Origin: an uncultured Bacilli bacterium
GTDB lineage: Bacteria; Bacillota_I; Bacilli_A; RF39; UBA660
Assembly: GCA_947630575.1 (NCBI GenBank)
Contig: CANRIB010000001.1
Location: forward strand, 6,085 to 70,084
DNA: 64,000 nucleotides
Reading direction: 5' to 3'
In this document: positions 1-64,000 of the stretch, in pieces
How the letters are laid out: every line of letters starts with the position of its first letter
Numbering within the stretch: the first letter of the stretch is position 1
The notes under the pieces: generated by a model
Database searches by the model: none
Told to the model about the DNA's origin: nothing
The model's input: the letters and a program-made list of their open reading frames with translations, nothing else
Made by a program: the position numbers and the translations under genes

Positions 1-1
1 A

Positions 2-637
2 ATTAAAGAAGAAATTAAAAGTGTTAATAGATTAGAAAATGCTAGAACGATTGGGGCTAATGGAGTAGTTATTTATTTAGGGCTTAATAGAGCACATGAA
101 GAGTTGGGTTTAAATAATTATAAATATTATCAATTTTTAACTTTAGATAGTGCAACAAATATTAAATATATGAATAGTTTAAATCATAGTACTTGGGTTG
201 GATATGTGCCTAATGTAGTAAACGAAGATGCTAGTCCTAAGAATACAACAATATTAGTTTTAAAACAAATATATTTTGAAGATGTATTTAAAAATCAAGG
301 GGCTCAAGATTATGAAACAGTAAAAAATGATATTGCGGATAGATTAATTAGTCAGTTTGAAGAAGCTTTTGGAGTAGATATTAAAGAATATATTGAAGAA
401 ATAGCAATTTCAACACCTTTTACAATTGAGAGAATTACAAATAGTGTTAATGGTAGTATGTATGGGTATATGAAAAAAGGTTATGATAGTAGTATTCATA
501 GAATTATTAGTTATGATGAAGAGAAAGTTCCAGGTGTTAGTTTTGTAGGAGCTAGTGGGCTTTTAGGTTCTGGAATAGATAATGCCTTTTATAGTGGTTA
601 TTATGTAACTAATAAATTATTAAAAGAAAAGGAGTAA
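2..637 (+). CDS. FAD-dependent oxidoreductase (phytoene-desaturase/amine-oxidase-like), C-terminal part; 5' end lies outside the window
   Basis: The frame of ORF 104..637 stays open back to base 2. Family assignment rests only on general resemblance of the C-terminal sequence. Confidence 0.4.
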   Translation: MKEEIKSVNRLENARTIGANGVVIYLGLNRAHEELGLNNYKYYQFLTLDSATNIKYMNSLNHSTWVGYVPNVVNEDASPKNTTILVLKQIYFEDVFKNQGAQDYETVKNDIADRLISQFEEAFGVDIKEYIEEIAISTPFTIERITNSVNGSMYGYMKKGYDSSIHRIISYDEEKVPGVSFVGASGLLGSGIDNAFYSGYYVTNKLLKEKE

Positions 638-642
638 GTTAA

Positions 643-1761
643 ATGACAAAGATAGATGATTTAAAAAAAGAAAGAAAAAGTATTGTTGATACTTATTCCG
701 GTAAAAGAGTTAAAGATACATATATTGATGGAGTTATAAAAAATTTTCAGGATGTTCAATATGTTAAAATAAAAGAAATAATAGAAGAAACTAGTGATAC
801 TAAATCTTTTATTTTAGAGCCTGATTATGATAAAGGAACAAAGGAATTAGCTAGTTTTAGAGCAGGGCAATATATTAGTTTAAAAATGTTTATTGATGGA
901 GCTTATACAACTAGAGCGTATTCTTTATCTTCAGCGCCAAGTAGAATTAATAAAGGGTATAGAATAACGATTAAAAGAGTGCCTGATGGTTTAGTTAGTA
1001 ATATTATGCTTGACCAAATTAAAGTGGGGGATGGACTTACTATTTCCAGACCAATGGGAGATTTTGGTTATAATAAAATAAGGGATGAGAAAAATGTTAT
1101 AGGAATCGCCGGAGGTAGTGGCATAACTCCATTTATGGCTTTAGCTTATGCAGTTCAAGATAAATTAGAAGACTTTAATTTAACCGTTTTTTATTCTGTT
1201 AAAACAGAAGAAGATATTATTTTTAAAAAAGAAATTGAACATTTTAATAAACATTCTAAAAAAGTTAAATTTGTTATTACTTTAACAAGAGAAGAAAAAG
1301 ATGGTTATTTAAATGGACATATTAATAAAGAAATGATGGAACCATATATAAAAGAATTTAATACGGTTTTAATGTGTGGACCTAAAGCTCTTTATAAGAC
1401 TATGAATGAAATATTGGGAGAATTTAATATTCCAAGAAAATGTGTACATTATGAAAATTTCTTTCTTGATTATGAGCCAACCGAAGAAAAAACTTATGAA
1501 TTAAAAGTAATTATGAAAAATGATTTTAAAATAATAAAATGTAAAAGTAATGAAACTTTGTTAGTTTCGATGGAAAAAGCTGGCATTAAAGCACCATCAC
1601 TTTGTAGAGTAGGAATATGTGGTTATTGCAGAAGTGTAATATTGGATGGTAAAATTAAGATGGTAGGGGGAAATATGGAAAAAGCTTTAAGTGAAAATGA
1701 TTATATCCATCCTTGTATTACATATCCCGAAAGTGATATAGTTTTAAGATTAGATATTTAA
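643..1761 (+). CDS. Flavin reductase-type oxidoreductase (FAD/NAD(P)-binding) with C-terminal 2Fe-2S ferredoxin domain
   Basis: RAYSLSS (RxYS FAD motif), GIAGGSGITP (NAD motif), and a C-terminal cysteine cluster CRVGICGYCRS. RBS GGAG lies upstream. Confidence 0.7.
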   Translation: MTKIDDLKKERKSIVDTYSGKRVKDTYIDGVIKNFQDVQYVKIKEIIEETSDTKSFILEPDYDKGTKELASFRAGQYISLKMFIDGAYTTRAYSLSSAPSRINKGYRITIKRVPDGLVSNIMLDQIKVGDGLTISRPMGDFGYNKIRDEKNVIGIAGGSGITPFMALAYAVQDKLEDFNLTVFYSVKTEEDIIFKKEIEHFNKHSKKVKFVITLTREEKDGYLNGHINKEMMEPYIKEFNTVLMCGPKALYKTMNEILGEFNIPRKCVHYENFFLDYEPTEEKTYELKVIMKNDFKIIKCKSNETLLVSMEKAGIKAPSLCRVGICGYCRSVILDGKIKMVGGNMEKALSENDYIHPCITYPESDIVLRLDI

Positions 1762-1768
1762 ATTAAAA

Positions 1769-1952
1769 GGGTTAATCTACTACGTTTAGGATATTTTTGT
1801 TTGAAGACCATCTATTCTTTGTGAATACGAATGGCAACCTCAACAACACGAACGTGAACAACACGAACATCGGTGTGCGCCCAATATCCTAGGATAACTC
1901 ATATATTTGGTTAAGGCTTGGTATAGTAGAACTAGGATACAAGATTAATCCT
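1769..1952 (+). ncRNA. Template-repeat-like cassette RNA A (5' part of the template diverged or truncated)
   Basis: Starts GGTTAATCT and ends AGATTAATCC, which is complementary to the start. 1821-1883 is homologous to the 3' half of the variable tails (AAC-rich, ends GGTGTGCGCCCA). A conserved 3' domain follows. No RBS or ORF. Confidence 0.6.
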
Positions 1953-1973
1953 TAAGTGTTACTTTAAAAAAAT

Positions 1974-2022
1974 AAATACTGATATTATATGTCTTGTATA
2001 TATAATTAAAACAGTATTTTTT
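1974..2022 (+). terminator. Long AT-rich hairpin plus T-run after cassette A
   Basis: AAATACTG ... CAGTATTT stem followed by TTTTT. The same design follows all five cassettes. Confidence 0.55.
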
Positions 2023-2085
2023 ATTTGATATTTTATTATATTTAGTAAAGTATAATTTTTATGATATAATTAAATGGGTTAATCT

Positions 2086-2288
2086 TAGTTTATGGGGTTC
2101 TTTTTAGTCTCCGTATAACTTTTATAACAACGGGTCTAGTCAGTATGCTAACGTGTTCTTTGTGAATTCGAGTGGCAACCTCAACAACAACCCCGTGAAC
2201 AACACGTATGGTGTGCGCCAATATCCTAGGACAACTCATATACTTGATTAAGGTTTAGTATAGTAGACTTAGGATACAAGATTAATCC
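2086..2288 (+). ncRNA. Template-repeat-like cassette RNA B (long form)
   Basis: TGATATAAT extended -10 sits about 7 nt upstream of GGGTTAATCT. The template segment 2107-2220 begins GTCTCCG and ends GTGTGCGCCA, one C short of the consensus, so it is frame-broken and non-coding. Conserved tail ends AGATTAATCC. Confidence 0.65.
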
Positions 2289-2311
2289 TTAAGGATTTCC
2301 TTAGAATATTT

Positions 2312-2358
2312 AATGTTGATATTTTATATCTAGTATATAAAATTATTACAACATTTTT
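2312..2358 (+). terminator. Hairpin terminator after cassette B (may also serve the convergent XRE gene)
   Basis: AATGTTG ... CAACATT stem plus TTTTT. It abuts the stop of the minus-strand CDS at 2357. Confidence 0.5.
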
Positions 2359-2818
2359 ATTTTGTTTTTAAATATTTAGGAGTATTAGTTCGACCTAAGA
2401 GATAGTCGGCAGAGATGTTATATTTTTTGCAGATAGCATAAAGAAAAGAGGTTGTTATTAGTGTTTTGCCACTTTCATAGGCTGCAATAACAGAGTGAGT
2501 TGTATTAAGTAGTTCTGCTAAATTAACTTGAGTAAGTTTATTTTCTTTGCGAAAATTTTTTAATCTTTCACCGGCAATGATTTTGTTTATATCTTTTTTA
2601 ATATTTTTATAATTATTGATATTTGTAAAATTAAACATTTTATCAAAAGATAAATTATAATAATTGCATAATGTATTTAAATGTTTAATGGGTATAATTT
2701 GTAGTTCTTTTTCATATCTAGCATATAGACTATTGCTTATATTTAGAATTTTGGCAACTTGAATTTGCGATAGGCCAATTCTTTCGCGAATATTTATTAA
2801 ATTTTTTCCATAATCCAT
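2357..2818 (-). CDS. XRE-family transcriptional regulator with two helix-turn-helix domains
   Basis: Two repeats of the Cro/C1-type HTH pattern (LSQIQVAKILNISNSLYARYE and LTQVNLAELLNTTHSVIAAYE). Confidence 0.75.
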   Translation of the reverse strand: MDYGKNLINIRERIGLSQIQVAKILNISNSLYARYEKELQIIPIKHLNTLCNYYNLSFDKMFNFTNINNYKNIKKDINKIIAGERLKNFRKENKLTQVNLAELLNTTHSVIAAYESGKTLITTSFLYAICKKYNISADYLLGRTNTPKYLKTK

Positions 2819-2879
2819 TCTTTTATCACCTGCATAGATTTTCTCATACTTTTTATTTTTTATAGCATTTATTGAATAA

Positions 2880-2924
2880 AATACGACATTTCGTATTGAC
2901 TTTTAGTATATTGGATATTATAAT
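2880..2924 (+). promoter_or_regulatory. Near-consensus sigma-A promoter for the 2951 gene with an overlapping palindrome
   Basis: TTGACT (2896-2901), 17 nt, TATAAT (2919-2924). The palindrome AATACGA-N4-TCGTATT (2880-2897) overlaps the -35 box. Confidence 0.55.
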
Positions 2925-2950
2925 TTAAGTATAAGTTAGAAATTTCTAAT

Positions 2951-4384
2951 ATGATTGATAATAAGTCAATTATAAAGAAGGGAAGATTAATGAAAGTAGA
3001 GAGGTTAAGTAAAGGAAAAAGTAAGAGAATAATATTAGCTATAACAATAATAGTATTAGCAATAGGAATAATATATATAACAAATAGCAAAGCAAAATAT
3101 CAAGTAACCAAAAGTGTGCAAATAGTTAATGGTAATGTATCATATAGTCCATATGATTTTAAAATAATGGCTATGTATAAAAATGATGGAGGAGAAGATG
3201 CTCCCATAACAGAAATACCTGAAAATGGATATATGATAGACGAAACGAGGAGTTATTGTTTAAGAAATAATGAACAAATAAAGGGATTATTAAAAACAAT
3301 AAATGGCATTCACATCATATCTAAATTACATAGTAATGATAAATGTTATTTATGGTTTAATAAATCATTTACCGCTGAGGAACGAGTAACAGCTTTAGGC
3401 AAAACAACACAAACTGGCCAAATAAGTTTTGCAGAGTCAGATAAATCAGAACATAAAGATAGTAGTGACAATTCAATCATGTATAGTGGAACAGATAATG
3501 ATGGAATAACATATTACTTTAGAGGAGTAGTAAATGATAATTGGGTAAGATATGGAACTACAAGTGATAATAAAAGTATATGGTGGAGAATCGTTCGAAT
3601 AAATGGAGATGGCACAATAAGAATGATATATGCTGGAACAACAGATTTAAATTCAAATAATCCACCAGGAACAACAGGAACAGATACTCAAATAACAGTT
3701 GATGGAGAAAATACATTTCTTTATTCAAATTATGGATATGGAGATAATAAATATGTAGGCTATCAATATGCAGATAATAATGTACATGGAAAAGGAATAG
3801 ATAGCTATGCAGCAGATAGAGCAAATGAGTGGTTTAAAACAAATTTATTGGAAGAATGGAATAATGGCAATGGCAGAATAGATAATAATGCAGGATTTTG
3901 TGCAGATAGAACATCATATACAGATAATACAGGGACTTCCGAAGGAGGAGGAACCGGAACGACAACAACATATTATGCTGCTTATATAAGATTTCAAAAA
4001 GGGGGAAATTGGCAAAATCCGCAAAAACCAATATTCAAATGTACAAATACTAGTGATTTATTTACATATACAGGAGCAATAAATGGAACAAGGAGTTTAA
4101 CATATCCAGTAGGATTAATAACAGCAGATGAAGTAGTATATGCCGGAGGATTTGGAGGAAAAGATAATTATTCGTATTATTTATTTATAGGCAATGACTA
4201 TTGGACCATGTCTCCGTATTATTTTCGTGGTGCCTATGTTTACGTGTTCTATGTAAATCACAATGGCCAGCTCATTGGTAACCAAGTGAACTACAAGTAT
4301 GGTGTTCGCCCAGTAATAAATTTGAAGGCTGATACCCAATTTACAGGAAATGGAAAATCAGGAAGTCCATTTGTAGTACAATAA
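2951..4384 (+). CDS. Membrane-anchored surface protein, paralog T1, with C-terminal variable tail (alternative start ATG 2990)
   Basis: N-terminal TM segment. Central block YYFRG..NNWV..G....IWWRIVRINGDGTIRMIYAG is shared with the three paralogs. C-terminus reads GLITADEV.YAGG ... YWTMSP-[variable]-GVRPVINLKAD. Confidence 0.85.
   Translation: MIDNKSIIKKGRLMKVERLSKGKSKRIILAITIIVLAIGIIYITNSKAKYQVTKSVQIVNGNVSYSPYDFKIMAMYKNDGGEDAPITEIPENGYMIDETRSYCLRNNEQIKGLLKTINGIHIISKLHSNDKCYLWFNKSFTAEERVTALGKTTQTGQISFAESDKSEHKDSSDNSIMYSGTDNDGITYYFRGVVNDNWVRYGTTSDNKSIWWRIVRINGDGTIRMIYAGTTDLNSNNPPGTTGTDTQITVDGENTFLYSNYGYGDNKYVGYQYADNNVHGKGIDSYAADRANEWFKTNLLEEWNNGNGRIDNNAGFCADRTSYTDNTGTSEGGGTGTTTTYYAAYIRFQKGGNWQNPQKPIFKCTNTSDLFTYTGAINGTRSLTYPVGLITADEVVYAGGFGGKDNYSYYLFIGNDYWTMSPYYFRGAYVYVFYVNHNGQLIGNQVNYKYGVRPVINLKADTQFTGNGKSGSPFVVQ
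4208..4312 (+). other. Variable region VR1 (DGR-like) at the 3' end of T1
   Basis: ATGTCTCCG ... GGTGTTCGCCCA. A GC-rich island homologous to the cassettes. Encodes YYFRGAYVYVFYVNHNGQLIGNQVNYKY. Confidence 0.6.
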
Positions 4385-4480
4385 TCTAATATAATTGCTT
4401 GCCTAAGTCGCTCTAAACTTTATTCTTAGGCAAGATTAAATTCCATGAGGGGATATTCTCCTCTTTTTTTGTTTTAGTTA

Positions 4481-4759
4481 ATGTTTTTATGTCATAAAAT
4501 TGTATTGGTGAAGATTATGCATATGATTAAAAACTTGCAAAATTTTTTGTTAGACCAAGATTATTATATAGATATATTTAATAATTATATTCATGTTTAT
4601 TGTTATCAAGAATTAGTTACTTTGACAGATAAATTGATAGAATTAAAATTAAATGAGTTTGGTTTAGTTATTGAAGGAAGTAATCTTAGTGTTTCTAATA
4701 TGGATAATAAAGAAATATTAATTAAAGGTGTAGTTAATGATGTGAGGTTTGTTAGATGA
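4481..4759 (+). CDS. yqfC: YabP/YqfC-family sporulation protein
   Basis: Small protein immediately upstream of, and overlapping, a YqfD-like gene. Position matches the Bacillus yqfC-yqfD pair. Confidence 0.6.
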   Translation: MFLCHKIVLVKIMHMIKNLQNFLLDQDYYIDIFNNYIHVYCYQELVTLTDKLIELKLNEFGLVIEGSNLSVSNMDNKEILIKGVVNDVRFVR

Positions 4760-5943
4760 AGCATTATGTTAGGGGAAGAATTAAAACTAATAGTAGGACT
4801 AATTTACTTTTAAAATTAAATAGAATAAATGTGGATATTAGAAATATTAAGTATGAGAAAGATTATATATATTTTGATATATTGTCTAGTGATATTAAAA
4901 AGATTAAAAAATATTTGATTAGTTATAAATTTGAAGTAATAGATGAGTTAGGGATATATAAATTAAAAAAAGAATTAAGAGTTAATATGCTTTTTATTGT
5001 AAGTGTAGTTTTTGCTTGTGTAGTTTTTTTAATCTTGTCAAATATTATTGTTAAAGTTAATATTATCCATCAAAATAAAGATTTAAGAGAGCTTATAAAT
5101 GAAGATTTGAAAGAATATGGGGTAACTCCTATGAGTTTTAAAAAGAGTTATGATGCTTATGAAGAAATTATTTCAAAAATTAAAAATAAACATAAAGATA
5201 GAATAGAATGGTTAGAGATTGATGTTGATGGGATGGTTGTTAATATTAGGGTAGAAGAAAGAATTTTAAATGAAGAGAAAGAAGAAAAGGGTTATTGTCA
5301 TGTGGTGGCAAATACAAGTGGGATTATTACACATATATTGACAGCAAAAGGTGTAGCTTTGGTGGGAGTTAATGATTTTGTTAAAAAAGGGGATATTTTA
5401 ATTAGTGGAGAAGTTAAGTTAAATGAAGAAGTTAAAAATGATGTTTGTGCATCAGGTAGAGTGTATGCTGAAGTGTGGTATAATGTTAAAACTAGTTTGC
5501 CTTTAAATTATACATTAAAAGAAAAAACAGGGAAGATGCGCTACAACATAATGGTTAAAAATGATATGGGTGAATATGTTATTTTAAAATCAAGAGTTAA
5601 AGATAAAGAAGTTAAAAATAAATATTTAGTTAAGTTATTTGGTTATCAGGTTTATTTGCAAAAAGAATATGAAGTTATTCAATCTAATAAAAGATATACA
5701 GAAGAAGAAGCACTTAACAAAGCAATAAGTTTAGTTCATGAGAAATTAGCCGTTAAAGAAACGCAAACTCCTAAAATAATTAAAGAAAAAGTATTGCAAA
5801 AAAGTGTAAATAATGATACTTTAGATATAGAAATGTTTGTCGCAGTAGAAGAACAAATTGGGGTAGTAGAACCTTACACTAAAGAAATGGATAGTGATAC
5901 TAGTGATAGAACGGATAATGACAATAATAACTCAGTCAGTTGA
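4756..5943 (+). CDS. yqfD: Sporulation protein YqfD-like
   Basis: About 395 aa with one central TM segment. Sits upstream of the ybeY-dgkA-era block, as in Bacillus. Confidence 0.65.
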   Translation: MKHYVRGRIKTNSRTNLLLKLNRINVDIRNIKYEKDYIYFDILSSDIKKIKKYLISYKFEVIDELGIYKLKKELRVNMLFIVSVVFACVVFLILSNIIVKVNIIHQNKDLRELINEDLKEYGVTPMSFKKSYDAYEEIISKIKNKHKDRIEWLEIDVDGMVVNIRVEERILNEEKEEKGYCHVVANTSGIITHILTAKGVALVGVNDFVKKGDILISGEVKLNEEVKNDVCASGRVYAEVWYNVKTSLPLNYTLKEKTGKMRYNIMVKNDMGEYVILKSRVKDKEVKNKYLVKLFGYQVYLQKEYEVIQSNKRYTEEEALNKAISLVHEKLAVKETQTPKIIKEKVLQKSVNNDTLDIEMFVAVEEQIGVVEPYTKEMDSDTSDRTDNDNNNSVS

Positions 5944-6532
5944 TAAAATGTGGCCAATGCTTACAATATTTTTGGTGATTATAGCAGCAGTTAGAATCGC
6001 GGCGATAAGATCTAATAATGAGAGATTTGTTTTTTATAAAGAATTTTCAAATTTATTATTTATTATATATATTTTTTTGTTATATGAATTATTAACAAGA
6101 ACAGAACTTAATACATCGGTAAGTGGGTATAATTTAGTGCCTTTTACAGAAATATTTAGATATAGAATTGGGACAGATGCTTTTTATTTTAATGTAATGG
6201 GGAATATTGCTTTATTTATTCCTTTTGGATATTTTATTTCAACTTATATAAAACCTAATAGAATACTTCCTATTTTAATTGTAAGTGTAATATCTAGTGC
6301 AACTGTGGAGTTTGTACAGCTTTGTATTGGGAGAAGTTTTGATGTTGATGATATTTTGCTTAATGCTTTGGGAGCAATATGTGGTTTTTTACTTTATGTA
6401 GCTTTAAATGCGATAAAAAAATATTTGCCGGGAATTTTTGGAAAAGATTTAATTTATAATGTTTTGTGTTTTATTATTTTAATATTTATGGTATTATTTT
6501 TGTTAGGACGTATGGGGGTAGTAATTAAATGA
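5894..6532 (+). CDS. VanZ-like family membrane protein (likely start ATG 5948)
   Basis: Multi-TM protein with SFDVDDILLNALGAICGFLLY, typical of VanZ-like proteins. Confidence 0.6.
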   Translation: MILVIERIMTIITQSVDKMWPMLTIFLVIIAAVRIAAIRSNNERFVFYKEFSNLLFIIYIFLLYELLTRTELNTSVSGYNLVPFTEIFRYRIGTDAFYFNVMGNIALFIPFGYFISTYIKPNRILPILIVSVISSATVEFVQLCIGRSFDVDDILLNALGAICGFLLYVALNAIKKYLPGIFGKDLIYNVLCFIILIFMVLFLLGRMGVVIK

Positions 6533-6972
6533 AAAATTATCAGATTAATGAATTATATCCGGTGGATTTTGAATATAAGTATCTAGATAAAGTTATTAGA
6601 AGAACTTTAAAAAAAGAAAAAGCTTTAAATGCTTATTTTTCATTGATATTTGTTGGAGAAGAAGAAATACAAAGAATAAATAGAGAATATAGAGGAATAG
6701 ATAAAGTTACAGATGTTATATCTTTTGCATTTGAAGATAATTTAGATTTGGTGTATAATGATATTAGAGTTTTGGGAGATATTTATATATGTATTCCGAG
6801 AATGATTAGTCAAGCAGAAGAATATGGGCATTCAAAGAAGCGAGAACTAGCTTTTTTGACAGTGCATGGATTATTGCATTTACTGGGATATGACCATATG
6901 AAAAAAGAAGATGAAGAGGTAATGTTTGCTTTACAGGAGTTGATATTAAATGAAGAAGGAATCACAAGATAA
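6529..6972 (+). CDS. ybeY: rRNA maturation endoribonuclease YbeY
   Basis: HGLLHLLGYDH zinc motif, plus size and context. Confidence 0.9.
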   Translation: MKNYQINELYPVDFEYKYLDKVIRRTLKKEKALNAYFSLIFVGEEEIQRINREYRGIDKVTDVISFAFEDNLDLVYNDIRVLGDIYICIPRMISQAEEYGHSKKRELAFLTVHGLLHLLGYDHMKKEDEEVMFALQELILNEEGITR

Positions 6973-7396
6973 AGTTGTAGATAAAAATGCAAGATTAAAG
7001 TTTAACCGAGATAGTGTTAAAGTTTATGGTTATAAAAGATTTTTAAAGAGTATTAAATATTCTTTAGATGGTTTATATTATGCTTATCGTTATGAACAAA
7101 GTTTATGGATTCATGGTTTAGCAACAATATTATCAATTGTTATGGGAATTATTTTTCATATTAAATTATCGGAATGGGCAATTATATTTATTGCTTTAGG
7201 GAGTATTTTAGCTTTAGAGCTTATTAATACAGCAATTGAGGCGGCGGTTGATTTAACAACAAGTGAGATACATCCTTTGGCTAAAATTGCTAAAGATTGT
7301 GGTTCAGCAGCTTCATTTGTGATGGCCATTGTGTCCATAGTTATTAGTTTATTTGTTTTTGGACCTTATTTAAGAGATATTTTTAGTTTATTATAA
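6950..7396 (+). CDS. dgkA: Diacylglycerol/undecaprenol kinase
   Basis: Small 3-TM protein with ELINTAIEAAVD motif. Lies between ybeY and era. Confidence 0.8.
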   Translation: MKKESQDKVVDKNARLKFNRDSVKVYGYKRFLKSIKYSLDGLYYAYRYEQSLWIHGLATILSIVMGIIFHIKLSEWAIIFIALGSILALELINTAIEAAVDLTTSEIHPLAKIAKDCGSAASFVMAIVSIVISLFVFGPYLRDIFSLL

Positions 7397-7418
7397 GTTT
7401 ATAGAAAGGAGTTATATT

Positions 7419-8300
7419 ATGAGAAGTGGGTTTGTTAGTTTAATTGGAAGACCAAATGTAGGAAAATCAACTTTACTTAATACCATTATTAATTCAAAAG
7501 TAGCAATTACATCAAAAGTGGCTGGAACAACTAGGAATATAATTCAAGGTATATATAATGAAGAAAATTATCAAATTGTATTTATGGATACTCCAGGAAT
7601 AATTAGACCAATTAATAAACTAGGAAAAATAACTAATAAACAAGCGATGTCCCTTGTTAAAGATATTGATTGTTTACTTTTTGTAGTAGATGCTTCAGCA
7701 GGTTTAGGTAAAGGTGATAAGTTTATTATGGAAGTATTAAAAAAATCTAATGCTCCGGTGATTTTGGTTTTAAATAAAATAGATAAACTTACTAATGCGG
7801 ATATTATGTATAGTATAAATGAATATAAAGATTTGTATCCTTTTGCGGAGATAGTGCCAGTTTCGGCGTTAACTAAAGATAATGTAGAGCATTTAATAGA
7901 GGTTATTAAAACATATTTAAAAGATGAAATTAGATATTTTGATCCTAATATGAAAACTAGTAATAGTCCTTATTTTATGATAAGTGAAATAGTAAGAGAG
8001 AAGTTATTTCAAGTTATGACAGAAGAAATACCGCATAGTCTTACTTGTTATACGGTTTCGTTTGAAGAAAAAAAAGATATAGTTAATATATGTGTAGATA
8101 TAATTGTAGATAGAGATTCTATTAAAAAGATTATTATTGGAAAAAAAGGGGATACTTTAAAACAAGTGGGGATTGCATCAAGGATGGAATTAGAAAAAAT
8201 GTATAATAAAAAAGTATATTTAGAGTTGTTTGTAAAGACAGTCAAGAATTGGAAAGATAAAGAAAAATATATTAAAGAATTGGGATTTTTAGATTTTTAA
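7419..8300 (+). CDS. era: GTPase Era
   Basis: GRPNVGKST, DTPG and NKID G-motifs, plus a C-terminal KH domain. Confidence 0.95.
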   Translation: MRSGFVSLIGRPNVGKSTLLNTIINSKVAITSKVAGTTRNIIQGIYNEENYQIVFMDTPGIIRPINKLGKITNKQAMSLVKDIDCLLFVVDASAGLGKGDKFIMEVLKKSNAPVILVLNKIDKLTNADIMYSINEYKDLYPFAEIVPVSALTKDNVEHLIEVIKTYLKDEIRYFDPNMKTSNSPYFMISEIVREKLFQVMTEEIPHSLTCYTVSFEEKKDIVNICVDIIVDRDSIKKIIIGKKGDTLKQVGIASRMELEKMYNKKVYLELFVKTVKNWKDKEKYIKELGFLDF

Positions 8301-8360
8301 TGTTTTTTTGAATAAAAACCTTTTCTGATTCACATAATTAGAATAGAAAGGTTGAGAAAA

Positions 8361-8453
8361 ATGAATAAAAAGGAAGCATGGAATAAGTTTAAGAAAAGTG
8401 GGAAGGTTGAGGATTATCTTCTTTATAAAGAAATTGAAAGAGCTGAAGATTAG
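8361..8453 (+). CDS. yqzL: YqzL-family small protein
   Basis: 30-aa ORF MNKKEAWNKFKKSGKVEDYLLYKEIERAED preceded by an RBS. Position between era and recO matches Bacillus yqzL. Below the ORF-track cutoff. Confidence 0.6.
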   Translation: MNKKEAWNKFKKSGKVEDYLLYKEIERAED

Positions 8454-8459
8454 CTTTTT

Positions 8460-9275
8460 TTATTTTTTTAGAAAACGGTTTAAACATTTATTATTAGTTT
8501 TGTCTTCTAATTCACTTAGGGTAGTATAATCTGTAAGAATTTTAACTAAGTTTATTAAAGCTTTGTTTTTATCATGACGATTACGACTTATGGCCATTAG
8601 GATTTCTTCTTTTTGACGAGGAGATAGGGTGCCCCAAATAAAGTTATCATTTTTAAATAAATAAGTAACAATTGTTGTTAATTCGGCTTTGATGATGGTT
8701 AATTTTTTTTGGCGATCACGGTAAAAAATATTATCCGTTATGGCGTTATTTTCTTGATAGAGTCTTAATACTTGTTTATCATAAAATTCAATTGTTTCTA
8801 TTAGTTTAATGATTTTTTTAGGCCCTAAACTTTCAATGCTCGCGATTAGAGCATTATTTCCTTTAAAGGTATAGTGATTTAAAAGATATTTGATAGAAGC
8901 AAGATTAAAGGCTTTTAGACTAGTTTGTAAGTAATCATTGGAATTTAGAGGAAACATGGCTAAATTATCACCAGAAGTAGTTTTATCACAGGCAGTACTA
9001 AACTCTAAGAATTCTTTGTTAGTTAGGGGTGGAGTTATTTCATATATTTGGCTTGGGTTTTCATTATGGTTGATATAATCAAGGGTAAGCGCGGCAACCT
9101 TTAATATTTTGGTAAATTCAGGGGTGTAATTTTCAGGATTATCTGTTAAATAATCTATTAACTCTTGGACATTAGTAATATTATAATTATTTAATAAAAG
9201 ATGGGATTTATTTTTAGATGGTTTATATTTTAATATATAGTCAATAAGAGTTATATCTTCATAAGTTTTTGGCAT
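8460..9275 (-). CDS. Hypothetical protein (271 aa), opposite strand, between era/yqzL and recO
   Basis: Long ORF with an RBS. No recognisable motifs. Confidence 0.6.
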   Translation of the reverse strand: MPKTYEDITLIDYILKYKPSKNKSHLLLNNYNITNVQELIDYLTDNPENYTPEFTKILKVAALTLDYINHNENPSQIYEITPPLTNKEFLEFSTACDKTTSGDNLAMFPLNSNDYLQTSLKAFNLASIKYLLNHYTFKGNNALIASIESLGPKKIIKLIETIEFYDKQVLRLYQENNAITDNIFYRDRQKKLTIIKAELTTIVTYLFKNDNFIWGTLSPRQKEEILMAISRNRHDKNKALINLVKILTDYTTLSELEDKTNNKCLNRFLKK

Positions 9276-9386
9276 TTTAATTCTCCTTTTTTAAGTATTA
9301 ATATTATAATAGTTTAAAGAACTTTTGTCAATTTATGTCTTTTTAAAATAAAGGGTATTTGTTATAATTAAAAAAGAGGGATTTAA

Positions 9387-10106
9387 ATGATTAGAGAGTT
9401 TGAAGGAATAATAGTTAAGGAAATACCTTATGGAGAAACATCAAAAATAATCCATTTATTTACAAGTGAGGGAATTATGGGAATTATTTGTAAGGGGGCT
9501 AAGTCTTTAAAAAGTCCTTTTAGAGCCACAACTTTAAAGTTTACTTATGGAAAATTTAATGTATATTATAAAGAAAATAAGTTGTCTACTTTAATAAGTG
9601 TAGATATAATTAATCCTTTAAGAAAGATTAAAGATGATATAGTACTTCTTAGTTATCTTAATTATTTGACGGAACTTACAGAACAGATTATTAAACAAAC
9701 TGATGAAAGTTTATATGCTAATTATATTACAACAGTGCTTAAAATAGAATCGGGTTTAGATCCTTTAATTATGTGCAATATAATTGAGATTAAATATTTA
9801 GATTATTTGGGCGTAGGTCTTAATTTAGATAGTTGTGTTCTTTGTGGGGCGAAAACTAATATTCTTACTATTGATGGAGATAAAGGGGGTTATATTTGTA
9901 GTAATTGTTATCAGAATGAATTTATTGTCGAACCTAAAACGATTCAATTACTGAGGATGTATTATTATGTTGATATTGAAAGTATTACAAAATTAAAGAT
10001 TAGTAATAAAGTTAGAGATGAGATTAATCAATTTTTAAATATTTATTATGATAGATATACAGGTTTATATTTAAAGTCTAAGAGTTTTTTGAAAAAACTT
10101 ATATAA
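9387..10106 (+). CDS. recO: DNA repair protein RecO
   Basis: OB-fold N-terminus, a CxxC...CxxC zinc finger (CVLCG ... CSNC), and context after era. Confidence 0.9.
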   Translation: MIREFEGIIVKEIPYGETSKIIHLFTSEGIMGIICKGAKSLKSPFRATTLKFTYGKFNVYYKENKLSTLISVDIINPLRKIKDDIVLLSYLNYLTELTEQIIKQTDESLYANYITTVLKIESGLDPLIMCNIIEIKYLDYLGVGLNLDSCVLCGAKTNILTIDGDKGGYICSNCYQNEFIVEPKTIQLLRMYYYVDIESITKLKISNKVRDEINQFLNIYYDRYTGLYLKSKSFLKKLI

Positions 10107-10201
10107 AATGTCAATATATGAAGAAATAGAGGAAAAATTGTAGGCAAAAGAGGATTTTTTTGATAGAATAGAAATATAATTAAGAGAGGTGTTTCGAGTT
10201 T

Positions 10202-11602
10202 ATGAATGATAATTTGAATATGAATGAAGAGGTTAAGGTGCCGGAAAGTGTTAATCCTACTTTAAATAAGAAAAGAAAATGGAAGTTTTTAATTGGGGGA
10301 TTAATATTTGTTATTGCTTTAGCTATAGGGTTATTTATAGGTTATAATAAGTTAAATTCTAATCCTTATGTAATTTATAAAGATACAATTAATGATATTT
10401 ATAAGAGTTTAAATAAAGTGTTAGATGAAAGTAAAAAAGAAGCTTTAAATATTGATGTATTAAATGAACCAATTAATATTAGAGCCCAAGCTAAGTTAAA
10501 TTCTGATATGGAAGAATTAAAGCTTTTAAATAATCTTAATTATGAATTACAGTTAGGGATGGATTATAAAAATAAAAAGGGGGCTGTTAATTTAGGAATA
10601 AGTGATGATGATAGTCCAATTGTTAAGTTATTATTAACTTTGGCTAATAAGAAATTATTATTAAAAAGTGAAGAATTATTTGATAAAACAATTGATTTTG
10701 GAGAAGCAGATGTTTTTAAGAGTATTAATTTAGATGAGATAAGTAATGTTAGTTATGATGCTAAAACAATTGATACTATTTTAGTTAAAGAAAAGAATAT
10801 TATTATTGATTCTTTAGATAAAGATAAGTTTAAATTAGAAAATACAAAAATAAAATTGGATAATAAAGAACAAAAAGTAAAGAAAGTAACTTATGTTTTA
10901 GATAAAGAAAATATGGAAAGAACTTTAAAATATATTGTTAGGGAAACTAAAAAAGATGAAGAGTTACTTGAAGCTTTAGGAAAAATACTTGGAATTAGTG
11001 GGGATGAAGTTAAAGATAAGTTAGATACTGTTTTAGATAATAAAGAATATGTTGATTTTAATATAATACTTTATGTTAATATGTTAAATGATGTTGTAGC
11101 AGCAGAACTTGAAAAAGATGGCGAAATTCTGATTAAATATGAAAATGTTCATGATTTATTTAAATTAAATATTGGGGGAGAAGAGGCAACTGATGGAATG
11201 CTTGAAATAACTGAAGAAAAAGAGGATATACTGGTAAAACTTCAAGATGGAACAGAAAAGTTGGAATTAAAAATTGGAAAAGATGAAGATAATAAAAATA
11301 TTAATTTTGATATAGATGTTGAAGGGTTAGTAGCAAATGGTTATTTGAAGCTTAGCAATCAAAAATATAGTAAAGCTAAATATTCAGGAAATTTTGAATT
11401 TAAGGTTGAAGGAAAAGCCGATAAACAAGATTTTGATTTAAAATTAACAGGAAGTATTAGTATTGATAGTAATAAATTACCAGAGATAGACGATAAAAAT
11501 ACAGTTTATTATGAAGATTTAAGTGAAAGTGATATGGCTAAGATATATAATAATTTAATTAATATAGCGAAGAAATTTAATTTAACAGATTTGTTTGTAT
11601 AA
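10202..11602 (+). CDS. Hypothetical membrane-anchored protein
   Basis: N-terminal TM segment followed by a long Lys/Glu-rich extracytoplasmic region. Confidence 0.6.
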   Translation: MNDNLNMNEEVKVPESVNPTLNKKRKWKFLIGGLIFVIALAIGLFIGYNKLNSNPYVIYKDTINDIYKSLNKVLDESKKEALNIDVLNEPINIRAQAKLNSDMEELKLLNNLNYELQLGMDYKNKKGAVNLGISDDDSPIVKLLLTLANKKLLLKSEELFDKTIDFGEADVFKSINLDEISNVSYDAKTIDTILVKEKNIIIDSLDKDKFKLENTKIKLDNKEQKVKKVTYVLDKENMERTLKYIVRETKKDEELLEALGKILGISGDEVKDKLDTVLDNKEYVDFNIILYVNMLNDVVAAELEKDGEILIKYENVHDLFKLNIGGEEATDGMLEITEEKEDILVKLQDGTEKLELKIGKDEDNKNINFDIDVEGLVANGYLKLSNQKYSKAKYSGNFEFKVEGKADKQDFDLKLTGSISIDSNKLPEIDDKNTVYYEDLSESDMAKIYNNLINIAKKFNLTDLFV

Positions 11603-11706
11603 GTAACTTTAAAGGTTACTTTTTTCTTTCTTTACTTGACAGATATTGGGTCTTAGTCTATAATAAATATATAAGCATACATCTGTATGATTTTCGAGGT
11701 GTTAAA

Positions 11707-12840
11707 ATGATAAATGAAGAAATTAAAAAAGAAATGAATAAACATAATAGTAATTTAAGTAAATATGCCTGTAAAGATACAGAAGCAATTTATTTAAAAA
11801 AAAGAGATGAAGATATAAGAACATCTTATTTTCGAGATATAGATAGGATTCTTTATTCTTTGGCTTTTATTAGATATCAAGATAAAACTCAAGTATTTCC
11901 TAGAACAAAAAATGATCATGTGTCAAAAAGAATGATTCATGTGCAATTAGTTAGTAAAATTGCTAGAACAATAGGAAGAGCGTTAGGATTAAATGAGGAT
12001 TTAATTGAAGCGGCGGCTTTAGGTCATGATTTGGGACATACACCTTTTGGACATCAGGGAGAAAAGTTTTTAAATGAAATTAGTTTAGAATATAATGAAG
12101 GATATTTTAATCATAATATTGAAAGTGTTAGATTGTTAATGAATATTGAAAATTATGGATTAGGACTTAATATAAGTGTTCAGGTGTTAGATGCAATTAT
12201 GTGTCATAATGGAGAGTTTCTTTTAGGTAATTATGAGCCTAGAAAAAAGACAAAAGAAGAATTTTTAGAAGAGTATAAAAATAGTTATTATGATAAAGAA
12301 GTTTTAAATCATTTAAAGCCAATGATTTTAGAAGGGTGTGTAGTTCGAGTTAGTGATTTAATTGGGTATTTAGGAAGAGATATAGATGATGCGATTAGAC
12401 TTAATATAATTAAAAGAGAAGATATACCTAATATGGTCGCGGATGTACTGGGAGTAACAACAAAAGATATAGTTAATACTTGTATTATGGATATTATTAA
12501 TAATAGTTATGGGAAAAATTATATTAAGTTAAGTGATAAAGTTTTTAAAGCCATATTAGATTTAAAAAAGTTTAATTATCAATATATTTATAGTAAAGCT
12601 ATGAGTGATGAAGAAGCAAGGGTTTTAAAAAATAAGTTTAAGATATTATTTGAAACTTATTTAAGAGATATTGAAAGTAATAATATGGATTCACCAATAG
12701 TTAATTCTTATTTAGAAAGTATGATTGATGATTATAAAAATAATAATACTAAAGAAAGAATTGTGCTTGATTATATGGCTGGGATGACAGATGATTATCT
12801 TTTAAAAGAATATGAAAGAATTAAGGGTAAAAAATCATGA
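11707..12840 (+). CDS. HD-domain dNTP triphosphohydrolase-like protein (dGTPase family)
   Basis: HDLGHTPFGH motif and the overall layout of the dGTPase-like family. Confidence 0.8.
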   Translation: MINEEIKKEMNKHNSNLSKYACKDTEAIYLKKRDEDIRTSYFRDIDRILYSLAFIRYQDKTQVFPRTKNDHVSKRMIHVQLVSKIARTIGRALGLNEDLIEAAALGHDLGHTPFGHQGEKFLNEISLEYNEGYFNHNIESVRLLMNIENYGLGLNISVQVLDAIMCHNGEFLLGNYEPRKKTKEEFLEEYKNSYYDKEVLNHLKPMILEGCVVRVSDLIGYLGRDIDDAIRLNIIKREDIPNMVADVLGVTTKDIVNTCIMDIINNSYGKNYIKLSDKVFKAILDLKKFNYQYIYSKAMSDEEARVLKNKFKILFETYLRDIESNNMDSPIVNSYLESMIDDYKNNNTKERIVLDYMAGMTDDYLLKEYERIKGKKS

Positions 12841-13598
12841 AAATATTAAAATATAAGAAAATTAAGGGTAATGAATATAAGATTATTACAGATAAAGGGG
12901 AGTACAGGTTATATGACGATATAATTATTAAATATGGGTTACTATTAAAGAAAGATATTTCAGAAAAGAAATTAAATGAGGTTTTAAAAGAAAATAATTT
13001 ATTACTTGCTTATTATATGGGGCTTAAAGCTATAAGTGTAAGACTTAGAGCCGAAAAAGAGTTAATGGCAATATTAAAGAAAAAAGGATTTAATGAAAAA
13101 GAAATTAAATATGCGATTGATAGATTAAATAAAGATGGATATTTAAATCATAAAGTTTATATAGAAGCTTATATTCATGATATGTTAAATTTATATATAG
13201 TGGGGGAAGATAAGATATATAGTGATTTAATTGATTTAGGGTTTAAAGACGAAGAAATAAAGCCTTTTTTAAAGAAAATAAATAAAGATATTTATTTAGA
13301 GAAAATTAATAAATATATTAATAAGAAAGTAAAAAGTAATAAGAAAAGTATTAAAGAATTTAAAAGAAAAACTTTAAAAGAATTGATAGATAAAGGATTT
13401 AAAAAAGGGGATATTATGTCTTATTTAGATAGTTTAGAGATAGAAGAAAATCAAGATGTAATAGGGAAATTAGTTAATAAATTATATAATAAATATATAA
13501 ATAAATATGATAGTTATACAACTAAATTAAAGATTAAAAGTTATTTATATCAAAGGGGTTATAATAATATAGATATAGATAAATATTTAGACAAATAA
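12837..13598 (+). CDS. recX: RecX-family regulatory protein
   Basis: Repeated three-helix modules, basic composition, size. Assignment is by resemblance only. Confidence 0.55.
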   Translation: MKILKYKKIKGNEYKIITDKGEYRLYDDIIIKYGLLLKKDISEKKLNEVLKENNLLLAYYMGLKAISVRLRAEKELMAILKKKGFNEKEIKYAIDRLNKDGYLNHKVYIEAYIHDMLNLYIVGEDKIYSDLIDLGFKDEEIKPFLKKINKDIYLEKINKYINKKVKSNKKSIKEFKRKTLKELIDKGFKKGDIMSYLDSLEIEENQDVIGKLVNKLYNKYINKYDSYTTKLKIKSYLYQRGYNNIDIDKYLDK

Positions 13599-13621
13599 AA
13601 AGGCTTCTTAAGCGAAGTCTT

Positions 13622-14647
13622 TTAGTTTTCTGAACTACTATTTTTATAACTATTAATAAGATTATTCATATAACGACCATATTGGCTATCTAAATCACTA
13701 TCAATAATATCTAGTTCATATTTATCACGATAGAATTTTATAGCATCAGGGATTAGGCTACGATCATTATTAAGTTTATCAGTAGTAATACTTTCTTTCA
13801 TGCTTTCTAAAGAATCGTCATAACTCTTTTTTTCACCTGTTTTAGTTTTTAAAATTACATGATAACCTAATTCAGTAGTAATAACATCAGTTGAAAATTC
13901 ACCATCTTTTAGTTTAGAGGCAGCACTAACTAATTCGTCATATTGGCTGTTTAGGGAACCAATATTAATTTCTCCTAGAGAGCCTCCATTATCTTTAGTA
14001 CCACTGTCTTCTGAGTTAGCTTTAGCTAGTTCAGCAAATTTTGTAGCTATGTCTTTTTTGTCGACTTTTTGAAGTTCTTTAATTAAATTTTTAGCTTTAG
14101 TTTCAGCTTCTTTTTCAGCTTTTTCTATTTCTTCATCTGTGGCGTCGTCTTCAACATCGGGAGCAATTAAAATATGAGAGATAGTCATTGATGGATAAAC
14201 TTTATTTTCATAATAGTCTTTTAATTCGTCTTCTTTAATATTATCACTGACATATTTTTCAATAGCTTCATTTTGTAAGTAACTAATATATAAAACATTT
14301 TCAAAGGCTTCTTCTGATGGATAACCATACATAGAAGATAAAGCACTTAAATATTCTTCTTCAGTATCATAGTTTGCTCTTATCTGTTTTAGATACGCGG
14401 TTGCATATTCAGTTGCCTCTTCTTTTTTGTCTTTTAATTCTTTTTCATAAACATATTTATCAATCATATTAGTAAGAGTATTTAAACCATAAGTTTTTTT
14501 AATCTCATTATATAATTCATTGGCACTAATCTTATCCCCATCTTTAAACTGTACTACTGCTTCATCACCATTAGATAATGTTGGAATCTTGCCACATCCA
14601 CATAGTAGGAAAGTGCAGGCTCCAATTAATAAAATCTTTTTTTTCAT
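13622..14647 (-). CDS. prsA: PrsA-like foldase lipoprotein (parvulin-type peptidyl-prolyl isomerase)
   Basis: Lipobox LLCGCG. Parvulin core ISHILI ... GGSLG ... GYHVI. Confidence 0.8.
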   Translation of the reverse strand: MKKKILLIGACTFLLCGCGKIPTLSNGDEAVVQFKDGDKISANELYNEIKKTYGLNTLTNMIDKYVYEKELKDKKEEATEYATAYLKQIRANYDTEEEYLSALSSMYGYPSEEAFENVLYISYLQNEAIEKYVSDNIKEDELKDYYENKVYPSMTISHILIAPDVEDDATDEEIEKAEKEAETKAKNLIKELQKVDKKDIATKFAELAKANSEDSGTKDNGGSLGEINIGSLNSQYDELVSAASKLKDGEFSTDVITTELGYHVILKTKTGEKKSYDDSLESMKESITTDKLNNDRSLIPDAIKFYRDKYELDIIDSDLDSQYGRYMNNLINSYKNSSSEN

Positions 14648-14737
14648 TTATTTTCCTCCTAATAAATCAATTATAACAATAAGTTTCTTAAAATACAAGG
14701 CTTTCTTGCTAAAACATAATTATAAATAGTTATTAAT

Positions 14738-14989
14738 TTAGGGTATTTCGTCGAATAATTTTCTAATATCGATTTTTAGAGCATCCGCGATTCTTCCTAA
14801 AGAAACAATGGTAAATCCTCTTTGGAGTTTTTGACTTTCTATTTTGGCTATAAAATTCATTGATAATCCAGCTTTATCGGCAAGTTCTTGTTGAGTCATG
14901 TGTGATGCTTGTCGATATTTTTTTATGTTGTGACGTATTAAATCAAAATAATAATTATCACTGTGTTCGAAAGTTTTCATATGTATCAC
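14738..14989 (-). CDS. XRE-family transcriptional regulator
   Basis: HTH MTQQELADKAGLSMNFIAKIES. Divergent from paralog T2. Confidence 0.8.
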   Translation of the reverse strand: MIHMKTFEHSDNYYFDLIRHNIKKYRQASHMTQQELADKAGLSMNFIAKIESQKLQRGFTIVSLGRIADALKIDIRKLFDEIP

Positions 14990-14990
14990 C

Positions 14991-15055
14991 TGTCCATATT
15001 ATTACGCAAAAATAATGTTTAATATATGGACAGATTGTCCAATATGATGTATAAT
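14991..15055 (+). promoter_or_regulatory. Divergent control region with TGTCC/GGACA half-sites and a -10 box for T2
   Basis: TGTCC (14991-14995) and GGACA-GAT-TGTCC (15028-15040) form palindromic sites. TATAAT at 15050-15055. Confidence 0.4.
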
Positions 15056-15097
15056 ATAATCAAAATAAAATGTTAAGTAAAGAAAGTAGGAAAAAAG

Positions 15098-17086
15098 ATG
15101 TTAAGTAAGAAAAGAACAGTAATTATTGTAGAAATAATAATGGTAATACTTGCTATATCAATATTTGGAACTTTTGCTTTTTTATCGACAAGTGGTAAAC
15201 AAGAATTGGCCAATACTTTTACAGCAGGTTGTTTAAGTATAACCATAGAAGAAGAGGGAAGAGCAATTGATTTAGAAAATAGATATCCAGTAACAGATAT
15301 AGAAGGATTAGAACAAGAGGGATATACTTTTAAAATAAAGAATAATTGTAGTAATGATACAAATTATCAAATAAATTTAGAATCATTAAGTGATCCAACA
15401 GCAGATACAACATTAAAAGCCGATTATGTAAGAGTATCCCTTTCAAGTGATACAATGGATAATTTAATAACAACATTAAAAGAAAATGATGTAGCAACAT
15501 ATCATTCAGAAAATGCTTATGTATCTTATAATCTTTATAGTGGAATATTAAAAGGAAGTGCAAGTAAATCATTTACTTTAAAAGAATGGGTAGAATATAA
15601 TACAACCAAAGAAGAAGGAGCAAGTAAAGAATATAAATCACAGATAAATGTTGTAAGTGATACAAGAGTAGAAGTAACCCCAACACCAGAAGTAAAGTTT
15701 ACTTATAGTGATAAAAAATATACAGGAGTATTAACAGAAGAAGCATCAAATGTTAAATATTGTATGACAACAGATAATAAATGTGATGCAAATAAAGATA
15801 TAGAAGTAAGCAATAAAGAAATAACAATAGAGGCAGAAGAAAATGATAATAAACAAATGATATGTACTGAAATAGAAAATAAAACATATTGTAGTAATCC
15901 TGAATTAATAGAAAAAGTAAAACTATGTCCAGAAGGTTGGGATGCTTGTGAAACAATATTAGCCAATAGTGAAATAAAAGGACCAGTTGGAACAATAACA
16001 GGGCCGAGTTGTAATGGAGCAGCAGGAGACTCATCGTGTTATAGCAGTGATACTAAAAAGAATAATATGGGACAGAATGGAGTTTATGATACAGTAGATG
16101 ATTATGGTAAGACATATGTGTTTCGGGGTTTTGTTCAAAATAACTGGTTAAAGTTTGGCAAAGAAAATGGACAAGATATATGGTGGAGAATCATCCGAAT
16201 AAATGGTAATGGAACAATAAGATTAATATATGCTGGAAAGGGTAGTGTTGCTCCAAGTACTAAGACTGCGGATACTCAAATTGGTACTAGTACTTATAAT
16301 ACAAATTATAATGATAATAAATATGTAGGATTTATGTTTGGAACAGCATCAAATGGTAGTGCAAGTAGTGAAGGAACAGCAGGTACTACAGATGGAGCAA
16401 GAAACGGAACCAAGCCAGCCCATTTAAACAAATATGATAGTACTATAAAGGATAAATTAGATGCTTGGTGGGTAACAACAAATTTAGGGGATACTGACCA
16501 AGTAAAACATATAGATATAGAAACAGGATTTTGTAATGATAGAGAACCAGTAAAGTCTGCACATGGTAGTTATGGAACTACTACATACGGAAAAACTCAA
16601 GCAGGATATGCTCCGGCAGATAGAGTATGGCAAAGTGGAAGTACAAGTTATGATTCAACACAAGAACCAACATTAAAATGTGGCGATGATACATCACGTC
16701 AATATGATTTATTTACAGGTACTGATGCAAAAGGAGTTATGGTTGATGGAAAAACAATAGCAGGAAATAATGAATTAACCAATCCAGTAGGCTTAATAAC
16801 AATGGATGAAGTAATATATGCTGGAGGATTCGCAGGTGCAAATAACAATAATTATTGGTTATATACAGGTCAAGATTATTGGACAATGTCTCCGCGTGGC
16901 TTTGGTGACTACTGTGCTTACGTGTTCTATGTGGATTCGTATGGCTACCTCCACTACGACCGCGTGAACGACGCGTTGGGTGTGCGCCCAGTAATAAATC
17001 TGGAAGCTGATACAGTAATTGATACATTAAAGGGAGTAGATTTGGCAAATGGAGGAACTACAGATAATCCATACATAGTCAAATGA
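15098..17086 (+). CDS. Secreted/surface protein, paralog T2, with SipW-type signal peptide and C-terminal variable tail
   Basis: The N-terminus K-K-R...FGTFAFLSTSG...NTFTAG resembles the TasA/camelysin-class signal. The C-terminal roughly 330 aa are near-identical to T4 except for the variable tail. Confidence 0.9.
   Translation: MLSKKRTVIIVEIIMVILAISIFGTFAFLSTSGKQELANTFTAGCLSITIEEEGRAIDLENRYPVTDIEGLEQEGYTFKIKNNCSNDTNYQINLESLSDPTADTTLKADYVRVSLSSDTMDNLITTLKENDVATYHSENAYVSYNLYSGILKGSASKSFTLKEWVEYNTTKEEGASKEYKSQINVVSDTRVEVTPTPEVKFTYSDKKYTGVLTEEASNVKYCMTTDNKCDANKDIEVSNKEITIEAEENDNKQMICTEIENKTYCSNPELIEKVKLCPEGWDACETILANSEIKGPVGTITGPSCNGAAGDSSCYSSDTKKNNMGQNGVYDTVDDYGKTYVFRGFVQNNWLKFGKENGQDIWWRIIRINGNGTIRLIYAGKGSVAPSTKTADTQIGTSTYNTNYNDNKYVGFMFGTASNGSASSEGTAGTTDGARNGTKPAHLNKYDSTIKDKLDAWWVTTNLGDTDQVKHIDIETGFCNDREPVKSAHGSYGTTTYGKTQAGYAPADRVWQSGSTSYDSTQEPTLKCGDDTSRQYDLFTGTDAKGVMVDGKTIAGNNELTNPVGLITMDEVIYAGGFAGANNNNYWLYTGQDYWTMSPRGFGDYCAYVFYVDSYGYLHYDRVNDALGVRPVINLEADTVIDTLKGVDLANGGTTDNPYIVK
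16886..16990 (+). other. Variable region VR2 (DGR-like)
   Basis: ATGTCTCCG ... GGTGTGCGCCCA. Encodes RGFGDYCAYVFYVDSYGYLHYDRVNDAL. The flanks are near-identical to those of VR4. Confidence 0.7.
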
Positions 17087-17140
17087 CGAAGTATGGATTA
17101 GAATACACTTTTCAAGGAGTGTAGCGAGTTTAATTTGAAT

Positions 17141-17183
17141 CTCAAGTCTAAAAAATAATAAATATTAAGGCTTGAGTTTTTTT
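17141..17183 (+). terminator. Rho-independent terminator after T2
   Basis: CTCAAGTC ... GGCTTGAG stem followed by TTTTTTT. Confidence 0.6.
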
Positions 17184-17347
17184 GTAATAATTGAAGTAAT
17201 AATACTTTTAGATTTTAATGGATGTGTTAATTGTTTAAGTGTTTTTGGGAGTTTATTATTTCTTTTCTATTTATTTTATTTGCCTAGCACCAAAAGTTTA
17301 ATTTAACGTAATATATAATGAAAAGACAAATAAAGGAGGAATGAATT

Positions 17348-17440
17348 ATGAATAACTGTGGATATGGAAACGGCATAGGTGCTGCGATAATCCTAGTGCT
17401 ATTTATCCTTTTAATTATTATCGTAGGAGCATTCATTTAG
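17348..17440 (+). CDS. YjcZ-like small hydrophobic (sporulation-associated) peptide
   Basis: 30-aa ORF MNNCGYGNGIGAAIILVLFILLIIIVGAFI behind AAGGAGG. Below the ORF-track cutoff. Confidence 0.55.
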   Translation: MNNCGYGNGIGAAIILVLFILLIIIVGAFI

Positions 17441-17467
17441 TCTTTTTGTTACCTAAGGAGGTGTCCC

Positions 17468-17599
17468 ATGGGATGTTGTAGTAATAATTCCTCTTCCAAC
17501 AATAATTGTGGTGGAGGTTTCGGCCTACAAAATAGTGCATTTTTAATTATAGTTTTATATATACTACTTGCAATAATCTTAGGCGGATTTTTGTTTTAA
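17468..17599 (+). CDS. YjcZ-like small hydrophobic peptide, second copy
   Basis: 43-aa ORF MGCCSNNSSSNNNCGGGFGLQNSAFLIIVLYILLAIILGGFLF behind AAGGAGG. Confidence 0.55.
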   Translation: MGCCSNNSSSNNNCGGGFGLQNSAFLIIVLYILLAIILGGFLF

Positions 17600-17651
17600 A
17601 GAGGGTAAGCCTCTTTTTAATTTGCTTTTTTAGAGTTTTGTGGTATAATAC

Positions 17652-18245
17652 TTGTGGCTTGGAAGGAGCATTATTTTAATGAAAGAATATAGAGAATTAA
17701 AAGTATTAGAAAATAATATTTTAAGTGATTTAGAAGAATTTAATGAAGAAAGAATAGTAACTAAAGTAAGAAATTTAATTTGGGCTTTTAATAAAGATGT
17801 AGATGGATATGGTACAACTTTTGGGAATATATTAGCAGTTGTAGTTTTAGTTAGTTTAATTTTAGGGGGTATAAGTTCTGTTACAATGGGATTTTTAGCA
17901 TCTATTGTGACAATTGGAGTTATTATGAGTTCTGTTTTAGTTATAAATAGTTTGATTGGACCTAAGGCAAATGAATATAGACTTACTAAAATTAAATTAT
18001 GGTTAAGTAAAAATAAAAGAAAGAAATTAGAAAAAGAATTAGATTTAGTGAAAAATAAATTAGAAGAATTTAAAATTAGTAATGATGATAAGAAAGAAGA
18101 AATAAAGGAGATTGATAAATCAAAACAAATATTAAGAGAACGTTTAGATTTATTAAAAAGATATGCGTTAATTAAAGAACTTAAAAAAATACCTAGGAAT
18201 GGAGTAAAACAAGAATTAGAGGGATATTCAAGAGTTAGAAAATAA
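17652..18245 (+). CDS. Hypothetical membrane protein with C-terminal coiled coil (likely start ATG 17679)
   Basis: ORF with RBS GGAAGGAG before the internal ATG. Two TM segments. Confidence 0.55.
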   Translation: MWLGRSIILMKEYRELKVLENNILSDLEEFNEERIVTKVRNLIWAFNKDVDGYGTTFGNILAVVVLVSLILGGISSVTMGFLASIVTIGVIMSSVLVINSLIGPKANEYRLTKIKLWLSKNKRKKLEKELDLVKNKLEEFKISNDDKKEEIKEIDKSKQILRERLDLLKRYALIKELKKIPRNGVKQELEGYSRVRK

Positions 18246-18365
18246 TTTTAGAGGTTAGCCTCTTTTTATTTTGTAAATTTTTTGTAAAATAGGTAATTTT
18301 TTTATGGAAGGCGAACACTTAGAACTTTACAAAAAAGTTAAGTTTTGATAATATTATGGTAAGCA

Positions 18366-18839
18366 GTGGTATATTGTGGTAGAAAGTGGGGGATTAAAAT
18401 GTTCATGGGCGAGTATCATCATAGTTTAGATGATAAGAAAAGACTTGTGTTGCCGGCTAACTTTCGAAGTAGTTTGGGAGAAAGTTTTATTATTACGCGT
18501 GGTTTAGAGAAATGTTTATATATTTATACTAAATCAGAATGGCAAAAGATAGTAGATAAATTAGCAAGTTTACCTTTTACTAAAAAGGATGCCCGAATAT
18601 TTGCAAGATCGTTCTTTTCAGCCGCTGCAGAAGGCACTTTTGACCGTCAAGGAAGAATAAGTATTACGACCAATCAATGGGAATATGCTAATCTTATTAA
18701 AGATTGTGTTATTATTGGGGTTAATGAAAGAATTGAAATATGGTCAGAAGAAAATTGGAATAGTTTCAATCAAGAATATAGTGATACTTTAGAAGAAGTG
18801 GCCGAAAATTTGTTTAATGGTGAAGATTATGCATTATAG
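18366..18839 (+). CDS. mraZ: Transcriptional regulator MraZ (likely start ATG 18399)
   Basis: MFMGEYHHSLDDKKR..LP and the duplicated SpoVT/AbrB-like halves. First gene of the dcw cluster. Confidence 0.9.
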   Translation: MVYCGRKWGIKMFMGEYHHSLDDKKRLVLPANFRSSLGESFIITRGLEKCLYIYTKSEWQKIVDKLASLPFTKKDARIFARSFFSAAAEGTFDRQGRISITTNQWEYANLIKDCVIIGVNERIEIWSEENWNSFNQEYSDTLEEVAENLFNGEDYAL

Positions 18840-19749
18840 TGTAATGAAAGATTTAGCCATTAAAAATTTAAACCTGAAACATGATGGTATATATGTGGAT
18901 GCCACCCTCGGATATGCTGGTCATAGTAAGGAAATATTAAAAAGAATAAAAGAGGGCTTTCTTTTCGCCTTTGATGCGGATACAGATGCTTTAATGTATT
19001 CGCGTCAATCCTTATTGGAAATAGGGAGTAATTTTAAGTTAATTCATAGTAATTTTATTAATTTAAAAGAAGAATTAAAGAAGAATAATTGTGAAAGTGT
19101 TGATGGCTTTTTGTTTGATTTAGGTCTTTCTAGTCCTGAGATTGATAATAAAGAACGAGGATTTAGTTTTATGCAAGATGCCATTTTGGATATGAGGATG
19201 GATAGAACTGCCAATATTGATGCTAGATACATTGTTAATAATTATTCATTAGAAGAATTAACTAATATTTTTTATCAATATGCTGAAGAAGCTCGAAGTA
19301 GAAATATTGCAGAGAAGATTGTAGAAGTTAGAAAGAATAAAGAAATAACTAGAACTTTAGAGTTAGTGGAAGTTATTAAAAAAGCAGTTGGGGCTAATTA
19401 TTTTTTTAAAAAACATCCAGAAAGAGAAATATTTCAAGCTTTAAGAATTGAAGTTAATAATGAACTTAAAGCTGTAGAAGTAGCTTTAGAAGAGGCAATT
19501 AAAATGCTTAAATCTGGAGGAAGAATAGTAGTTATTACTTTTCATTCTTTAGAAGATAGAATAGTTAAGAATATTTTTAGAAAATATAGTGAAGTAAATG
19601 AAGTATTTAAAGGAATGCCAGAGATACCTGAAGAATATAAGCCTCTACTTAAGATTATAAATAAAAAACCTTATGTAGCAAGTAAGGAAGAAATAGAAGA
19701 AAATAGTAGAAGTAAAAGTGCTAAGATGCGAGTAGTAGAAAGGATATGA
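18817..19749 (+). CDS. rsmH: 16S rRNA (cytosine1402-N4)-methyltransferase RsmH
   Basis: HYSVM ... DATLGYAGHS ... DLGLSS ... FHSLEDR motifs. Confidence 0.95.
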   Translation: MVKIMHYSVMKDLAIKNLNLKHDGIYVDATLGYAGHSKEILKRIKEGFLFAFDADTDALMYSRQSLLEIGSNFKLIHSNFINLKEELKKNNCESVDGFLFDLGLSSPEIDNKERGFSFMQDAILDMRMDRTANIDARYIVNNYSLEELTNIFYQYAEEARSRNIAEKIVEVRKNKEITRTLELVEVIKKAVGANYFFKKHPEREIFQALRIEVNNELKAVEVALEEAIKMLKSGGRIVVITFHSLEDRIVKNIFRKYSEVNEVFKGMPEIPEEYKPLLKIINKKPYVASKEEIEENSRSKSAKMRVVERI

Positions 19750-19753
19750 TTAC

Positions 19754-20053
19754 ATGAGAACAAAAAAAGTAAAAAGAATTAAATTATTAAAGGGTGAAAA
19801 GTTTATGTTCTTTTTGGTTGTTTTGTTTGGGTTTGTAATTATGCCGGCTTCTTGGATATATACTAAAGCACTTTTATCAGAAACAAGTATTGAATTAGAG
19901 AGAATGCAAAATAAAATAGATGCACAAAATGATGCAAATGAAGCACTAGGAATGCAAATTGATGAACTAGCTAGTATAGATAATATTCAAGATATTGCAA
20001 GTTCGTCAGGTTTATCTTATAATAATAACAATATTAAAACAATTACGGATTAA
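19754..20053 (+). CDS. ftsL: Cell division protein FtsL-like
   Basis: Small bitopic protein with a coiled coil. Lies between rsmH and the PBP gene. Confidence 0.6.
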   Translation: MRTKKVKRIKLLKGEKFMFFLVVLFGFVIMPASWIYTKALLSETSIELERMQNKIDAQNDANEALGMQIDELASIDNIQDIASSSGLSYNNNNIKTITD

Positions 20054-20065
20054 AAGGAGAACCTT

Positions 20066-22162
20066 ATGAAGAAAAAAAGTAGCAAAGTAAAAGTTAGTAG
20101 ATTTTTTATCATGATTTTTGTTTGCTCTTTTTTAATTGCAATTATAAAATTGGGGATGGTGGCTTTAAGTCCCGAAGTTGATGGCCTTAATTTGACCGAA
20201 TTTGCTAATAATAGAAATACAAGAAAAAAGACTTTGTATGCAAGTAGAGGAAATATTTATGATACTTTTGGGGAAACTATTGCAAGTAATGCTAATTCTT
20301 ATACTTTAATTGCTTATTTAAGTGAATCAAGAACTACAGATCCCGAAAATCCTCAACATGTGGTAGATAAAGAAAAAACGGCTAAAGCTTTAGCAGAAGT
20401 TTTAGACTTAGATGAATCTTATATTTTGGAAAGATTAAATACCAAAGGGGCTTATCAAGTAGAGTTTGGGGTTAAAGGAAAGAAGTTATCAGAAAATAAA
20501 AAGGTAGAAATAGAAGCTTTAGCTTTACCGGGAATAGATTTTACTTCCGGGAATAAAAGATATTATAAGAATTCGAAGATGGCTTCATATATTGTTGGAT
20601 ATGCGAAAGAAAATGATGATGGAGAGATTATTGGAGAGATGGGGGTTGAAGGCTATTATGATGATATTTTAAAGGGAGAAGATGGATATTCTGAATATCA
20701 AATTGATGGGGCTGGATATCAAATGGGAGATGCTTATACCAAAGAACCCGTAAGTGGTAATGATATATATTTAACGTTAGATTCCCATATTCAACTTATT
20801 TTAGAAGATGCAGTCCATACATTAGAAGAAAAATATCATATGGCATGGTTTACTTTTTCAGTAATGGATGCGAAAACAGGGGCAATTGTTGGTAGTGCAT
20901 CAAGTCCTAATTTTAATCCTAATACTTTAGAAGGTTTAACTAATTATGTTAATCCTTTGGTAGGTTATACATATGAACCGGGTTCTACGATGAAGATTTT
21001 CGCATGGTTAGCAGCGATGGAAAATGGAGTTTATGATGGAACTGAAAAGTTTTTGTCTGGTAGCATTAAAGTAGGCGGGGCTAATATTCAAGACTTTAAT
21101 AATGGGGTTGGTTGGGGAATGATTGATTATGATACAGGTTTTGCATATTCGTCTAACGTTGGAGCAACTTATTTGGCTAAAAAATTGGGGGGTAAAAAAT
21201 TAAGAGAATTTTATGAATCAATGGGATTTGGAGCTAAAACCGATATTGAACTACCGGGAGAAGAACCGGGATTATTGCGCTTAACCTATGAATCAGAAGT
21301 AGCAACAGCGTCTTTTGGACAAGGTATTACAACAACACCAATTCAAACTTTACAAGCTTTATCAGTTTTAACTAATGATGGAGTTATGTTAAAGCCTTAT
21401 ATTGTAGATAAAATTGTAAATGAAGCAGGAGAAACAACATATAAGGGGAAAAGAACTGAATTAGGTAAAAAAGTATCTAGTGAATCTATTAATAAAATGA
21501 AAGAATTAATGTATAATGTGGTATATAAAGGATTATCAACGATGTGGAGGCCTGATAATGTGGTTATTGCTGGAAAAACTGGAACAGCTCAAATTGCTAG
21601 TCCTAATGGAGGATATTTAACGGGTTCTCAAGATTATGTACGAAGTTTTGCTGGTTTTTTCCCTTATGATGATCCTAAATATATTATTTATGCATCGGCT
21701 AAACAAATTGATGGGGGAGCAAATCCAGTCGCCGAAGTTGTAACTAAAGCTGTAGAAAGTATTGCCAGTTATTCAAATATTAGTAATAAACCGACAGATT
21801 TTGATATGTCCCAGATTATAAATTTAGATAATTATATTAGTAGTGATATTAAAAGTACAGTGACAAATTTAGAAAATCTTAATTTGAAACCAATTGTAAT
21901 TGGCAATGGAAATGTAGTTATAAATCAGTTTCCTTTAAATAATGCGCAAGTTTTACAGGGTAGTAAAGTATTTTTGCTGACAGAAGCAAGTGAATATTTA
22001 ATGCCGGATATGAAAAATTGGACGACTAGTGAAGTAATGAATTTTTGTAATTTAATAGGACTTCAATATAAGTTTACGGGTTATGGAATAGTTGCAAACT
22101 TTAATATAAATCCTAATACTGTTATAGATTTAAAAGGAATTTTAGAAGTACAACTGGAATAA
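20066..22162 (+). CDS. Class B penicillin-binding protein (PBP2B/SpoVD-type) with C-terminal PASTA domains
   Basis: STMK (SxxK), SSN and KTGTA motifs, plus dcw context. Confidence 0.9.
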   Translation: MKKKSSKVKVSRFFIMIFVCSFLIAIIKLGMVALSPEVDGLNLTEFANNRNTRKKTLYASRGNIYDTFGETIASNANSYTLIAYLSESRTTDPENPQHVVDKEKTAKALAEVLDLDESYILERLNTKGAYQVEFGVKGKKLSENKKVEIEALALPGIDFTSGNKRYYKNSKMASYIVGYAKENDDGEIIGEMGVEGYYDDILKGEDGYSEYQIDGAGYQMGDAYTKEPVSGNDIYLTLDSHIQLILEDAVHTLEEKYHMAWFTFSVMDAKTGAIVGSASSPNFNPNTLEGLTNYVNPLVGYTYEPGSTMKIFAWLAAMENGVYDGTEKFLSGSIKVGGANIQDFNNGVGWGMIDYDTGFAYSSNVGATYLAKKLGGKKLREFYESMGFGAKTDIELPGEEPGLLRLTYESEVATASFGQGITTTPIQTLQALSVLTNDGVMLKPYIVDKIVNEAGETTYKGKRTELGKKVSSESINKMKELMYNVVYKGLSTMWRPDNVVIAGKTGTAQIASPNGGYLTGSQDYVRSFAGFFPYDDPKYIIYASAKQIDGGANPVAEVVTKAVESIASYSNISNKPTDFDMSQIINLDNYISSDIKSTVTNLENLNLKPIVIGNGNVVINQFPLNNAQVLQGSKVFLLTEASEYLMPDMKNWTTSEVMNFCNLIGLQYKFTGYGIVANFNINPNTVIDLKGILEVQLE

Positions 22163-22437
22163 ATAAAGCTTTTTTTACCATACTAAGTATGGGTGAAGAT
22201 AAGTTTTGAAAGATATTAATAATTATTTTAGAGGGGCAAGTGGAAAAGAAGAAAGTATTGATAAAATAAAATATGGATTACTTAATGATTATGGTTATGA
22301 TTTTTCTAGTTCAGTTAGAGATAAATATGATGAAGAAAAAATTATAAAGAGAAAGTGTAATCCTAAGAATTGTTAAGATATTTAGTTGGGGGACTAAATA
22401 TTTTTTTCTTTTTAATTTTAGATTTGTATGATATAAT

Positions 22438-23187
22438 TTGAGTAGATTAAAATTTGGATGGAGGAAAAAGATGAAAGTTGTAGTTGTGGGAAGTGGTTCA
22501 ATGTGGAGAGCTTCAAATAGTGCTTCTTATAAAATAGATGAAGATATAGTTGTTGATATGCCTAATGGGATGTGTAAGAATTTGTTAAAATTGAAAGAAG
22601 ATTTGGGAAAAGTTAGAAATGTTTTGTTGACCCATTTTCATGGGGACCATTATTTTGATATTCCTTTTTTCTTTTTATTTAAAGCAAGGTCAGAAGATAA
22701 AATAGTTAATGTTTTTTGTAGTAAAGAGGGTAAAAGAAAAAATGCGCAATTGCTTAAATTAGCTTTTCCTATGGCTTTTAAAGAAGTACTAAAAGATATT
22801 AATTTGAAATATGTTTTTGATAATAAATTTATGGTAAATGATTATCAAGTAGAGAAGCTTTTAGTTGATCATGGGAGTATGAAGCCGGCTTATGGTTATA
22901 TTTTTAGTAAAGATAAGATAAAAGTGGGATTTACAGGGGATTCAACATTATGTGAAAGTGTTGAATATATGGCACAAGTTTGTAATTATTTATTTTGTGA
23001 TTGTATGTTTATTAAAGGAACAAGTAAACATATGGGAATAGATATGCTTAATATTTTAAGTGAAAAATATCCTAATTGTCATTTTGTAGTAAGTCATTTA
23101 GAAGATAATACAAGAGAAGAATTAATTAAAAATAAAAAAGATAATATTATTGTGCCAGAAGATGGTTTAGTTATTAATATTGAGTAA
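22438..23187 (+). CDS. MBL-fold metallo-hydrolase (likely start ATG 22471)
   Basis: HFHGDH motif. Confidence 0.7.
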   Translation: MSRLKFGWRKKMKVVVVGSGSMWRASNSASYKIDEDIVVDMPNGMCKNLLKLKEDLGKVRNVLLTHFHGDHYFDIPFFFLFKARSEDKIVNVFCSKEGKRKNAQLLKLAFPMAFKEVLKDINLKYVFDNKFMVNDYQVEKLLVDHGSMKPAYGYIFSKDKIKVGFTGDSTLCESVEYMAQVCNYLFCDCMFIKGTSKHMGIDMLNILSEKYPNCHFVVSHLEDNTREELIKNKKDNIIVPEDGLVINIE

Positions 23188-23204
23188 TATTTTTAATTAT
23201 AGTA

Positions 23205-24110
23205 ATGGAGGTAATAAAGATGAGTTTAGTTTTAAAAAATGTTTCAAAGACATTTGGAAGAAAATTAGTGGTTGATAACATTTCTTTTACAGTAGATAGA
23301 CCGGGAGTTTATGGGTTACTTGGAACTAATGGGGCTGGTAAAACAACTACAATTAGGATGTTACTCGGAATAATTAAAAAAGATAAAGGAGATATTACAT
23401 GGAAGGGTTCGGTGGTTGATAGAAAGAACGTTAATTTTGGGTATTTACCAGAAGAAAGAGGAATATATCCTAAAACTAAAGTGATAGACCAATTAATGTA
23501 TTTTGCAGAACTTAAAGGGATGAAAAAAGAAGAGGCTTTAAAAGCAATTAATAAATGGGCAAAAGAACTTAAAGTAGAAGAATATTTAGATATGCCAGCC
23601 GAAAAGTTAAGTAAAGGTAATCAACAAAAAGTGCAATTTATGACGGCAATTATTCATGATCCAGAGTTAGTAGTTTTAGATGAACCTTTTAGTGGACTTG
23701 ATCCTGTTAATACCGAAATATTAAAAAATATTATCATTGGTTTAGTAAAAAAAGGTAAATATGTAATAATGTCGGCCCATCAAATGCCAACGATTGAAGA
23801 GTTTTGTAGTGATATTTTAATATTAGATAAAGGAAAGACTATTTTACAGGGGAATTTAAAAGAGATAAAAGATAGTTATCCGGCGAATAGAGTAGAAATA
23901 GATGTTAAAGAAAATATTGATAGTTATATTAAAGAGTTTAATTTAGAAATAGAAAATGTAACTAATAATAATTATGTGATTAAAATAACAGAAGAAGAGA
24001 TGGCTCATAAGTTATTAGAAAAATTAATTAAAGAGAAAGTTAAAGTAGATAAATTTGAAATTAAAAAACCAACTTTAAATGATATATTTATTGAGAAAGT
24101 GGGGGAGTAA
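23205..24110 (+). CDS. ABC transporter ATP-binding protein (ABC-2/NatA-like)
   Basis: GTNGAGKTT Walker A, LSKGNQQK signature, VLDEP Walker B. Confidence 0.9.
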   Translation: MEVIKMSLVLKNVSKTFGRKLVVDNISFTVDRPGVYGLLGTNGAGKTTTIRMLLGIIKKDKGDITWKGSVVDRKNVNFGYLPEERGIYPKTKVIDQLMYFAELKGMKKEEALKAINKWAKELKVEEYLDMPAEKLSKGNQQKVQFMTAIIHDPELVVLDEPFSGLDPVNTEILKNIIIGLVKKGKYVIMSAHQMPTIEEFCSDILILDKGKTILQGNLKEIKDSYPANRVEIDVKENIDSYIKEFNLEIENVTNNNYVIKITEEEMAHKLLEKLIKEKVKVDKFEIKKPTLNDIFIEKVGE

Positions 24111-25332
24111 AATGAGTGATATTTTAACAATAATGAAGTTTACAATTAAAGATATGGTAAAAAGAAAATCTTTTATTATATCAACTATAATTATATTAGT
24201 TTTAATAATAGGGGGTTTTAATGTTCCTAATATAGTAAAGTTATTTAATGATGATAACAGTGGGAATAAACTTTTAATTGTAGATAATAATGATATTTTT
24301 GAGGGAAATTTAAAAGAATTAAAGGGAGAAGAATTAGGTTATAATATAAGTGTTGTTAAAGCTAGTTTTGATGATGTAAAAAAGAAAATAGAAAATAAAG
24401 ATATAGATGAAGCAATAATAATAGAAAAAGAAAATAATAATATTAATATTAGATATATAGTTCCAAGTATTGGGATGATGAGTGAAATGCCTAATGATCT
24501 AATTGATAGTCTTAGTTCTTTATATTCTAATATACAAATTAGTAAACTTAATTTAACTAAAGAAGAATTAGAGGCAATTACACCAAACTTTACTTATAGT
24601 ATGGAACAAACTAGTGATGAAGAAGCAACAGGGAATATATTAGTGATGATGTTAATGTCGATAGTTTTATTTTATGCGATATATTTTTGTGCTTATCAAG
24701 TATCTAGTTCAATAACAATTGAGAAAACTTCCAAAATAATTGAAACATTAGTTACTTCTACTAGTCCAAAGAATATTGTGCTGGGAAAAACTTTAGGAAT
24801 TGGAATTGTAGGATTAGGGCAAATGATATTAATTGTTGGAACGGCAATAATAAGTGCTTTATTATTCTTAGATTCTAATTTATTATCGATGGTTTTAGAT
24901 ATGTCTAATATAACTATTTCTTTGGGAATTATTACAATTATATACTTTATTTTAGGTTATTTTACTTATGCATTGTTGTATGCCCTTACAGGGTCTACCG
25001 TAAGTAAACCAGAAGATATTCAGTCGGCAAATACACCTATTGCAATACTTGTGGTTGTTGGGTTTTATTTATCATATTTTACAATGATGAATCCAGCGAG
25101 TAATCTTAATTTATTTGCTTCATTATTTCCTCTTTCAGCCCCATTTTGTATGCCATTTAGAGTAATGATGGGACTTGCAAATGGGATTGATGTTGCAATA
25201 TCAATAGGAATTTTAGTAGTAACTATACTTATTATTGCCAAAGTAGCAATAAAAATATATTCGAATGCAATATTAAATTATGGAACAAAATTAAGTTTTA
25301 AAGATATAATTAGTATGTATAAGGATAAATAG
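24079..25332 (+). CDS. ABC-2 family transporter permease (NatB-like; likely start ATG 24112)
   Basis: N-terminal TM segment, large loop and a C-terminal multi-TM bundle. Coupled to the ATPase gene. Confidence 0.7.
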   Translation: MIYLLRKWGSKMSDILTIMKFTIKDMVKRKSFIISTIIILVLIIGGFNVPNIVKLFNDDNSGNKLLIVDNNDIFEGNLKELKGEELGYNISVVKASFDDVKKKIENKDIDEAIIIEKENNNINIRYIVPSIGMMSEMPNDLIDSLSSLYSNIQISKLNLTKEELEAITPNFTYSMEQTSDEEATGNILVMMLMSIVLFYAIYFCAYQVSSSITIEKTSKIIETLVTSTSPKNIVLGKTLGIGIVGLGQMILIVGTAIISALLFLDSNLLSMVLDMSNITISLGIITIIYFILGYFTYALLYALTGSTVSKPEDIQSANTPIAILVVVGFYLSYFTMMNPASNLNLFASLFPLSAPFCMPFRVMMGLANGIDVAISIGILVVTILIIAKVAIKIYSNAILNYGTKLSFKDIISMYKDK

Positions 25333-25526
25333 GAAAAAGAAAATAACTATCTAATTTTGGTAGTTTATAATTTTGGTTATAAATTTGCTTCAAAATGCAT
25401 GAAGGTTGTGAAAAAATTAAATAATAATGCTTGTATTTTAGAAAAGAGAAAATAATAAATTATTAGAAGAATGTATTTAAGGAATCAAAGTTAAGTATGT
25501 TCTTTTTTTGTTTTAGATAAGTTTTC

Positions 25527-25555
25527 TTGACAAACATATGTTCATATAGTATAAT
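25527..25555 (+). promoter_or_regulatory. Consensus sigma-A promoter for the Bro-N gene
   Basis: TTGACA, 17 nt, TATAAT. Confidence 0.6.
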
Positions 25556-25578
25556 GTCTTTAATAGGGAGGTTATGTT

Positions 25579-26439
25579 ATGAATAATAGTAAGTTAGAAA
25601 CAATTTCTAATCTTTTTGAAGGAAAAGAGATAAGAAGCGTTTGGGATTCTCAGAAAGAGGATTATTATTTTAGTGTAGTTGATGTTATTAGGGCTTTGAC
25701 TGATAGCAAAGAGCCTAGAAAATATTGGTCAGTATTAAAAAGTAGATTAAAAAAAGAAGGTAGTGAACTGACTACAAAATGTAGTCAGTTGAAAATGGTT
25801 GCTCAAGATGGAAAAATGAGAAATACGGATACTTTAGATACTAAAGGAATACTAAGATTAGTTGAGTCTATTCCTAGTCCTAAAGCGGAACCATTTAAGT
25901 TATGGCTTGCTAATTTAGGGAGTGAAAGAATTGATGAGGTGTTTGATCCTGAAAAAGCTATTAAAAGAGCAATTTTATATTATCGTAAAAGAGGATATGA
26001 TGATAAATGGATTGAGGCAAGATTAAAAGGAATACTTAATAGAAATAAACTTACGGATATATGGAAAGATAGGGGTATTACAGAGAATTATGAATTTGGA
26101 ATTTTAACTAATGAGATATATAAAGAATGGTCAGGCATGAAAGCTAATGAGTATAAATCTTTTAAAAATATAAGAAAAGAATCTTTAAGGGATAATATGT
26201 CGGATATTGAAATAGCATTAACTGATTTAGGAGAGATTGCTACTCGAGAACTTATTAAAGAGCATAGACCTTATGGGTTGGAACAAAATAAAGAGATTGC
26301 TAAAATGGGTGGAAATGTTTCTAAAGTAGCTAGAGAGAATTTAGAACAGAAACTTGGGAAATCAGTAATTAGTAATCAAAATAATCTTCGTTATCAATAT
26401 TTAGATGAGAAACATAGATTAGAAAACAACGAGATTTAA
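25579..26439 (+). CDS. Bro-N domain protein (DinD/phage antirepressor-like)
   Basis: N-terminal FEGKEIRSVWDSQKEDYYFSVVDVIRALTDS matches the Bro-N pattern. Confidence 0.65.
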   Translation: MNNSKLETISNLFEGKEIRSVWDSQKEDYYFSVVDVIRALTDSKEPRKYWSVLKSRLKKEGSELTTKCSQLKMVAQDGKMRNTDTLDTKGILRLVESIPSPKAEPFKLWLANLGSERIDEVFDPEKAIKRAILYYRKRGYDDKWIEARLKGILNRNKLTDIWKDRGITENYEFGILTNEIYKEWSGMKANEYKSFKNIRKESLRDNMSDIEIALTDLGEIATRELIKEHRPYGLEQNKEIAKMGGNVSKVARENLEQKLGKSVISNQNNLRYQYLDEKHRLENNEI

Positions 26440-26503
26440 TAATAAAAAATATTGCAGAAAACAATTTTGTATTATCTAATTTTTTTAGAAAGGAGGAATA
26501 GTT

Positions 26504-27193
26504 GTGGATTATAAGATAATTGGTCAAACAGTACCAGCAGTTGAATTTACGTTGAATAAAGGAGAAAGCTTATATACTCAATCAGGAGCAATGACTTGGA
26601 TGACTTTTGGCATTAATTCAGAAACTAATACTAGAGGTGGAATAGTGAAAGGTTTAGGTAGAGTATTTTCTGGAGAATCATTGTTTTTAAATACATATAC
26701 TGCAATTGAAGATAATCAAAAAATTGCTTTTGGTTCAACAGTTCCAGGAGGCATATTAAATTTAAAATTAACATCTGATAATCCTGGCTTAATTGTTCAA
26801 AAAGGTTCTTTTCTATGTGCAGAACCAACTGTAGAATTAAAAGTTGCTTTTAGAAAAAAATTAGGTGCAGGGTTATTTGGTGGAGAAGGTTTTATCTTAC
26901 AAGATATTAGTGGAACTGGTAATGTGTTTTTAGAAGTTGATGGAGATCAAGTAGTTAAAGAATTAAAACCAGGCGAAGTAATTAAGGTTGACACAGGTAA
27001 TGTTGTTGCTTTTGAAAAAACTATTAATTATGAAATTGAAAGAGTAAAAGGAATTAAGAATATTTTATTTGGTGGAGAAGGTTTATTTTTGACTAAATTA
27101 ACGGGTCCAGGTAAAATAATTCTTCAAACTCAAAACTTTAATGATTTTGCTGGTAGAATTATTTCTTTAATGCCTAAAAGTGGAAATCAATAA
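26504..27193 (+). CDS. TIGR00266/AIM24-family protein
   Basis: GESLYTQSGAMTWM ... GGEGFILQ ... GGEGLFLTKLTGPG pattern. Confidence 0.7.
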   Translation: MDYKIIGQTVPAVEFTLNKGESLYTQSGAMTWMTFGINSETNTRGGIVKGLGRVFSGESLFLNTYTAIEDNQKIAFGSTVPGGILNLKLTSDNPGLIVQKGSFLCAEPTVELKVAFRKKLGAGLFGGEGFILQDISGTGNVFLEVDGDQVVKELKPGEVIKVDTGNVVAFEKTINYEIERVKGIKNILFGGEGLFLTKLTGPGKIILQTQNFNDFAGRIISLMPKSGNQ

Positions 27194-27330
27194 ATAATTA
27201 TAGGGGAGTTAATTGAATAATTAAACTGTTAAATTATTCAGCAACCCTATTTTTATTTATTGAGAAATATAAAAGTTTTAGCAATTTATGAAGAAAAAAA
27301 TATAATAAAATATGAAAGAGGTAGAGTTTT

Positions 27331-28158
27331 ATGGTTAAAACAATTAGAAAATATCCAATTATTGTAGCTATAATTGCTTTAGTTATTGGATATTGTGGAA
27401 TTAAATATCTGCCATATGATGGGAATAATGTTACTCATATGATATTGGTTCGGGTATTATTAAGTGCAATAATGATTGGCATAATGCTTTTAATGGGAGC
27501 TAAAAAAATATTTGCAAATGTTAAAGAAGGTTTTGGCTTTTCTTTACGTAGTTGTATTTGGGTTTTAATTATTGCGGCTATTCCGGGAGTTATTTCTATT
27601 GTAATAGGAATAACAAAAAATGGTATTCCTGATAATTTATTAATAAGAGAGCTTAGTTATTTTATTCTAAGTTTAACAGTGGGAATTTTTGAGGAAGGAT
27701 TATTTAGAGGTGTAGCTTTAAATGGTACATTAAGAAAAACAGGAAAAACTCGTAAAGGTATTTGGACTGCTATTTTAATATCTTCATTAATCTTTGGAAT
27801 ATTCCATGTTACTAATTATATATTTGGTGGTAGCTATGATTTAAAAGGTATTATTCAAACAGTAGGTAAAATTCTTCAAACTGGAATTTTTGGAATATTA
27901 CTATGTGCATTATTCTTAAAAACTAAGAATTTTTGGGGAATATCTTTGGCTCATGCTTTAAATGATTTCTTTGCGTTTCAAAGTCTTGTATTTGTAGGTT
28001 CAACTAGTGGTGGTTATGTTCAATCAGGAGTTGAAGGTAGTGTTTTATCTATTGGGTATGTGATAATACTTTTATTATATATTCCAGTAATATATAAAGC
28101 TATAAAAGTTATGAAACAAGTAAAAGAACCAGAATATGGTTCATTTAAAGAAAATTAG
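27331..28158 (+). CDS. CPBP-family intramembrane glutamic endopeptidase (Abi-like)
   Basis: EEGLFRG, FGIFH and HALND motifs in a multi-TM protein. Confidence 0.8.
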   Translation: MVKTIRKYPIIVAIIALVIGYCGIKYLPYDGNNVTHMILVRVLLSAIMIGIMLLMGAKKIFANVKEGFGFSLRSCIWVLIIAAIPGVISIVIGITKNGIPDNLLIRELSYFILSLTVGIFEEGLFRGVALNGTLRKTGKTRKGIWTAILISSLIFGIFHVTNYIFGGSYDLKGIIQTVGKILQTGIFGILLCALFLKTKNFWGISLAHALNDFFAFQSLVFVGSTSGGYVQSGVEGSVLSIGYVIILLLYIPVIYKAIKVMKQVKEPEYGSFKEN

Positions 28159-28222
28159 TCATTTATTATTGGTAGAACAAATAATATTGTGTAAAGTAGA
28201 GTTTCTTTTGAAATTCCATTTA

Positions 28223-28267
28223 AGTAATAACATTACAAACTATTGTAAGTAAAGTTATTACTTTTTT
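28223..28267 (+). terminator. Rho-independent terminator after the CPBP gene
   Basis: AGTAATAAC ... GTTATTACT stem plus TTTTTT. Confidence 0.6.
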
Positions 28268-28393
28268 AATTCGTTTGAATCTTCTATTTTTTTATAATTG
28301 CAGGTTTTATAGTAGTCATCACCTTATAAAATATTGTAAAAATTAAATTCACAAGATTAAATCTATTTCAAAAAGAAAAGGTGGTGGTTAATT

Positions 28394-28450
28394 ATGACAA
28401 GAAGATAACTTTCTCTATTTATTCTAGTATTTGTAATACTGTTTAAATAG
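28394..28450 (+). pseudogene. Degenerate type I toxin-like mini-ORF (in-frame TAA at codon 5)
   Basis: RBS AAAGGTGGTGG, then ATG ACA AGA AGA TAA followed in frame by LSLFILVFVILFK-stop. A terminator hairpin and a convergent minus-strand promoter lie downstream, as in the intact module. Confidence 0.35.
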
Positions 28451-28572
28451 AAAAAGCACACTAAGGCTTCAACTGGAGTATTAGTGTGCACAACCAAAAT
28501 ATGGAGTGTACTTAACCATACGAAAGTTAAGTATATCCTTTTTTATTTTATGTAAGTTTCCTTGACAGATAC

Positions 28573-28601
28573 ATAATAACATAAGAATGATTTTTTTTCA
28601 A
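28573..28601 (-). promoter_or_regulatory. Convergent (antisense) promoter of TA-like module 1
   Basis: Minus strand TTGAAA, 17 nt, TATTAT. Confidence 0.45.
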
Positions 28602-28691
28602 GGTGGTTTAATTATATATAAATGGTCAAATTAAATGATTTTATTAGTAATAAAGTTCCTTTTTATAAGCCATAAATGCCTTTGCTTTAAC

Positions 28692-28720
28692 TTGAATGAA
28701 GTATAAAAATTTGATATAAT
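28692..28720 (+). promoter_or_regulatory. Promoter of the toxin mRNA, TA-like module 2
   Basis: TTGAAT, 17 nt, TATAAT with a TG extension (TGATATAAT). Confidence 0.55.
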
Positions 28721-28786
28721 TTGTGATAGGGAATATCAGTTGTTGAGTGTCTACCAAATCTCTAAATAGAGAGGAGGTTTGATATA

Positions 28787-28879
28787 GTGAAAACTAAAAC
28801 TTTTATTTTAAGAGTTTTAAAATTCATATCTATCATTTTATTTCTTCTTATCATTATGATAGTAGTAATAAAAAAATGA
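28787..28879 (+). CDS. Putative type I toxin, 30-aa hydrophobic peptide
   Basis: GTG start 9 nt after GAGAGGAGG. Peptide MKTKTFILRVLKFISIILFLLIIMIVVIKK has one TM helix and a KK tail. The hairpin TCTCTA-AA-TAGAGA abuts the SD sequence. Confidence 0.5.
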   Translation: MKTKTFILRVLKFISIILFLLIIMIVVIKK

Positions 28880-28987
28880 CACTTAATTCACATAAGAATT
28901 AAATGTCATGCTTAAAGAAATTTAGGGTTGACATTCAACTATGCAAAACTGAATGTTCCCTTTTTATTTTATGCAAGTTTCCTTGAC
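28872..28987 (-). ncRNA. Putative antisense antitoxin RNA overlapping the toxin 3' UTR (ends approximate)
   Basis: Would start about 7 nt after the minus-strand -10 box (28994-28999). On the minus strand, the hairpin at 28880-28910 is followed by a T-run at the toxin stop codon. Confidence 0.4.
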
Positions 28988-28993
28988 ATATTC

Positions 28994-29022
28994 ATAATAT
29001 CATAAAAACAGCTCTTTTTCAA
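28994..29022 (-). promoter_or_regulatory. Convergent (antisense) promoter of TA-like module 2
   Basis: Minus strand TTGAAA, 17 nt, TATTAT with a TG extension. Confidence 0.5.
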
Positions 29023-29079
29023 GTGGGCTTATTTCTTTAAATTAGAAAAGCTTAATAAATGAATTAGTGGTGCTTGTTT

Positions 29080-31785
29080 TTATTTTTTCCTTTTTAATTC
29101 TACTCCTTTTTCTTCTTTCTCTATTAATTCCTCTAAACTAATATGGAAATTATGGGAAATACTTTCGATAAGTGCTTCTATTTGTTTATTAGTATCACTT
29201 TTACTTTTGTATTTAGTTAAACTACTAGTTAAACTATCAAAAGTACTGGTATTTAAAATTTTAAATAAACCATCTAAACTGTATCTATTACTTATAAAAG
29301 TAGTAAATTCCTCGATAATATATTTTTCTAAATCTTTATTAAAATTAAATTTTGTTATATTTTTTTTGATAATATCTTCATCATCTGTAATAGTAATTAT
29401 CCATCCTTTTGATGCTTTAACTTTCATTTCTTCTTTAACCCATTTGCCTTTAATATATTTTTTTATAATAAATTCAAGATAACCATTTTCATTTTTAAAA
29501 ATAAATAAACATTCTTTATAATTACCAAAACAAGCTTTTAGGCCAAGACTATTTTGTTCAAATTCTTCAAATATTGTATCTTCATAAAGTAAATCGGGGA
29601 GATATTTTTTATTTTCACTAATTTTTAGTCTACCATCAAAAATGAAACCAAAATTACCATTTGATGATTGAAAGGCATAAATAGAAGAATCTATTTCTTT
29701 TCCTTCATAAATAGCTCTATTATAATTCCAAATATGGCGATAATTATATTTAGAAGAGCCCACTATCCATTCTTCAAAACATCTATGATAAACTATTTTA
29801 TTGCGATATATTAAATATTTTTGTAAATCAAAATCGTTGGTTAAATTATCAATTATTTCATTATGATGACCATAATATAAAGAAATTGAAATATTGGGAC
29901 TATCACATATTTTAGTATAGTTTTCTTCGATACATAAACAATAATTACCATATTTAGTTGTTATATCAATATAGCTTCTATTTAAAAGATGATTAAAACT
30001 ATAAAAATTATCATAATATCGTTCTATATACATATTTCTATCAGGAATAAATTTTAAAATTCCATAAGCCGGAAAATCTCCCCATTTATTTTGGATGAAA
30101 GCTCTTTTATTATGAGTAACTGTTTCTTTTGTTGTTGTATTATAATAAGTTATTATATTTCCATCATTTTTATTTATTACAAAATCATTATTAAATGGTA
30201 TTTTGATATTATCTATTATAAAACATCTTTTTAATGTGGCTTCAAATAAATATGTACCTTTGTTTAATTTTTTAAAAGAATGGGGAAAAACTATATTTTT
30301 ATCTCTAGATAAATTCAATATTTTATTAATTATTAAATTTTCTTCTTTAGTTAAAAATTTAGATGAGCTTGGTAAGTTAATAATTTCTTTTAATCCTTCA
30401 GGTAAATAATAATAATCTTTATCAGGGTAAATATCTTTTTGTAATATTTCATAAAGTCTAGCATCATACTGGTAATTTAAAGCTAACATTATACGATAAA
30501 TAGTTTCTAAGGGTAGTTCTTCTTCAAAATAAAAAGAATGTAATTCACGAATAATATCTAAATTATAATATTTTGTATAATTTATTTTAAAGTTTTTTAG
30601 AAAATTAATTAAGGCTTGTTTACTGTTCATGGTAAGGCATAAATTAAAGAGATATTTACTTTTTAAGATAGCTTTTGTATCTATTATATCTGGGCTACTT
30701 TTTAAAATATTTAATATGACATCTATTTCGGATGATTTATTTAATTCGCCATTTCCTTTTACTAAATCTTCTATTTTTTTGTTTATAATATTACTATAGC
30801 AAAGAAACTCAAAATCATTAGTTTTTTTATTTATAATTACTTCACTGATACCATTTAGACTTAAAATTAAGACATTAAACTTTATTTGATAAAAATCTTT
30901 TAAGTCTTCTTTTGAGATTAAGTCTTTACCATATTCATAAAATAACCAATATTTTATTTCTAAAGGTTCTATTAGTTTCATTAATGTATCTTTATTATTG
31001 AAACTAAATTCTAAAGTACAAATATTATCTAACCTTTTTTTTAAACTTTGTCCTTCTTCTTTATGTTTATATACCCATTCTTCTAATTCTTTTTCAATGA
31101 TAGCTAGATCCATTAAATTATTACTTAAGGCTATATTTTTATTTAATATTATTTTAGCATATTCTATAAGTTTATCTTTTTTAATTTCAATTATTTTTTC
31201 TTTTTTATTTTCTTCATTTTCTTCTAGTTTGTAAGAGTATTTATCTAGATAACTACTAGTTTCTAAAATTAAAGCTTTTTCTTTTACTAAGTAGGTAATT
31301 AAAATATTACTTAAGTTATTTATTTCATTTTTTAAAGTCGCTTTTTTATTTTTGCTAATAAATTTATGACTTAAAAGTATTTCTTGAAGGGCAATTAAAT
31401 TGGCTGTTACTTTAAATGACTCGTTTTTAATAGTTTTTAAATACAAAATTAGTTTGCGAGTTTTTATTAAGTAATTTATTTTATCTTCAAGACTTATTTT
31501 TTCTATTTTATCATCATAATTTAAAATATTATTTAAAATTATATCTAAATACATCAGCATATTATTAATTAATTCTTTGTTATTAATATCTAAACTGGTA
31601 ATAAATCTTTTACTATTTATTTTAACGAGATATTCTTTTTTTACTTTATCAATTAAATTTAACATATCAGGATTGTTTATATAATTTTCGCGAGTGGGAA
31701 GAGGGAACAAACTATTTAAGGGAATTATATCAATATTATTATTTGAGTTCTTAATTAGTTTTTTTAATAAAGCGATAATATTCAT
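29080..31785 (-). CDS. Large hypothetical protein (901 aa), orphan
   Basis: Uninterrupted 2.7-kb ORF. Very Lys/Asn/Ile-rich with no motif I recognise. No YxDD or NTPase motifs seen. Confidence 0.7.
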   Translation of the reverse strand: MNIIALLKKLIKNSNNNIDIIPLNSLFPLPTRENYINNPDMLNLIDKVKKEYLVKINSKRFITSLDINNKELINNMLMYLDIILNNILNYDDKIEKISLEDKINYLIKTRKLILYLKTIKNESFKVTANLIALQEILLSHKFISKNKKATLKNEINNLSNILITYLVKEKALILETSSYLDKYSYKLEENEENKKEKIIEIKKDKLIEYAKIILNKNIALSNNLMDLAIIEKELEEWVYKHKEEGQSLKKRLDNICTLEFSFNNKDTLMKLIEPLEIKYWLFYEYGKDLISKEDLKDFYQIKFNVLILSLNGISEVIINKKTNDFEFLCYSNIINKKIEDLVKGNGELNKSSEIDVILNILKSSPDIIDTKAILKSKYLFNLCLTMNSKQALINFLKNFKINYTKYYNLDIIRELHSFYFEEELPLETIYRIMLALNYQYDARLYEILQKDIYPDKDYYYLPEGLKEIINLPSSSKFLTKEENLIINKILNLSRDKNIVFPHSFKKLNKGTYLFEATLKRCFIIDNIKIPFNNDFVINKNDGNIITYYNTTTKETVTHNKRAFIQNKWGDFPAYGILKFIPDRNMYIERYYDNFYSFNHLLNRSYIDITTKYGNYCLCIEENYTKICDSPNISISLYYGHHNEIIDNLTNDFDLQKYLIYRNKIVYHRCFEEWIVGSSKYNYRHIWNYNRAIYEGKEIDSSIYAFQSSNGNFGFIFDGRLKISENKKYLPDLLYEDTIFEEFEQNSLGLKACFGNYKECLFIFKNENGYLEFIIKKYIKGKWVKEEMKVKASKGWIITITDDEDIIKKNITKFNFNKDLEKYIIEEFTTFISNRYSLDGLFKILNTSTFDSLTSSLTKYKSKSDTNKQIEALIESISHNFHISLEELIEKEEKGVELKRKK

Positions 31786-31958
31786 AACATTACTCCTAGA
31801 GATTTATATTATAAAGCTTTATTATTTTATTTGCAAGTAAATAAAAATTAGAACATTAGTGATAAGGTAAAAAAGTAGAGGTGATAATTCTAAAAAGAAA
31901 TAATCCTATATCTTTATAAAGCTTAGGTTTTTACATCTATAAGCGCCGTTGTTTTATC

Positions 31959-31987
31959 TTGAGGAAAGTATAAAAATTTGATATAAT
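31959..31987 (+). promoter_or_regulatory. Promoter of TA-like module 3
   Basis: TTGAGG, 17 nt, TATAAT (TGATATAAT). Repeat of 28692-28720. Confidence 0.45.
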
Positions 31988-32046
31988 TGAAATAGGGAAT
32001 ATCAGTTGTTGAGTGTCTACCAAATCTCTAAATAGAGAGGAGGTTT

Positions 32047-32145
32047 GAAGAAAAGAAAAATAGAACTTTTTATTATAAAAGTTCTAAATTCATTACTATC
32101 ATTTTATTTCTCCTAATCAATTTGATAGTAGTAATAAAAAAATGA
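32047..32145 (+). pseudogene. Type I toxin-like ORF copy lacking a canonical in-frame start
   Basis: The frame ending in ...KFITIILFLLINLIVVIKK-stop is homologous to 28787-28879. Indels relative to that copy remove the GTG start. Confidence 0.3.
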
Positions 32146-32253
32146 TACTCATTCGCTAGAATAAGTGCCTAAACAATTTATTTTGGGTAGACATTCAACT
32201 ATGCAAAACTGAATGTTCCCTTTTTATTTTATGCAAGTTTCCTTGACATATTC

Positions 32254-32282
32254 ATAATATCATAAAAACAACTTTTTTTCAA
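32254..32282 (-). promoter_or_regulatory. Convergent (antisense) promoter of TA-like module 3
   Basis: Minus strand TTGAAA, 17 nt, TATTAT. Confidence 0.45.
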
Positions 32283-32344
32283 GTGGGCTTATTACTTTAA
32301 TAAAAGCTAATACTTTTCTGTTATTTATATTAAGAGGTAAAATT

Positions 32345-32363
32345 AAAAAAGCCTAAAAGGCTT
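32345..32363 (-). terminator. Terminator downstream of tRNA-Thr
   Basis: AAGCCT-AAA-AGGCTT hairpin, followed on the minus strand by a T-run. Confidence 0.55.
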
Positions 32364-32373
32364 AATAACTAAA

Positions 32374-32447
32374 TGGTGCTGAATGACTGAATTGAACAGT
32401 CCTTTGAAGCTTACCATGCTTCCGTTCTACCACTAAACTAAATCAGC
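32374..32447 (-). tRNA. tRNA-Thr (anticodon GGU), CCA encoded
   Basis: Hand-folded cloverleaf. Acceptor stem GCTGATT/ATTCAGC has one T-T mismatch. D arm GTTT/GAAC. Anticodon stem GAAGC/GCTTC with loop ATGGTAA. T arm GACTG-TTCAATT-CAGTC. 3' end ACCA. Confidence 0.75.
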
Positions 32448-32515
32448 ATAATAAAATTATAGCAATAAAGTAGCGATAAATCAATAATTATGTTATAATT
32501 TTGTTTGGAAGTTAG

Positions 32516-33235
32516 GTGGATATTATGAACGTACCAAATCATGTGGCTATAATAATGGATGGCAATGGAAGATGGGCAACTAAAAGAGGGTTAGAGAGAA
32601 GTGCAGGGCATTTAGAGGGTAGTAAAACTTTAGAGAAGTTAGCTATTCATGCGATGGATATGGGAGTTAAAGTTTTAAGTGTCTATGCTTTTTCAACAGA
32701 TAATTTTAAGAGAAGTAAAGAAGAAGTAGATTATTTAATGAATTTAATTATTAAATATTTTAATACTAAATTTGATAAATTAGTTAAAAAAGGAATTAAA
32801 GTAATAGTTTCAGGAAGAAAAGAACCTTTAAGAGAAGATGTGTTAAAGGCTATTAAAAATATAGAAGAGAAAACTAAAGATAATGATAAAGCAATACTTA
32901 ATATATGTCTTAATTATGGGGGACAAGAAGAAATTATTGATGGAGCTATAAAACTTGCTCAAGATATTAATCAGGGTTTAGATATTAGTACTTTTAAAAG
33001 AGAAGACTTTTATAAATATTTGTATCATGATCTTCCACCTATAGATTTGCTTATTAGAACAGGGGGAGAAATCAGAGTTAGCAATTTTATGTTATATCAA
33101 ATGAGTTATAGTGAGTTTTATTTTACAAATACTTATTTTCCTGATTTTGATAAATCTGAATTTAATAAAGCAATATTTATGTATGAAAATAGGGATAGAA
33201 GATTTGGCGGTATAAATGATAAGAAAAGTAGTTAG
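32516..33235 (+). CDS. uppS: Undecaprenyl-diphosphate synthase (likely start ATG 32525)
   Basis: HVAIIMDGNGRWA ... RTGGE.R.SNF motifs. Confidence 0.95.
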   Translation: MDIMNVPNHVAIIMDGNGRWATKRGLERSAGHLEGSKTLEKLAIHAMDMGVKVLSVYAFSTDNFKRSKEEVDYLMNLIIKYFNTKFDKLVKKGIKVIVSGRKEPLREDVLKAIKNIEEKTKDNDKAILNICLNYGGQEEIIDGAIKLAQDINQGLDISTFKREDFYKYLYHDLPPIDLLIRTGGEIRVSNFMLYQMSYSEFYFTNTYFPDFDKSEFNKAIFMYENRDRRFGGINDKKSS

Positions 33236-33671
33236 TTTTTTTGATAGACATAGATTTATTTTATCTTTATTTATTATGTTAATAGTAAGTATGATATTTA
33301 TAATGGTAAGCTTGTTTATGTTTTTTAAACATGATTTTGAGGCATTTAAATGTTCTAAAGATATAGATAAAGAAGTATGTATATATAAAAATAAAGAAAT
33401 ATATAGTAATCCAGATAAAAGTATAAATAAAGTATTTAAAGAATATGAGGGAGAAATTAAAGAGTTAGTTAAAGAATATAATTTACCAGAGTTTGATTTT
33501 TATACAGCGTATTATTATGAATTAGCATCAAATTTTGATTATCAAAAAAATAAAAGAAATGAAACTTTAAATAAATATTTTAAGATATATTCTAATACTT
33601 ATAATTTAGAAAAATTTTATAAAAAAAATAATTTATTTTTTAGAATTTTTTATCCTTATAAAATTATTTAA
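33216..33671 (+). CDS. Hypothetical membrane protein
   Basis: ORF with one N-terminal TM segment. No motifs. Confidence 0.45.
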   Translation: MIRKVVSFFDRHRFILSLFIMLIVSMIFIMVSLFMFFKHDFEAFKCSKDIDKEVCIYKNKEIYSNPDKSINKVFKEYEGEIKELVKEYNLPEFDFYTAYYYELASNFDYQKNKRNETLNKYFKIYSNTYNLEKFYKKNNLFFRIFYPYKII

Positions 33672-33732
33672 AAAACTTTTACTTTTTAGTAAATTGTAGT
33701 ATAATACATATAGTTTTGATGGAGGAATATTT

Positions 33733-36099
33733 ATGAAATTTAAAATAACACCTAAAGATTTTTTGATTTTTTGTTTGTATTGTGTTTTATTATTGTATTT
33801 ATGTGCAATAGCAGTGCTTAATTTTTCTTCTTTTTTGAATGATGGAAAGTTTTATGGATTGTTACCATTTAAAGCTTTTACAGGAGATTATATTGTTTTA
33901 ACTTTGTTTATGTTTTTTATTTCTTTAGTTATTATTTTTACAAGTGTTTCTTCATATGTGTTTAATAGAGAAAAGGGGAAAGGATTAGGTATAAAATTAG
34001 GGGAAAAAACAGAAAGTGGTTATGCTAGATGGAGTACAGAAAAAGAAATTAAAACTGATGTAGGAATGGCAAAAGTTGATCCTAAAGCAGAAACTGTTAA
34101 TGCAGCGGGTATTCCTTTAATTAATAATGGAAAAGAAATTTGGGTTGATAATGGAGAATATCATAATTTAGTTATAGGTTCTACGGGTTCAGGTAAAACT
34201 CAGACTGTTGTTAAGCCAATGGTTAATTTACTTGCTAAAAAGGGTGAATCAATGATTATTACAGACCCTAAAGGTGAAATATATAAATATGCGGCAACCG
34301 CGTTAAAAGAAAGAGGATATAAAATTATTGTGCTTAATTTTAGAGAGCCTAATCATGGAAATGCTTGGAATCCTCTTACCCTTCCTTATCGTTATTTTAA
34401 AGAAGGAAATACAGATAAATCAACAGAGTTATTAGATGACGTAGCTTTAAATATTTTATATGATCAATCTAAAAAAGGGGGAGATTCAGAGTTTTGGGAG
34501 AAGAGTGCAGCAGATTATTTTTCAGGTTTAGCTTTAGGTTTATTTTATGATGCAAAAGAAAAAGAAGTTAATTTAAATAGTATTAATTATATGAGTACGA
34601 TTGGAGAAGAAAGATATGCAACTTCAACATATATTAAAGAATATTTTAATATGAAAGGACAAGATTCTAGTCCATATATATTTGCATCAAATACAATTAA
34701 TGCACCAAATGAAACTAGAGGAGGTATTTTATCTACTTTTAGACAAAAGATTAGACTTTTTTCTTCACGAGAAAGTTTAAGTGAAATGCTTGCCTATAGT
34801 GATTTTGATATGGCAAGTATAGGTAAAGAAAAAACAGCAGTATTTATGATTATTCATGATGAAAAGAAAACTTATCATGCTTTAATGACAATATTTATTA
34901 AACAATGTTATGAAACATTGATAGATGTGGCTCAAGAAAATGGAGGGAAACTTCCTTTTAGAACTAATTTTATCTTAGATGAGTTTGCTAATATGCCCCC
35001 ACTTAAAGATGTTGATTCAATGGTAAGTGCAGCGCGTTCAAGAGATATTAGATTTACTTTTATTATTCAAAACTTTGCCCAGTTAAATGATGTTTATGGA
35101 AAAGAAGTAGGAGAAATTATAAAAGGTAACTGTGGTAATTTAGTTTATTTGATATCTACAGAACTTGCAGCATTAGAAGAGATTTCAAAAATGTGTGGGG
35201 AAGTTAAATCTAAAGAAAAAGATAAGACAGTTTCAACACCTTTAGTAACTGTATCAGATTTACAGAAATTAAAATTATTTGAAGCAATTATTATTCGTTT
35301 GAGAAAAAATCCTTTTAGAACAAAGTTAAAACCAGATTTTGAAATGAATTGGGGGATGAATAGAGAAGAAGCTCCATATCCAGAAAGAGAAATTAAGAAA
35401 ATTGAATTATTTGATGTTAAAAATTATGTAACTGAAGAACGTCGTAAACAAATGATGAATAATTTAGAAAATAAAGATATGGATAATCCTTTTGCTAATC
35501 CATTTACTAATCCGTTTGGGCCAAGTAGTTCTTCAACATCATTTGGGGGAATGGGAAGTGTATCACCAATTGGTTCTAATCCTTTTAGTGGTGCTCCAAG
35601 TTCTATTCCAAATTCGGGAGCTTCACCATTTAGTCATAATCCAATGTTTGATAAGCCAATGAGTAGTTTATCAGATGCCGATATAGATGCAATGATGAAA
35701 GATATTGATAGAAGACTTAAAGAACTTGATGAAGAAGAAGCTAGAGAAAATGCTAAATTGGAAGAAAAGAAAAATAATTCCGATAATTTAGTAACTAATC
35801 CATTACAAAGTAGGGAAGAAAATAAAGAGGATACTTTAGAACAAAAATTTATTACAGAGAATCCTATTAAAGAACAACCAATTAATGAAGATAAAAAAAT
35901 AGAAGAAGTTAATGATAGTTCTTTGAAGCAAGAAGTTAAACCAAGTATTTTAGAACAAGATAATAAAATAGATACTCAACCTATAAACCAAGAAGGAAAT
36001 CAAGATAAACCAAAAATAAATGTGGATGCTGATAGTATCATTGTTAATGAAAATGTAGTTACTGATGATGAGTTCTTTGATGATTTCTTTAATGAATAA
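33733..36099 (+). CDS. VirD4/TraG-family type IV coupling protein-like ATPase with low-complexity C-terminal tail
   Basis: Two N-terminal TM helices, Walker A GSTGSGKT, TDPKGE, and Walker B FILDEFANMP. C-terminal NPF/Ser/Pro-rich and acidic tail. Confidence 0.8.
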   Translation: MKFKITPKDFLIFCLYCVLLLYLCAIAVLNFSSFLNDGKFYGLLPFKAFTGDYIVLTLFMFFISLVIIFTSVSSYVFNREKGKGLGIKLGEKTESGYARWSTEKEIKTDVGMAKVDPKAETVNAAGIPLINNGKEIWVDNGEYHNLVIGSTGSGKTQTVVKPMVNLLAKKGESMIITDPKGEIYKYAATALKERGYKIIVLNFREPNHGNAWNPLTLPYRYFKEGNTDKSTELLDDVALNILYDQSKKGGDSEFWEKSAADYFSGLALGLFYDAKEKEVNLNSINYMSTIGEERYATSTYIKEYFNMKGQDSSPYIFASNTINAPNETRGGILSTFRQKIRLFSSRESLSEMLAYSDFDMASIGKEKTAVFMIIHDEKKTYHALMTIFIKQCYETLIDVAQENGGKLPFRTNFILDEFANMPPLKDVDSMVSAARSRDIRFTFIIQNFAQLNDVYGKEVGEIIKGNCGNLVYLISTELAALEEISKMCGEVKSKEKDKTVSTPLVTVSDLQKLKLFEAIIIRLRKNPFRTKLKPDFEMNWGMNREEAPYPEREIKKIELFDVKNYVTEERRKQMMNNLENKDMDNPFANPFTNPFGPSSSSTSFGGMGSVSPIGSNPFSGAPSSIPNSGASPFSHNPMFDKPMSSLSDADIDAMMKDIDRRLKELDEEEARENAKLEEKKNNSDNLVTNPLQSREENKEDTLEQKFITENPIKEQPINEDKKIEEVNDSSLKQEVKPSILEQDNKIDTQPINQEGNQDKPKINVDADSIIVNENVVTDDEFFDDFFNE

Positions 36100-36166
36100 A
36101 AGCAAGAAAAATCTTGCTTTTTTAGATGGTTAAATATAGATTGTCGAATTTTGTCGAACGGTTTTT

Positions 36167-36195
36167 TTGACAAATTGTTGTTTTAGCTTTAGAAT
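36167..36195 (+). promoter_or_regulatory. Promoter of the end-paired small-ORF element
   Basis: TTGACA, 17 nt, TAGAAT. Confidence 0.5.
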
Positions 36196-36200
36196 ATTAT

Positions 36201-36429
36201 TAGAACATTTAAGGCGAAGTGCCTACTTTATATTTCCTTTCCATTTACCTTTACTGAGGATTCAGGGGGTTATGATAAAGGAGGTATTAGAGTTATGATA
36301 AAAGTAATTTTACCATTGATTTGTTTTTTTAAAACAAAAAAGACACTTCTCTTAATTAAGTTTAGGCTTAATATTAAGATAGGTGCCAAAAAACAATAGT
36401 TTGTAGGCATTTAGTCCTTAAATGTTCTA
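36201..36429 (+). other. 229-nt element whose two ends are complementary (14 bp + 7 bp); it encloses a small ORF
   Basis: TAGAACATTTAAGG....TGCCTAC at 36201-36226 is the reverse complement of GTAGGCA....CCTTAAATGTTCTA at 36403-36429. Confidence 0.5.
36295..36399 (+). CDS. Small basic/hydrophobic peptide (34 aa), possible toxin-like or membrane peptide
   Basis: ATG 7 nt after AAAGGAGGT. Peptide MIKVILPLICFFKTKKTLLLIKFRLNIKIGAKKQ. Confidence 0.35.
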   Translation: MIKVILPLICFFKTKKTLLLIKFRLNIKIGAKKQ

Positions 36430-36491
36430 CAATTTAATTGTAACATAATTTATTATATAAAACAATATTTTTTTAAAGAGAGGCTTTTGTT

Positions 36492-36794
36492 ATGAAGCTT
36501 TTTTTAGTGTATTCATATTATGGAATAGTGATATATATGAAAAGATTAGATATAAAAAATTATAATAAAAGTATGGGAACTTTAATTGATATTCAACATC
36601 CCCTTGATTATAAAGAATATCATCATCCCGACAGTGTCAATATACCTTATGAAACTTTATTACTTAATTATAAGAAATTATTAGATAAAAATAAAAGTTA
36701 TTTTATTATTTGTAATAAAGGAACTAAATCAAGAAAGGCTGTAGCTATTTTAGAATATTATGGGTATGATGTTACTCAAATGAGTTATGAGTAA
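36492..36794 (+). CDS. Rhodanese-like domain protein (likely start ATG 36537)
   Basis: Single rhodanese-like fold pattern with active-site-like CNKGTKS. Confidence 0.65.
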   Translation: MKLFLVYSYYGIVIYMKRLDIKNYNKSMGTLIDIQHPLDYKEYHHPDSVNIPYETLLLNYKKLLDKNKSYFIICNKGTKSRKAVAILEYYGYDVTQMSYE

Positions 36795-36975
36795 AAAAAT
36801 ACGCAAAAAAGAAGTAAAAAATAATTGATTTTTTGTAAATATTATTGTAATATAAAAATATAACATATAGTATTGCAATAAATATTGCAATAGAAGTTTT
36901 GACAAGTTTTGTCGAAGATAATGAAAGACTTTAAAAAAAGTTGTATTATGTTAAAAGGGTAAAGGAAAAGGATAT

Positions 36976-38415
36976 ATGAAAAGGATAATTTTAGTAATAG
37001 TAGGAATACTAGGTGTTTTTGGTGTAGTTTTATTGTTTGGAAGAGAAGAGAATAAAAGTGTTTATTTGACAAATAAAGAATTAAAAGAAAATAATTATAT
37101 AGCGGTTATGATAGAACAAGAAGATGGAAATTATCAGGAACAAGATAATATACCACAAACTGGGTATGCACTAAATGAAAGCAAAAGTACATGTAGTAAT
37201 GGAGCAAAACCAACATGGGTAGATAATAGATTAAAATTAAGTAATTTAACAAGTGACAATACAAGTTGTTTTTTGTATTTTGATAAAGGATTAGCAACAA
37301 AATTGGTTGATAGTTTAGGACTGACGACAAAAAAAGGACAAGATGGATTTACAGACATGGATACAGAAGAACATACAGATGAAAATGAGAAATCAATATT
37401 ATATAGTGATGAAGATGATTTAGGAACAACATATTATTTTAGAGGAAAAGTAAAAGACAATTGGGTAAAATTTGGCAAAGAAAATGGTCAAGATATATGG
37501 TGGAGAATCATTCGAATCAATGGCAATGGTTCAATAAGAATGATATATACAGGAACGGGAACAACTGCACCAACAACAGATGGATATTTAAATAATAATA
37601 CAACAAAAAGTCAGTTAAATAGTGGAAGTACAACAACTTTTAAATATAATGAATACTATAATGATAATAAATATGTAGGATATATGTATGGGACTCAGAA
37701 AACAGGTAGTGCTGGTAGTGAAACTACACCAACGACTAGTTATGCCCAAGCTCATGCAAATAATTATGATAGTGATATAAAAAAACAACTAGATACTTGG
37801 TATAGTACTAATTTAAAAAATGAATATGGACAATATATAGACCCAGATGCAGGATTTTGTAATGATAGAAAAACAGCAACAATGAGTAGAAGTGGGTATG
37901 GAACATTAGGATATGGAAAAAATGCAACGGCATATGCAGCAGGAGATAGATTACTAGATACAAGTTGGAATGCTAATACAAAACATACACCAACATTCAA
38001 GTGTAGTCAAACAGAAGATACATTCACACTTCCAGGAGCAAAAAAACCAGATGGAAGTTATTATGGAAATCATAAATTAAGAGCTAATAATGGGTCAGGT
38101 GATAATAGTCCAATAGGATTGATAACAATAGATGAGGCTGTATTTGCTGGAGGGTATTATTATAGATCAAGTAATCAATCTGACAATAAACAATTTTACT
38201 TATATACAGGCCAGAATTATTGGATAATGTCTCCGTCTTACTTTGACGGCAGCAATGCTAGCGTGTTCTATGTGAGTTACGATGGCCACCTCGGCGGCTA
38301 CAACTACGTGTGCAGCACGAATGGTGTGCGCCCAGTAATAAATCTGAAGGCTGATACAAAATTATCAGGAGATGGAACACACACTAATCCATATGTAGTA
38401 GAAGGAGCTAATTAA
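36976..38415 (+). CDS. Membrane-anchored surface protein, paralog T3, with C-terminal variable tail
   Basis: N-terminal TM segment, the shared central block (YYFRGKVKDNWVKFGKENGQDIWWRIIRINGNGSIRMIYTG), and C-terminal YWIMSP-[variable]-GVRPVINLKAD. Confidence 0.9.
   Translation: MKRIILVIVGILGVFGVVLLFGREENKSVYLTNKELKENNYIAVMIEQEDGNYQEQDNIPQTGYALNESKSTCSNGAKPTWVDNRLKLSNLTSDNTSCFLYFDKGLATKLVDSLGLTTKKGQDGFTDMDTEEHTDENEKSILYSDEDDLGTTYYFRGKVKDNWVKFGKENGQDIWWRIIRINGNGSIRMIYTGTGTTAPTTDGYLNNNTTKSQLNSGSTTTFKYNEYYNDNKYVGYMYGTQKTGSAGSETTPTTSYAQAHANNYDSDIKKQLDTWYSTNLKNEYGQYIDPDAGFCNDRKTATMSRSGYGTLGYGKNATAYAAGDRLLDTSWNANTKHTPTFKCSQTEDTFTLPGAKKPDGSYYGNHKLRANNGSGDNSPIGLITIDEAVFAGGYYYRSSNQSDNKQFYLYTGQNYWIMSPSYFDGSNASVFYVSYDGHLGGYNYVCSTNGVRPVINLKADTKLSGDGTHTNPYVVEGAN
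38227..38334 (+). other. Variable region VR3 (DGR-like)
   Basis: ATGTCTCCG ... GGTGTGCGCCCA. Encodes SYFDGSNASVFYVSYDGHLGGYNYVCSTN. Best local match is cassette D. Confidence 0.7.
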
Positions 38416-38416
38416 T

Positions 38417-40432
38417 ATGAAAGATAAGAATAAAAGATTATATATATTAGTATCTATTCTATTAATAGGAGTAGGATTGACATTTGCATATTTTGTAGGA
38501 AAAACTATTTTTAAGGGAACAGGAGCAACAACAGAGGGAAGAACGGCAACCGTAAATGGTTCCACATTAGATATAAGTGGTAATATAGAGTTTGGTGATA
38601 AAGATATATATCCAGGACATCAAACATTATCCAAAGTAATAGCAACTGCAACAGGTAATAATGAACTTATCGCGTATAACTTAACATGGATAGGAACAAA
38701 TAATTTAAATACTAATTTAAAATATAAAGTATATGTATCAGAAGAAGAAAAAGAAATAAGTTTAACTTGTGAAAAGAAAAAGAAAGTAGTAAATGGAGCC
38801 CAACAATTAAATGAGGTATGTATAATAAATGGAGAATTAGGAGAACCAATAAATGAAGGAGAGATACCATCAAAACCAAAAGAAGAACAAACAATAAAGA
38901 TAACTAATACAGAATTTATAACATCAAAGAAAACAGGAACAATAAAATATTATTATATCATAGTAGAATATCCAGATAATGGAGATCAAAGTATAGATAT
39001 AGGAGAAGGATTTGAAGGAAAAGTATATGGAGAGATAAGTAATACAAAAGCCGATATAAATATAATAAGTGTAAATGTAGAGGGAGAAGATGGGAAATAT
39101 ACAAAACAAAGTGAAATACCAAAACAAGATAGTAATTTAACACTAAATACAAGTGATAGTCATTGTACAAATGATGCAACATTAGAATGGGATAATAGTG
39201 ATAGGAGTTTAATAGTAAATAATCTAACACAAAGTGGAACAGATTGTGAATTATATTTTTATGAGCCGACACCAGAAAAGACATTAAAAAAATTAGGAAT
39301 ATCAGAATCCGATGGAGTTATAACAGATATTACAGGTCCAAGTTGTAGTGGAAGTACTTCTTCGTCATGTTATAGTGGTGACTCTAGTCATAAAAATATG
39401 GCTCAAAATGGAATATATGATACAGTGGATGATTATGGAAAGAGCTATGTATATCGCGGTTTTGTTCAAAATAACTGGTTAAAGTTTGGCAAAGAAAATG
39501 GACAAGATATATGGTGGCGAATCATCCGAATAAATGGCAATGGAACAATAAGATTAATATATGCTGGAAAGGGTAGTACTGCTCCAAGTACTACGACTGC
39601 GGATACTCAAATTGGTACTAGTGCTTATAATACAAATTATAATGATAATAAATATGTAGGATTTATGTTTGGAACAGCATCAAATGGTAGTGCAAGTAGT
39701 GAAGGAACAGCAGGTACTACAGATGGAGCAAGAAACGGAACCAAGCCAGCCCATTTAAACAAATATGATAGTACTATAAAGGATAAATTAGATGCTTGGT
39801 GGGTAACAACAAATTTAGGGGATACTGACCAAGTAAAACATATAGATATAGAAACAGGATTTTGTAATGATAGAGAACCAGTAAAGTCTGCACATGGTAG
39901 TTATGGAACTACTACATACGGAAAAACTCAAGCAGGATATGCTCCGGCAGATAGAGTATGGCAAAGTGGAAGTACAAGTTATGATTCAACACAAGAACCA
40001 ACATTAAAATGTGGCGATGATACATCACGTCAATATGATTTATTTACAGGTACTGATGCAAAAGGAGTTATGGTTGATGGAAAAACAATAGCAGGAAATC
40101 ATGCATTAACCAATCCAGTAGGCTTAATAACAATGGATGAAGTAATTTATGCTGGAGGATTCGCAGGTGCAAATAACAATAATTATTGGTTATATACAGG
40201 TCAATATTATTGGACAATGTCTCCGTCTTGCTTTTATAACAGCGGGTCTAGTCAGTATGCTCGGGTGTTCATTGTGACTACGGATGGCAACCTCAACGAC
40301 CCGAACGTGAACAGCTCGAGCATCGGTGTGCGCCCAGTAATAAATCTGAAGGCTGATACAGTAATTGATACATTAAGGGGAGGAGATTTGGCAAATGGAG
40401 GAACTACAGATAATCCATACATAGTCAAATGA
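38417..40432 (+). CDS. Secreted/surface protein, paralog T4, with SipW-type signal peptide and C-terminal variable tail
   Basis: Starts 1 nt after the T3 stop. N-terminus ...GVGLTFAYFVGKT. C-terminal two-thirds are near-identical to T2 outside the variable tail. Confidence 0.9.
   Translation: MKDKNKRLYILVSILLIGVGLTFAYFVGKTIFKGTGATTEGRTATVNGSTLDISGNIEFGDKDIYPGHQTLSKVIATATGNNELIAYNLTWIGTNNLNTNLKYKVYVSEEEKEISLTCEKKKKVVNGAQQLNEVCIINGELGEPINEGEIPSKPKEEQTIKITNTEFITSKKTGTIKYYYIIVEYPDNGDQSIDIGEGFEGKVYGEISNTKADINIISVNVEGEDGKYTKQSEIPKQDSNLTLNTSDSHCTNDATLEWDNSDRSLIVNNLTQSGTDCELYFYEPTPEKTLKKLGISESDGVITDITGPSCSGSTSSSCYSGDSSHKNMAQNGIYDTVDDYGKSYVYRGFVQNNWLKFGKENGQDIWWRIIRINGNGTIRLIYAGKGSTAPSTTTADTQIGTSAYNTNYNDNKYVGFMFGTASNGSASSEGTAGTTDGARNGTKPAHLNKYDSTIKDKLDAWWVTTNLGDTDQVKHIDIETGFCNDREPVKSAHGSYGTTTYGKTQAGYAPADRVWQSGSTSYDSTQEPTLKCGDDTSRQYDLFTGTDAKGVMVDGKTIAGNHALTNPVGLITMDEVIYAGGFAGANNNNYWLYTGQYYWTMSPSCFYNSGSSQYARVFIVTTDGNLNDPNVNSSSIGVRPVINLKADTVIDTLRGGDLANGGTTDNPYIVK
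40217..40336 (+). other. Variable region VR4 (DGR-like, long form)
   Basis: ATGTCTCCG ... GGTGTGCGCCCA. Encodes SCFYNSGSSQYARVFIVTTDGNLNDPNVNSSSI. The 5' part matches cassette B and the 3' part matches cassette A. Confidence 0.75.
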
Positions 40433-40684
40433 CGAAGTATGGATTAGTAAACACTTTTCAAGGAGTGTAGCGTGGTGCTATCAATTTGATTCTCAAACCT
40501 AGATAGCATTTGAATTAAGCAAATAAATGAGGTTTAAGTTTTCTTTTTAAATTTTGGTGGGAATAACAATGTAGCAGTTATTCTCTTTTTTTGTAAATAA
40601 AATTATTAGTACTTGCATATTTTTGCTATATGTGATATATTTTAATTGTACTAGTGCATGTAATACAATAAAGGAGGAGATTAA

Positions 40685-41584
40685 ATGATTGAAATTAAAA
40701 ATCTAAGTAAGAGTTTTGATAAGAAACATTATGTCTTAGAGAATCTTAATTGTACGATTAAAGATAATGCAATTTATGGTTTAGTTGGGGCTAATGGGGC
40801 TGGTAAGTCAACTCTTCTTAGATTAATTAATAGTATTTATACGGCAGATAGTGGGACAATATTCATTGATGGAGAAGATGTCTATGATAATGAGAAAATA
40901 AAAGAAGATATGGTGTTTGTGCCTGATGATTTATTTTTTTATAGCAATTATAGTTTAATGGATATGGCTTATTATTATGATTCGTTATATCCTAAGTTTG
41001 ATATGAATTATGTCTTAAAAGTGGCAGATAAGTTAAAACTTGATAAAAATGCTAAAATTAGTTCATTTTCAAAGGGGATGAAAAGACAATGTGCGTTACT
41101 TTGTGCTCTTGGAACTAGTGCGCGTTATATGTTTTTTGATGAAACATTTGATGGCCTTGATCCAGTGGTTAGAAAATATTTTAAATCATTGCTAGCAGAT
41201 GCAATGGAAAAAAATAATACAACTATAATTATGACTAGTCATAATTTAAGAGAATTAGAAGATATATGTGATAATTTAGGATTATTATATAAAGGAAATA
41301 TTTTATTTGAAAGTGATATTGATACTTTAAAGACAACAATGTTTAAAGTGCAAATATCTTTAAAAGAAGATTTTAATAAAAGTACTTTTAAAGGACTTAA
41401 AATACTTTCTTATAAAAAGATTGGAAGTGTAGCAACTTTAATAATTGATGAAAATGGAAAAGATAGTAAAACTATTTTAGAAAAGTTACATCCAATAATA
41501 TTAGATTATTTACCTCTTACTTTAGAAGAAGTATTTATATATCAAATGGAGGCATTAGGTTATGAATTTAATGAAATTATTTAA
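40685..41584 (+). CDS. ABC transporter ATP-binding protein
   Basis: GANGAGKST Walker A, FSKGMKRQ signature, FFDETFDGLD Walker B. Confidence 0.9.
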   Translation: MIEIKNLSKSFDKKHYVLENLNCTIKDNAIYGLVGANGAGKSTLLRLINSIYTADSGTIFIDGEDVYDNEKIKEDMVFVPDDLFFYSNYSLMDMAYYYDSLYPKFDMNYVLKVADKLKLDKNAKISSFSKGMKRQCALLCALGTSARYMFFDETFDGLDPVVRKYFKSLLADAMEKNNTTIIMTSHNLRELEDICDNLGLLYKGNILFESDIDTLKTTMFKVQISLKEDFNKSTFKGLKILSYKKIGSVATLIIDENGKDSKTILEKLHPIILDYLPLTLEEVFIYQMEALGYEFNEII

Positions 41585-43508
41585 TTTTAATTATTTTAAA
41601 GAGAATATAAGAAAATCTAAAGCAGTTTTGGCATTCTTTCTAGGAGTAATACCTTTACTTAATATTTTATTATTAATTATTGCCATAATTAATATGAATA
41701 ATACTCCAGTATTGCTTGATTTTCAATCTTTAAGTATAATTACTTTTTTGGGAATGTATGTTTTACCTATAATACTGGCTTTTAGTTTATTTGGATTTGT
41801 TTTTAAAAGAAAAAGTGTTGATTTTGTAATGTCTAAACCACTTAGTCGAAAAACAATTTATTTTACTAATATTTTAGGAGGTTTAATTGTCCTTTCCATC
41901 TTTATCCTCTTAAATACTCTTATTTACTTATTATTTAGTATTTTTGCACCTTTTGTAATTCCTTTTAGTTTAATAATTGATTATATGATTTTTTGGTTTG
42001 TATCTTACATATTTATGTTTACAGTAAGTGTCCTTGCTATGAGTATTTGTGGTAATTTAATTAGTACTATAGTAGTTATGTTTATTATTGTTTGTTTAGT
42101 TCCTTATTTAAATATGGTTGCAACGGTTTTTGATGGTTTAAATAGTAGTAATAATTATGTTAAATATAATGATGAAGATTTTAAGGGATCTTATTACTGT
42201 GAAACTGAAGATTGTGAAAAACATTTAGAAAATATGGAATATTCTTTATATTATAATGTTATGCCAAGTAAAAGTAATGTTGCTCCTTTAATATTTTTAA
42301 ATGATACTGATACTCTTATTTATAATTTAGGTAGTGTTATTAAAATGCTTATATTAAGTGTAATATATATATTTGTAGGATTTTATACTTTTAGTCATCG
42401 AAAAATGGAGAATAATGAAACTAGTTTTAAAAGTGAAAAAATGCATTATCTAGTTAAAATTATTACTTTACTTCCAGTATCTTTAATAACATATGCGATA
42501 ATTCATGAAGCAGCTTTAACTGGTTTACTTATAAGTTTAACAATTATATTTATTTATAGTATAGTGTATGATTTAATAACAAGAAAAGAAATATATAAGT
42601 TTGTTAAATCAACAATTATTTCTTTAGTATTTTTTGGTATATTCTCGGGTGGTTATGGTGTGTATCATCTATATCGTAGAGATAGAGTAATAGATATAGA
42701 GGATATTGATAAAATAACTTTTGAATATCCAGAGTATGATGACACTATTGATATTGTTGATAAAGAATTAATAACGGAAATTATGCATAATGCATTAAAA
42801 AAAGATAGTAGTTTATATAAAACTATAACTATAAGTTCTAATAATAAAAAATATAATAGTTATATATATATTAGAGATGAATTAAATTATGAAATAAAAG
42901 AATTAGTTAAAAATAAAAAAGAAAGTGAATTAAGTAAATTAAATAGTAAAGATATTATTTATACAGATGATATAGTGGTAGATAATAAATTAAAAGATTT
43001 AATTATCGAAACTGTTAATAAAGAAAATTTTCATTATATTGATCAAGAGGGAATAATTAATTTTTATGTTTATGATAATCATAATTATAAAGAATATAGT
43101 ATTGCTTCGGCAATGAACAGTAAGTTAGATGATTATGTGTTAGAAAAATTATCTAAGAAAGCAATAGATATTATTAAAGAGCAAAAAAATAAAAAACAAA
43201 TAGTAACTTTTGTTTATTTGGGAAATAATGGTGGATTAGATGAATTACAATCAAGATTATTTAATTATGTTATTAATCATAATTTAGATAGTTTCTTAAA
43301 ATATTTAGAAAGTAATAAAGAATATAAAGAATTTAAAACGAAAATTATGATTTATGATAATACTGGTGGTTTAGATCTTCCGATTGGTGATTCAGATAGT
43401 TTTAAAGAAGAGTTCTTACGTTATCAAGAAAAACTTAAAGATGATGAAAATTATCAAGAGTTAGTAGAAACTTATAAGAAAGAGATTCAGGATAGTAATG
43501 AATATTAA
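41562..43508 (+). CDS. Putative ABC-2-type permease with large C-terminal soluble region
   Basis: Multi-TM N-terminal half. Translationally coupled to the ATPase gene. Confidence 0.5.
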   Translation: MNLMKLFNFNYFKENIRKSKAVLAFFLGVIPLLNILLLIIAIINMNNTPVLLDFQSLSIITFLGMYVLPIILAFSLFGFVFKRKSVDFVMSKPLSRKTIYFTNILGGLIVLSIFILLNTLIYLLFSIFAPFVIPFSLIIDYMIFWFVSYIFMFTVSVLAMSICGNLISTIVVMFIIVCLVPYLNMVATVFDGLNSSNNYVKYNDEDFKGSYYCETEDCEKHLENMEYSLYYNVMPSKSNVAPLIFLNDTDTLIYNLGSVIKMLILSVIYIFVGFYTFSHRKMENNETSFKSEKMHYLVKIITLLPVSLITYAIIHEAALTGLLISLTIIFIYSIVYDLITRKEIYKFVKSTIISLVFFGIFSGGYGVYHLYRRDRVIDIEDIDKITFEYPEYDDTIDIVDKELITEIMHNALKKDSSLYKTITISSNNKKYNSYIYIRDELNYEIKELVKNKKESELSKLNSKDIIYTDDIVVDNKLKDLIIETVNKENFHYIDQEGIINFYVYDNHNYKEYSIASAMNSKLDDYVLEKLSKKAIDIIKEQKNKKQIVTFVYLGNNGGLDELQSRLFNYVINHNLDSFLKYLESNKEYKEFKTKIMIYDNTGGLDLPIGDSDSFKEEFLRYQEKLKDDENYQELVETYKKEIQDSNEY

Positions 43509-43851
43509 TATTGATTATCAAACAAGAACTCCAATATATGAACAAATAGTTAAAGAAATAGAAAAATTAGTTACTTTAGGAATATTAAAACCGGGAGATC
43601 AAATATTAAGTATTAGGGAACTCGCGTGTACACTTAGTATTAATCCTAATACTGTTAAAAAAGCTTATGATATATTAGAAAGTAAAAAGATTATTATTTC
43701 TAAATCAACAAAGGGAAGTTTTATTGCAGATAATGTAGAAGAAGCTAAAAAAGAAAAGGTAGATAGTATAATAAAAGAAATAAATAAACATATTAAAGAA
43801 TTAGAAACATTAGGATTAAAAAAAGAAGAAATACTTAAAAAATTAAAATAA
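43498..43851 (+). CDS. GntR-family (YtrA-like) transcriptional regulator
   Basis: Winged-helix PIYEQIVKEIEKLVTLGILKPGDQILSIRELACTLSINPNTVKKAY, short effector tail. Confidence 0.85.
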   Translation: MNINIDYQTRTPIYEQIVKEIEKLVTLGILKPGDQILSIRELACTLSINPNTVKKAYDILESKKIIISKSTKGSFIADNVEEAKKEKVDSIIKEINKHIKELETLGLKKEEILKKLK

Positions 43852-44092
43852 ATTAATCGTTAAATTTTAAGTAAAGTGCACAAATAAGTGCAATTGATAT
43901 AAAAAAGTACATTTTCATAAGAAAGTGCACTTTTTTTAATGAATTTTAAATAAAATAGAAAAAATAAATAGACAAAAGATAAAAGAAGTGATATATTATT
44001 TACTGCAAAAAGGAAATTATTCCATGCAAAAAAGTGCAGATATGTGTGAATTTTTAAAACTAAATGCACAATATCTACATTAGTTTGAAATT

Positions 44093-45420
44093 TATAATAT
44101 GGGCAATTTATTTGTCAAAATTGATATTTATAGTTAGTAGTTATAAATATCTTTTTTTTAAATTAATATTTTAATAATGAGTCATTAAGAATGACATCAT
44201 CAGGTTTAATATAATAACAATTAAGTTTTTTTAAAATATATTCGTCACATAGAAATAACATTGCTTCATAAGGAGACTTACCATTTAAAGAATCGCGACA
44301 TAAACTGTTAATATTATTCATAAATAAATCACAATCTTTTTGGGTAATATTTTTAAAAGAAGAACCTTTTGGTAAAATATAACGAATAAATTCATGGTTT
44401 TTCTCTATGCCTCCTTTTTGCCAAGAAGCAGAAGGATCACAAAAGAAAAGATGAGTAACATATTCACCAGTTTCATGAATATACTCAATATTATTGACAT
44501 CAAAAAATTCATGACCATTGTCAGTGAGAATAATTGGAAATAGTTTTTTATAATCTTCTTCAGGTATAAAAGTTTGAAGAATGCTAAATATTCTAGTTAC
44601 TTCTTCAGTAGTTTGAGATTCCAATTTAAATATAAGCATAAAATTAGATTTTCTCCAAAAAAGAGTAAGAAAGCAATCTTCTTCAGTTTGTAATCCTTCA
44701 ACAGTATCCATTTCAACAATATTTAAATAAGGATTTCTAGATGTATAATCTAAGAAATCAGTATATTTTCTATTAATCAAAATTTCTCTTTCTTTTCTAG
44801 TTCTTCTATTAGGATTATTTTTTCTTTTTTTATATTTAACAATTCTAGGAAAATCCAAAGGTCCAAATTCAAATACACCATTATTAACATACTTATAAAA
44901 AGAACTTTTACTAAAATCAAGAATATCAGGATGGTTAATATATAAATGATTTATAGTTTGTCCTTTTTTTACAAGTGGATAGATAATTTCATTTATTTTA
45001 TAAATTTCATCGTAGTTTAAATTAATACCTTGTCTAGATGATTTAATTAATTCATCATATGATTTTTGAGCTTCTCTTGCGTAATAAGTCCATCTAATCT
45101 TTCTACAACCACTTCTAGATTTGCAGCCATTACAAACATAAGGAGAGTGTTCCAATCTTTCACAAGATAAATCTAAACCAGGGTGATTAATTTTATAATT
45201 ATTCCAACTAGATGGTTCAGAATATTTTTTGTTTCTATCTATTTCTCTTAAAATAGAAGAGTGACATCTATTAATTTCTTTAGCAATTTGATTGATAGAT
45301 TTATTATCATTTAATCCATCTTCAATATTTTTTCTATCTTCATAAGATAGATGACAATAATTTGCCATAGTATATAATACCTCCTTTATATGACAAATAA
45401 ATTGCTTGAGAGATATTATA
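44093..45420 (-). mobile_element. IS30-family insertion sequence (ends approximate; minimal element 44103-45405)
   Basis: The 15-bp terminal inverted repeat GCAATTTATTTGTCA (44103-44117) / TGACAAATAAATTGC (45391-45405) brackets a single transposase gene. A possible outer extension, TATAATAT, is present on both sides. Confidence 0.75.
44163..45368 (-). CDS. IS30-family transposase
   Basis: N-terminal HTH (SINQIAKEINRCHSSILREIDRN) and a C-terminal DDE-type integrase core (TDNGHEF ...). Confidence 0.85.
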   Translation of the reverse strand: MANYCHLSYEDRKNIEDGLNDNKSINQIAKEINRCHSSILREIDRNKKYSEPSSWNNYKINHPGLDLSCERLEHSPYVCNGCKSRSGCRKIRWTYYAREAQKSYDELIKSSRQGINLNYDEIYKINEIIYPLVKKGQTINHLYINHPDILDFSKSSFYKYVNNGVFEFGPLDFPRIVKYKKRKNNPNRRTRKEREILINRKYTDFLDYTSRNPYLNIVEMDTVEGLQTEEDCFLTLFWRKSNFMLIFKLESQTTEEVTRIFSILQTFIPEEDYKKLFPIILTDNGHEFFDVNNIEYIHETGEYVTHLFFCDPSASWQKGGIEKNHEFIRYILPKGSSFKNITQKDCDLFMNNINSLCRDSLNGKSPYEAMLFLCDEYILKKLNCYYIKPDDVILNDSLLKY

Positions 45421-45520
45421 TATAATTACAAAACTTATTGCACAACAATTGTGCACTTTCAATAATAATCTACAAAAATAAATTAATTCCAATAATCTTG
45501 GAAAACAATTCCTCTAAATC

Positions 45521-45548
45521 TTGACTAAAACTATATTTTTGATATAAT
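45521..45548 (+). promoter_or_regulatory. Promoter for the prepilin-like gene
   Basis: TTGACT, 16 nt, TATAAT with a TG extension. Confidence 0.5.
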
Positions 45549-45559
45549 TAATTTAGAAG

Positions 45560-45988
45560 GTGAATGGAATGAATAATAAAAGTGGTTTTACTTTAGTGGA
45601 ATTGTTAAGTGTTATAGTTATTTTATCAGTAGTTGTTTTAATTGCAACAAATGCGGTAGTGCCAATGATGAATGATGCTAGAAGACAAGTTTTAGCAACA
45701 GAAGCAAATAAGTTTATGATGGCTGCTCAAAATTTATATGTTAAAGATAATGCGAGTGGAACAAAATGTTATTCTTATGAAGAAGTAATTAATTCAGGTT
45801 TAATTGAAAAAAATGATGAAGCTTATGCTGGTAGTTTTCTAATTGAAAGTAATGGAGAAGGAAAATATACTTATAAAATATGGCTTTCAAATGGAACTAA
45901 TGCAGTTTTAGGAAAAAGTCCTGATGTGACAAGTAAAGATGTTATAGATTCTTCTGATGATGCATCACAGAGTTGTGAAGTAAATTAA
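45560..45988 (+). CDS. Type IV pilin/pseudopilin-like protein (prepilin N-terminal methylation motif; likely start ATG 45569)
   Basis: KSGFTLVELLSVIVILSVVVLIA is the class III signal (G/FTLVE). Confidence 0.8.
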   Translation: MNGMNNKSGFTLVELLSVIVILSVVVLIATNAVVPMMNDARRQVLATEANKFMMAAQNLYVKDNASGTKCYSYEEVINSGLIEKNDEAYAGSFLIESNGEGKYTYKIWLSNGTNAVLGKSPDVTSKDVIDSSDDASQSCEVN

Positions 45989-46048
45989 CAATAGATTTAT
46001 AGTCTATTGTTTTTTTAAACTATAAAAAAAATAGGATTTTGATAAATC

Positions 46049-46741
46049 CTATTCGGCTATTTTTTTAGTAGCATACATTCCTGCAAATAAACTCATGGTC
46101 ATAAAGCCTATATAAGCTGGTAATTTATCGCTAGTGTCTGGTGATTCTACAACTGGTTTTAATTCATCGAATTTATCTTCGTTCCATAGTTCTGTCTCAG
46201 TATCTTTAGCTGTTAAAACTAATTCTTCAGGATTAATTAATATTGTAACTGTTTGGTCATTGTCACCATCATTATCCCAATCAAATAACCAAGTATATTT
46301 AATCATTGTGCCTTTTTTAGTGGCATTTGTTAAATGTTCTTCAGTAACAGCACCATAAACATAGATGTAGTGTTCATCTTCTTGAGATTCAGATTTGTTA
46401 CTGTCTTGACTAGACCAAAATAGTTCTGGTTCAGAACCATTACTTGTGTATTTAGCTTGTTTTAAAGTGGCGATTGGTACATCTTTTGGTGCAACAACTT
46501 TAACTCCAAGCCATGCAGCATCAATAGGTCTACCTAAATCAAGGTCTTTTTCAACTATTTTTAATTTGGCAGCATCAAAAGTAATGGTTACATTTCTAGT
46601 GCCATTTCCTTCAATTTTAGGAGTTCCACCTTTATAAGAATCACTATTGTTTAGGACAGTTACATTTTCAAAACCTAACGCATATACAGGCGATACCATG
46701 ACTAGCAGAAATAATGTTAAAGTTAAAAATAACTTTTTCAT
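46049..46741 (-). CDS. Secreted protein with signal peptide and C-terminal hydrophobic anchor
   Basis: N-terminal signal sequence ending VYALG. C-terminus SPDTSDKLPAYIGFMTMSLFAGMYATKKIAE. Confidence 0.7.
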   Translation of the reverse strand: MKKLFLTLTLFLLVMVSPVYALGFENVTVLNNSDSYKGGTPKIEGNGTRNVTITFDAAKLKIVEKDLDLGRPIDAAWLGVKVVAPKDVPIATLKQAKYTSNGSEPELFWSSQDSNKSESQEDEHYIYVYGAVTEEHLTNATKKGTMIKYTWLFDWDNDGDNDQTVTILINPEELVLTAKDTETELWNEDKFDELKPVVESPDTSDKLPAYIGFMTMSLFAGMYATKKIAE

Positions 46742-46946
46742 TTTTTTCCTCCTTCTCTAGAGATTTTTATACCTCTATCTTTAATATGTAAATATTTGAC
46801 ATATTTATACATAAAAATACAAAAATAGACAAGAAATTTAAATGATTTATAAATTATATATGTATATACGCAGATAGAAATTTATGAAAGATGTGGTTTA
46901 TAAAATAAGTGCTTAAAAAATAATAAATTAATGATATAATTATAAT

Positions 46947-47149
46947 GGTTAATCTGTTTAAGTGTATTGGTATTAGTCTTTGTATAACGCTGACTCTGAT
47001 GGTTATGCTCGCGTGTTCATTGTGAATTCGACTGGCAACCTCAACACCAACAACGTGAACAACACGTGGGGTGTGCGCCCAATATCCTTTTTAAAACTCA
47101 TATATCTGGTTAAGGCTTGGTATAGTAGAACTAGGATACAAGATTAATC
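46947..47149 (+). ncRNA. Template-repeat-like cassette RNA C
   Basis: TGATATAATTATAAT precedes GGTTAATCT. The template segment 46976-47081 starts GTCTTTG instead of GTCTCCG and ends GGTGTGCGCCCA. Conserved tail ends AGATTAATC. Confidence 0.65.
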
Positions 47150-47174
47150 ATTGGTTTTAGGACTTAAAAAAAAT

Positions 47175-47220
47175 AATGCTGATATTATTTATCTTGAATA
47201 AGTAATTATTACAGCATTTT
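47175..47220 (+). terminator. Hairpin terminator after cassette C
   Basis: AATGCTG ... CAGCATT stem plus TTTT. Confidence 0.55.
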
Positions 47221-47279
47221 TATTTTGGAAGTAATACTTCATTGACCAAAAAATGGCTATTTTGTTATATTGACCCTAA

Positions 47280-48203
47280 ATGGAGGTTTTTAAGATGGAA
47301 CAGTATAATGAGGTAGAACATTTAATAAAAAAATTAGAAATAAATAAGAGAGCTAGAGTATTACAAGATAATAGAGAAACATTAGATACTTATTGGAATA
47401 TAGGAAGACTAATTGTAGAAGCTCAAGGAGGCAAAGAAAGAGCTAAATATGGAGATAATTTAATTAAAGAGTGGAGTAAAAAACTAATTGTTTATGGAAC
47501 AAATTACAAAATGACAAGCCTTAAATATTTTAGATTATTTTATTTAACGTTTAGAAATGGTCAGCCGTTGGCTGACCAATTAAGTTGGAGTCATTACCAA
47601 GAATTGTTACCAATCAAAGATGAAAATAAAAGAAATTATTATATAAATTTATGTATAACTAATAGTTTGTCAAAAAGAAAATTGAGAGAGGAAATAAAAA
47701 ATAAAAGTTATGAAAGATTATTAGAAAAAAGAGAACATATAGAAATAATAAATAATAAAGAAGAAATATATAATATAAAAGAACATATAAAAAATCCCAT
47801 AATAATAAAATTATCAAAAGAAGAACAAATAAAAAAAGAAAAAGAACTACAATTAATTATTTTATCTAAATTAAAAGATTTTTTTATGGAATTAGGATAT
47901 GGTTATGCATATATAGAAAATGAGTATAAAATAAAAATAAATAATAAAATATATAGAATAGATATATTATTATTTAATTATAATCTTAATGCTTTTGTAG
48001 TAGTAGAATTAAAGATGCGAGAATTAAAAAAAGAAGATAAAGCTCAAATAGAGTTTTATATGGAATATATAGATAATAACTTAAAAAGAAGTTTTCATAA
48101 TAAAACAATAGGAATAATAATAACAAAAGAGCAAGATAAATTTATCTTATCATTTGTTAGTCAAAATAATATAATACCTATTACTTATAAAGTTAAAAGT
48201 TAA
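47280..48203 (+). CDS. DUF1016/YhcG-like PD-(D/E)XK nuclease family protein
   Basis: N-terminal ...TYWNIGRLIVEAQGG..RAKYGDNLIKEWSKKL pattern and a C-terminal RIDILLFNY..NAFVVVELK nuclease core. Confidence 0.65.
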   Translation: MEVFKMEQYNEVEHLIKKLEINKRARVLQDNRETLDTYWNIGRLIVEAQGGKERAKYGDNLIKEWSKKLIVYGTNYKMTSLKYFRLFYLTFRNGQPLADQLSWSHYQELLPIKDENKRNYYINLCITNSLSKRKLREEIKNKSYERLLEKREHIEIINNKEEIYNIKEHIKNPIIIKLSKEEQIKKEKELQLIILSKLKDFFMELGYGYAYIENEYKIKINNKIYRIDILLFNYNLNAFVVVELKMRELKKEDKAQIEFYMEYIDNNLKRSFHNKTIGIIITKEQDKFILSFVSQNNIIPITYKVKS

Positions 48204-48276
48204 TTTTATGTAATAGATATAAATATAATATAAGTATTTTAAAGAGTTTTAGGCAATTTATGTGCTTTTTCAAAAA

Positions 48277-48295
48277 GGTGCGCCAGTGGCGCACC
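48277..48295 (+). terminator. GC-rich perfect hairpin downstream of the DUF1016 gene
   Basis: GGTGCGCC-AGT-GGCGCACC. The T-run begins only about 9 nt later, so terminator function is uncertain. Confidence 0.35.
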
Positions 48296-48470
48296 AATTG
48301 TGTTGTTTTTGATTTTATTTTGAAATTTTTGTTTATTATTTTTAAATGGTGGCCCACTGGGCTAACTATTTTGAACGCATATAAGATATATATTGCCAAT
48401 CGAAGATAAAAATAAAAGAAATTCTTAAGTTACTTGTTTTTTTAGGCTTTTCTTTTTATAATATATTTAG

Positions 48471-49388
48471 GTGGTAGATATGATTATAGGTTCTCATGTT
48501 TCTTTTGGGAAAGAGCAATTGCTTGGAAGTGTTAAAGAAGCACTTAGTTATGGAGCAAATACTTTTATGTTTTATACAGGAGCTCCTCAAAATACTATTA
48601 GAAAAAGTATAGATAATAATTTAACTTTAGAAGCTAAAAGATTAATGGTAGAAAATGGCATTGATATTAATAATGTTATTTGTCATGCACCTTATATTGT
48701 TAATTTAGCTAATAATTTAGATGCTTCAAAATATGATTTTAGTATTAATTTTTTAAAGGGTGAAGTTACAAGATGTGGTATTTTAGGTATTAAATATTTA
48801 GTTTTACATCCTGGTTCTAGTGTAGGTATTGAAAGAAATATAGCATTAGATAATATTATTTATGCTTTAAATAAAATTATTACACCTGATATTGAAACTA
48901 TGATATTATTAGAAACTATGGCAGGTAAAGGAACAGAGCTTGGTTGCACTTTAGAAGAGATAAAATATATTATTGATGGAGTTAATTTAAAAGATAAAAT
49001 AGGGGTTTGTTTAGATACTTGTCATTTAAATGATGCTGGGTATGAAATGAATAAATTTGAGAAGTTTTTAGAATTGTTTGATAAAGTAGTAGGCCTAAAA
49101 TATATTAAATGTATTCATGTTAATGATAGTAAAAATGTTTTAGGTTCGCATAAAGATCGACATGCGAATATTGGATTTGGAACAATTGGTTTTGATACAA
49201 TAAATAATATTATTAATAATAATCTATTAAAAGATATTCCAAAGATATTAGAAACACCTTATATTGGGAATGATGATTTAGATAAAGAAAGGTTGTATCC
49301 ACCTTATAAGTTTGAGATAGATATGATAAAAAAGGGGAGTTTTAATGCTAATTTGTTAGAAGATATTAGAAATAGTTATAATAAATAA
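48471..49388 (+). CDS. nfo: Endonuclease IV
   Basis: GSHVS...; HAPY..NL; LHPGS; ET.AG.G; CLDTCH; H.NDS motifs. Confidence 0.9.
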   Translation: MVDMIIGSHVSFGKEQLLGSVKEALSYGANTFMFYTGAPQNTIRKSIDNNLTLEAKRLMVENGIDINNVICHAPYIVNLANNLDASKYDFSINFLKGEVTRCGILGIKYLVLHPGSSVGIERNIALDNIIYALNKIITPDIETMILLETMAGKGTELGCTLEEIKYIIDGVNLKDKIGVCLDTCHLNDAGYEMNKFEKFLELFDKVVGLKYIKCIHVNDSKNVLGSHKDRHANIGFGTIGFDTINNIINNNLLKDIPKILETPYIGNDDLDKERLYPPYKFEIDMIKKGSFNANLLEDIRNSYNK

Positions 49389-49395
49389 AAAAGCC

Positions 49396-49668
49396 TTATC
49401 CTAAAAGGCTTTTGTAGCGTGCACTATATTCATTAAAGAGTTTTTGAATTTTAGTGAAATTCTCGGGACTAAATCTATCTTTATAGCGTTCTAAGTTTAA
49501 AAGTTTGGGATTATTAATTACTTGTTCCCAATTTTTTTTGACAAAATTATAAGTAAATGTTAATTCTTCTTCGGTTAAATTAATATTTTTACTTAAAGCA
49601 AAATTATTAACTTCTTCTTTAGTTAAATTATTCATGACACGCGCGATTATATTATACATATATTTCAC
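49396..49668 (-). CDS. DUF2624/YqfT-like small protein
   Basis: Small helical protein convergent with nfo, as with the Bacillus yqfS-yqfT neighbours. Assignment by context and resemblance. Confidence 0.45.
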   Translation of the reverse strand: MKYMYNIIARVMNNLTKEEVNNFALSKNINLTEEELTFTYNFVKKNWEQVINNPKLLNLERYKDRFSPENFTKIQKLFNEYSARYKSLLG

Positions 49669-49711
49669 CCTAATATATTGTATGAAAATAAGGAAAAATT
49701 GAATACTAATA

Positions 49712-51682
49712 ATGGTGAAGATTATGCCAAAAAAGTTTTATATATTATGTGGTTTAATTATAGTTATATTTGGGATTTTTATAGATAGAGTTATTAATTT
49801 AGCTTATAATAAACATGATTATTATAGGGATAAATATATAGCTATAAATGAGCAATATACTTATGGGAGTACGGCACCAAGAGGGAGAATATTAGATATT
49901 AATGGAAAAGTTTTGGTTGATAATAAAGGGGTTAATACAATTTTATATCATAAGCAAAATGGAATAAGTAAAGAGGAAGAAATAGAGATAGCTAAAAAGT
50001 TAGCTAATATTACTGAATATAAATATAAATATGATGAAGATAAGTTAATTGATTATTTTTTAGTGTTATATCCTGATGTTGGAGATTCTTTAATAAGTGA
50101 TAGAGAATATGAATTATATCAGAAAAGAAAACTTTCTAAAGATAGTTTAGAAGAAAGAAAAAGAAAAAGAGTAACTGAAGAAGATATTAATGGTTTAAGT
50201 GAAGAAGAAAAATATAGTTCTTATTTTTATTATTTAATGAATGAAGGATATATGTATGATAATAAAATATTATTAGAAGATATTGATGAAGAGTTATATG
50301 CTAAAATATTAGAAAATAATTTGGCGGGAGTTTTTGGGGAAGTTTTTTCTAAAAGATATTATCCTTATGGAGAGTGTTTAAAGACAATTTTAGGAGAGAT
50401 TAGTAGTTCACTTCCTAGTGAAAAAAAAGAGTTATTAGATAAAGGTTATAGTTTAACAGATAAAGTAGGGATAAGTGGTTTAGAAGAGTATTATGAAGAA
50501 TATTTAAGAGGAGATAAGGCTTTATATAAAATTGTAGGTAATAATTTGGAATTAGTTAAGGAAGCTAAAAAGGGAAAAGATTTGGTTTTAGATATAGATA
50601 TAGATATGCAGTTAAAAGTAGAAGAAATAGTAAAAAAAGAAATGCTTAAAAATAGAAAGTTACCTAATACGGAATATTATAAAGAATCATATGCTTTAGT
50701 TAGTGAGCCTAAAACAGGAAATGTTAAAGCTATCGTGGGTCTTAGGATGATTACCAATAATAAAGATATTAATTTTCAAGATGTGAGTATTAATGTTATT
50801 CGTAATGCTTATACAGTGGGAAGTGTCGTTAAGGGAGCATCAATGACTGTTGGGTATCAAAATAACGCGATAGATATTGGAACAACAATGGTGGATAGTT
50901 GTGTGAAACTTGCTAATATTCCGGCTAAATGTTCATGGACAAGATTAGGACGAATTAATGATTTGCAAGCACTCGCGGTAAGTAGTAATTATTATCAATT
51001 TGTAACAGCCCTTAGGGTGGCAGGTTATAAATATGTTTATAATATGGAAGCACCAGTTAAAGAAGAAGATTTTAATAAATATCGGGATACTTTTGCTAGT
51101 TTTGGTTTGGGAGCTTTAACAGGTATTGATTTACCAAAAGAAGCAACAGGACTTAAGGGAGAGAAAATAGCCCCGGATTTACTTATGAATTTAGCTATTG
51201 GGCAATATGATTTATATACTCCAGTTAATTTACTCCAATATATTAATACAATTGCAAATGATGGAGCCCGATATAAACTGAATATTTTAAATAAAGTTAT
51301 AGATAATGATAAAGTTATTTATGAAAATAAACCGGTGTTTTTGAATAAAATAGAACTAGAAGAAAAATATATGCAAAGAATTCAAGCCGGTTTTAGGGAA
51401 GTAATGAAGTCAGGAACAGGTTATTGGTATGCCAATCCTAGATTAAATGCCGCTGGAAAAACTGGAACTAGTGAATCATATATTGATAGTGATTATAATG
51501 GAACACTGGATGCTTATGTGATAAGTAATACTTTTATTATGTATGCTCCGATGGATGAACCTCTTTATTCAATCGTGGTAATTAGCCCAAATACAGCCAA
51601 TTTAAAGGGGAAATCTAGTTATCAATCCCAGATAAATCGCTTAATTGCACGAGGAATTAATGATTATCTATTCACAAATTAG
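49712..51682 (+). CDS. Class B penicillin-binding protein (PBP2/MrdA-like)
   Basis: N-terminal TM segment. SVVK (SxxK), SSN and KTGTS motifs. Confidence 0.85.
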   Translation: MVKIMPKKFYILCGLIIVIFGIFIDRVINLAYNKHDYYRDKYIAINEQYTYGSTAPRGRILDINGKVLVDNKGVNTILYHKQNGISKEEEIEIAKKLANITEYKYKYDEDKLIDYFLVLYPDVGDSLISDREYELYQKRKLSKDSLEERKRKRVTEEDINGLSEEEKYSSYFYYLMNEGYMYDNKILLEDIDEELYAKILENNLAGVFGEVFSKRYYPYGECLKTILGEISSSLPSEKKELLDKGYSLTDKVGISGLEEYYEEYLRGDKALYKIVGNNLELVKEAKKGKDLVLDIDIDMQLKVEEIVKKEMLKNRKLPNTEYYKESYALVSEPKTGNVKAIVGLRMITNNKDINFQDVSINVIRNAYTVGSVVKGASMTVGYQNNAIDIGTTMVDSCVKLANIPAKCSWTRLGRINDLQALAVSSNYYQFVTALRVAGYKYVYNMEAPVKEEDFNKYRDTFASFGLGALTGIDLPKEATGLKGEKIAPDLLMNLAIGQYDLYTPVNLLQYINTIANDGARYKLNILNKVIDNDKVIYENKPVFLNKIELEEKYMQRIQAGFREVMKSGTGYWYANPRLNAAGKTGTSESYIDSDYNGTLDAYVISNTFIMYAPMDEPLYSIVVISPNTANLKGKSSYQSQINRLIARGINDYLFTN

Positions 51683-51731
51683 AATTTTTTTGCTATAATA
51701 CATCTAGACTTTTTATAAAGGAGGTGCTTTT

Positions 51732-51896
51732 ATGGCTAAAAATGAAAATAGAAATTATGTAACTTTAAAATGCACAGTATGTGGTGAAGAACTAAGATGT
51801 ACAAGTAAAAATAAAAAGAATACTCCTGATCGTTTAGAAGTTAAGAAGTATTGTAAGAAGTGTCATAAACATCAAATCGTTAAAGAAAAGAAATAG
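51732..51896 (+). CDS. rpmG: 50S ribosomal protein L33
   Basis: 54-aa ORF behind AAGGAGG with a CxxC...CxxC pattern (KCTVCGEE ... YCKKCHKH). Below the ORF-track cutoff. Confidence 0.85.
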   Translation: MAKNENRNYVTLKCTVCGEELRCTSKNKKNTPDRLEVKKYCKKCHKHQIVKEKK

Positions 51897-51911
51897 TAAG
51901 GAGAATTATTT

Positions 51912-52073
51912 ATGCAGGGGAAAACTCATTATCGCTTAATAAGAACAAATTATAACTCACCAGTAATAGCTATAATGACTAATAAAGTGTGTGTTAATAA
52001 ATGTCAAACTAAAGATACTGGTTTAAAAAGGAAGAAAAGATTTGGCATTTTTACAAAGAAAAGTGAGGAATAA
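51912..52073 (+). CDS. Hypothetical small basic protein (53 aa)
   Basis: ATG 8 nt after AAGGAG. Fills the rpmG-efp gap. No homolog recalled. Confidence 0.3.
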   Translation: MQGKTHYRLIRTNYNSPVIAIMTNKVCVNKCQTKDTGLKRKKRFGIFTKKSEE

Positions 52074-52075
52074 AA

Positions 52076-52636
52076 ATGAATATTAATATAAATGATATTA
52101 AAAATGGTATGACTATTATTATGGATAATAATTTATATCAAATTGTAGATTTTCAACATGTTAAACCAGGAAAAGGTTCGGCTTTTGTTAGAATGAAATT
52201 AAAAAATTTAAGAACTGGTTCCATTACAGAAGATACATATAATACAAATATTAAAATAACTAAAGCTCATGTAGATAGAACACCTATGCAATATTTATAT
52301 GCAGCGGGAGATAATTATGTATTTATGAATAATGAAACTTATGAACAAGTAGAAATATCTACTAAAGTTCTAGGAGATCAAGTTAAGTTTATTAAAGAAG
52401 GACTTGATATTACAGTTGATTATTTTGAAGGAGAAATATTAGGAATTACTTTACCAGAAAAAGTAGAATATGAAGTAGTAGAAACAGAACCTGCTGTGAA
52501 GGGTAATACAACAAATAATGCTCAAAAAGATGCGAAGATTGAAACAGGATATGTGGTTAAAGTTCCTTTATTTATTAATGAAGGAGAAAAAATTATTATT
52601 TCAACTAAAGATGGTAAATATTCCAGTAGAGCGTAA
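52076..52636 (+). CDS. efp: Elongation factor P
   Basis: N-terminal ...FQHVKPGKGSAFVRMKLKNL..G pattern, 186 aa. Confidence 0.95.
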   Translation: MNININDIKNGMTIIMDNNLYQIVDFQHVKPGKGSAFVRMKLKNLRTGSITEDTYNTNIKITKAHVDRTPMQYLYAAGDNYVFMNNETYEQVEISTKVLGDQVKFIKEGLDITVDYFEGEILGITLPEKVEYEVVETEPAVKGNTTNNAQKDAKIETGYVVKVPLFINEGEKIIISTKDGKYSSRA

Positions 52637-52639
52637 ATT

Positions 52640-52665
52640 AACTATTAGATTTAATAGTTTTTTTT
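52640..52665 (+). terminator. Rho-independent terminator after efp
   Basis: AACTATTA-GAT-TAATAGTT stem plus TTTTTTT. Confidence 0.7.
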
Positions 52666-52845
52666 ATTTTTTCTTGTTATTATTGAGGGAGTATGATAAA
52701 ATAAGTAAGCTTTAAAGGGGGATAATTATGGGTTTATATTTTGGCTTTGATTTAGATGAAGCTTATAGTAGAAAGAAAATAAAAAAGAAATAATTACTTG
52801 ACTTAAATAGTTTTTGGCGTAATAATTATAATAGAGGTTAAGATA

Positions 52846-53346
52846 ATGAAGATAGAAGCTAATATAACTAATGTTTTTAAGTGTTTTAATGAAGCAAGAA
52901 GAATTGCTAAAAATAAGAAAAGAATTATAAAAACGGAAAAGTTAAGTTTGAAAACTTATTGGGTGAGTAAATTAATAATTTTAGGGAGTTATTTATTTTT
53001 AGCTTTATTATTGATATTTAATGGTTGTATTATGGGAGCTAATATCATTATATTTTTAATTATTATTTATTGGTTGGGAAGTTTTTTTAGAGTAATAATT
53101 AGTTTTAAAATGCGAAAGAAAGCTTTGGTTTTAGTCTTTAATAAAGAGGGTATTACTGATGAATCATATTTAGGTATTAAAATGGTCTTTAAATGGGAAA
53201 AGATTCAGGCGGTAGTTTTTGGGACATATTCAATTACTATTTTGACTGATACACCTTATTATTTGTTTTTGGGAATAAAGGCAAAGAATAAAGTTGTAGA
53301 TGCTCTAAATAAATATAATAAGGAAGTTTTGGTTATTGGCTTATGA
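52846..53346 (+). CDS. Hypothetical membrane protein (YcxB-like topology)
   Basis: Two TM helices followed by a small soluble domain. Confidence 0.45.
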   Translation: MKIEANITNVFKCFNEARRIAKNKKRIIKTEKLSLKTYWVSKLIILGSYLFLALLLIFNGCIMGANIIIFLIIIYWLGSFFRVIISFKMRKKALVLVFNKEGITDESYLGIKMVFKWEKIQAVVFGTYSITILTDTPYYLFLGIKAKNKVVDALNKYNKEVLVIGL

Positions 53347-53810
53347 TAGAGGAAATTTTAGAAGAATTAAAGATAGAATATGAATTATTAAAGCATGATC
53401 CTTTATATACTGTTTCAGATGCACAGATTATTAAAGATAAGATAAAGGGTGTTGGAGTTAAAAATTTATTTTTGAAAGATAAAGATAAGAATTATTTCTT
53501 GGTTTTGATTAAAGATGATAAGAAGCTTAATATTAGAAATTTAGAAAATAAGTTAAGATTAAAAAACATAACTTTTGCTAGTTTGGATGAATTAAAAAAG
53601 ATTCTTAATTTAGAAAAAGGCAGTGTAACTCCTTTAGCAATAATAAATGATAAAGAAAATATAGTTAAAATTGTGATTGATAAAGAATTAGAAAACAATT
53701 GGGTTTTAGTGCATCCATTAGTTAATACAAAAACTATTTCTTTGCAGTTTAGGGATTTAATTAAGTTTATTAAATATTATAATCATGAATATATTATATT
53801 GGATTTATAA
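53343..53810 (+). CDS. YbaK/ProX-type aminoacyl-tRNA deacylase domain protein
   Basis: KNLFLKDKDKNYFLVL...LNLEKGSVTPLAIIND...V.HP pattern typical of prolyl-tRNA-synthetase-associated editing domains. Confidence 0.7.
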   Translation: MIEEILEELKIEYELLKHDPLYTVSDAQIIKDKIKGVGVKNLFLKDKDKNYFLVLIKDDKKLNIRNLENKLRLKNITFASLDELKKILNLEKGSVTPLAIINDKENIVKIVIDKELENNWVLVHPLVNTKTISLQFRDLIKFIKYYNHEYIILDL

Positions 53811-53832
53811 AAAAATACTTCTTTGGGAAGTA

Positions 53833-54150
53833 TTAAATTATATCATCAATATATTTTTTTAGTTGGTGAGCATCTTTACCAAAGATTATTTTTAATTGAT
53901 TGTCTATTTCAACAATTCCTTTGGCGCCCAGTTTTTCAATCGCGTCTTTATTAACTAAAGATATATCTTTTAAAATAACTTTAAATCTGCTCATATTACA
54001 TTCGGCACTGACAATGTTATCTTTGCCACCTAGATAACCGATTAATTTGTTTGCTTCAATTCGAAAATCTCTTTTAGATAATTTTAAAACAATTAAGCAA
54101 ACTATTACTAAAACAATTCCTATAATGAGATATTGTAACCATGTTTCCAT
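53833..54150 (-). CDS. Membrane-anchored PTS EIIB-like domain protein
   Basis: N-terminal TM segment, then GGKDNIVSAECNMSRFKVILKD, resembling the glucose-type EIIB Cys loop. Confidence 0.5.
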   Translation of the reverse strand: METWLQYLIIGIVLVIVCLIVLKLSKRDFRIEANKLIGYLGGKDNIVSAECNMSRFKVILKDISLVNKDAIEKLGAKGIVEIDNQLKIIFGKDAHQLKKYIDDII

Positions 54151-54253
54151 ATTATCACCAATTACATTATACTACATTTTTAAAATATTTAAAACATTTT
54201 TTGTATATTTAAGAAAATACGTTTCATAATAAGTATTAAGGAAATGGTGAAAA

Positions 54254-54790
54254 ATGAAAAAGATAATTATATTTATTATGAGTTTGTTTTTAGTTGTGGG
54301 TTGTTCTTGCAGTAATGATTTAGCTGCTGATGCCGTAGAAAAATATCTTAATGATTATAAAGGACTATCAGAAGATGTTTTAAAAGATATTGATAAACTA
54401 GTAGAAAATGAGGATTTAAATGATAAAGAAAAGGATATGTATAAGGAAGTATTAAAAAGACAATATAGGAATTTAAGTTATACAATAGAAAATGAATCTT
54501 ATGATGGAGATAATGCAAAAGTAACAGTTAAAGTTACGGTGTATGACTTGCATAAAGTAGAAAAGGAAACACAAGATTATTTAAATAGTCATGAAGATGA
54601 ATTTTTAAATAATGGAGTATATGACTCAGATAAATATTTAGAATATAAGTTAGATGAAATGAAAAAGACAGAAGATACTACTAGTTATAATATAGTTTTT
54701 AAAACAATTAAAGTTGATGGTAAATGGCAAGTGGAACAACCGGATGAAGAAACACTAGAAAAGATTCATGGTATTTATAATTATGATTAA
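54254..54790 (+). CDS. Hypothetical lipoprotein
   Basis: Signal peptide with lipobox LVVGC. Confidence 0.6.
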   Translation: MKKIIIFIMSLFLVVGCSCSNDLAADAVEKYLNDYKGLSEDVLKDIDKLVENEDLNDKEKDMYKEVLKRQYRNLSYTIENESYDGDNAKVTVKVTVYDLHKVEKETQDYLNSHEDEFLNNGVYDSDKYLEYKLDEMKKTEDTTSYNIVFKTIKVDGKWQVEQPDEETLEKIHGIYNYD

Positions 54791-54869
54791 CAGATTATTT
54801 AGTCTGTTTTTTCTTTTTAAATAAATATTGTATTAAGTGATGGTTTATGTTAGAATATTTTAATTAAAT

Positions 54870-55532
54870 GTGAGGGTTATCATGAACTATTTTAAGCTTT
54901 TAAAGTTAAAAGAAGAAGAATTAGAACTTTTAAAAAAGAAATTAGAGAGAATTACTTTAGAATATAGAAAAAATTTACAATCTAAATTAGATATGTTAGA
55001 TTTATGTAATAAAGAAAGAGAAAATTTATCTGAATTAAATAAAGTTTATGAAGAAGAACAGAAAAAAGATGGAATGGTAGAATTGATGATATTCTTTCTT
55101 TTATTATCGGCGATAATATTAATAATTATTTTTAATTTATTTCCTCATTTATTATTGAAAGTTATTTTAATATTAGGATTATTTAATTTTGGGGAAATAG
55201 AGATTAATTTAAAAGTTATAAAATATATAACTAAGAAATACCAAAAGTATAGAGCTTTAAATGAAGATGTTATTTATCAGCAACAATTATTGATAGAGCA
55301 ATTAGAATATAAAGAAGCTCTAGTAAAGAATAGTTATCAGGAAATATTAGAAGAAAAATTAAAATTAACTAAAATAGTGCAAGATAAAACAAGAGAATTA
55401 GAAGAACTTAAAAATAATATTTTGGAAGCTTTTTATCCTTTTTTAGTTAGTTTAGAAGAACAAGATTTAAGTAGTAATTTAAAGTATCAAGAAGCTTTAA
55501 AAAGAGTGAGAAAATTCAAGATTAAAGAATAA
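54870..55532 (+). CDS. Hypothetical coiled-coil membrane protein
   Basis: ORF with central TM helices flanked by heptad-rich segments. Confidence 0.45.
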   Translation: MRVIMNYFKLLKLKEEELELLKKKLERITLEYRKNLQSKLDMLDLCNKERENLSELNKVYEEEQKKDGMVELMIFFLLLSAIILIIIFNLFPHLLLKVILILGLFNFGEIEINLKVIKYITKKYQKYRALNEDVIYQQQLLIEQLEYKEALVKNSYQEILEEKLKLTKIVQDKTRELEELKNNILEAFYPFLVSLEEQDLSSNLKYQEALKRVRKFKIKE

Positions 55533-55581
55533 GAATAGTATTTTTTATTAATTTAGACATACATATTAATAGGTGGGTTAA

Positions 55582-56664
55582 ATGAAGAAAATCTTACTTA
55601 TGATATGTCTTTTTTTATTACCAATTAATGTTTGGGCAATAAGTGCTCGAAATGCAATAGTAATGGATTTAAATAGTGGGAGAGTGCTATATGATATAAA
55701 TAGTCATGATGAACATTTAATTGCCTCGATTACAAAGATTATGACTTCTTTAGTAGCCATAACTTATGGGGATTTGGAAAAAGAAGTGACGGTGAGTGAT
55801 AGTATTTTAAAGGCTTATGGGTCAAGTGTTTATTTAACAGTGGGGGAAAAGTTAAAGTTAGAAGATTTACTTTATGGTTTGATGCTTAGAAGTGGAAATG
55901 ATGCGGCCATTGCTATTGCGGAAAATGTCGGAGGTTCTTTGGAAGGCTTTGTTTATTTAATGAATGAGTATGCCAAAATTATTGGGATGAAAAATACTAA
56001 TTTTGTTAATCCCCATGGGTTAGATAATAAGGGAGAAGGAAATATTTCTAGTGCTTATGATATGGCATTACTTACAAAAGTGGCAATGGAAAATAAAATG
56101 TTTCGAAAAATATTTGGAACTACTTATTATAAATGTGAAAGTAATATGAAACATTATAGTTGGGAAGGGAAAAATAAACTTTTTAAAATGTATAAATATA
56201 CAACAGGAGGAAAAACAGGATTTACAGAAAGTGCTCGAAGAACTTTAGTTACGACGGCGAAAAAAGATAATATGGAACTGGTGGTTGTTACTTTAAATGA
56301 TCCGAATGATTTTTTAGATCATAAGAGTTTATATGAAACTTATTTTAATAAATATAAAGCTGTAAAAGTGCTTGATAAAAAGAATTTTAAAGTAGATGAT
56401 GGATATTATAAAAATGTTAGTTTTTATATTAAAAATGATTATTATGCTTTGGTAACAAAGAGGGAAGAAAAAGATTTAAAAGTAGAATATAATCTTTATA
56501 AAGATGTCAATGTTACAGATGATATTAAGATTGGGGAAGTTAAAATTAAGTTAAAAGATACAGTTTTACATACAGAAAGTATTTATGCCTTAAATATTAA
56601 ACCTCAAGAAGAACCAAAAAAGAATTTATGGCAAAAATTAATCGGGTGGTTTAAATCATGGTAA
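55582..56664 (+). CDS. dacB: D-alanyl-D-alanine carboxypeptidase (DacB/DacF-type)
   Basis: SITK, SGND and KTGFT motifs. Followed by spmA-spmB, as in Bacillus. Confidence 0.85.
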   Translation: MKKILLMICLFLLPINVWAISARNAIVMDLNSGRVLYDINSHDEHLIASITKIMTSLVAITYGDLEKEVTVSDSILKAYGSSVYLTVGEKLKLEDLLYGLMLRSGNDAAIAIAENVGGSLEGFVYLMNEYAKIIGMKNTNFVNPHGLDNKGEGNISSAYDMALLTKVAMENKMFRKIFGTTYYKCESNMKHYSWEGKNKLFKMYKYTTGGKTGFTESARRTLVTTAKKDNMELVVVTLNDPNDFLDHKSLYETYFNKYKAVKVLDKKNFKVDDGYYKNVSFYIKNDYYALVTKREEKDLKVEYNLYKDVNVTDDIKIGEVKIKLKDTVLHTESIYALNIKPQEEPKKNLWQKLIGWFKSW

Positions 56665-57236
56665 ATGTTATTTGGGCGGCTTTAATATTTATTGCGATTG
56701 GGTATTCTTTAATTACAGGTAATATTGAAGTTATCAATAATGGAATTTTAACACATGCGACAACCGGCATAAATTTAATATTAGAAATGATGCCTTTAAT
56801 GATTTTATGGACGGGAATTATGAAAATTGCTGAAGTATCAGGGTTATTGAACGTTTTTGCGCGTGTTTTAAATCCAATTTTAAGTAAATTATTTCCAAGT
56901 TTACCAAAAGAACATAAAGCCTTGGGTTATATTGCTTCTAATGTGGGAGCTAATATGTTAGGTTTGGGTTCGGCGGCTACACCTTTTGGGTTAAAAGCTA
57001 TGGAAGAACTGCAAAAAGATAATCCTTGTAAAGATACGGCAACAGAGGCCATGATTACTTTTTTAGTATTAAATACAGGAGGTGTTACTTTAATACCAAC
57101 AACAGTAATATCGCTTAGACTTATAAATGGAAGTGTTAATCCCACTGAAATTATTATTACAAGTATTTTAGCAACATCAGTATCAAGTTTTGCGGGTTTA
57201 TTTTTAGATTATATGATAAGGAGGAAAAAAAGATGA
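56658..57236 (+). CDS. spmA: Spore maturation protein A
   Basis: Nucleoside-recognition-type membrane protein immediately after dacB. Confidence 0.75.
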   Translation: MVNVIWAALIFIAIGYSLITGNIEVINNGILTHATTGINLILEMMPLMILWTGIMKIAEVSGLLNVFARVLNPILSKLFPSLPKEHKALGYIASNVGANMLGLGSAATPFGLKAMEELQKDNPCKDTATEAMITFLVLNTGGVTLIPTTVISLRLINGSVNPTEIIITSILATSVSSFAGLFLDYMIRRKKR

Positions 57237-57754
57237 ATACTATTTCGAAAGTAATTATTCCTCTTTTTGTTTTAATTATAATTTTATATGGAGTTAAAAA
57301 GAAAGTAAATGTTTATGATACTTTTTTAGAGGGGGCTAAAGAAGGTTTAATCATGGTTTTTCATATAACTCCTACGATTATGGCAATGGTTTTTGCAGTT
57401 AATCTTTTTTTAGATAGTAATTTTTTAGAGGCGGCCCTTAGTTTTGTTAAGCCTTTGTTTAAATTAATTAATGTTCCGATGGATATTCTTCCGATGGCTC
57501 TTTTAAGACCAATCTCGGGAACAGCTTCAATGGCTATCATGAATGATATTTTTATTAATTTTGGACCTGATAGTTTTATTGGCAGATTAGCATCAACTTT
57601 GCAGGGATGCACGGATACCACAATATATGTTCTTGCTTTATATTTTGGAAGTATTAAAATTACAAAGACTAGATATTCTTTACCTGTAGGGTTATTCGCG
57701 GATTTAATGGGAATTATTGCAGCCTTTATTATAACTTTTATCTTCTTTGGCTAA
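57233..57754 (+). CDS. spmB: Spore maturation protein B
   Basis: Paired with spmA. Multi-TM, overlapping start. Confidence 0.75.
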   Translation: MNTISKVIIPLFVLIIILYGVKKKVNVYDTFLEGAKEGLIMVFHITPTIMAMVFAVNLFLDSNFLEAALSFVKPLFKLINVPMDILPMALLRPISGTASMAIMNDIFINFGPDSFIGRLASTLQGCTDTTIYVLALYFGSIKITKTRYSLPVGLFADLMGIIAAFIITFIFFG

Positions 57755-58241
57755 TTCGACAAGAAATGCTTTTAAATTGTGTTATGATATTCGTGGTGAT
57801 ATTATGAAACAAAATGCTAAAATATTTCTTTTTGCTCTGGTTTTAGGTATTGGAGTGGCAATATTTATTAATACTAAATTTGATACTTCAATTATTACTA
57901 ATGCAATGGACGCGCGAATAACATATTTGGCAATTGGGACTTATAATAATATAGAGGATGCTAATAACAAAAGTAATACTTATAATGGTTCTTTTGTTTA
58001 TGATGATGGGGGAATATATAAAGTATTAATTGGGGTTTATACGGAAGATGAAAGTGTTCTTTTGATGAGTAGTTATTTTCAAGATAAAGATATTAATTTT
58101 ACTAAAGGAGAGTTAAAGGTTAATAATAATGTTATTAAAGCTCTTAAAAATTATGAAATGTTAATTAAAACTAGTGATTCTACTTATTATGAAAATATTA
58201 ATAATTCTTTATTACAGGTATTTAGAGAATATCTAAATTAG
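57747..58241 (+). CDS. Hypothetical membrane-anchored protein, possibly SPOR-like (likely start at MKQNAK)
   Basis: TM segment followed by YLAIGTYNNIEDAN...YKVLIGVY, reminiscent of SPOR repeats. Confidence 0.35.
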   Translation: MANSTRNAFKLCYDIRGDIMKQNAKIFLFALVLGIGVAIFINTKFDTSIITNAMDARITYLAIGTYNNIEDANNKSNTYNGSFVYDDGGIYKVLIGVYTEDESVLLMSSYFQDKDINFTKGELKVNNNVIKALKNYEMLIKTSDSTYYENINNSLLQVFREYLN

Positions 58242-58271
58242 ATTAAGGTATAATAGTATTAGGTGTTATAA

Positions 58272-58904
58272 ATGCAGAAAAGAAAGTTTTTTTATATAGC
58301 ATTATTAATTATTTATCTATTATTTTTAAGTAAAGATAGTTTAATGTTGTTTAGTTCGGCAAGTGTTGATAATTTAGATAATAATAAAGAAAGTTATTAT
58401 GAAAGAGAGTATAATAAACTAAGTAAATTACTTAATATTAAAAGTGATGCTTATAACATTATTTATGCTAAAATAATTAGAAGAGATATTTATGATTTTT
58501 TTGATACTATAACTATTAATGTAGGAAGAAAAGCAAATATAGAAAAGGGGAATATTGTTATTAATGATGAGGGAGTTATTGGGGTTGTAAAAGAAGTTAA
58601 AAATAATTATAGTGAGGTAAATTTAATTACAAATAAAGAGATTAATTTATCAGTTAAAATAAATGATTCTTATGGGATTTTAACAAGTGAAGATAATAAA
58701 CTAATTGTAAAGAATCTTAAGTTAGGGCAAAAATTAAATGAGGGAGATAAAGTTTATACTTCAGGTTTAACGGATATTAAAGAGGGTTTATTAATTGGAA
58801 GTATCAAAGAGATTAAGAAAGATAATTTAGAGTTAGAATATATTATTGATGTTACTCCGAGTGTTAATTTTAATAATATTAGTTATGTGGGAGTTATATC
58901 ATGA
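58272..58904 (+). CDS. mreC: Rod shape-determining protein MreC
   Basis: TM segment plus beta-rich core (GVIGVVKEV...SEVNLIT...GDKVYTSGL...GLLIGSI). Confidence 0.8.
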   Translation: MQKRKFFYIALLIIYLLFLSKDSLMLFSSASVDNLDNNKESYYEREYNKLSKLLNIKSDAYNIIYAKIIRRDIYDFFDTITINVGRKANIEKGNIVINDEGVIGVVKEVKNNYSEVNLITNKEINLSVKINDSYGILTSEDNKLIVKNLKLGQKLNEGDKVYTSGLTDIKEGLLIGSIKEIKKDNLELEYIIDVTPSVNFNNISYVGVIS

Positions 58905-59305
58905 TATTTTTAATACTTGATTATATTTTAAGTTTAATTAGTCCATATAAGACATATTTTATTTTAATGAATTTAGTAATGCTTCCTAAAAATAAATTTT
59001 TTAGTTTAATTATTATTACTTTAATATTAGATTTATTAATAGTAAATACTTATTTTTTAAATACTATTATTTTAAGTATAATCTTTTTAATGGTTAAAAA
59101 AATAGGTTTTAGAAAAAATAATTTTAAAAGTTATATAGGATCTTTACTTTTTATATATGTTAGTTATTTACTTGTTTTGGGGTTAATTAATGGTTATTCT
59201 TTAAAGTATATTATGTTGTTTATGATAAGTGCTTTTGGGGTTAATTTTGTTTTTTATGTTCTTTGTTATATTGTTGGAGGTAAAAACATAAAATTAGCTA
59301 GGTGA
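58901..59305 (+). CDS. mreD: Rod shape-determining protein MreD
   Basis: Small polytopic protein overlapping the mreC stop. Confidence 0.55.
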   Translation: MIFLILDYILSLISPYKTYFILMNLVMLPKNKFFSLIIITLILDLLIVNTYFLNTIILSIIFLMVKKIGFRKNNFKSYIGSLLFIYVSYLLVLGLINGYSLKYIMLFMISAFGVNFVFYVLCYIVGGKNIKLAR

Positions 59306-59309
59306 TAAT

Positions 59310-59948
59310 ATGGATGTTAAAGATATTATGAGGAAAAATAAATTAAAGAGAGCTAGTTATGTCCAAAGTAATAAAGAGAATAAAAAAGAATTATCGGGGA
59401 AGTTAAAATATGCTCGAAATTTAATTACGCGAACATTAATAACAATTATTTTAGTATTAGGAAGTATTATTTATACGAATATAAGTGCGAAAAATAAAAG
59501 TTTATATAAAAAGTATGTGTTAGAAAATTCACTTAGTTTTACTAAAATAAATAATATTTATCATGATTTATTTGGGGAAGTAGATGTAATTAAAAAGAGT
59601 GCTAGTGATGATGAAGCTGTAAATAAGACAAGCTTTAATTTTAGGAATATTGAAGCAGTGGGAAATAGTTTTAAAGTAGAGGTAAGTCAGGGAGAAGCTG
59701 TTGATGTAATAACAAGTGGTATTGTGGTTTTTAATGGGGAAAAAGATGATTTAGGAAATACAATTATAGTGCAAGGAAATGATGGGGTAGATATTTGGTA
59801 TTCCGGGCTTACTGATGTTAATGCAAAAATTTATGATTATGTAGAATCTTCAAGTATTTTAGGAGTAGCTTCTTCAGATAATATTTATTTAACTTTTAAT
59901 AAAAATCAAGAATATTTAAGTTATGATGAATATTTTAAAGAAATTTAA
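59310..59948 (+). CDS. spoIVFA: SpoIVFA-like (degenerate LytM/M23 domain) protein
   Basis: TM segment plus C-terminal GIVVFNGEKDDLGNTIIVQGNDGVDIWYSGL. Directly upstream of spoIVFB. Confidence 0.55.
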   Translation: MDVKDIMRKNKLKRASYVQSNKENKKELSGKLKYARNLITRTLITIILVLGSIIYTNISAKNKSLYKKYVLENSLSFTKINNIYHDLFGEVDVIKKSASDDEAVNKTSFNFRNIEAVGNSFKVEVSQGEAVDVITSGIVVFNGEKDDLGNTIIVQGNDGVDIWYSGLTDVNAKIYDYVESSSILGVASSDNIYLTFNKNQEYLSYDEYFKEI

Positions 59949-60693
59949 AATAAATATAGCAACTTATTTTTTAATATTAACTTTTTTATTTACGGGTTTA
60001 ATTAAAAATATTATTTTAATTTATTTAATTGTAATAGTTCATGAATTGGGGCATATCTTAATTATTAAAATACTTAAATATAAAATAATTAGAGTAGATA
60101 TATATCCCATGGGAGGAGTTACTTTAATAGATAAGAAAGTTAATACTAAAATAAGTCATGAACTTTTAATTGCTAGTTTTGGGGTTATAATGCAATTTTT
60201 TTTAGGTTTAATTTTTTATGCTTTTTTTAAGAATAATTTAATTAGTTATAATACTTATTTTTTGTTTAGAAATTATAATAAAACAATTATGTTTTTTAAT
60301 TTAATACCTATTATTCCTTTAGATGGATATCATATATTAAATAGTTTAATAGAACTTTTTTTACCATTTAAATATGCTTTTAGAAGTTGTTTTATAATTA
60401 GTTTAATATCTTTGGTTCTTTTTATGCTTTATAATGGAATATTTAGTTTAAATAATTATTTAATATTTAGTTTTTTAATATTTAAAATTTATCAAGAATA
60501 TAAGAATTTTAAGTTTAGACATTTAAAGTTTTTATTAGAAAGATTTATGAATAATTTACCTTATCGAAAAATTAGATATGATAAAAGTATTAATTTAGAT
60601 TTACTTAAAAAAGATACTTACCATTATTTTAAAGATAAAGGATTAATATATTCGGAAAAAAAAATATTAGCTAAAAAGTTTGACAATTATTAA
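59923..60693 (+). CDS. spoIVFB: Site-2 metalloprotease SpoIVFB-like (M50 family)
   Basis: HELGH and NLIPIIPLDG motifs in a polytopic protein. Confidence 0.75.
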   Translation: MMNILKKFKINIATYFLILTFLFTGLIKNIILIYLIVIVHELGHILIIKILKYKIIRVDIYPMGGVTLIDKKVNTKISHELLIASFGVIMQFFLGLIFYAFFKNNLISYNTYFLFRNYNKTIMFFNLIPIIPLDGYHILNSLIELFLPFKYAFRSCFIISLISLVLFMLYNGIFSLNNYLIFSFLIFKIYQEYKNFKFRHLKFLLERFMNNLPYRKIRYDKSINLDLLKKDTYHYFKDKGLIYSEKKILAKKFDNY

Positions 60694-61543
60694 AGATAAT
60701 TTTATAATAAATGTTTATAGAAGTGAGGTTAATATGACAGAATATTTAGAGAAAATTATCCATAATGAAGAGATGCTTACAATACTTATAGCAAAAGAGG
60801 TAATTAATCCAAGAAATTTAGTAAATGAAGTAAGTAAGAGTAATAATGGGTGGCAAATGTGGAAAATAGGGAAAGTTATCGCGGATTTTAAAGAAAAAGA
60901 AATAATAGATGATAATTTAAAGAAAGAGCTAATTAATAAGTTACAAGAAAATATTATAGAAACTGGTAATTCAGCCTATATTGTGGATTTTATGACGGAA
61001 GTTAAAGGGGTTAATATAGAGTTAATTGTTAATAGTTTAATTATGAAAGATTTAACTCTTAATCTTGATAGTGTAGTAAAATATATTTGTGATTTAAAAG
61101 ATTTAAGATGTTTATCAGAATTTCCTAATCAAGCTAGAATAAAAAGACATAATTTATTAGAAACGATACTTAAATATTTAATTAATAAGAAAGAATATAG
61201 TAAGATAATTAATATTATTAATAGAACAAATAGTAATGAAGAAATACTAGATATTATTATAGGAATTAATGATATAGAATTTTTAAATTACTTTGTTAGT
61301 TATTTAGAAAATATTATAAGTAAGAGTACAGATTTAAATCAAAAAAAAGAATTAGAATTTTTAATTAAGAGAATAAATTTAACTTATCGTATTTTATATT
61401 TAGATAATATGGATTTAGATGGGAAGTTTAGAGTGTTAGTTAATTTATATAATAAAGGGGATATAGCAACAATTGCTCATTATAGAGATGAGTTTGCACC
61501 TTTATTTAGAGAAAGTGAAGAAAACAAGGGATTAAGTCGTTAA
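60680..61543 (+). CDS. Hypothetical protein
   Basis: Long ORF, no motifs recognised. Confidence 0.5.
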   Translation: MTIIKDNFIINVYRSEVNMTEYLEKIIHNEEMLTILIAKEVINPRNLVNEVSKSNNGWQMWKIGKVIADFKEKEIIDDNLKKELINKLQENIIETGNSAYIVDFMTEVKGVNIELIVNSLIMKDLTLNLDSVVKYICDLKDLRCLSEFPNQARIKRHNLLETILKYLINKKEYSKIINIINRTNSNEEILDIIIGINDIEFLNYFVSYLENIISKSTDLNQKKELEFLIKRINLTYRILYLDNMDLDGKFRVLVNLYNKGDIATIAHYRDEFAPLFRESEENKGLSR

Positions 61544-61549
61544 AAGGGT

Positions 61550-61678
61550 TTGACAAATAGGGTATTTTTTGCTAGAATTATATACGCGAAGTATTTTATA
61601 TTCGTAAAAAACCACTCAGAAATGGTCTTTAAAATAAGAAATTATTACCATGATGGTGCGTCTTAAAAAGAAGGAGGA
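61550..61678 (+). promoter_or_regulatory. Promoter plus structured leader of the rplU-prp-rpmA operon (candidate L21 leader)
   Basis: TTGACA (61550-61555), 17 nt, TAGAAT (61573-61578). About 100 nt of leader with hairpins (CGCGAAG..., ACCACTCAGAAATGGT). Confidence 0.45.
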
Positions 61679-61981
61679 ATGAATATGAAAGCAATATTTG
61701 AAACTGGTGGAAAACAATATTATGTAGCTGAAAATGACGTAATATATGTAGAAAAATTACCAAATGAAGCTGGAACAGAGGTAACATTTACTAATGTATT
61801 AGCTGTTGGTGATAAGATTGGTACACCTTATGTTGAAGGTGCTAAAGTTGTTTGCTTAGTGGAAAAACATGGTAAACAAAAGAAAATCAAAGTATTTAAA
61901 TATCGACCTAAGAAGAAATATCGTAAAACTCAAGGTCATAGACAACCATATACTAAATTAGTTGTTAAAAAAATTAGTTAA
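61679..61981 (+). CDS. rplU: 50S ribosomal protein L21
   Basis: [12 protein letters not shown]... pattern. Confidence 0.95.
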
Positions 61982-61983
61982 TT

Positions 61984-62280
61984 ATGATTAAAGTAAATAT
62001 TAATAAAGATAAAATTATTATTACAGGGCATGCTGGTTATGCAGATTATGGCAAAGATATTGTTTGTGCAAGTGTATCTAGTATTGTTATTACAAGTATT
62101 AATGCGGCTTTAAGAATTGATAATAAGTTTTTAACTTATGAAGAAAAGGATAACTTAACAATAAATATTTTAGGTAATAATAAAGATTGTTTATTAATAA
62201 TAGAAAATATGATAGCAATGCTAAAGGAATTAGCATTAACTTATAAAGAAAATATTAAAATAAAGGAGGAAAGACCATGA
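61984..62280 (+). CDS. prp: Ribosomal-processing cysteine protease Prp
   Basis: GHAGYA...DIVCASVS motif. Lies between rplU and rpmA. Confidence 0.85.
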
Positions 62281-62561
62281 ATTTTATGAAGTTAAATATC
62301 CAATTATTTGCGCACGTTAAGGCTCAAGGTTCTACTCAAAATGGTAGAGATTCAAGAGGACGTAGATTAGGAGCCAAAGCTAGTGATGGAGAAACTGTTA
62401 GCGCAGGAGCTATTCTATATCGTCAAAGAGGAACAAAAATTTATCCTGGTACTAATGTAGGTATGGGGAAAGATCATACTTTATTTGCAAAAATAAGTGG
62501 TGTTGTTAAATTTGAAAGATTAGGTAGAGATAAAAAGAAAGTAAGCGTTTACGAAGCATAG
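62277..62561 (+). CDS. rpmA: 50S ribosomal protein L27 with cleavable N-terminal extension
   Basis: ...NIQLFAH then [13 protein letters not shown] pattern. Confidence 0.95.
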
Positions 62562-62588
62562 TAAATGCTTTTTTAAAGGAGTTTTGGG

Positions 62589-63191
62589 ATGGATATTATT
62601 TTAAATGGGGATTTATATGTTAAGTTAACTAATGAAGTAGTTTATGTTTTAGAAGAAAATGATAAAACAAAAGCAATTATTAAAGATATTATGGGTGATG
62701 TTAAAGATAATGAGGAAGAATTATTAGCTTTAGCAAGTTTTAAATTTGCCCAAATTATGGATAAACTTATAGAAGAACAATTACTTTATAAGGAAGAAGA
62801 AAGTCTAGATAAAAATGGCTTTTATAAAATATTTTATACGGGTAATGAAGTAATCATGATGAGTGATGAAGAAAATATAAAATATAATTCTTTAGAAGAA
62901 GTAAATAAAAAATATATTAATTTAAGAGATTTTTTAATAAGAGCAACTTTAGTTGGAAGATATTTAGAACCAATTAAAGATAATCTGCCAAGATATGCGG
63001 TAATTTATGAATATGAAGATTGCTTATTATTACATAATTTAAATAATGGGATGTTTACTACTGTAAATGCTAAATCAAGTATTTTAAATAATTATTTTTT
63101 AGGGGATAATCTAATAGAAGAATATAAAAAAGAAGATGTATATCAAACTATAGTTAATCAAGAATTAAAAAAGGGTAAGTCAAGAAATTAA
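62589..63191 (+). CDS. Hypothetical protein
   Basis: ORF with RBS AAGGAG. No motifs. Confidence 0.5.
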   Translation: MDIILNGDLYVKLTNEVVYVLEENDKTKAIIKDIMGDVKDNEEELLALASFKFAQIMDKLIEEQLLYKEEESLDKNGFYKIFYTGNEVIMMSDEENIKYNSLEEVNKKYINLRDFLIRATLVGRYLEPIKDNLPRYAVIYEYEDCLLLHNLNNGMFTTVNAKSSILNNYFLGDNLIEEYKKEDVYQTIVNQELKKGKSRN

Positions 63192-63238
63192 TATTTATAA
63201 TTGTTTTATTAAGATTATTGATATATAATTATAATAGA

Positions 63239-63432
63239 GGTTAATCTATTATCTCGTGACATGTCTCCGTATAACTTTAACGGCAGCAATGCTAACGTGT
63301 TCTATGTGAATTCGAATGGCAACCTCGGCAACAACAACGTGAACAACACGAATGGTGTGCGCCCAATATCCTTGAATACCTCATATATCTGGTTAAGGCT
63401 TGGTATAGTAGAACTAGGATACAAGATTAATC
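63239..63432 (+). ncRNA. Template-repeat-like cassette RNA D
   Basis: -10 boxes (TATATAATTATAAT) precede GGTTAATCT. In the template segment 63261-63365, 13 of 35 codons are AAC/AAT in the target frame. Conserved tail ends AGATTAATC. Confidence 0.7.
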
Positions 63433-63455
63433 TTTAGTAGTTTACTAAAATAAAT

Positions 63456-63505
63456 GATGCTGATATTATTTATCTTGAATAAGTAATTATTACAGCATCT
63501 TTTTT
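63456..63505 (+). terminator. Hairpin terminator after cassette D
   Basis: GATGCTG ... CAGCATC stem plus TTTTTT. Confidence 0.6.
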
Positions 63506-63534
63506 GATGGTAGTAAGTGTGATATAATTATAAT

Positions 63535-63729
63535 GGTTAATCTATTTTGGTTAGTTAGTCTCCGCGTAACTTTGATGGCAGCAATGCTAACGTGTTCTAT
63601 GTGTCTTCGGATGGCTACCTCAACAACAACACCGTGAACAACACGAGTAATGGTGTGCGCCCAATATCCTAAAGAAACTCATATACTTGATTAAGGTTTA
63701 GTATAGTAGGCTAGGATACAAGATTAATC
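63535..63729 (+). ncRNA. Template-repeat-like cassette RNA E
   Basis: GTGATATAATTATAAT precedes GGTTAATCT. Template segment is 63558-63663. Conserved tail ends AGATTAATC. Confidence 0.7.
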
Positions 63730-63754
63730 ATTAGTTTAAAAACTTAAAAAATAT

Positions 63755-63802
63755 AGTATTGATATTATATGTCTTAGTATATATAATTATAACAATATTT
63801 TT
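63755..63802 (+). terminator. Hairpin terminator after cassette E
   Basis: AGTATTG ... CAATATT stem (one G-U pair) plus TTTTT. Confidence 0.5.
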
Positions 63803-63851
63803 GATAATTGTTAATAAATTAGAAAAGTGATAAAATTAGATTAGAGGAGGT

Positions 63852-64000
63852 ATGATTTTGGAATATTTAATAACTTTTATTGAGGGATTAGCTTCTTTTA
63901 TTTCTCCTTGTGTTCTTCCAATTATTCCAGTATATATTTCTTATTTTGGAGTGGAAAGTAAGGAAGAGAAAAAAGCTCTTATTAATTCTTTAGGTTTTGT
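63852..64000 (+). CDS. ccdA: Cytochrome c biogenesis protein CcdA/DsbD-family, N-terminal part (runs off the window; TTG 63858 may be the start)
   Basis: FIEGLASFISPCVLPIIPVYISYF is the characteristic first TM segment with the conserved Cys. Confidence 0.7.
   Translation, partial: MILEYLITFIEGLASFISPCVLPIIPVYISYFGVESKEEKKALINSLGF

What the first reader, a model, noticed from the sequence alone, without database searches (positions are those of the whole stretch)
28692..29022. Type I toxin-antitoxin-like module: 30-aa hydrophobic peptide with a convergent antisense promoter
The plus strand carries, in order:
- a promoter, TTGAAT-17-TATAAT;
- a ~65-nt leader containing the hairpin TCTCTA-AA-TAGAGA abutting the SD sequence;
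- a GTG-initiated ORF encoding MKTKTFILRVLKFISIILFLLIIMIVVIKK;
- a hairpin, then a second hairpin plus T-run (ACATTCA...TGAATGT, CCCTTTTTATTTT).

The minus strand has a good promoter (TTGAAA-17-TATTAT, TG-extended) firing back across the 3' UTR. On that strand a hairpin is followed by a T-run right at the toxin stop codon.

This convergent, 3'-overlapping layout is that of the Bacillus txpA/RatA and bsrG/SR4 loci and the Enterococcus par locus.
Basis: partly seen in the sequence, partly recalled or inferred. Interest (0 to 1): 0.65.

Follow-up and report, generated by a model that had tools for sequence, protein, structure and literature searches.

The report
Small membrane toxin with antisense RNA
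The region is very likely a type I toxin-antitoxin module (a 30-residue membrane peptide gene held in check by a convergent antisense RNA), and it belongs to a large, apparently undescribed family found in at least 119 stretches of uncultured gut Bacilli genomes, often right after tRNA genes.

Summary
What makes it more than chance is comparison. A 26-nt core at the start of the predicted antisense RNA occurs in at least 119 genome stretches of uncultured gut Bacilli/"Tenericutes" MAGs. In 94 of 116 complete copies it lies 59-102 nt downstream of an SD-preceded 24-33-aa peptide ORF (K/R-rich N-terminus, about 20 hydrophobic residues, C-terminal K/KK).

At least five peptide families share one layout:
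- a TG-extended promoter;
- an SD locked by an anti-SD that covaries with it;
- an mRNA 5' end that pairs with its own terminator hairpin (covariation shown);
- a convergent, roughly 118-nt antisense RNA with its own promoter and a terminator overlapping the stop codon.

No Pfam, NCBIfam, PADLOC, Rfam, PDB, plasmid or phage match was found.

The window holds three copies. Only the reported one (A) is intact. Copy C has a premature stop; copy B has lost its start codon and is frameshifted. Both keep the antisense gene.

38% of copies sit a fixed ~80 nt from the 3' end of a tRNA or tmRNA gene.

Transcripts and toxicity are not shown.

Verdict: a real type I TA-like module, a new family of a known kind, with some unusual family-wide traits.

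The parts
28692..28720 (+). Module A toxin promoter: -35 TTGAAT, 17-nt spacer, TG-extended -10 TATAAT. Predicted start of transcription at about 28727-28728.
   Evidence: The same TG-extended -10 followed by AGGRA... is found in relatives.
28728..28755 (+). 5' element of the toxin mRNA (AGGGAATATCAGTTGTTGAGTGTCTACC). It pairs with both arms of the 3' terminator hairpin (long-distance 5'-3' pairing).
28753..28778 (+). Local hairpin that sequesters the SD: ACC...TCTCT / AGAGA GGAGGT. The SD GGAGG is at 28773-28777.
   Evidence: Anti-SD and SD covary between families.
28787..28879 (+). Toxin ORF: GTG start, 30 aa, MKTKTFILRVLKFISIILFLLIIMIVVIKK, TGA stop.
   Evidence: Near-identical peptides occur in many loci. 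Coding constraint. TGA is a stop codon here.
28876..28909 (-). Hairpin A, the intrinsic terminator of the antisense RNA. Its U-run is the complement of the last Lys codons and the stop codon.
   Evidence: The C-A mismatch on the plus strand is a G-U pair on the minus strand.
28925..28972 (+). Hairpin B plus U-run, the terminator of the toxin mRNA. It is also the 3' partner of the mRNA 5' element.
28963..28988 (.). The 26-nt invariant core TTTATTTTATGCAAGTTTCCTTGACA. On the minus strand it is the first ~25 nt of the antisense RNA, including a CAAG-GAAA-CUUG mini-hairpin.
28868..28987 (-). Predicted antitoxin RNA of about 118 nt: 5' mini-hairpin, A/U-rich single strand, hairpin B', linker, terminator hairpin A'. 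It is complementary to the mRNA 3' UTR and the last ~3 codons.
   Evidence: Transcript not observed.
28994..29022 (-). Antitoxin promoter: -35 TTGAAA, 17-nt spacer, TG-extended -10 TATTAT.
   Evidence: Conserved in the related loci.
28290..28620 (+). Module C (decayed). The toxin remnant at 28394-28450 reads MTRR*LSLFILVFVILFK*, with a premature stop at codon 5. The antisense-type sRNA gene is intact (about 28566 to 28445 on the minus strand), with its promoter at 28601-28573 (minus strand).
31959..32300 (+). Module B (decayed). The promoter, leader and SD match module A almost base for base (163 nt, 85% overall). The start codon is lost (GTG to AAG; the only TTG lies 1 nt after the SD) and a 1-nt deletion shifts the frame. 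The 3' UTR, core (32223-32248) and antisense promoter are 96% identical to A.
32374..32447 (-). tRNA-Thr(GGT), on the strand of the antisense RNA. Its 3' end lies 126 nt from the core of module B.

Best explanation
Module A (28692-29022) is a chromosomal type I toxin-antitoxin module of a family that, as far as the libraries and papers searched here show, has not been described.

Toxin mRNA. A transcript of about 245 nt (roughly 28727-28972) encodes a 30-residue single-pass membrane peptide. The mRNA is built to be poorly translated. Its SD is held in a local hairpin by an upstream anti-SD. Its first ~28 nt pair with both arms of its own terminator hairpin, so both ends of the molecule are closed.

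Antitoxin RNA. A convergent promoter 20-60 nt beyond the mRNA terminator makes an RNA of about 118 nt (roughly 28987-28868). This RNA is fully complementary to the mRNA 3' UTR and the last codons. It also carries, in its central hairpin, the same sequence as the mRNA 5' element.

Inferred mechanism. The antisense RNA first contacts the exposed loops of the 3' UTR, zips up about 100 bp and displaces the mRNA 5' end. The mRNA is then handed to double-strand- and 5'-end-dependent RNases, so the peptide is made only when the antisense RNA runs short.

What is shown and what is inferred. Shown by sequence comparison: the ORF, the SD lock, the 5'-3' pairing, the antisense promoter, 5' end and terminator, and the pattern of decay. 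Inferred: that both RNAs are made, that the peptide is toxic, and the RNase step.
For: Elements are present in the window.

Distribution. An SD-preceded hydrophobic ORF of 24-33 aa lies 59-102 nt upstream in 94 of 116 complete copies. These ORFs fall into five peptide families.

Coding constraint. pN/pS is 0.2-0.6, second codon positions vary least, and replacements are I/V/L/F and K/R swaps. The stop is TGA, TAG or TAA at the same position in near-identical peptides. TGA ends 7 of 42 long frames in the window.

mRNA structure.
- Anti-SD/SD pairs differ between families but stay complementary. The SD unpaired probability is about 0.23.
- 5'-3' pairing: cognate leader x 3' UTR duplexes average -34.3 kcal/mol against -22.2 for non-cognate pairs. 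Same-family means are -27 to -35, against about -11 to -29 between different families; the closest cross-pair is the related families F2/F3.
- The MFE of 92 mRNAs has a median of 25 such pairs.
- On an alignment, the helix is 86% paired, 12 of 14 pairs have changes on both sides, and the covariation score of the whole two-helix structure tested is 0.367 against at most 0.188 for slid controls.
- The window mRNA folds with z = -8.2.

Antisense RNA.
- The TG-extended -10 and a TTGnnA -35 are conserved.
- The minus strand folds better than the plus strand over the same bases in every family (window -31.9 against -27.3 kcal/mol).
- The central hairpin has 5 compensatory pairs.

TA-like population behaviour. 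Copies occur in tandem arrays. Copies with a broken ORF but an intact antisense gene are frequent, including modules B and C here.

Literature. SD/anti-SD, terminator stem-loops and 5'-3' long-distance pairing are the accepted hallmarks of type I toxin mRNAs. A 3'-side overlapping asRNA is the rule in Gram-positive families (PMC8594479).
Against: No strand-resolved transcript data were available.
- Public RNA runs hold only the shared core of relatives, as direction-less contigs.
- Coverage extends into the promoter, so DNA carry-over cannot be excluded.

Toxicity is untested, and the hosts are uncultured.

The peptides match no known toxin family, and the RNA matches no Rfam family.

Thermodynamic modelling does not predict that blocking the 3' UTR changes SD accessibility. 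A translational effect of the antisense RNA is therefore not supported, and the way the mRNA would ever become translatable is unknown.

Structure alone does not explain why the first ~25 nt of the antisense RNA are invariant: there are no compensatory changes in 135 copies.
Confidence: 0.75

Rival explanations
1. The module is first of all the end piece, or the whole, of a small mobile cassette that inserts next to the 3' end of tRNA and tmRNA genes. On this reading the invariant 26-nt block and the conserved junction are DNA-level recombination or insertion sequences, and the toxin/antisense pair is addiction cargo. This adds a layer to the TA reading rather than excluding it.
For: - 46 of 122 copies have a tRNA or tmRNA 3' end 50-134 nt (mode 77-81) beyond the core. 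All 46 are on the antisense strand, and seven RNA gene kinds (six tRNA species and tmRNA) are involved. Only 2 tRNAs lie on the other side.
- The junction ...ACTCGAAAGTTCGAGTTTCCTATCAATC|TGG is conserved across different tRNAs. Its hairpin is almost exclusive to modules: 26 of 29 occurrences.
- In L117 the ~400-nt module is bracketed by a 59-nt, 95% identical copy of the 3' part of the adjacent tRNA-Arg.
- L078 is a chimera of two families.
- The core shows no compensatory variation in 135 copies.
Against: - Only 1 of 46 tRNA-adjacent copies shows a target duplication.
- The ten nearest neighbours checked on the toxin side include no integrase or transposase; those with Pfam hits are ordinary genes.
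- No copy was found in the plasmid, phage or IMG/VR collections.
- 62% of copies are not next to a tRNA.
Confidence: 0.3
2. The small ORF encodes a harmless small membrane protein, for example a regulator of a transporter or a membrane complex. The antisense RNA is an ordinary cis-regulator, so this is not a toxin-antitoxin pair.
For: - Toxicity is untested.
- The peptides match no toxin family.
- Many bacterial small membrane proteins have the same shape: a charged N-terminus and one transmembrane helix. This last point rests on general knowledge, not on a test here.
Against: - A harmless accessory protein would not be expected to carry all of the following: a double lock on translation and on the mRNA ends, multi-copy tandem arrays, five diverged peptide families sharing one antisense 5' domain, and frequent ORF inactivation with the antisense gene retained.
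- There is no conserved partner gene next to the modules.
Confidence: 0.1
3. The minus-strand RNA is mainly a trans-acting small RNA whose invariant 5' domain is a seed for other targets. Its overlap with the peptide gene is secondary.
For: - The first ~25 nt are invariant across all families and lie outside the region the toxin mRNA is predicted to cover.
- The gene is multi-copy, as some regulatory sRNA families are.
- Orphan copies without a toxin persist.
Against: - No complementary conserved target was found in the toxin leaders by inspection.
- The rest of the RNA co-varies with its own toxin 3' UTR and is always in cis.
- No Rfam family matches: LhrC scores 23.8 bits against a threshold of 110.
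Confidence: 0.08
4. The arrangement is a chance co-occurrence of promoter-like and hairpin motifs in AT-rich intergenic DNA.
For: Promoter-like sites are as frequent as in shuffled sequence: 28 against 24.9.
Against: - The whole arrangement is conserved in at least 119 stretches from many species.
- Covariation is present.
- Folding z-scores are -8.2 and -4.55.
Confidence: 0.01

Closest known systems
Bacillus subtilis TxpA/RatA, BsrG/SR4, BsrE/SR5 and YonT/SR6 type I systems
   Same: - Toxin and antitoxin genes are convergent.
- The asRNA lies on the 3' side and overlaps the 3' UTR and the end of the ORF.
- The toxin is a small hydrophobic peptide.
- The SD lies in a double-stranded region.
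- The antitoxin promoter looks strong.

Layout as summarised in PMC8594479.
   Different: - No sequence similarity of the peptide (30 aa, no Pfam or NCBIfam hit) or of the RNA (no Rfam hit).
- Not on prophage-like DNA.
- The extreme 5' end of the mRNA pairs with its own terminator hairpin.
- The antitoxin 5' domain is identical across five toxin families.
- The module is frequently placed ~80 nt after a tRNA gene.
Enterococcus faecalis par (Fst/RNA II) and Staphylococcus SprA1/SprA1as
   Same: Convergent transcription, a Gram-positive host and a peptide of about 30 aa with one transmembrane helix.
   Different: - In these families the RNAs interact outside the overlap (PMC8594479); in par this is through 5' repeats, with one shared bidirectional terminator (own knowledge, not from the paper read).
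- Here there are two separate terminators and about 100 nt of perfect overlap. The mRNA leader has the same sense as the antisense RNA, not the complementary sense.
- No hit to any Pfam family at E<=10; the Fst_toxin model is assumed to be in that library.
hok/Sok (plasmid R1) and Helicobacter AapA1/IsoA1
   Same: The full-length toxin mRNA is closed by long-distance pairing between its 5' and 3' ends. That 5'-3' long-distance pairing is an accepted feature of type I toxin mRNAs is stated in PMC8594479; that hok and aapA1 are the examples, and the refolding on 3' trimming below, are own knowledge.
   Different: - In those systems the antisense RNA targets the 5' part of the mRNA and lies inside it. 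The 3' partner of the long-distance pairing helps to hide the SD, and 3' trimming triggers refolding.
- Here the SD lock is local and is predicted to be independent of the 3' end.
- Here the antisense RNA targets the very 3' element that the 5' end pairs with.
- Those hosts are Gram-negative.

Membership tests
Type I toxin-antitoxin systems (class) | Small (<60 aa) hydrophobic peptide ORF with its own promoter and SD | tested here: met
Type I toxin-antitoxin systems (class) | Antisense RNA gene complementary to the toxin mRNA | tested here: inconclusive
   The promoter, 5' end, strand-specific structure and terminator are conserved. No strand-resolved transcript data were available.
Type I toxin-antitoxin systems (class) | Toxin mRNA structure that prevents premature translation (SD/anti-SD, 5'-3' pairing, terminator stem-loop) | tested here: met
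   Criteria taken from PMC8594479.
Type I toxin-antitoxin systems (class) | The peptide is toxic when over-produced, and the RNA neutralises it | not testable with these tools
   Needs expression experiments. The only indirect support is the frequent inactivation of the ORF with the antisense gene retained.
TxpA/RatA - BsrG/SR4 - BsrE/SR5 - YonT/SR6 group | Convergent genes, with the asRNA overlapping the 3' UTR and the end of the ORF | tested here: met
   The predicted overlap is 28868-28972 and includes the last ~3 codons.
TxpA/RatA - BsrG/SR4 - BsrE/SR5 - YonT/SR6 group | Toxin or antitoxin homologous to members of the group | tested here: not met
   No Pfam or NCBIfam family at E<=10. No Rfam family at E<=10 other than chance hits.
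TxpA/RatA - BsrG/SR4 - BsrE/SR5 - YonT/SR6 group | Located on prophages or prophage remnants | tested here: not met
   No match in the phage records or IMG/VR. Neighbouring genes are ordinary.
Fst/RNA II (par) | Fst-family peptide | tested here: not met
   No hit to any Pfam family at E<=10; the Fst_toxin model is assumed, from memory, to be in that library.
Fst/RNA II (par) | Interaction through 5' repeats outside the overlap, and one shared bidirectional terminator | tested here: not met
   There are two separate terminator hairpins and about 100 nt of overlap. The leader is complementary to the mRNA 3' UTR, which means it has the same sense as the antisense RNA.
Hok/Sok | 5'-3' fold-back pairing of the full-length mRNA | tested here: met
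   This is a functional analogy only.
Hok/Sok | Hok-family peptide, an overlapping leader ORF (mok), and an antisense RNA against the 5' region | tested here: not met
   No Pfam hit. There is no leader ORF, and the antisense RNA is on the 3' side.

The most novel reading that the evidence does not exclude
The module belongs to a superfamily of self-contained cassettes of about 350-450 bp with three unusual traits.
- They spread among uncultured gut Bacilli by inserting precisely downstream of tRNA and tmRNA genes.
- They swap toxin and hairpin parts while keeping one invariant antitoxin 5' 'handle', which would be a sequence-specific site for a host or element factor.
- The antitoxin works by mimicking the toxin mRNA's own 5' end and competing with it for the mRNA's 3' terminator hairpin.

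As far as I know, this mode of control has not been described for type I systems.
Probability: 0.3. Interest if true: 0.75.

Novelty: new member of a known kind. Interest (0 to 1): 0.55.

Why it matters
Type I toxin-antitoxin systems are known from few lineages. A 2025 paper (PMC12390103) attributes this largely to search methods that depend on similarity to known loci.

This module gives a well-defined new family, with at least five toxin types and more than 100 genome stretches, in genome-reduced uncultured gut Bacilli. That is a group with essentially no RNA biology on record.

Comparison alone yields a complete structural model:
- promoters;
- the SD lock;
- covarying 5'-3' closure of the mRNA;
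- antisense RNA boundaries.

The model can be tested directly in a surrogate host.

Two family-wide traits raise specific questions that can be tested. One is the sequence-invariant antitoxin 5' domain. The other is the fixed-distance placement after tRNA genes. They bear on how such cassettes move and what recognises them.

Tried and rejected
Searches that found nothing:
- Pfam, NCBIfam, PADLOC and PDB sequence searches with the peptides.
- Rfam at gathering threshold and at E<=10. Only a chance-level LhrC hit of 23.8 bits against a threshold of 110.
- blastn against plasmid and phage records, and the core pattern against IMG/VR.

Searches that could not be run or gave nothing useful:
- The exact peptide is not a called gene in the assembly index.
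- The search for homologous proteins refuses queries under 40 aa.

Expression evidence:
- RNA runs hold only the shared core of relatives, as direction-less contigs whose coverage runs into the promoter.
- Three mouse "transcriptomic" runs that do hold a relative (L065) show even, DNA-like coverage of the flanking genes. One run shows a 4.6-fold higher depth over the overlap region, which multi-copy sequence could also explain.
- I therefore draw no conclusion on expression.

Ideas considered and rejected:
- Code 4, with TGA read as Trp because the hosts are labelled Tenericutes. Rejected.
- That antisense binding to the 3' UTR changes SD accessibility. The model shows no change.
- That the modules mark the edge of larger integrated elements. 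No integrase was found among ten nearest neighbours, and a tRNA 3' duplication was found in only 1 of 46 cases.
- I looked by eye for complementarity between the invariant antisense 5' domain and the toxin leaders or the 16S 3' end, and found none.

Limitation: helix 1 of the 5'-3' pairing scored poorly (58% paired) on the MAFFT alignment because the register shifts between families.
Full report
OBSERVATION

On the plus strand:
- a TG-extended promoter, TTGAAT-17-TATAAT (28692-28720);
- a ~60-nt leader in which TCTCT/AGAGA (28759-63 / 28768-72) and ACC/GGT close on the SD GGAGG (28773-77);
- a GTG-initiated 30-codon ORF (28787-28879, MKTKTFILRVLKFISIILFLLIIMIVVIKK);
- a first hairpin (28876-28909);
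- a second hairpin (28925-28960) followed by TTTTTATTTT.

On the minus strand:
- a TG-extended promoter, TTGAAA-17-TATTAT (29022-28994);
- a 14-bp hairpin plus T-run (28909-28876) that ends on the complement of the last Lys codons and the stop codon.

In this 24% G+C DNA, promoter-like hexamers are no more frequent than in shuffled sequence: 28 against 24.9. The motifs by themselves therefore prove nothing. The case rests on comparison.

THE MODULE IS REPEATED IN THE WINDOW

Repeat finding and alignment show a second full copy (module B) at 31959-32300.
- Its promoter, leader and SD match module A almost base for base.
- Its 3' UTR and antisense part are 96% identical to A.
- GTG has become AAG, and the only remaining start (TTG) lies 1 nt after the SD.
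- A 1-nt deletion shifts the frame.

A third copy (module C) lies at 28290-28620.
- It has its own minus-strand promoter (28601-28573).
- It has an antisense-type RNA with the same three-part fold.
- Its peptide gene reads MTRR*LSLFILVFVILFK*, a nonsense mutation at codon 5 of a different toxin type.

Only the reported copy (A) is intact. A and B flank a 901-aa, 20% G+C ORF with no Pfam or PADLOC hit. B is followed by tRNA-Thr(GGT).

THE MODULE IS A MEMBER OF A LARGE FAMILY

The three window copies share a 26-nt block, TTTATTTTATGYAAGTTTCCTTGACA. It spans the end of the mRNA terminator U-run and the start of the predicted antisense RNA.

Nearly all are MAGs labelled uncultured Bacilli, Tenericutes, Mollicutes or Erysipelotrichaceae, from rabbit, mouse, chicken, goat, cattle and human guts.

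Of 116 copies with enough upstream sequence, 94 have an SD-preceded ORF of 24-33 codons ending 59-102 nt upstream on the same strand. The peptides fall into at least five families, for example:
- MKTKTFIIKVLKLIAIILFLLIIMIVVIKK, the window type;
- MKKKDLLISFLILIIILLIVSLMILSIKK;
- MSKKDFLIFSLIIIILLLIVLLFVILK;
- MTKREFSQFIIILLLFLVVIILLLK;
- MRKSEKYLCTIIILLIIVILIILIKIVPTV.

All share one design: a K/R-rich N-terminus, about 20 hydrophobic residues, and a C-terminal K or KK.

Substitution patterns point to a translated, hydrophobic peptide.
- Within families, second codon positions vary least.
- Crude pN/pS is 0.2-0.6.
- Replacements are I/V/L/F and K/R swaps.

The genetic code is the standard bacterial one.
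- Near-identical peptides end in TGA, TAG or TAA at the same position.
- TGA ends 7 of 42 long frames in the window.
- TGA is therefore a stop despite the Mollicutes-like labels.

The remaining 22 copies are truncated or frameshifted toxin genes that keep the antisense part. The same is true of modules B and C.

THE TOXIN mRNA

All families share one leader plan:
- a TG-extended -10;
- about 6 nt;
- a 5' element beginning (A)GGRAYA...;
- an anti-SD;
- a loop;
- the SD;
- the start codon.

Anti-SD and SD differ between families but remain complementary: ACCTCC/GGAGGT, CTCCTTT.../...AAGGAGG, CTTTCCCTTTC/AGAAAGGTGG.

The 5' element is complementary to both arms of the terminator hairpin of the same mRNA. 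In the window, AGGGAAUAUCAG pairs with CUGAAUGUUCCCU, and GUUGAGUGUC pairs with GACAUUCAAC. Four results support this pairing.
- Duplex energies for cognate leader/3' UTR pairs average -34.3 kcal/mol, against -22.2 for non-cognate pairs. Same-family means are -27 to -35, against about -11 to -29 between different families; the closest cross-pair is the related families F2/F3.
- In minimum-energy folds of 92 full mRNAs, a median of 25 of the first 35 nt pair with the 3' UTR.
- On an alignment of 50 sequences, the inner helix is 86% paired and 12 of its 14 pairs have changes on both sides. The covariation score of the whole two-helix structure tested is 0.367, against at most 0.188 when the partners are slid. 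The outer helix scores poorly there only because the register shifts between families.
- The window mRNA (28727-28972) folds to -71.3 kcal/mol, z = -8.2, with this closure in both the MFE and the centroid structure.

The SD is mostly paired (unpaired probability about 0.23). In the model this does not change when the 3' UTR is blocked or absent.

SD/anti-SD locks, terminator stem-loops and 5'-3' long-distance pairing are the features the T1TAdb authors use to recognise type I toxin mRNAs (PMC8594479).

THE ANTISENSE RNA

The minus-strand promoter is conserved in the related loci: TTGnnA, 17 nt, TGnTATTAT or TATGAT.

From the predicted start (G at 28987) the RNA reads GUCAAGGAAACUUGCAUAAAAUAAAAAGG..., followed by:
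- a hairpin that is the complement of the mRNA terminator hairpin;
- a linker;
- a terminator hairpin plus U-run.

It is about 118 nt long, with -31.9 kcal/mol and z = -4.55.

Strand and covariation evidence:
- Over the same bases, the minus strand folds better than the plus strand in every family (window -31.9 against -27.3 kcal/mol). In the window one pair of the terminator hairpin is G-U on the minus strand but a C-A mismatch on the plus strand.
- RNAalifold recovers the 5' mini-hairpin and the central hairpin, the latter with 5 compensatory pairs.

The RNA overlaps the mRNA by about 100 nt, covering the 3' UTR and the last ~3 codons.

Because its central hairpin is the complement of the mRNA terminator hairpin, it carries the same sequence as the mRNA 5' element. 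It would therefore compete with that element for the 3' UTR.

MECHANISM

Shown by sequence comparison:
- a translated small hydrophobic peptide;
- a locally locked SD;
- an mRNA closed end-to-end;
- a convergent small-RNA gene with its own promoter and terminator.

Inferred:
- The antisense RNA nucleates on the loops of the two 3' UTR hairpins. The loop of the terminator hairpin stays single-stranded even in the closed form.
- It forms a ~100-bp duplex and releases the mRNA 5' end.
- This promotes decay by double-strand-specific and 5'-end-dependent RNases, as in the Bacillus 3'-overlap systems.
- A direct effect on translation is not supported by the model.
- How the mRNA is ever activated is unknown.

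EXPRESSION DATA

No run holds the window organism's RNA.
- Gut metatranscriptome contigs contain relatives of the module. They are direction-less, and coverage peaks on the shared core and runs into the promoter.
- Three mouse "transcriptomic" runs that hold the L065 relative show even, DNA-like coverage of the flanks.

I draw no conclusion on transcription from these data.

COMPARISON WITH KNOWN SYSTEMS

The layout is that of the Gram-positive 3'-overlap families TxpA/RatA, BsrG/SR4, BsrE/SR5 and YonT/SR6 (PMC8594479). Membership in those families is not supported.
- No Pfam or NCBIfam family matches any of six representative peptides, even at E<=10.
- There is no PDB sequence match.
- There is no Rfam family on either strand.
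- There is no match in the plasmid, phage or IMG/VR collections.

The par (Fst/RNA II) comparison fails on two defining features: the interaction through 5' repeats and the single shared bidirectional terminator.

The end-to-end closure of the mRNA resembles that of hok and aapA1, but there the antisense RNA acts on the 5' side.

A literature search found no description of type I systems in these lineages.

I therefore file it as a new family of a known kind.

FAMILY-WIDE ODDITIES

1. The core is essentially invariant.
- Among 135 copies in the fetched DNA, 8 differ at one position and none at two to five positions. This includes bystander copies that were not selected by the search.
- The 4-bp stem of the 5' mini-hairpin shows no compensatory change.
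- This points to a sequence-specific constraint that I cannot name.

2. Many copies sit at a fixed distance from a tRNA or tmRNA gene.
- 46 of 122 copies have a tRNA or tmRNA 3' end 50-134 nt (mode 77-81) beyond the core. All 46 are on the antisense strand, and seven RNA gene kinds (six tRNA species and tmRNA) are involved.
- The junction is conserved up to the CCA end.
- The junction contains a hairpin found almost only in modules.
- Ten nearest neighbours on the toxin side were checked and none is an integrase; those with Pfam hits are ordinary genes.
- In one locus (L117) the ~400-nt module is bracketed by a 59-nt copy of the 3' part of the adjacent tRNA-Arg.

These traits suggest a small mobile cassette but do not prove one.

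VERDICT

- The type I toxin-antitoxin interpretation is supported by strong comparative evidence (confidence 0.75). Transcript and toxicity data are lacking.
- Novelty: new member of a known kind.
- Interest: 0.55. It would be higher (0.75) if the cassette mobility, the sequence-specific antitoxin handle and the 5'-end-mimic mechanism hold up.

Noticed in passing
window 2146-2224, 47006-47084, 63290-63368, 63585-63663 (intergenic); 16915-16993, 4237-4315, 40219-40318 (inside the 3' ends of ORFs 15098-17086, 2951-4384 and 38417-40432): G+C-rich, AAC-rich repeats of about 80-100 nt. The intergenic copy at 63290 differs from the genic copy at 16915 at 13 adenines but only 3 other bases. That is the adenine-specific pattern of a diversity-generating retroelement template and variable repeat. 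Two of the carrier proteins hit DUF6273. No reverse transcriptase was found among the 19 ORFs scanned, and the window ends ~340 nt after the last copy.
   Followed up: partly
related loci L001-L119 and window 32248-32374: 38% of modules lie a fixed ~80 nt from the 3' (CCA) end of a tRNA or tmRNA gene, always on the antisense-RNA strand. Seven RNA gene kinds (six tRNA species and tmRNA) are involved, and the junction sequence is conserved. In the window the spacer to tRNA-Thr is 126 nt and lacks the conserved hairpin.
   Followed up: partly
L117, module orientation -353 to +130 relative to the core: The whole ~400-nt module is bracketed by a 59-nt, 95% identical copy of the 3' part of the adjacent tRNA-Arg. 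This looks like an insertion-site duplication. It is the only such case among 46.
   Followed up: partly
window 29080-31785 (minus strand): A 901-aa ORF with about 20% G+C and no Pfam or PADLOC hit sits between modules A and B. The identical protein is seen only in five gut metagenome contigs, with the same neighbours.
   Followed up: partly
window 25579-26439: A Bro-N domain protein matches the PADLOC candidate defence family PDC-S13 over its full length, with E = 1.7e-116.
   Followed up: no
window 33733-36099: A TraG/VirD4-type type IV secretion coupling protein lies 1.3 kb beyond the tRNA. It hints at a conjugative element next to the modules.
   Followed up: no
L078, core at 7743: A chimeric module. 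Its leader 5' element is of the window type, but its 3' hairpin is of another type, so the 5'-3' pairing is mismatched. This suggests recombination between modules.
   Followed up: no
L104 (four modules, three of them spaced 344-354 nt apart) and L071 (three modules spaced 475 nt apart): Tandem arrays of modules abut one another directly. Arrays sometimes contain different toxin families with identical cores.
   Followed up: no
L065 4766-4851, run X26: The contig over the toxin/antisense overlap region has depth 59, against 12.8 in the flanking genes, in one 'transcriptomic' mouse gut run. It could reflect expression or multi-copy sequence.
   Followed up: no

Follow-up and report, generated by a model that had tools for sequence, protein, structure and literature searches.

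A variable region matching two template RNA cassettes at adenine-only differences in an uncultured Bacilli bacterium

VR4, a variable region at the 3' end of a protein-coding gene of an uncultured Bacilli bacterium, bears the marks of two different template RNA cassettes. Within the window, the whole 64-kb stretch of DNA analysed here, its 3' part differs from cassette A, and the greater part of its 5' segment from cassette B, exclusively at template adenines, and it combines the rare 12-nt insertion of B with the 3-nt insertion of A. These comparisons support the reading of VR4 as a chimera relative to the two cassettes.

Adenine-only differences between VR4 and two cassettes

The following features enter the comparison:
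38417-40432 (+): target gene T4, 671 aa, with an N-terminal membrane anchor and a C-terminal domain paralogous to T2
40219-40336 (+): VR4, variable region at the 3' end of T4
40219-40273 (+): 5' segment of VR4, putatively from B and containing the 12-nt insertion specific to that cassette
40274-40336 (+): 3' segment of VR4, putatively from A and containing the extra codon specific to that cassette (GAACATC)
1770-2022 (+): cassette A, a TR-RNA gene with a short TR (1816-1883), composed of a 5' closing-stem arm (1770-1778), a non-homologous leader (1779-1815), the TR, a structured 3' element (1884-1952), and a terminator hairpin with T-run to 2022
2077-2358 (+): cassette B, a TR-RNA gene with a full-length TR (2107-2220) that carries the 12-nt insertion and a 1-nt deletion in its GC anchor, a 3' element to 2289, and a terminator to 2358

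Comparison of T4 with its paralogue T2 sharply bounds the diversified tract of VR4 at 40226-40324, between a common 5' flank (GTCTCCG) and the 3' anchor GGTGTGCGCCCA at 40325-40336. Upstream of the VR, the two genes differ at 10 of 768 nt (98.7 % identical to the VR edges), and downstream at 4 of 123 nt, as against about 48 of the 99 nt inside the tract, the 12-nt and 3-nt indels included. Such flanks, together with VR indels that are TR-specific, imply that different TRs have rewritten the two tracts in their entirety since the genes recently duplicated.

Ungapped comparison of VR4 40274-40336 with cassette A 1821-1883 gave seven differences (40278, 40283, 40298, 40301, 40314, 40316, and 40320), every one of them at a template A, and no change over the 40 non-A positions of these 63 nt. 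In the same manner, VR4 40219-40261 differs from cassette B 2107-2149 at four positions (40227, 40229, 40230, and 40242), again all template adenines. Given the A content, the probability that all differences fall on A by chance is 4.4e-4 in the 3' and 2.7e-3 in the 5' comparison. A previous sequence-only reading had claimed seven and four adenine-only differences from an alignment made by eye, and the alignment proved correct: the same codon changes were recovered in the 3' part, the four differences of the 5' part were reproduced, and the substitutions were not spread over other template bases, 11 of 11 lying at A. The DGR-type, adenine-specific templating that it had proposed is thus borne out independently in each half of VR4.

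When both strands of the window were scanned with template A free to change and all other bases fixed, the 43 nt of the 5' part had their sole match in cassette B and the 63 nt of the 3' part theirs in cassette A, both cassettes sitting 38 kb from VR4. The mosaic character relative to A and B, which had likewise been suggested from the letters, is supported by the two insertions, by at least six diagnostic non-A sites that rule out B as source of the 3' half, and by cassette A itself, which is without any 5' half. As no VR homology lies upstream of 1816, A can serve as template for no more than the 3' half.

Across the middle of VR4 (40256-40279), the best match within the window is cassette C, with one non-A difference as compared to two for the window copy of B. 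Although this closeness had been described correctly, C was rejected as a third donor, being unneeded after comparison with the syntenic cassette B of a sister species (L038; Lapin-028__bin40). The latter carries AACAGCGGG and GTGTTCATTGTG, as VR4 does, and over the 55 nt of VR4 40219-40273 it shows five A-type differences and one non-A difference. Since the sister-species B reads like VR4, an ancestral-type B would account for this whole segment with that single exception, a C to G change at 40264 that is left without explanation. Between the two species the 5' half of B is conserved (2 differences in 57 positions) and its 3' half, which is absent from VR4, is not (7 in 59), a contrast that rests on nine substitutions. 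In both species, moreover, the 3' half of B has in common AATTCG and TAT without the extra codon, unlike A and VR4, so that B cannot have supplied the 3' half of VR4 at any point after the two species separated. Given a T at 2159 and the deletion in its anchor, the window copy of B may be a poor donor today.

Cassettes, targets, and the search for an enzyme

Five autonomous TR RNA genes lie in the window, as against four variable regions, which belong to DUF6273 proteins (T4 itself being without a DUF6273 Pfam match), and cassettes thus outnumber VRs. Those not listed above, and a neighbouring gene, are:
46947-47221 (+): cassette C, a TR-RNA gene without a partner VR in the window
63239-63505 (+): cassette D, a TR-RNA gene, cognate of VR3
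63535-63802 (+): cassette E, a TR-RNA gene without a clean cognate VR in the window
4210-4312 (+): VR1 of target T1 (gene 2951-4384), its anchor mutated (GGTGTTCGCCCA)
16888-16990 (+): VR2 of target T2 (gene 15098-17086), T2 being a recent paralogue of T4
38229-38334 (+): VR3 of target T3 (gene 36976-38415)
2357-2818 (-): HTH_3/XRE regulator-like gene, divergent, between cassettes A/B and T1, an arrangement that recurs in relatives

The TR genes have a common anatomy, in that they combine a closing stem and an AAY-rich TR with a structured 3' element that is conserved and shows covariation, and end in a terminator, with the motifs GGTTAATCT ... GGTGTGCGCCCAATATCC ... TAGGATACAAGATTAATC in this order; immediately upstream of cassette B lies an extended -10 (TGATATAAT). 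AAY codons number 8-13 per TR, and A occupies codon position 3 in none or one codon per TR. The GC-rich anchor GGTGTGCGCC is present in the window in eight exact copies plus one with one mismatch, where 0.03 would be expected, and is followed by CAGTAATAAA in VRs versus CAATATCC in TRs, which resembles an IMH versus IMH*-like arrangement. Rfam 15 yielded no family for the cassette RNA, the sole gathering-score match in the window being a tRNA.

VR3 differs from cassette D by 12-13 A-type changes, two non-A changes, and one codon indel. For VR1 and VR2, no cognate TR was found in the 64-kb window, so that cognates located outside it would be common; VR1 shows many non-A differences to every TR and, given these and its mutated anchor, is probably no longer rewritten. 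With respect to the encoded proteins, T1 and T3 score just over the Pfam cut-off for DUF6273 and T2 falls below it. DUF6273 has been reported to be C-lec-like in targets of phage DGRs (PMC10743442). For the T4 C-terminus, an AF2 model reached a pLDDT of 86.6 with a deeper alignment (30 with an alignment of four sequences). Foldseek searches of PDB and BFVD with the model of this C-terminus gave no significant match, the top relevant hit being a phage DUF6273 protein (E 0.53), with C-type lectins reaching E about 3-4, and a sequence search of the PDB was empty.

Independent assemblies of the same strain, reached via neighbouring genes, either have an identical VR4 or a contig that ends inside T3, and no ongoing VR4 variation was observed among them. 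One assembly (L101) displays the VR2 sequence together with T2-type flanking sites at the T4 locus, either an assembly chimera or an exchange between paralogues. A metagenome scan for a VR4/B-specific pattern with N at adenines returned at least 120 chance matches, the pattern being too degenerate, and none with family context; a viral-contig scan gave two matches, presumed to be chance, and searches of phage DNA and proteins no match.

The cassette family extends to related uncultured gut Bacilli ("Mycoplasma sp. CAG:776"-like), which hold at least 10-20 cassettes per genome, some in tandem arrays, with up to 20 seen in a genome and about a dozen in one 8-kb tile. Cassette A of the sister species has the same 5' truncation and differs at 1 of 68 nt in the TR and at 16 of 106 nt in leader and 3' element; a further, more distantly related syntenic copy (L029) is short as well. 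Among 90 aligned cassettes, an insertion at the site of the 12 nt of B occurs only in B, in its sister-species orthologue, and in one unrelated long variant. Across 17 family VRs, a base-control test gave a zero-mismatch TR coverage of 0.51 with A mutable, versus 0.22-0.23 for C, G, or T. Furthermore, Lapin-001__bin38 harbours a second clean two-donor VR (L020), whose first 71 nt equal one TR (L047; 13 A-type, 0 non-A differences) and whose last 52 nt equal another (L042; 4 A-type, 0 non-A), while neither TR fits by itself. Another VR (L072) differs from the L066 TR by nine A-type changes and one non-A change, and for a VR in CANQHE (L002) a three-segment pattern is suggested.

Scans for YxDD/FxDD motifs in all six frames, run on the window and on 95 tiles, along with clustering of 603 neighbouring ORFs, revealed no YxDD-type RT ORF in the 64-kb window and no RT in the tiles, which cover 658 kb around cassettes from about 28 related genomes; nor was one present in the 2.7-2.8 kb past either window end. 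No Avd turned up in the window or the tiles either, and the ORF clusters adjoining cassettes included no recurrent small helical protein. YhcG/DUF1016 PDDEXK nuclease genes adjoin cassettes in 11 loci, and such a nuclease could be a cofactor of the system, possibly its target-nicking activity.

A proposed nested mosaic and its rivals

We propose that VR4 is a recipient in a DGR-type system with multiple template RNAs and a nested mosaic, written from B first and then from A, starting at the 3' anchor, a reading to which we assign an even chance. From the observations above we infer the order of events, the RT, and the mechanism of integration as follows. Every cassette would be transcribed separately as an RNA of roughly 250 nt, comprising closing stem, AAY-rich template region, structured 3' element, and intrinsic terminator. 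The template would then be copied, with random misincorporation opposite adenines, by an RT encoded elsewhere than in the window and the 658 kb of tiles, and the cDNA would replace the VR beginning at the anchor, with a 5' junction wherever short identity permits. Because the anchor and several framework islands (GTGTTC / TGTG / ATGGC / CCTC / GTGAA) are common to family TRs and VRs, one VR would be open to rewriting by several TRs. In a first step, the full length of VR4 would have been rewritten from cassette B, which introduced the 12-nt insertion and the 5' adenine substitutions; in a second, its 3' 63 nt would have been overwritten from the short cassette A, which brought the extra codon and seven adenine substitutions, with the A/B crossover within the common TTGTGA island. 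Partial cDNA integration from the GC-rich 3' anchor, already considered in the sequence-only reading, agrees with the second two-donor VR described above and with the Bordetella DGR, in which 3' integration is fixed in a GC stretch and the 5' junction needs only at least 8 bp of identity (PMC3240598).

More generally, and with a confidence somewhat short of even, one might envisage a combinatorial DGR, consisting of a genome-wide library of tens of autonomous TR-RNA genes, an unlinked RT acting in trans, and VRs that are nested mosaics. Any TR with the 3' anchor would rewrite any VR inward from its 3' end, each time with its own adenine mutagenesis, and dedicated half-length templates, cassette A among them, would renew just the 3' half.

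The rival that survives best, unlikely as we consider it, places a single full-length cognate cassette, B-like in its 5' and A-like in its 3' half, outside the 64-kb window and attributes the matches to A and B to modular paralogy of TRs. It would suit the dispersal and high number of cassettes in relatives, the lack of partners for VR1, VR2, and TRs C and E inside the window, and the segments visibly common to TR paralogues. It is harder to reconcile with the rarity of the 12-nt insertion (3 of 90 aligned cassettes, B included, have any insertion at this site), with the absence of any B/A recombinant among the cassettes seen in the sister species, with the conservation of the short cassette A, which so needs some function, and with the recurrence of the two-donor pattern in another species.

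Both halves might, alternatively, have been written in a single event, if the RT started on A RNA and switched by copy choice to B RNA at the GTGTTC/TTGTG island, so that one mosaic cDNA was integrated once. This would fit the same sequence data, and the homology of A ends exactly at the island of the supposed switch; however, sequential partial conversion requires no new activity, and nested events would explain the three-segment VR in CANQHE just as well. We know of no report of natural template switching between DGR RNAs, and regard this course as improbable.

Lower still do we rate the chances of VR4 being a relic, written by an ancestral full-length B with an A-like 3' half, of which A is a partial duplicate, before B diverged and rewriting ceased. 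The adjacency of A and B, the resemblance of A to a 3' fragment copy, the faster evolution of the 3' half of B, and the identity of VR4 in independent assemblies would all be in line with such a history. Yet the 3' half of B was already unlike A before the sister-species split, while the 3' 63 nt of VR4 lack any non-A change with respect to A, and the T2/T4 duplication, with flanks still 98.7 % identical, took place long after that split (about 87-90 % identity). Finally, RecA-type DNA recombination or gene conversion among cassettes or paralogous VRs, with a coincidental or separate adenine bias, seems very improbable, as plain conversion copies a TR unchanged, in conflict with 11 of 11 differences at template adenines and with a family-wide base test specific for A, even if assembly L101 might reflect a T2/T4 exchange rather than a chimeric assembly.

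Comparison with known systems and implications

The nested mosaic that we favour for VR4 has its closest counterpart in the DGR of Bordetella phage BPP-1 (mtd VR/TR/avd/brt). In both, TR and VR differ at adenines only, the TR is rich in AAY codons, and the VR occupies the 3' end of a target gene (one for a ligand-binding protein in BPP-1). TR and VR also have a GC-rich 3' anchor in common, directly downstream of which they diverge, and a structured non-coding RNA lies on the 3' side of the TR. The 3'-anchored integration of BPP-1 with its homology-dependent 5' junction (PMC3240598) would give a nested pattern as in VR4. In contrast, BPP-1 possesses a single TR, located between avd and brt and co-transcribed with both, whereas the window has five within its 64 kb. 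Each of these comes with a promoter-like -10, a closing stem, and a terminator of its own; none was found beside an RT or Avd, one is conserved at half length, and one VR is marked by two of them. A-specific TR/VR pairs, the placement of AAY codons, and a GC-rich 3' element with distinct downstream sequences are as in DGRs, and what contradicts the usual picture is that no RT was found near the cassettes (window and 658 kb) and that there is more than one TR per element.

Chromosomal DGRs such as those of Treponema denticola and Legionella likewise reach several paralogous genes for surface proteins in trans and from afar, but there one TR serves many VRs (Wu et al. 2018, PMC5758913). In the window this is reversed, with TRs outnumbering VRs, so that the dispersed and amplified component is the TRs instead of the targets. 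More than one TR has been associated with one system in earlier multi-TR cases, yet those TRs were RT-adjacent, merely counted, and partly discarded as ambiguous; autonomous TR-RNA genes, arrays, and mosaic VRs were not described. To our knowledge, every DGR survey pipeline starts from the RT and then looks nearby. RT-centred pipelines (PMC8144416) would overlook cassettes that are not linked to an RT.

Our model is also reminiscent of Neisseria pilE/pilS and Borrelia vlsE, in which many silent donors with framework islands write segmental mosaics into few surface-protein expression sites. However, the pilS and vls donors are promoterless DNA that recombine without base-specific errors, whereas the cassettes described here have their own -10, terminator, and structured RNA with covariation, and their transfers carry adenine-specific changes.

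The usual notion of a DGR comprises a single template, a single enzyme, and one target or a few. The best reading of the VR4 system, in our view, is a variant of this scheme in which a genome keeps many free-standing templates where one is the rule. If this is true, the reachable sequence space would be multiplied, as scaffold variants and indels would be added to adenine codons, and TR RNAs would be recognised purely in trans via a small conserved 3' structure, which would be useful for multiplexed DGR engineering. Present DGR censuses would then undercount both templates and targets. Such a system would unite DGR hypermutation with antigenic variation of the cassette type, and VR4 would offer a natural setting in which to study what decides the position of the 5' junction when cDNA integrates.

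Marks of two templates within VR4

The 10-mer anchor GGTGTGCGCC occurs in the window as eight exact copies and one copy with a single mismatch, where 0.03 would be expected. Four of these sites are ORF ends, followed by CAGTAATAAA, and correspond to the variable regions VR1-VR4 of the target genes T1-T4; five are intergenic, followed by CAATATCC, and mark the template (TR) RNA cassettes A-E, of which the window holds exactly five. The target carrying VR4 and its neighbours are:

33733-36099: TraG/VirD4-type coupling protein, just upstream of T3 and T4
38417-40432: T4, ORF of 671 aa with VR4 at its 3' end
44163-45368, minus strand: 401-aa ORF between VR4 and cassette C
45560-45988: prepilin-type (N_methyl) protein between VR4 and cassette C

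The sequence-only reading described VR4 as differing solely at template adenines from cassette A in its 3' part and from cassette B in its 5' part, and both alignments proved exact: VR4 40274-40336 departs from A 1821-1883 at seven positions and VR4 40219-40261 from B 2107-2149 at four, each of them a template adenine. Given the adenine content of the templates, a restriction of all differences to adenines has a probability of 4.4e-4 (3' part) and 2.7e-3 (5' part). With template A alone allowed to differ, the 5' part was matched by B only and the 3' part by A only across both strands of the whole window. Furthermore, VR4 holds B's 12-nt insertion, present in just 3 of 90 aligned cassettes, as well as A's extra codon, and in the A/B overlap zone at least six non-adenine sites and an indel match A and exclude B.

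The middle of VR4 had been likened to cassette C, which is indeed the best match within the window over 40256-40279 (one non-adenine difference vs two for B). However, C was dropped as a third donor, since VR4's middle sequence is carried by cassette B of a sister species. In this closest available relative, the MAG Lapin-028__bin40 (about 87-90% identical), cassettes A and B follow the same gene in the same place; its B reads AACAGCGGG and GTGTTCATTGTG, identical to VR4 there, and has GCGCCCA intact. Compared with this ancestral-type B, VR4 40219-40273 shows five differences of the adenine type and, at 40264, a single C-to-G change that is not. Window B has mutated since: it now carries A at 2130 and T at 2159, and its anchor has a 1-nt deletion. 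The ancestral type accounts for the middle without a further donor.

The anchor deletion in B is carried by independent assemblies of the same strain and is therefore real. Lacking one C, the anchor (window 2210-2220) reads GGTGTGCGCCA, and the same variant is found in TRs of other genomes (loci L079, L031 and L095), which argues against a sequencing error and for a change that is tolerated or arises repeatedly. Between the two species, the 5' half of B is conserved (2/57 differences) and the 3' half, the part unused by VR4, is not (7/59), although these numbers are small. The two species share features of B's 3' half that set it apart from A, so its mismatch with the 3' half of VR4 predates their separation.

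Cassette architecture and a half-length template

An alignment of the five cassettes spans about 280 nt; each comprises, in this order, an extended -10-like TGATATAAT, an invariant GGTTAATCT, a variable leader, the TR, AATATCC, a ~60-nt conserved 3' element ending in TAGGATACAAGATTAATC, an AT-rich hairpin and a T-run. In cassette A, which directly adjoins the stop codon of the preceding gene, the -10-like sequence is weaker. Complementarity of GGTTAATCT to AGATTAATC gives a 9-bp stem that closes the RNA. RNAalifold, run on 90 cassettes, and an MFE fold of cassette A agree on this closing stem, a UAUCC/GGAUA helix and a covarying hairpin. The two invariant helices are uninformative by themselves, as their motifs were required in cassette selection; in the hairpin, column pair 228:245 is UA in 59 of the 90 cassettes, CG in 18, UG in 9 and AU in 3, pair 233:240 is GC in 67 and AU in 22, and pair 234:239 is UG in 56, UA in 18 and CG in 16. 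A terminator hairpin is seen in the MFE fold of cassette A, the 90-cassette alignment ending before it. Rfam holds no family of this RNA type. In the VR reading frame, the TRs contain 8-13 AAY codons each, and A occupies the third codon position no more than once per TR, which is the classic design of a DGR template. In cassettes L033:3763-3982 and L055:1122-1335 of related genomes, inserted inverted-repeat sequence, e.g. GGTGACCTGTCAAGCGCCCAACAGGCAATATCC, breaks up the GC anchor or takes its place.

Upstream of 1816, cassette A shows no homology to VRs, a truncation shared by the sister species and a more distant syntenic copy. Its TR differs from that of the sister species at one position over 68 nt, compared with 16/106 in the leader and 3' element. 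Cassette A is thus a conserved half-length template, able to rewrite the 3' half only.

Origin of VR4

T2 (15098-17086) and T4 are recent paralogues that differ at 10/768 nt upstream of the VR and 4/123 downstream, while inside 40226-40324 about 48/99 nt differ, both indels included; the pair is a natural control delimiting the rewritten tract. From these flanks, 97-99% identical, and the divergent VRs it follows that a different template rewrote the whole of at least one of VR2 and VR4, and did so long after A and B had taken the forms they have today.

In the Bordetella DGR, 3' cDNA integration is fixed within a GC stretch, at least 8 bp of identity suffice for the 5' junction, and TR insertions pass into the VR (PMC3240598). 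Integration of this type, together with the anchor and framework islands common to all TRs and VRs, would generate mosaics nested on the 3' anchor, in which the donors run from the oldest at the 5' end to the newest at the 3' end. A second two-donor VR is found in Lapin-001__bin38, where the first 71 nt correspond to one TR (13 A-type, 0 non-A differences) and the last 52 nt to another (4 A-type, 0 non-A), neither of which fits alone, and two more VRs resemble three-segment mosaics. On balance, VR4 probably derives from two donors, and we give an even chance to sequential overwriting, in which it would have been written from B first and then from A, with the junction in TTGTGA.

It is rather unlikely that a single B-5'/A-3' cognate cassette elsewhere in the genome wrote VR4, although the window covers 64 kb of a genome probably holding many more cassettes, and VR1 and VR2 have no cognate TR within it. 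Template switching, by which one cDNA passing from A RNA to B RNA wrote both halves, fits the VR4 data as well as sequential overwriting does, and we consider it quite improbable. Descent of VR4 as a relic of an ancestral full-length B is disfavoured by the absence of changes at the 40 non-A positions of its 3' 63 nt and by the young T2/T4 duplication.

In VR1 (4210-4312) the anchor is mutated, reading GGTGTTCGCCCA, and comparison with each TR gives 13-29 non-adenine differences; from its sequence, VR1 looks like a decayed VR that is no longer rewritten. Cassettes A and B lie directly upstream of VR1's gene, yet probably act on a VR at a distance of 36 kb. A 17-nt inverted repeat, TAATCCATACATAGTCA / TGACGAAGTATGGATTA, spans the T4 and T2 stop codons (40411-40446 and 17065-17100), about 75 nt 3' of the VR anchor, and might be a counterpart of the hairpin/cruciform aiding DGR homing or just a terminator.

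In other-sample assemblies of the strain, VR4 is identical or the contig breaks inside the target genes. At the T4 locus, upstream of the ABC transporter, a contig segment from another sample, L101:728-890 (ENA ERZ27249118; window 40200-40360), reads exactly as VR2 and is flanked by T2-type variants; either the paralogues truly exchanged sequence or the assembly is chimeric across the T2/T4 repeat. All same-strain metagenome contigs entering T3 (36976-38415; L103-L108) end within the gene, which suggests that assemblies break where the target sequence is repeated or heterogeneous.

Distribution, neighbourhood and relation to DGRs

An 18-mer of the 3' element matches 95 eight-kb tiles in a collection of species-representative genomes; the sources are almost all uncultured gut Bacilli, "Mycoplasma sp. 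CAG:776" and Tenericutes-type MAGs. Phage searches found no relatives. More than 150 TR-type anchors (up to 20 per genome, a lower bound) and only about 15 true VRs were seen in these tiles. Templates thus outnumber targets, opposite to the ratio in known multi-target DGRs (PMC5758913). For instance, about a dozen TR cassettes stand in tandem within one 8-kb tile at L074:900-4900 (MGBC164908 contig 16), adjoined by a single VR; their 3' tails are variant, with ATACCTTT / ATACTCTT in place of the usual ATATCC.

Recurring cassette neighbours are DUF6273-type targets (37 loci) and pilin-like proteins, genes for which also recur near targets in relatives. Pfam DUF6273 matches to the targets are marginal, and a Foldseek search with a confident AF2 model of the T4 C-terminus gave no significant match; DUF6273 is reported as C-lec-like (PMC10743442), which weakly ties the target fold to C-type lectins. 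A divergent HTH_3/XRE gene (window 2357-2818, minus strand) lies between TR cassette(s) and target, an arrangement seen in 16 loci, and may locally control the expression of targets or templates. YhcG/DUF1016 PDDEXK nuclease genes occur on the cassette strand in 11 loci of several genomes (including window 47280-48203, L020, L027, L060, L067, L071 and L080), with 12 of 15 ORFs about 150-600 nt from a cassette and some having cassettes on both sides; these genes could be mobilised together with the cassettes, or the nuclease could serve as a cofactor.

No ORF with a YxDD/FxDD polymerase motif in RT context was found in the window, in 658 kb of tiles or in the 2.7-2.8 kb past either window end, so an RT is not linked to the cassettes. 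Its existence is something we infer from the family-wide adenine specificity: TRs of the same genome reach a zero-mismatch coverage of 0.51 over 17 VRs with A mutable vs 0.22-0.23 for C, G or T. Clean one-to-one pairs are the L072 VR and L066 TR of related genomes (9 A-type, 1 non-A) and the window's VR3 and cassette D (12-13 A-type, 2 non-A, one codon indel). With the exception of the RT, which was not seen, there is good support for reading the system as DGR-type. The searchable literature yielded no description of the whole system, with its dispersed autonomous TR-RNA genes, excess of templates over targets, conserved half-length template and lack of RT linkage, which is best classed as a DGR variant previously undescribed there.

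Follow-up and report, generated by a model that had tools for sequence, protein, structure and literature searches.

Five short non-coding cassettes in the 64-kb stretch of DNA analysed here (hereafter the window) end in a conserved tail that they share with one another and not with the protein-coding sequences they otherwise resemble, and this tail can pair with the 5′ end of the same cassette. What kind of RNA do such cassettes encode, and which enzyme would use it? The comparisons described below lead us to conclude that the conserved tail and the closing helix are most likely part of a structured RNA of the spacer type found in diversity-generating retroelements (DGRs), made for an unlinked mutagenic reverse transcriptase (RT).

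Five non-coding cassettes and four DUF6273 targets share a GC-rich sequence

With at most one mismatch allowed, GGTGTGCGCCCA occurs nine times on the + strand of the window and never in 100 shuffles, and the nine copies fall into five non-coding cassettes and four targets (Table 1). All four target ORFs carry a DUF6273 signature, with the GGTGTGCGCCCA copies located at their C-termini. Alignment of the five cassettes reveals a common order of elements, namely a −10-like box, the invariant sequence GGTTAATCT, a variable leader, an AAC-rich template and the conserved tail. The tail, CTCATATA..TTAAGG..GTATAGTAG..TAGGATACAAGATTAATC, is kept in 5/5 window cassettes, as stated in a preliminary description of this DNA; that description needs amending for C2, which has GACTTAGGATAC rather than CTAGGATAC and a 1-nt deletion (GCGCC-AATATCC). 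By contrast, the leaders and the 8-nt linker 3′ of ATATCC have nothing in common among the five cassettes. Since linker and leaders have fully diverged while the tail has been kept, the tail is under selection and not just recent.

Table 1. Positions in the window of the cassettes, the target variable regions (VRs) and the structural elements, the latter in the coordinates of cassette C4
Feature	Position	Strand	Remarks
Cassette C1	1770-2024	+	short template; 3′ domain 1878-2024; CM R1 136.0 bits
Cassette C2	2077-2361	+	3′ domain 2216-2361; CM R1 135.3 bits
Cassette C3	46947-47224	+	3′ domain 47076-47224; CM R1 136.6 bits
Cassette C4	63239-63505	+	reference for structure coordinates
Cassette C5	63535-63805	+	3′ domain 63658-63805; CM R1 112.4 bits
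VR1	4208-4312	+	C-terminus of DUF6273 protein 2951-4384 (Pfam); ends GGTGTTCGCCCA; possibly inactive
VR2	16886-16990	+	in ORF 15098-17086
VR3	38227-38334	+	in ORF 36976-38415
VR4	40217-40336	+	in ORF 38417-40432
Putative promoter	63224-63235	+	two overlapping −10-like hexamers, TATAAT TATAAT, upstream of C4; putative function
P1 5′ arm GGTTAATCT (closing helix)	63239-63247	+	9/9 pairs with 63424-63432, one G-U
Template region (TR) of C4	63261-63365	+	AAC-rich; homologous to target VRs
GC-rich end of TR/VR homology, GGTGTGCGCCCA	63354-63365	+	IMH*-like; target homology stops here
P2 5′ strand TATCCT	63367-63372	+	proposed template strand of template:primer duplex; pairs with 63416-63421
P3 inner hairpin CT..TATAYYTGR-TTAAGG-YTTRGTATA..AG	63380-63411	+	possible Avd-binding stem-loop analogue, by position only
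P2 3′ strand AGGATA	63416-63421	+	proposed primer strand; A63421 candidate priming nucleotide
CA linker between P2 and P1	63422-63423	+	invariant in 61 cassettes; position matches Sp G57-C58
P1 3′ arm AGATTAATC	63424-63432	+	partner of GGTTAATCT
P4 short hairpin	63433-63449	+	directly 3′ of P1; sequence varies, pairing kept (UA/AU/GC/CG)
A-rich single-stranded run ATAAAT	63450-63455	+	tails past P4 average 61% A in 61 cassettes
P5 long two-part hairpin, 44 nt	63456-63499	+	7 bp + internal loop + 9 bp
T-run 3′ of P5	63500-63505	+	T columns nearly invariant; likely intrinsic termination

Templates and targets differ mainly at template adenines

Directly 3′ of GGTGTGCGCCCA, the targets read GTAATAAAT and the cassettes ATATCC, and the homology ends there in cassettes and targets alike, exactly where the preliminary description had placed its limit. 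The likeness to an IMH/IMH* boundary that was drawn from this switch may also hold. The strand that has the putative primer strand as its partner begins just where homology ends, which is what a boundary of this kind would predict. Within the homologous region, 8/9 mismatches between C1 and VR4 (Fisher p = 5e-4), 12/14 between C4 and VR3 (Fisher p = 5.5e-6) and 15/22 between C5 and VR2 (Fisher p = 2e-6) lie on TR adenines, the Fisher p values over four in-window TR/VR pairs ranging from 5e-4 to 2e-6. That TR and VR differ mainly at template adenines is a feature by which DGRs are recognized, and the A-biased differences in VR2-VR4 indicate activity after the cassettes had diverged. The mismatches of VR1 show no A bias against any in-window TR.

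Not all differences follow this pattern. VR1 and parts of VR2-VR4 show non-adenine differences to every in-window template, VR3 contains an extra codon, and VR4 looks mosaic, with a 5′ half like C2 and a 3′ half like C1. No single in-window cassette can be the source of VR3 or of VR4, which argues either for more cassettes elsewhere in the genome or for mosaic rewriting of the VRs. The mosaic look of VR4, together with the many alternative cassettes per genome and their tandem arrays, might recall a silent-cassette library for recombinational antigenic variation, in which gene conversion would move the sequence and the tail would be a terminator/promoter spacer only. We regard this explanation as very improbable: adenine-specific differences are not a product of recombination, the long-range RNA-type covariation with G-U pairs described below would be unselected in DNA spacers, and the same domain adjoins DGR RTs in relatives.

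Covariation supports the helices that enclose the template

A scan of a genome collection with the tail pattern yielded 20 loci in ~10 MAGs, labelled as uncultured Bacilli (rabbit and mouse gut), 'Mycoplasma sp.' and, in one case, 'Ruminococcus sp.', and a metagenome scan added 32 further loci. In the 20 genome loci, a profile search identified 64 cassettes, many of them in tandem arrays (11 cassettes in L025, 7 in L026 and 6 in L010); up to 11 cassettes share one tandem array of 3.3 kb, compared with 5 per 64 kb in the window. A co-oriented gene for a YhcG/DUF1016 PDDEXK nuclease is found repeatedly next to cassettes. Sixty-one complete cassettes were aligned with MAFFT, which is blind to structure, and the structure tested on this alignment was named from C4 alone.

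The two helices that had been seen by eye, P1 between GGTTAATCT and AGATTAATC and P2 between the end of the template and a strand further downstream, are both present in 5/5 window cassettes, P1 with 9 bp including one G-U. Covariation among the five copies and their homologs had been suggested as a check on them, and both helices do covary across the 61 cassettes. In P1, 98.5% of the cells are paired and 5/9 pairs show compensatory changes, with variants such as GGAATATCT/AGATATTTC and GGTTAGTCT/AGACTAATC, and in P2 the corresponding values are 99.2% and 3/6 pairs; 500 shuffles never attained the paired fractions of these two helices. On the covariance-model (CM) alignment, which includes RT-linked relatives (GACUUC/GAAGAC) and is itself fitted to the model, compensatory changes are found in 6/6 P2 pairs. 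The inner hairpin P3 has 88.7% of its cells paired and compensatory changes in 5/11 pairs (MAFFT, 61 cassettes), with UA/CG and GC/AU compensatory pairs on either side of an internal position that is conserved as T.T, T-A or A.A. At the junction of P2 and P1, the nucleotides T63420, A63421, C63422, A63423 and A63424 are invariant in 61/61 cassettes. The cassettes thereby display a further feature by which DGRs are recognized, a 3′ non-coding segment that pairs both with the end of the TR and with a segment upstream of the TR, the two duplexes lying 2 nt apart.

Across all helices, 91.3% of the cells are paired versus 81.4% in shuffles, none of which (0/500) reaches the observed value, and double changes occur in 33/49 pairs with support for each helix (MAFFT, 61 cassettes). 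When the pairs are slid by 1-3 columns, only 35-48% are paired. A covariance model of 146 positions and 39 pairs, CM R1, had as its only input the 3′ domains of the 61 cassettes unlinked to an RT; it recovers exactly the five copies of the window and 106 matches overall, and the CM alignment of these 106 matches shows double changes in 37/39 pairs. The folding energy of the whole RNA is no better than that of shuffles (z = −0.9 and −0.3), so that the case for the structure rests on covariation and not on thermodynamics.

Searches of reference collections returned no known family. Rfam at the gathering score reports a single tRNA in the window and no cassette family, and scanning the cassettes by E-value brings up nothing but a chance match to mir-6 (E = 0.54). 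In viral contigs, three patterns filtered with nhmmer produced chance matches only, and blastn against annotated phages and plasmids gave no match to the cassettes.

Conserved structure continues past the closing helix to a putative terminator

In the preliminary description, AGATTAATC was the 3′ end of the RNA, and P1 closed the molecule end to end. However, conserved and covarying structure runs ~75 nt beyond 63432, up to 63505, which argues that AGATTAATC is probably internal to the RNA; going by this conservation, P1 would instead be an internal duplex of the 'cPRT Stop' type known from the BPP-1 DGR (see below). The condition set in that description, RNA ends that coincide with the complementary 9-mers, is therefore probably violated, to judge from conservation. 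Downstream of P1, the hairpin P4 folds with at least 4 bp in 48/61 cassettes. In the long hairpin P5, the outer part is 99.8% paired with compensatory changes in 6/7 pairs and the inner part is 93.8% paired with compensatory changes in 9/9 pairs, giving compensatory changes in 15/16 pairs for P5 as a whole. By analogy of position, P5 is probably the counterpart of the RT-binding stem-loop of DGR RNAs and probably also serves as the stem of a terminator.

In 57/61 cassettes, a −10-like hexamer lies at most 22 nt upstream of GG, most often at a spacing of 6-7 nt, and it is TG-extended in 25. Its position would suit an RNA that begins with the P1 5′ arm, and it is from these flanking signals that we infer the transcript ends. 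A generic sigma-70 promoter scan leaves the −10 signals of the cassettes uncalled because there is no −35 element, and a generic terminator scan leaves P5 and its T-run uncalled because the stem is AT-rich.

Could the tail be a transcriptional signal alone, the terminator of one unit and the promoter of the next? The T-run 3′ of P5 would fit such a role, as would the P5 hairpins of C1 and C5, which also match TTGATA-17-TATAAT. Helices P1-P4, the invariant TACAA and the long-range pairing with the 5′ end would all be left unexplained, and we give this explanation hardly any credence.

Related cassettes adjoin DGR-type RT modules

No RT was found in the window by a six-frame YxDD search and by Pfam on the target ORFs, the cassette-neighbouring ORFs and almost every ORF of 250 aa or more, and no Avd was found among the window ORFs scanned, with small ORFs partly covered. 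Likewise, ~460 kb of sequence flanking ~100 cassettes (52 genome and metagenome loci) contain no RT or Avd. The absence of both from the window and from the neighbourhood of window-type cassettes, as well as the degenerate look of VR1, would be in keeping with cassettes that are relics or orphan templates whose cognate RT has been lost and whose structure is kept through recent descent or some other role. We consider this improbable, as the helices still pair by compensation in ~10 MAGs and many metagenomes although linkers and templates have diverged, and the differences in VR2-VR4 are A-biased.

Relatives point to the kind of RT that could serve such cassettes from a distance. In L156, 7 kb separate a homolog of a window target from an Avd-like gene and the gene for a 351-aa RT that carries the DGR motifs LGLMTSQ and YMDD. 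This RT has 1295 relatives at E ≤ 1e-20, around which a module recurs that consists of a weak MutS_I-like protein (MSL), bAvd, RT and a ~95-aa protein; one contig with the module belongs to the rabbit MAG series that also includes several MAGs with cassettes. The bAvd gene (PF22296) is located directly upstream of the RT gene in L161, L164, L166 and L167. CM R1 finds full-length cassettes beside MSL-bAvd-RT modules, on the RT strand, in 7 distinct loci (L164, L165, L163, L162, L167/L168, L156 and L161). These cassettes were missed by an nhmmer profile of the tail and were detected by the covariance model alone; in L166, which has two bAvd-RT pairs without MSL, no cassette is detectable with the CM. 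The RT-adjacent cassettes score 24-51 bits, against 86-157 for complete cassettes, and because these scores are so much lower, the RT beside them may not be the cognate one.

The RT-linked cassettes retain the same pairing with other sequences. Their P2, which reads GACUUC/GAAGAC, is fully paired, and their P1 arms (GGTAATCTT/AAGATTATC, GGGTAATTT/AAATTATCC and GGGTAGCTTT/GAGGTTATCC) differ in sequence from those of the window and pair 9/9 or 10/10. The DGR of L165 is canonical, being ordered VR-TR-MSL-Avd-RT, and has an A bias of p = 3.6e-8; its cassette, too, has its own promoter-like box as well as a hairpin and T-run. Unlike in the window cassettes, the TR/VR similarity of L165 extends into the P2 strand.

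These relatives also bear on the comparison with retrons made in the preliminary description. A retron-like msr-msd RNA, with P1 as the a1/a2 closing helix and a cDNA made for defence, would account for the terminal-like inverted repeat around the template, and 2′-OH priming is common to retrons and the BPP-1 DGR. The likeness is topological only. No retron RT or effector lies nearby, the enzymes of the relatives are DGR-type RTs with bAvd, the templates match protein-coding VRs from which they differ by A-specific changes, the helix lies inside the conserved RNA, and Rfam offers no match; a retron origin thus strikes us as scarcely credible. The other parallel drawn at the time, with the spacer RNA of the Bordetella phage DGR, fits element for element, as detailed in the last section.

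A model for stand-alone template RNA genes

Taken together, the cassettes are very likely self-contained DGR template RNA genes of ~270 nt, whose 3′ domain is the equivalent of the DGR spacer (Sp) and which are served in trans by an unlinked RT module. In the mechanism that we propose, transcription would proceed from the −10 element, with the RNA starting at or near GGTTAATCT, and would terminate at the P5 hairpin and its U-run. In the folded RNA, AGGATA (63416-63421) pairs with TATCCT (63367-63372), and the invariant A63421 would act as the cis-primer. Synthesis of cDNA would then begin at the AA/CCC end of the template, with A63366/A63365 as the first templated bases, and the GC-rich 12-mer would be copied first. 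If cDNA does start at the template end, nothing 3′ of GGTGTGCGCCCA would be copied, which would explain why target homology stops exactly there. The AGATTAATC:GGTTAATCT duplex, P4 and the A-run may constitute a 'cPRT Stop'-like assembly that holds the template in a loop and bounds cDNA synthesis, and P3 and the long terminal hairpin P5 may, by their position only, be the grapples for Avd and RT, respectively. A MutS-like-bAvd-RT module, presumably encoded elsewhere in the genome as the analogy with RT-linked relatives suggests, would act in trans on all cassettes, and the adenine-mutagenized cDNAs would overwrite the variable regions at the DUF6273 C-termini of the four targets.

A bolder version of this model is a 'template library' DGR, in which dozens of dispersed or arrayed template genes, each transcribed independently and complete with priming and stop elements, would share one unlinked, trans-acting MutS-like-bAvd-RT, any template could rewrite any of a few DUF6273 VRs with a common GC-rich end, mosaic VRs such as VR4 may be would result in addition to adenine mutagenesis, and YhcG/DUF1016 would possibly take part in homing or cassette spread. 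We find this version a real possibility, although one that we stop just short of favouring. Should many templates indeed supply only a few targets, cassette switching and hypermutation would come together in DGRs.

On the reading preferred here, of template RNA genes served by an unlinked RT, a DGR template RNA can be a free-standing gene that would act in trans. RT-anchored DGR surveys look for repeats around the RT; stand-alone templates would therefore be missed by such pipelines, and current figures for the templates of gut Bacilli, and with them the estimated potential for diversification, are probably too low. In addition, such a template RNA, being compact (~270 nt), naturally multiplexed and equipped with defined cis elements, offers a useful blueprint for engineered targeted mutagenesis.

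Comparison with known systems

The RNA of the BPP-1 DGR is composed of the 3′ end of avd, the TR and a 140-nt spacer, Sp, and is bound by bRT-Avd (Handa et al., bioRxiv 10.1101/2023.10.23.563531). In its cryo-EM structure, TR117-129 pairs with Sp47-56 and A56 primes, an Avd-binding stem-loop (Sp3-33) sits between the template and primer strands, and G57 and C58 are followed by Sp59-70, which is paired with an upstream avd strand to give the 'cPRT Stop'; past the Stop come a short stem-loop, A-minor adenosines, a single-stranded ring and a 45-nt interrupted RT-binding stem-loop, Sp95-139 (10.1101/2023.10.23.563531). Since Avd stem-loops and upstream/downstream duplexes are predicted in 207/278 DGRs (10.1101/2023.10.23.563531), the architecture of the cassette RNA is of a known kind.

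The cassettes share the BPP-1 order of elements, P1[leader-TR-P2[P3]]-P4-A-run-P5. The P1 5′ arm corresponds to the avd strand of the cPRT Stop duplex and P2 to the template:primer duplex, the gap between P2 and P1 is 2 nt in both systems, and the short stem-loop and adenosines 3′ of the Stop duplex have their counterparts in P4 and the A-run. P3 and P5 both covary and are placed where BPP-1 has its Avd-binding and RT-binding stem-loops, respectively. The dimensions are also close, with a domain of ~134 nt here and 140 nt there, and a P5 of 44 nt against 45 nt for Sp95-139. The two RNAs have no sequence similarity. The covariation in the cassettes supports the DGR RNA architecture seen by cryo-EM independently, in a phylum distant from the Bordetella phage; this support covers the template:primer duplex next to the upstream/downstream duplex. 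There are further differences. The 5′ strand of the cassettes is formed by the first 9 nt past a putative dedicated promoter and not by part of avd, the single-stranded 'Thumb Ring' is much shorter, and the cassette RNA has its own predicted terminator, whereas the BPP-1 RNA runs into the RT gene. TR/VR homology runs through the duplex strand in BPP-1 and L165 but ends ahead of it in the window. Finally, the cassettes are multi-copy and unlinked to an RT.

With retron msr-msd RNAs, the cassettes have in common an inverted repeat around the template and cis priming from an internal nucleotide, the latter being presumed here. They differ from retrons in having no retron RT or effector, in a template that is a protein-coding repeat and in adenine-specific mutagenesis. 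Unlike in the a1/a2 helix, the P1 3′ arm is not terminal, and the invariant nucleotide by the helix is the A in TACAA and not a branching G. The pilS/pilE and vls systems combine a small number of expressed variable loci with libraries of silent alternative cassettes. The analogy with them is functional only, as transfer here most likely proceeds via mutagenic cDNA and not via homologous recombination.

Among DGRs, those that contain MSL have been classified as 'Architecture D', which includes the Legionella DGR (Wu et al. 2018, PMC5758913). The module of the RT-linked relatives likewise comprises a small MutS_I-like protein, Avd and RT, and in both cases targets can be far from the RT; what is different here is that the templates, too, lie apart from the RT, either dispersed or in arrays, and that no module was found in the window. 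Reported multi-template DGRs likewise have two or more templates in one element or genome. Those came from RT-anchored pipelines and were not presented as independent RNA genes, whereas each cassette here comes with a promoter-like and a terminator-like signal and all of the cis elements, and no description of arrays of stand-alone template genes was found in the open-access literature searched. Collectively, the architecture of the RNA was already known, and its stand-alone, multi-copy and RT-unlinked organization is the new part.

Template matches of the target variable regions

Among the four target genes of the DUF6273 family in the window, the variable region VR4 is made up of two parts with different template matches. 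Its 5' half carries a 12-codon insertion and is matched solely by cassette C2, whereas its 3' half carries an extra codon and matches cassette C1, with differences at A only in both cases; as read from these alignments, VR4 looks mosaic. The variable region VR3 contains an additional GGC codon that is found in none of the in-window templates. Together, the two halves of VR4 and the GGC codon of VR3 imply either that further cassettes exist elsewhere or that variable regions are rewritten piecewise by several templates. VR1 ends in GGTGTTCGCCCA, with a G-to-T change within the GC-rich end, and differs from all five templates at many positions without adenine bias; judging by its sequence, this target may be inactive or retired.

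The VR3 and VR4 target genes are adjacent and lie immediately 3' of a gene for a type IV secretion coupling protein (TraG/VirD4-like), and genes for a Bro-N protein and an HTH_38 protein occur in this part of the window as well. The targets may reside on an integrative conjugative element.

Positions of the features in the window and in related loci (L numbers)
Feature	Position	Strand	Remark
VR1	window 4208-4312
VR3	window 38227-38334
VR4	window 40217-40336		compared with C2 (2077-2221) and C1 (1813-1883)
Coupling protein, VR3 and VR4 target genes	window 33733-40432
Bro-N and HTH_38 genes	window 44163-45368
C2, GC-rich template end	window 2210-2221
C1, terminal hairpin	window 1979-2006
C5, terminal hairpin	window 63759-63787
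YhcG/DUF1016 PDDEXK nuclease gene	window 47280-48203	+	adjoins C3
Double-HTH (Xre-type) gene	window 2357-2818	-
Double-HTH (Xre-type) gene	L011:2715-3161
Double-HTH (Xre-type) gene	L167:4974-5405		MSL-bAvd-RT module in same locus
Cassette array	L025:1146-4606		11 copies
Cassette array	L026:2-2098		7 copies
Cassette array	L010:84-1741		6 copies
Cassette array	L011:162-2699		5 copies
Cassette array	L024:6519-7994		5 copies
Prepilin-type protein, thymidine kinase, RNase R	L025:4653-7680
RT-linked cassette	L156:2944-3120

Cassette variation and arrays

The template of C2 has a 1-nt deletion in its GC-rich end (GCGCC-AATATCC versus GCGCCCAATATCC), which recurs in several genomes (L012_2368, L023_446, L027_2058 and L027_2367) and directly adjoins the proposed cDNA start. 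The terminal hairpins of C1 and C5 fit the sigma-70 consensus (CTGATA or TTGATA, 16-17 nt, TATAAT), and could double as promoters of the next unit downstream.

In related MAGs, cassettes are arrayed head to tail and repeat every ~300 nt; the cis elements are constant and the template differs from copy to copy. Several of these contigs end within a cassette, suggesting assembly breakage at cassettes.

RT-linked loci in relatives

In the Hadza-gut contig L156, a cassette lies 3' of the RT and scores 29.5 bits with the covariance model of 61 RT-unlinked cassette 3' domains. The arms of its closing helix P1 are just 99 nt apart with no recognisable AAC-rich template between them, and the target upstream ends in a VR-like sequence that has no template within 22 kb. 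In L163-L165 and L167-L170, bAvd-RT is always preceded by a 128-140 aa protein with a weak MutS_I match, and a ~95 aa ORF follows the RT. L166 contains two bAvd-RT pairs, with neither the MutS_I-like protein nor the ~95 aa ORF, and no detectable cassette.

Genes neighbouring the cassettes

In the window and 11 other loci (including L031, L033-L036, L043, L047, L049, L053 and L057), the YhcG/DUF1016 gene and a cassette share the same orientation and are separated by 44-166 nt; in L043 and L057 the gene alternates with templates as TR-YhcG-TR-YhcG. Some copies are fragmentary, and the gene may be accessory in function, form a mobility module or mark a hotspot. Thymidine kinase, RNase R and a 113-aa protein with a prepilin-type N-methylation motif recur beside cassette arrays in L025 and seven other loci, a neighbourhood that probably reflects conserved chromosomal synteny rather than a functional link. 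A double-HTH (Xre-type) protein of ~145-153 aa, encoded divergently from the adjoining cassettes and targets in the window and other loci, is a possible regulator.
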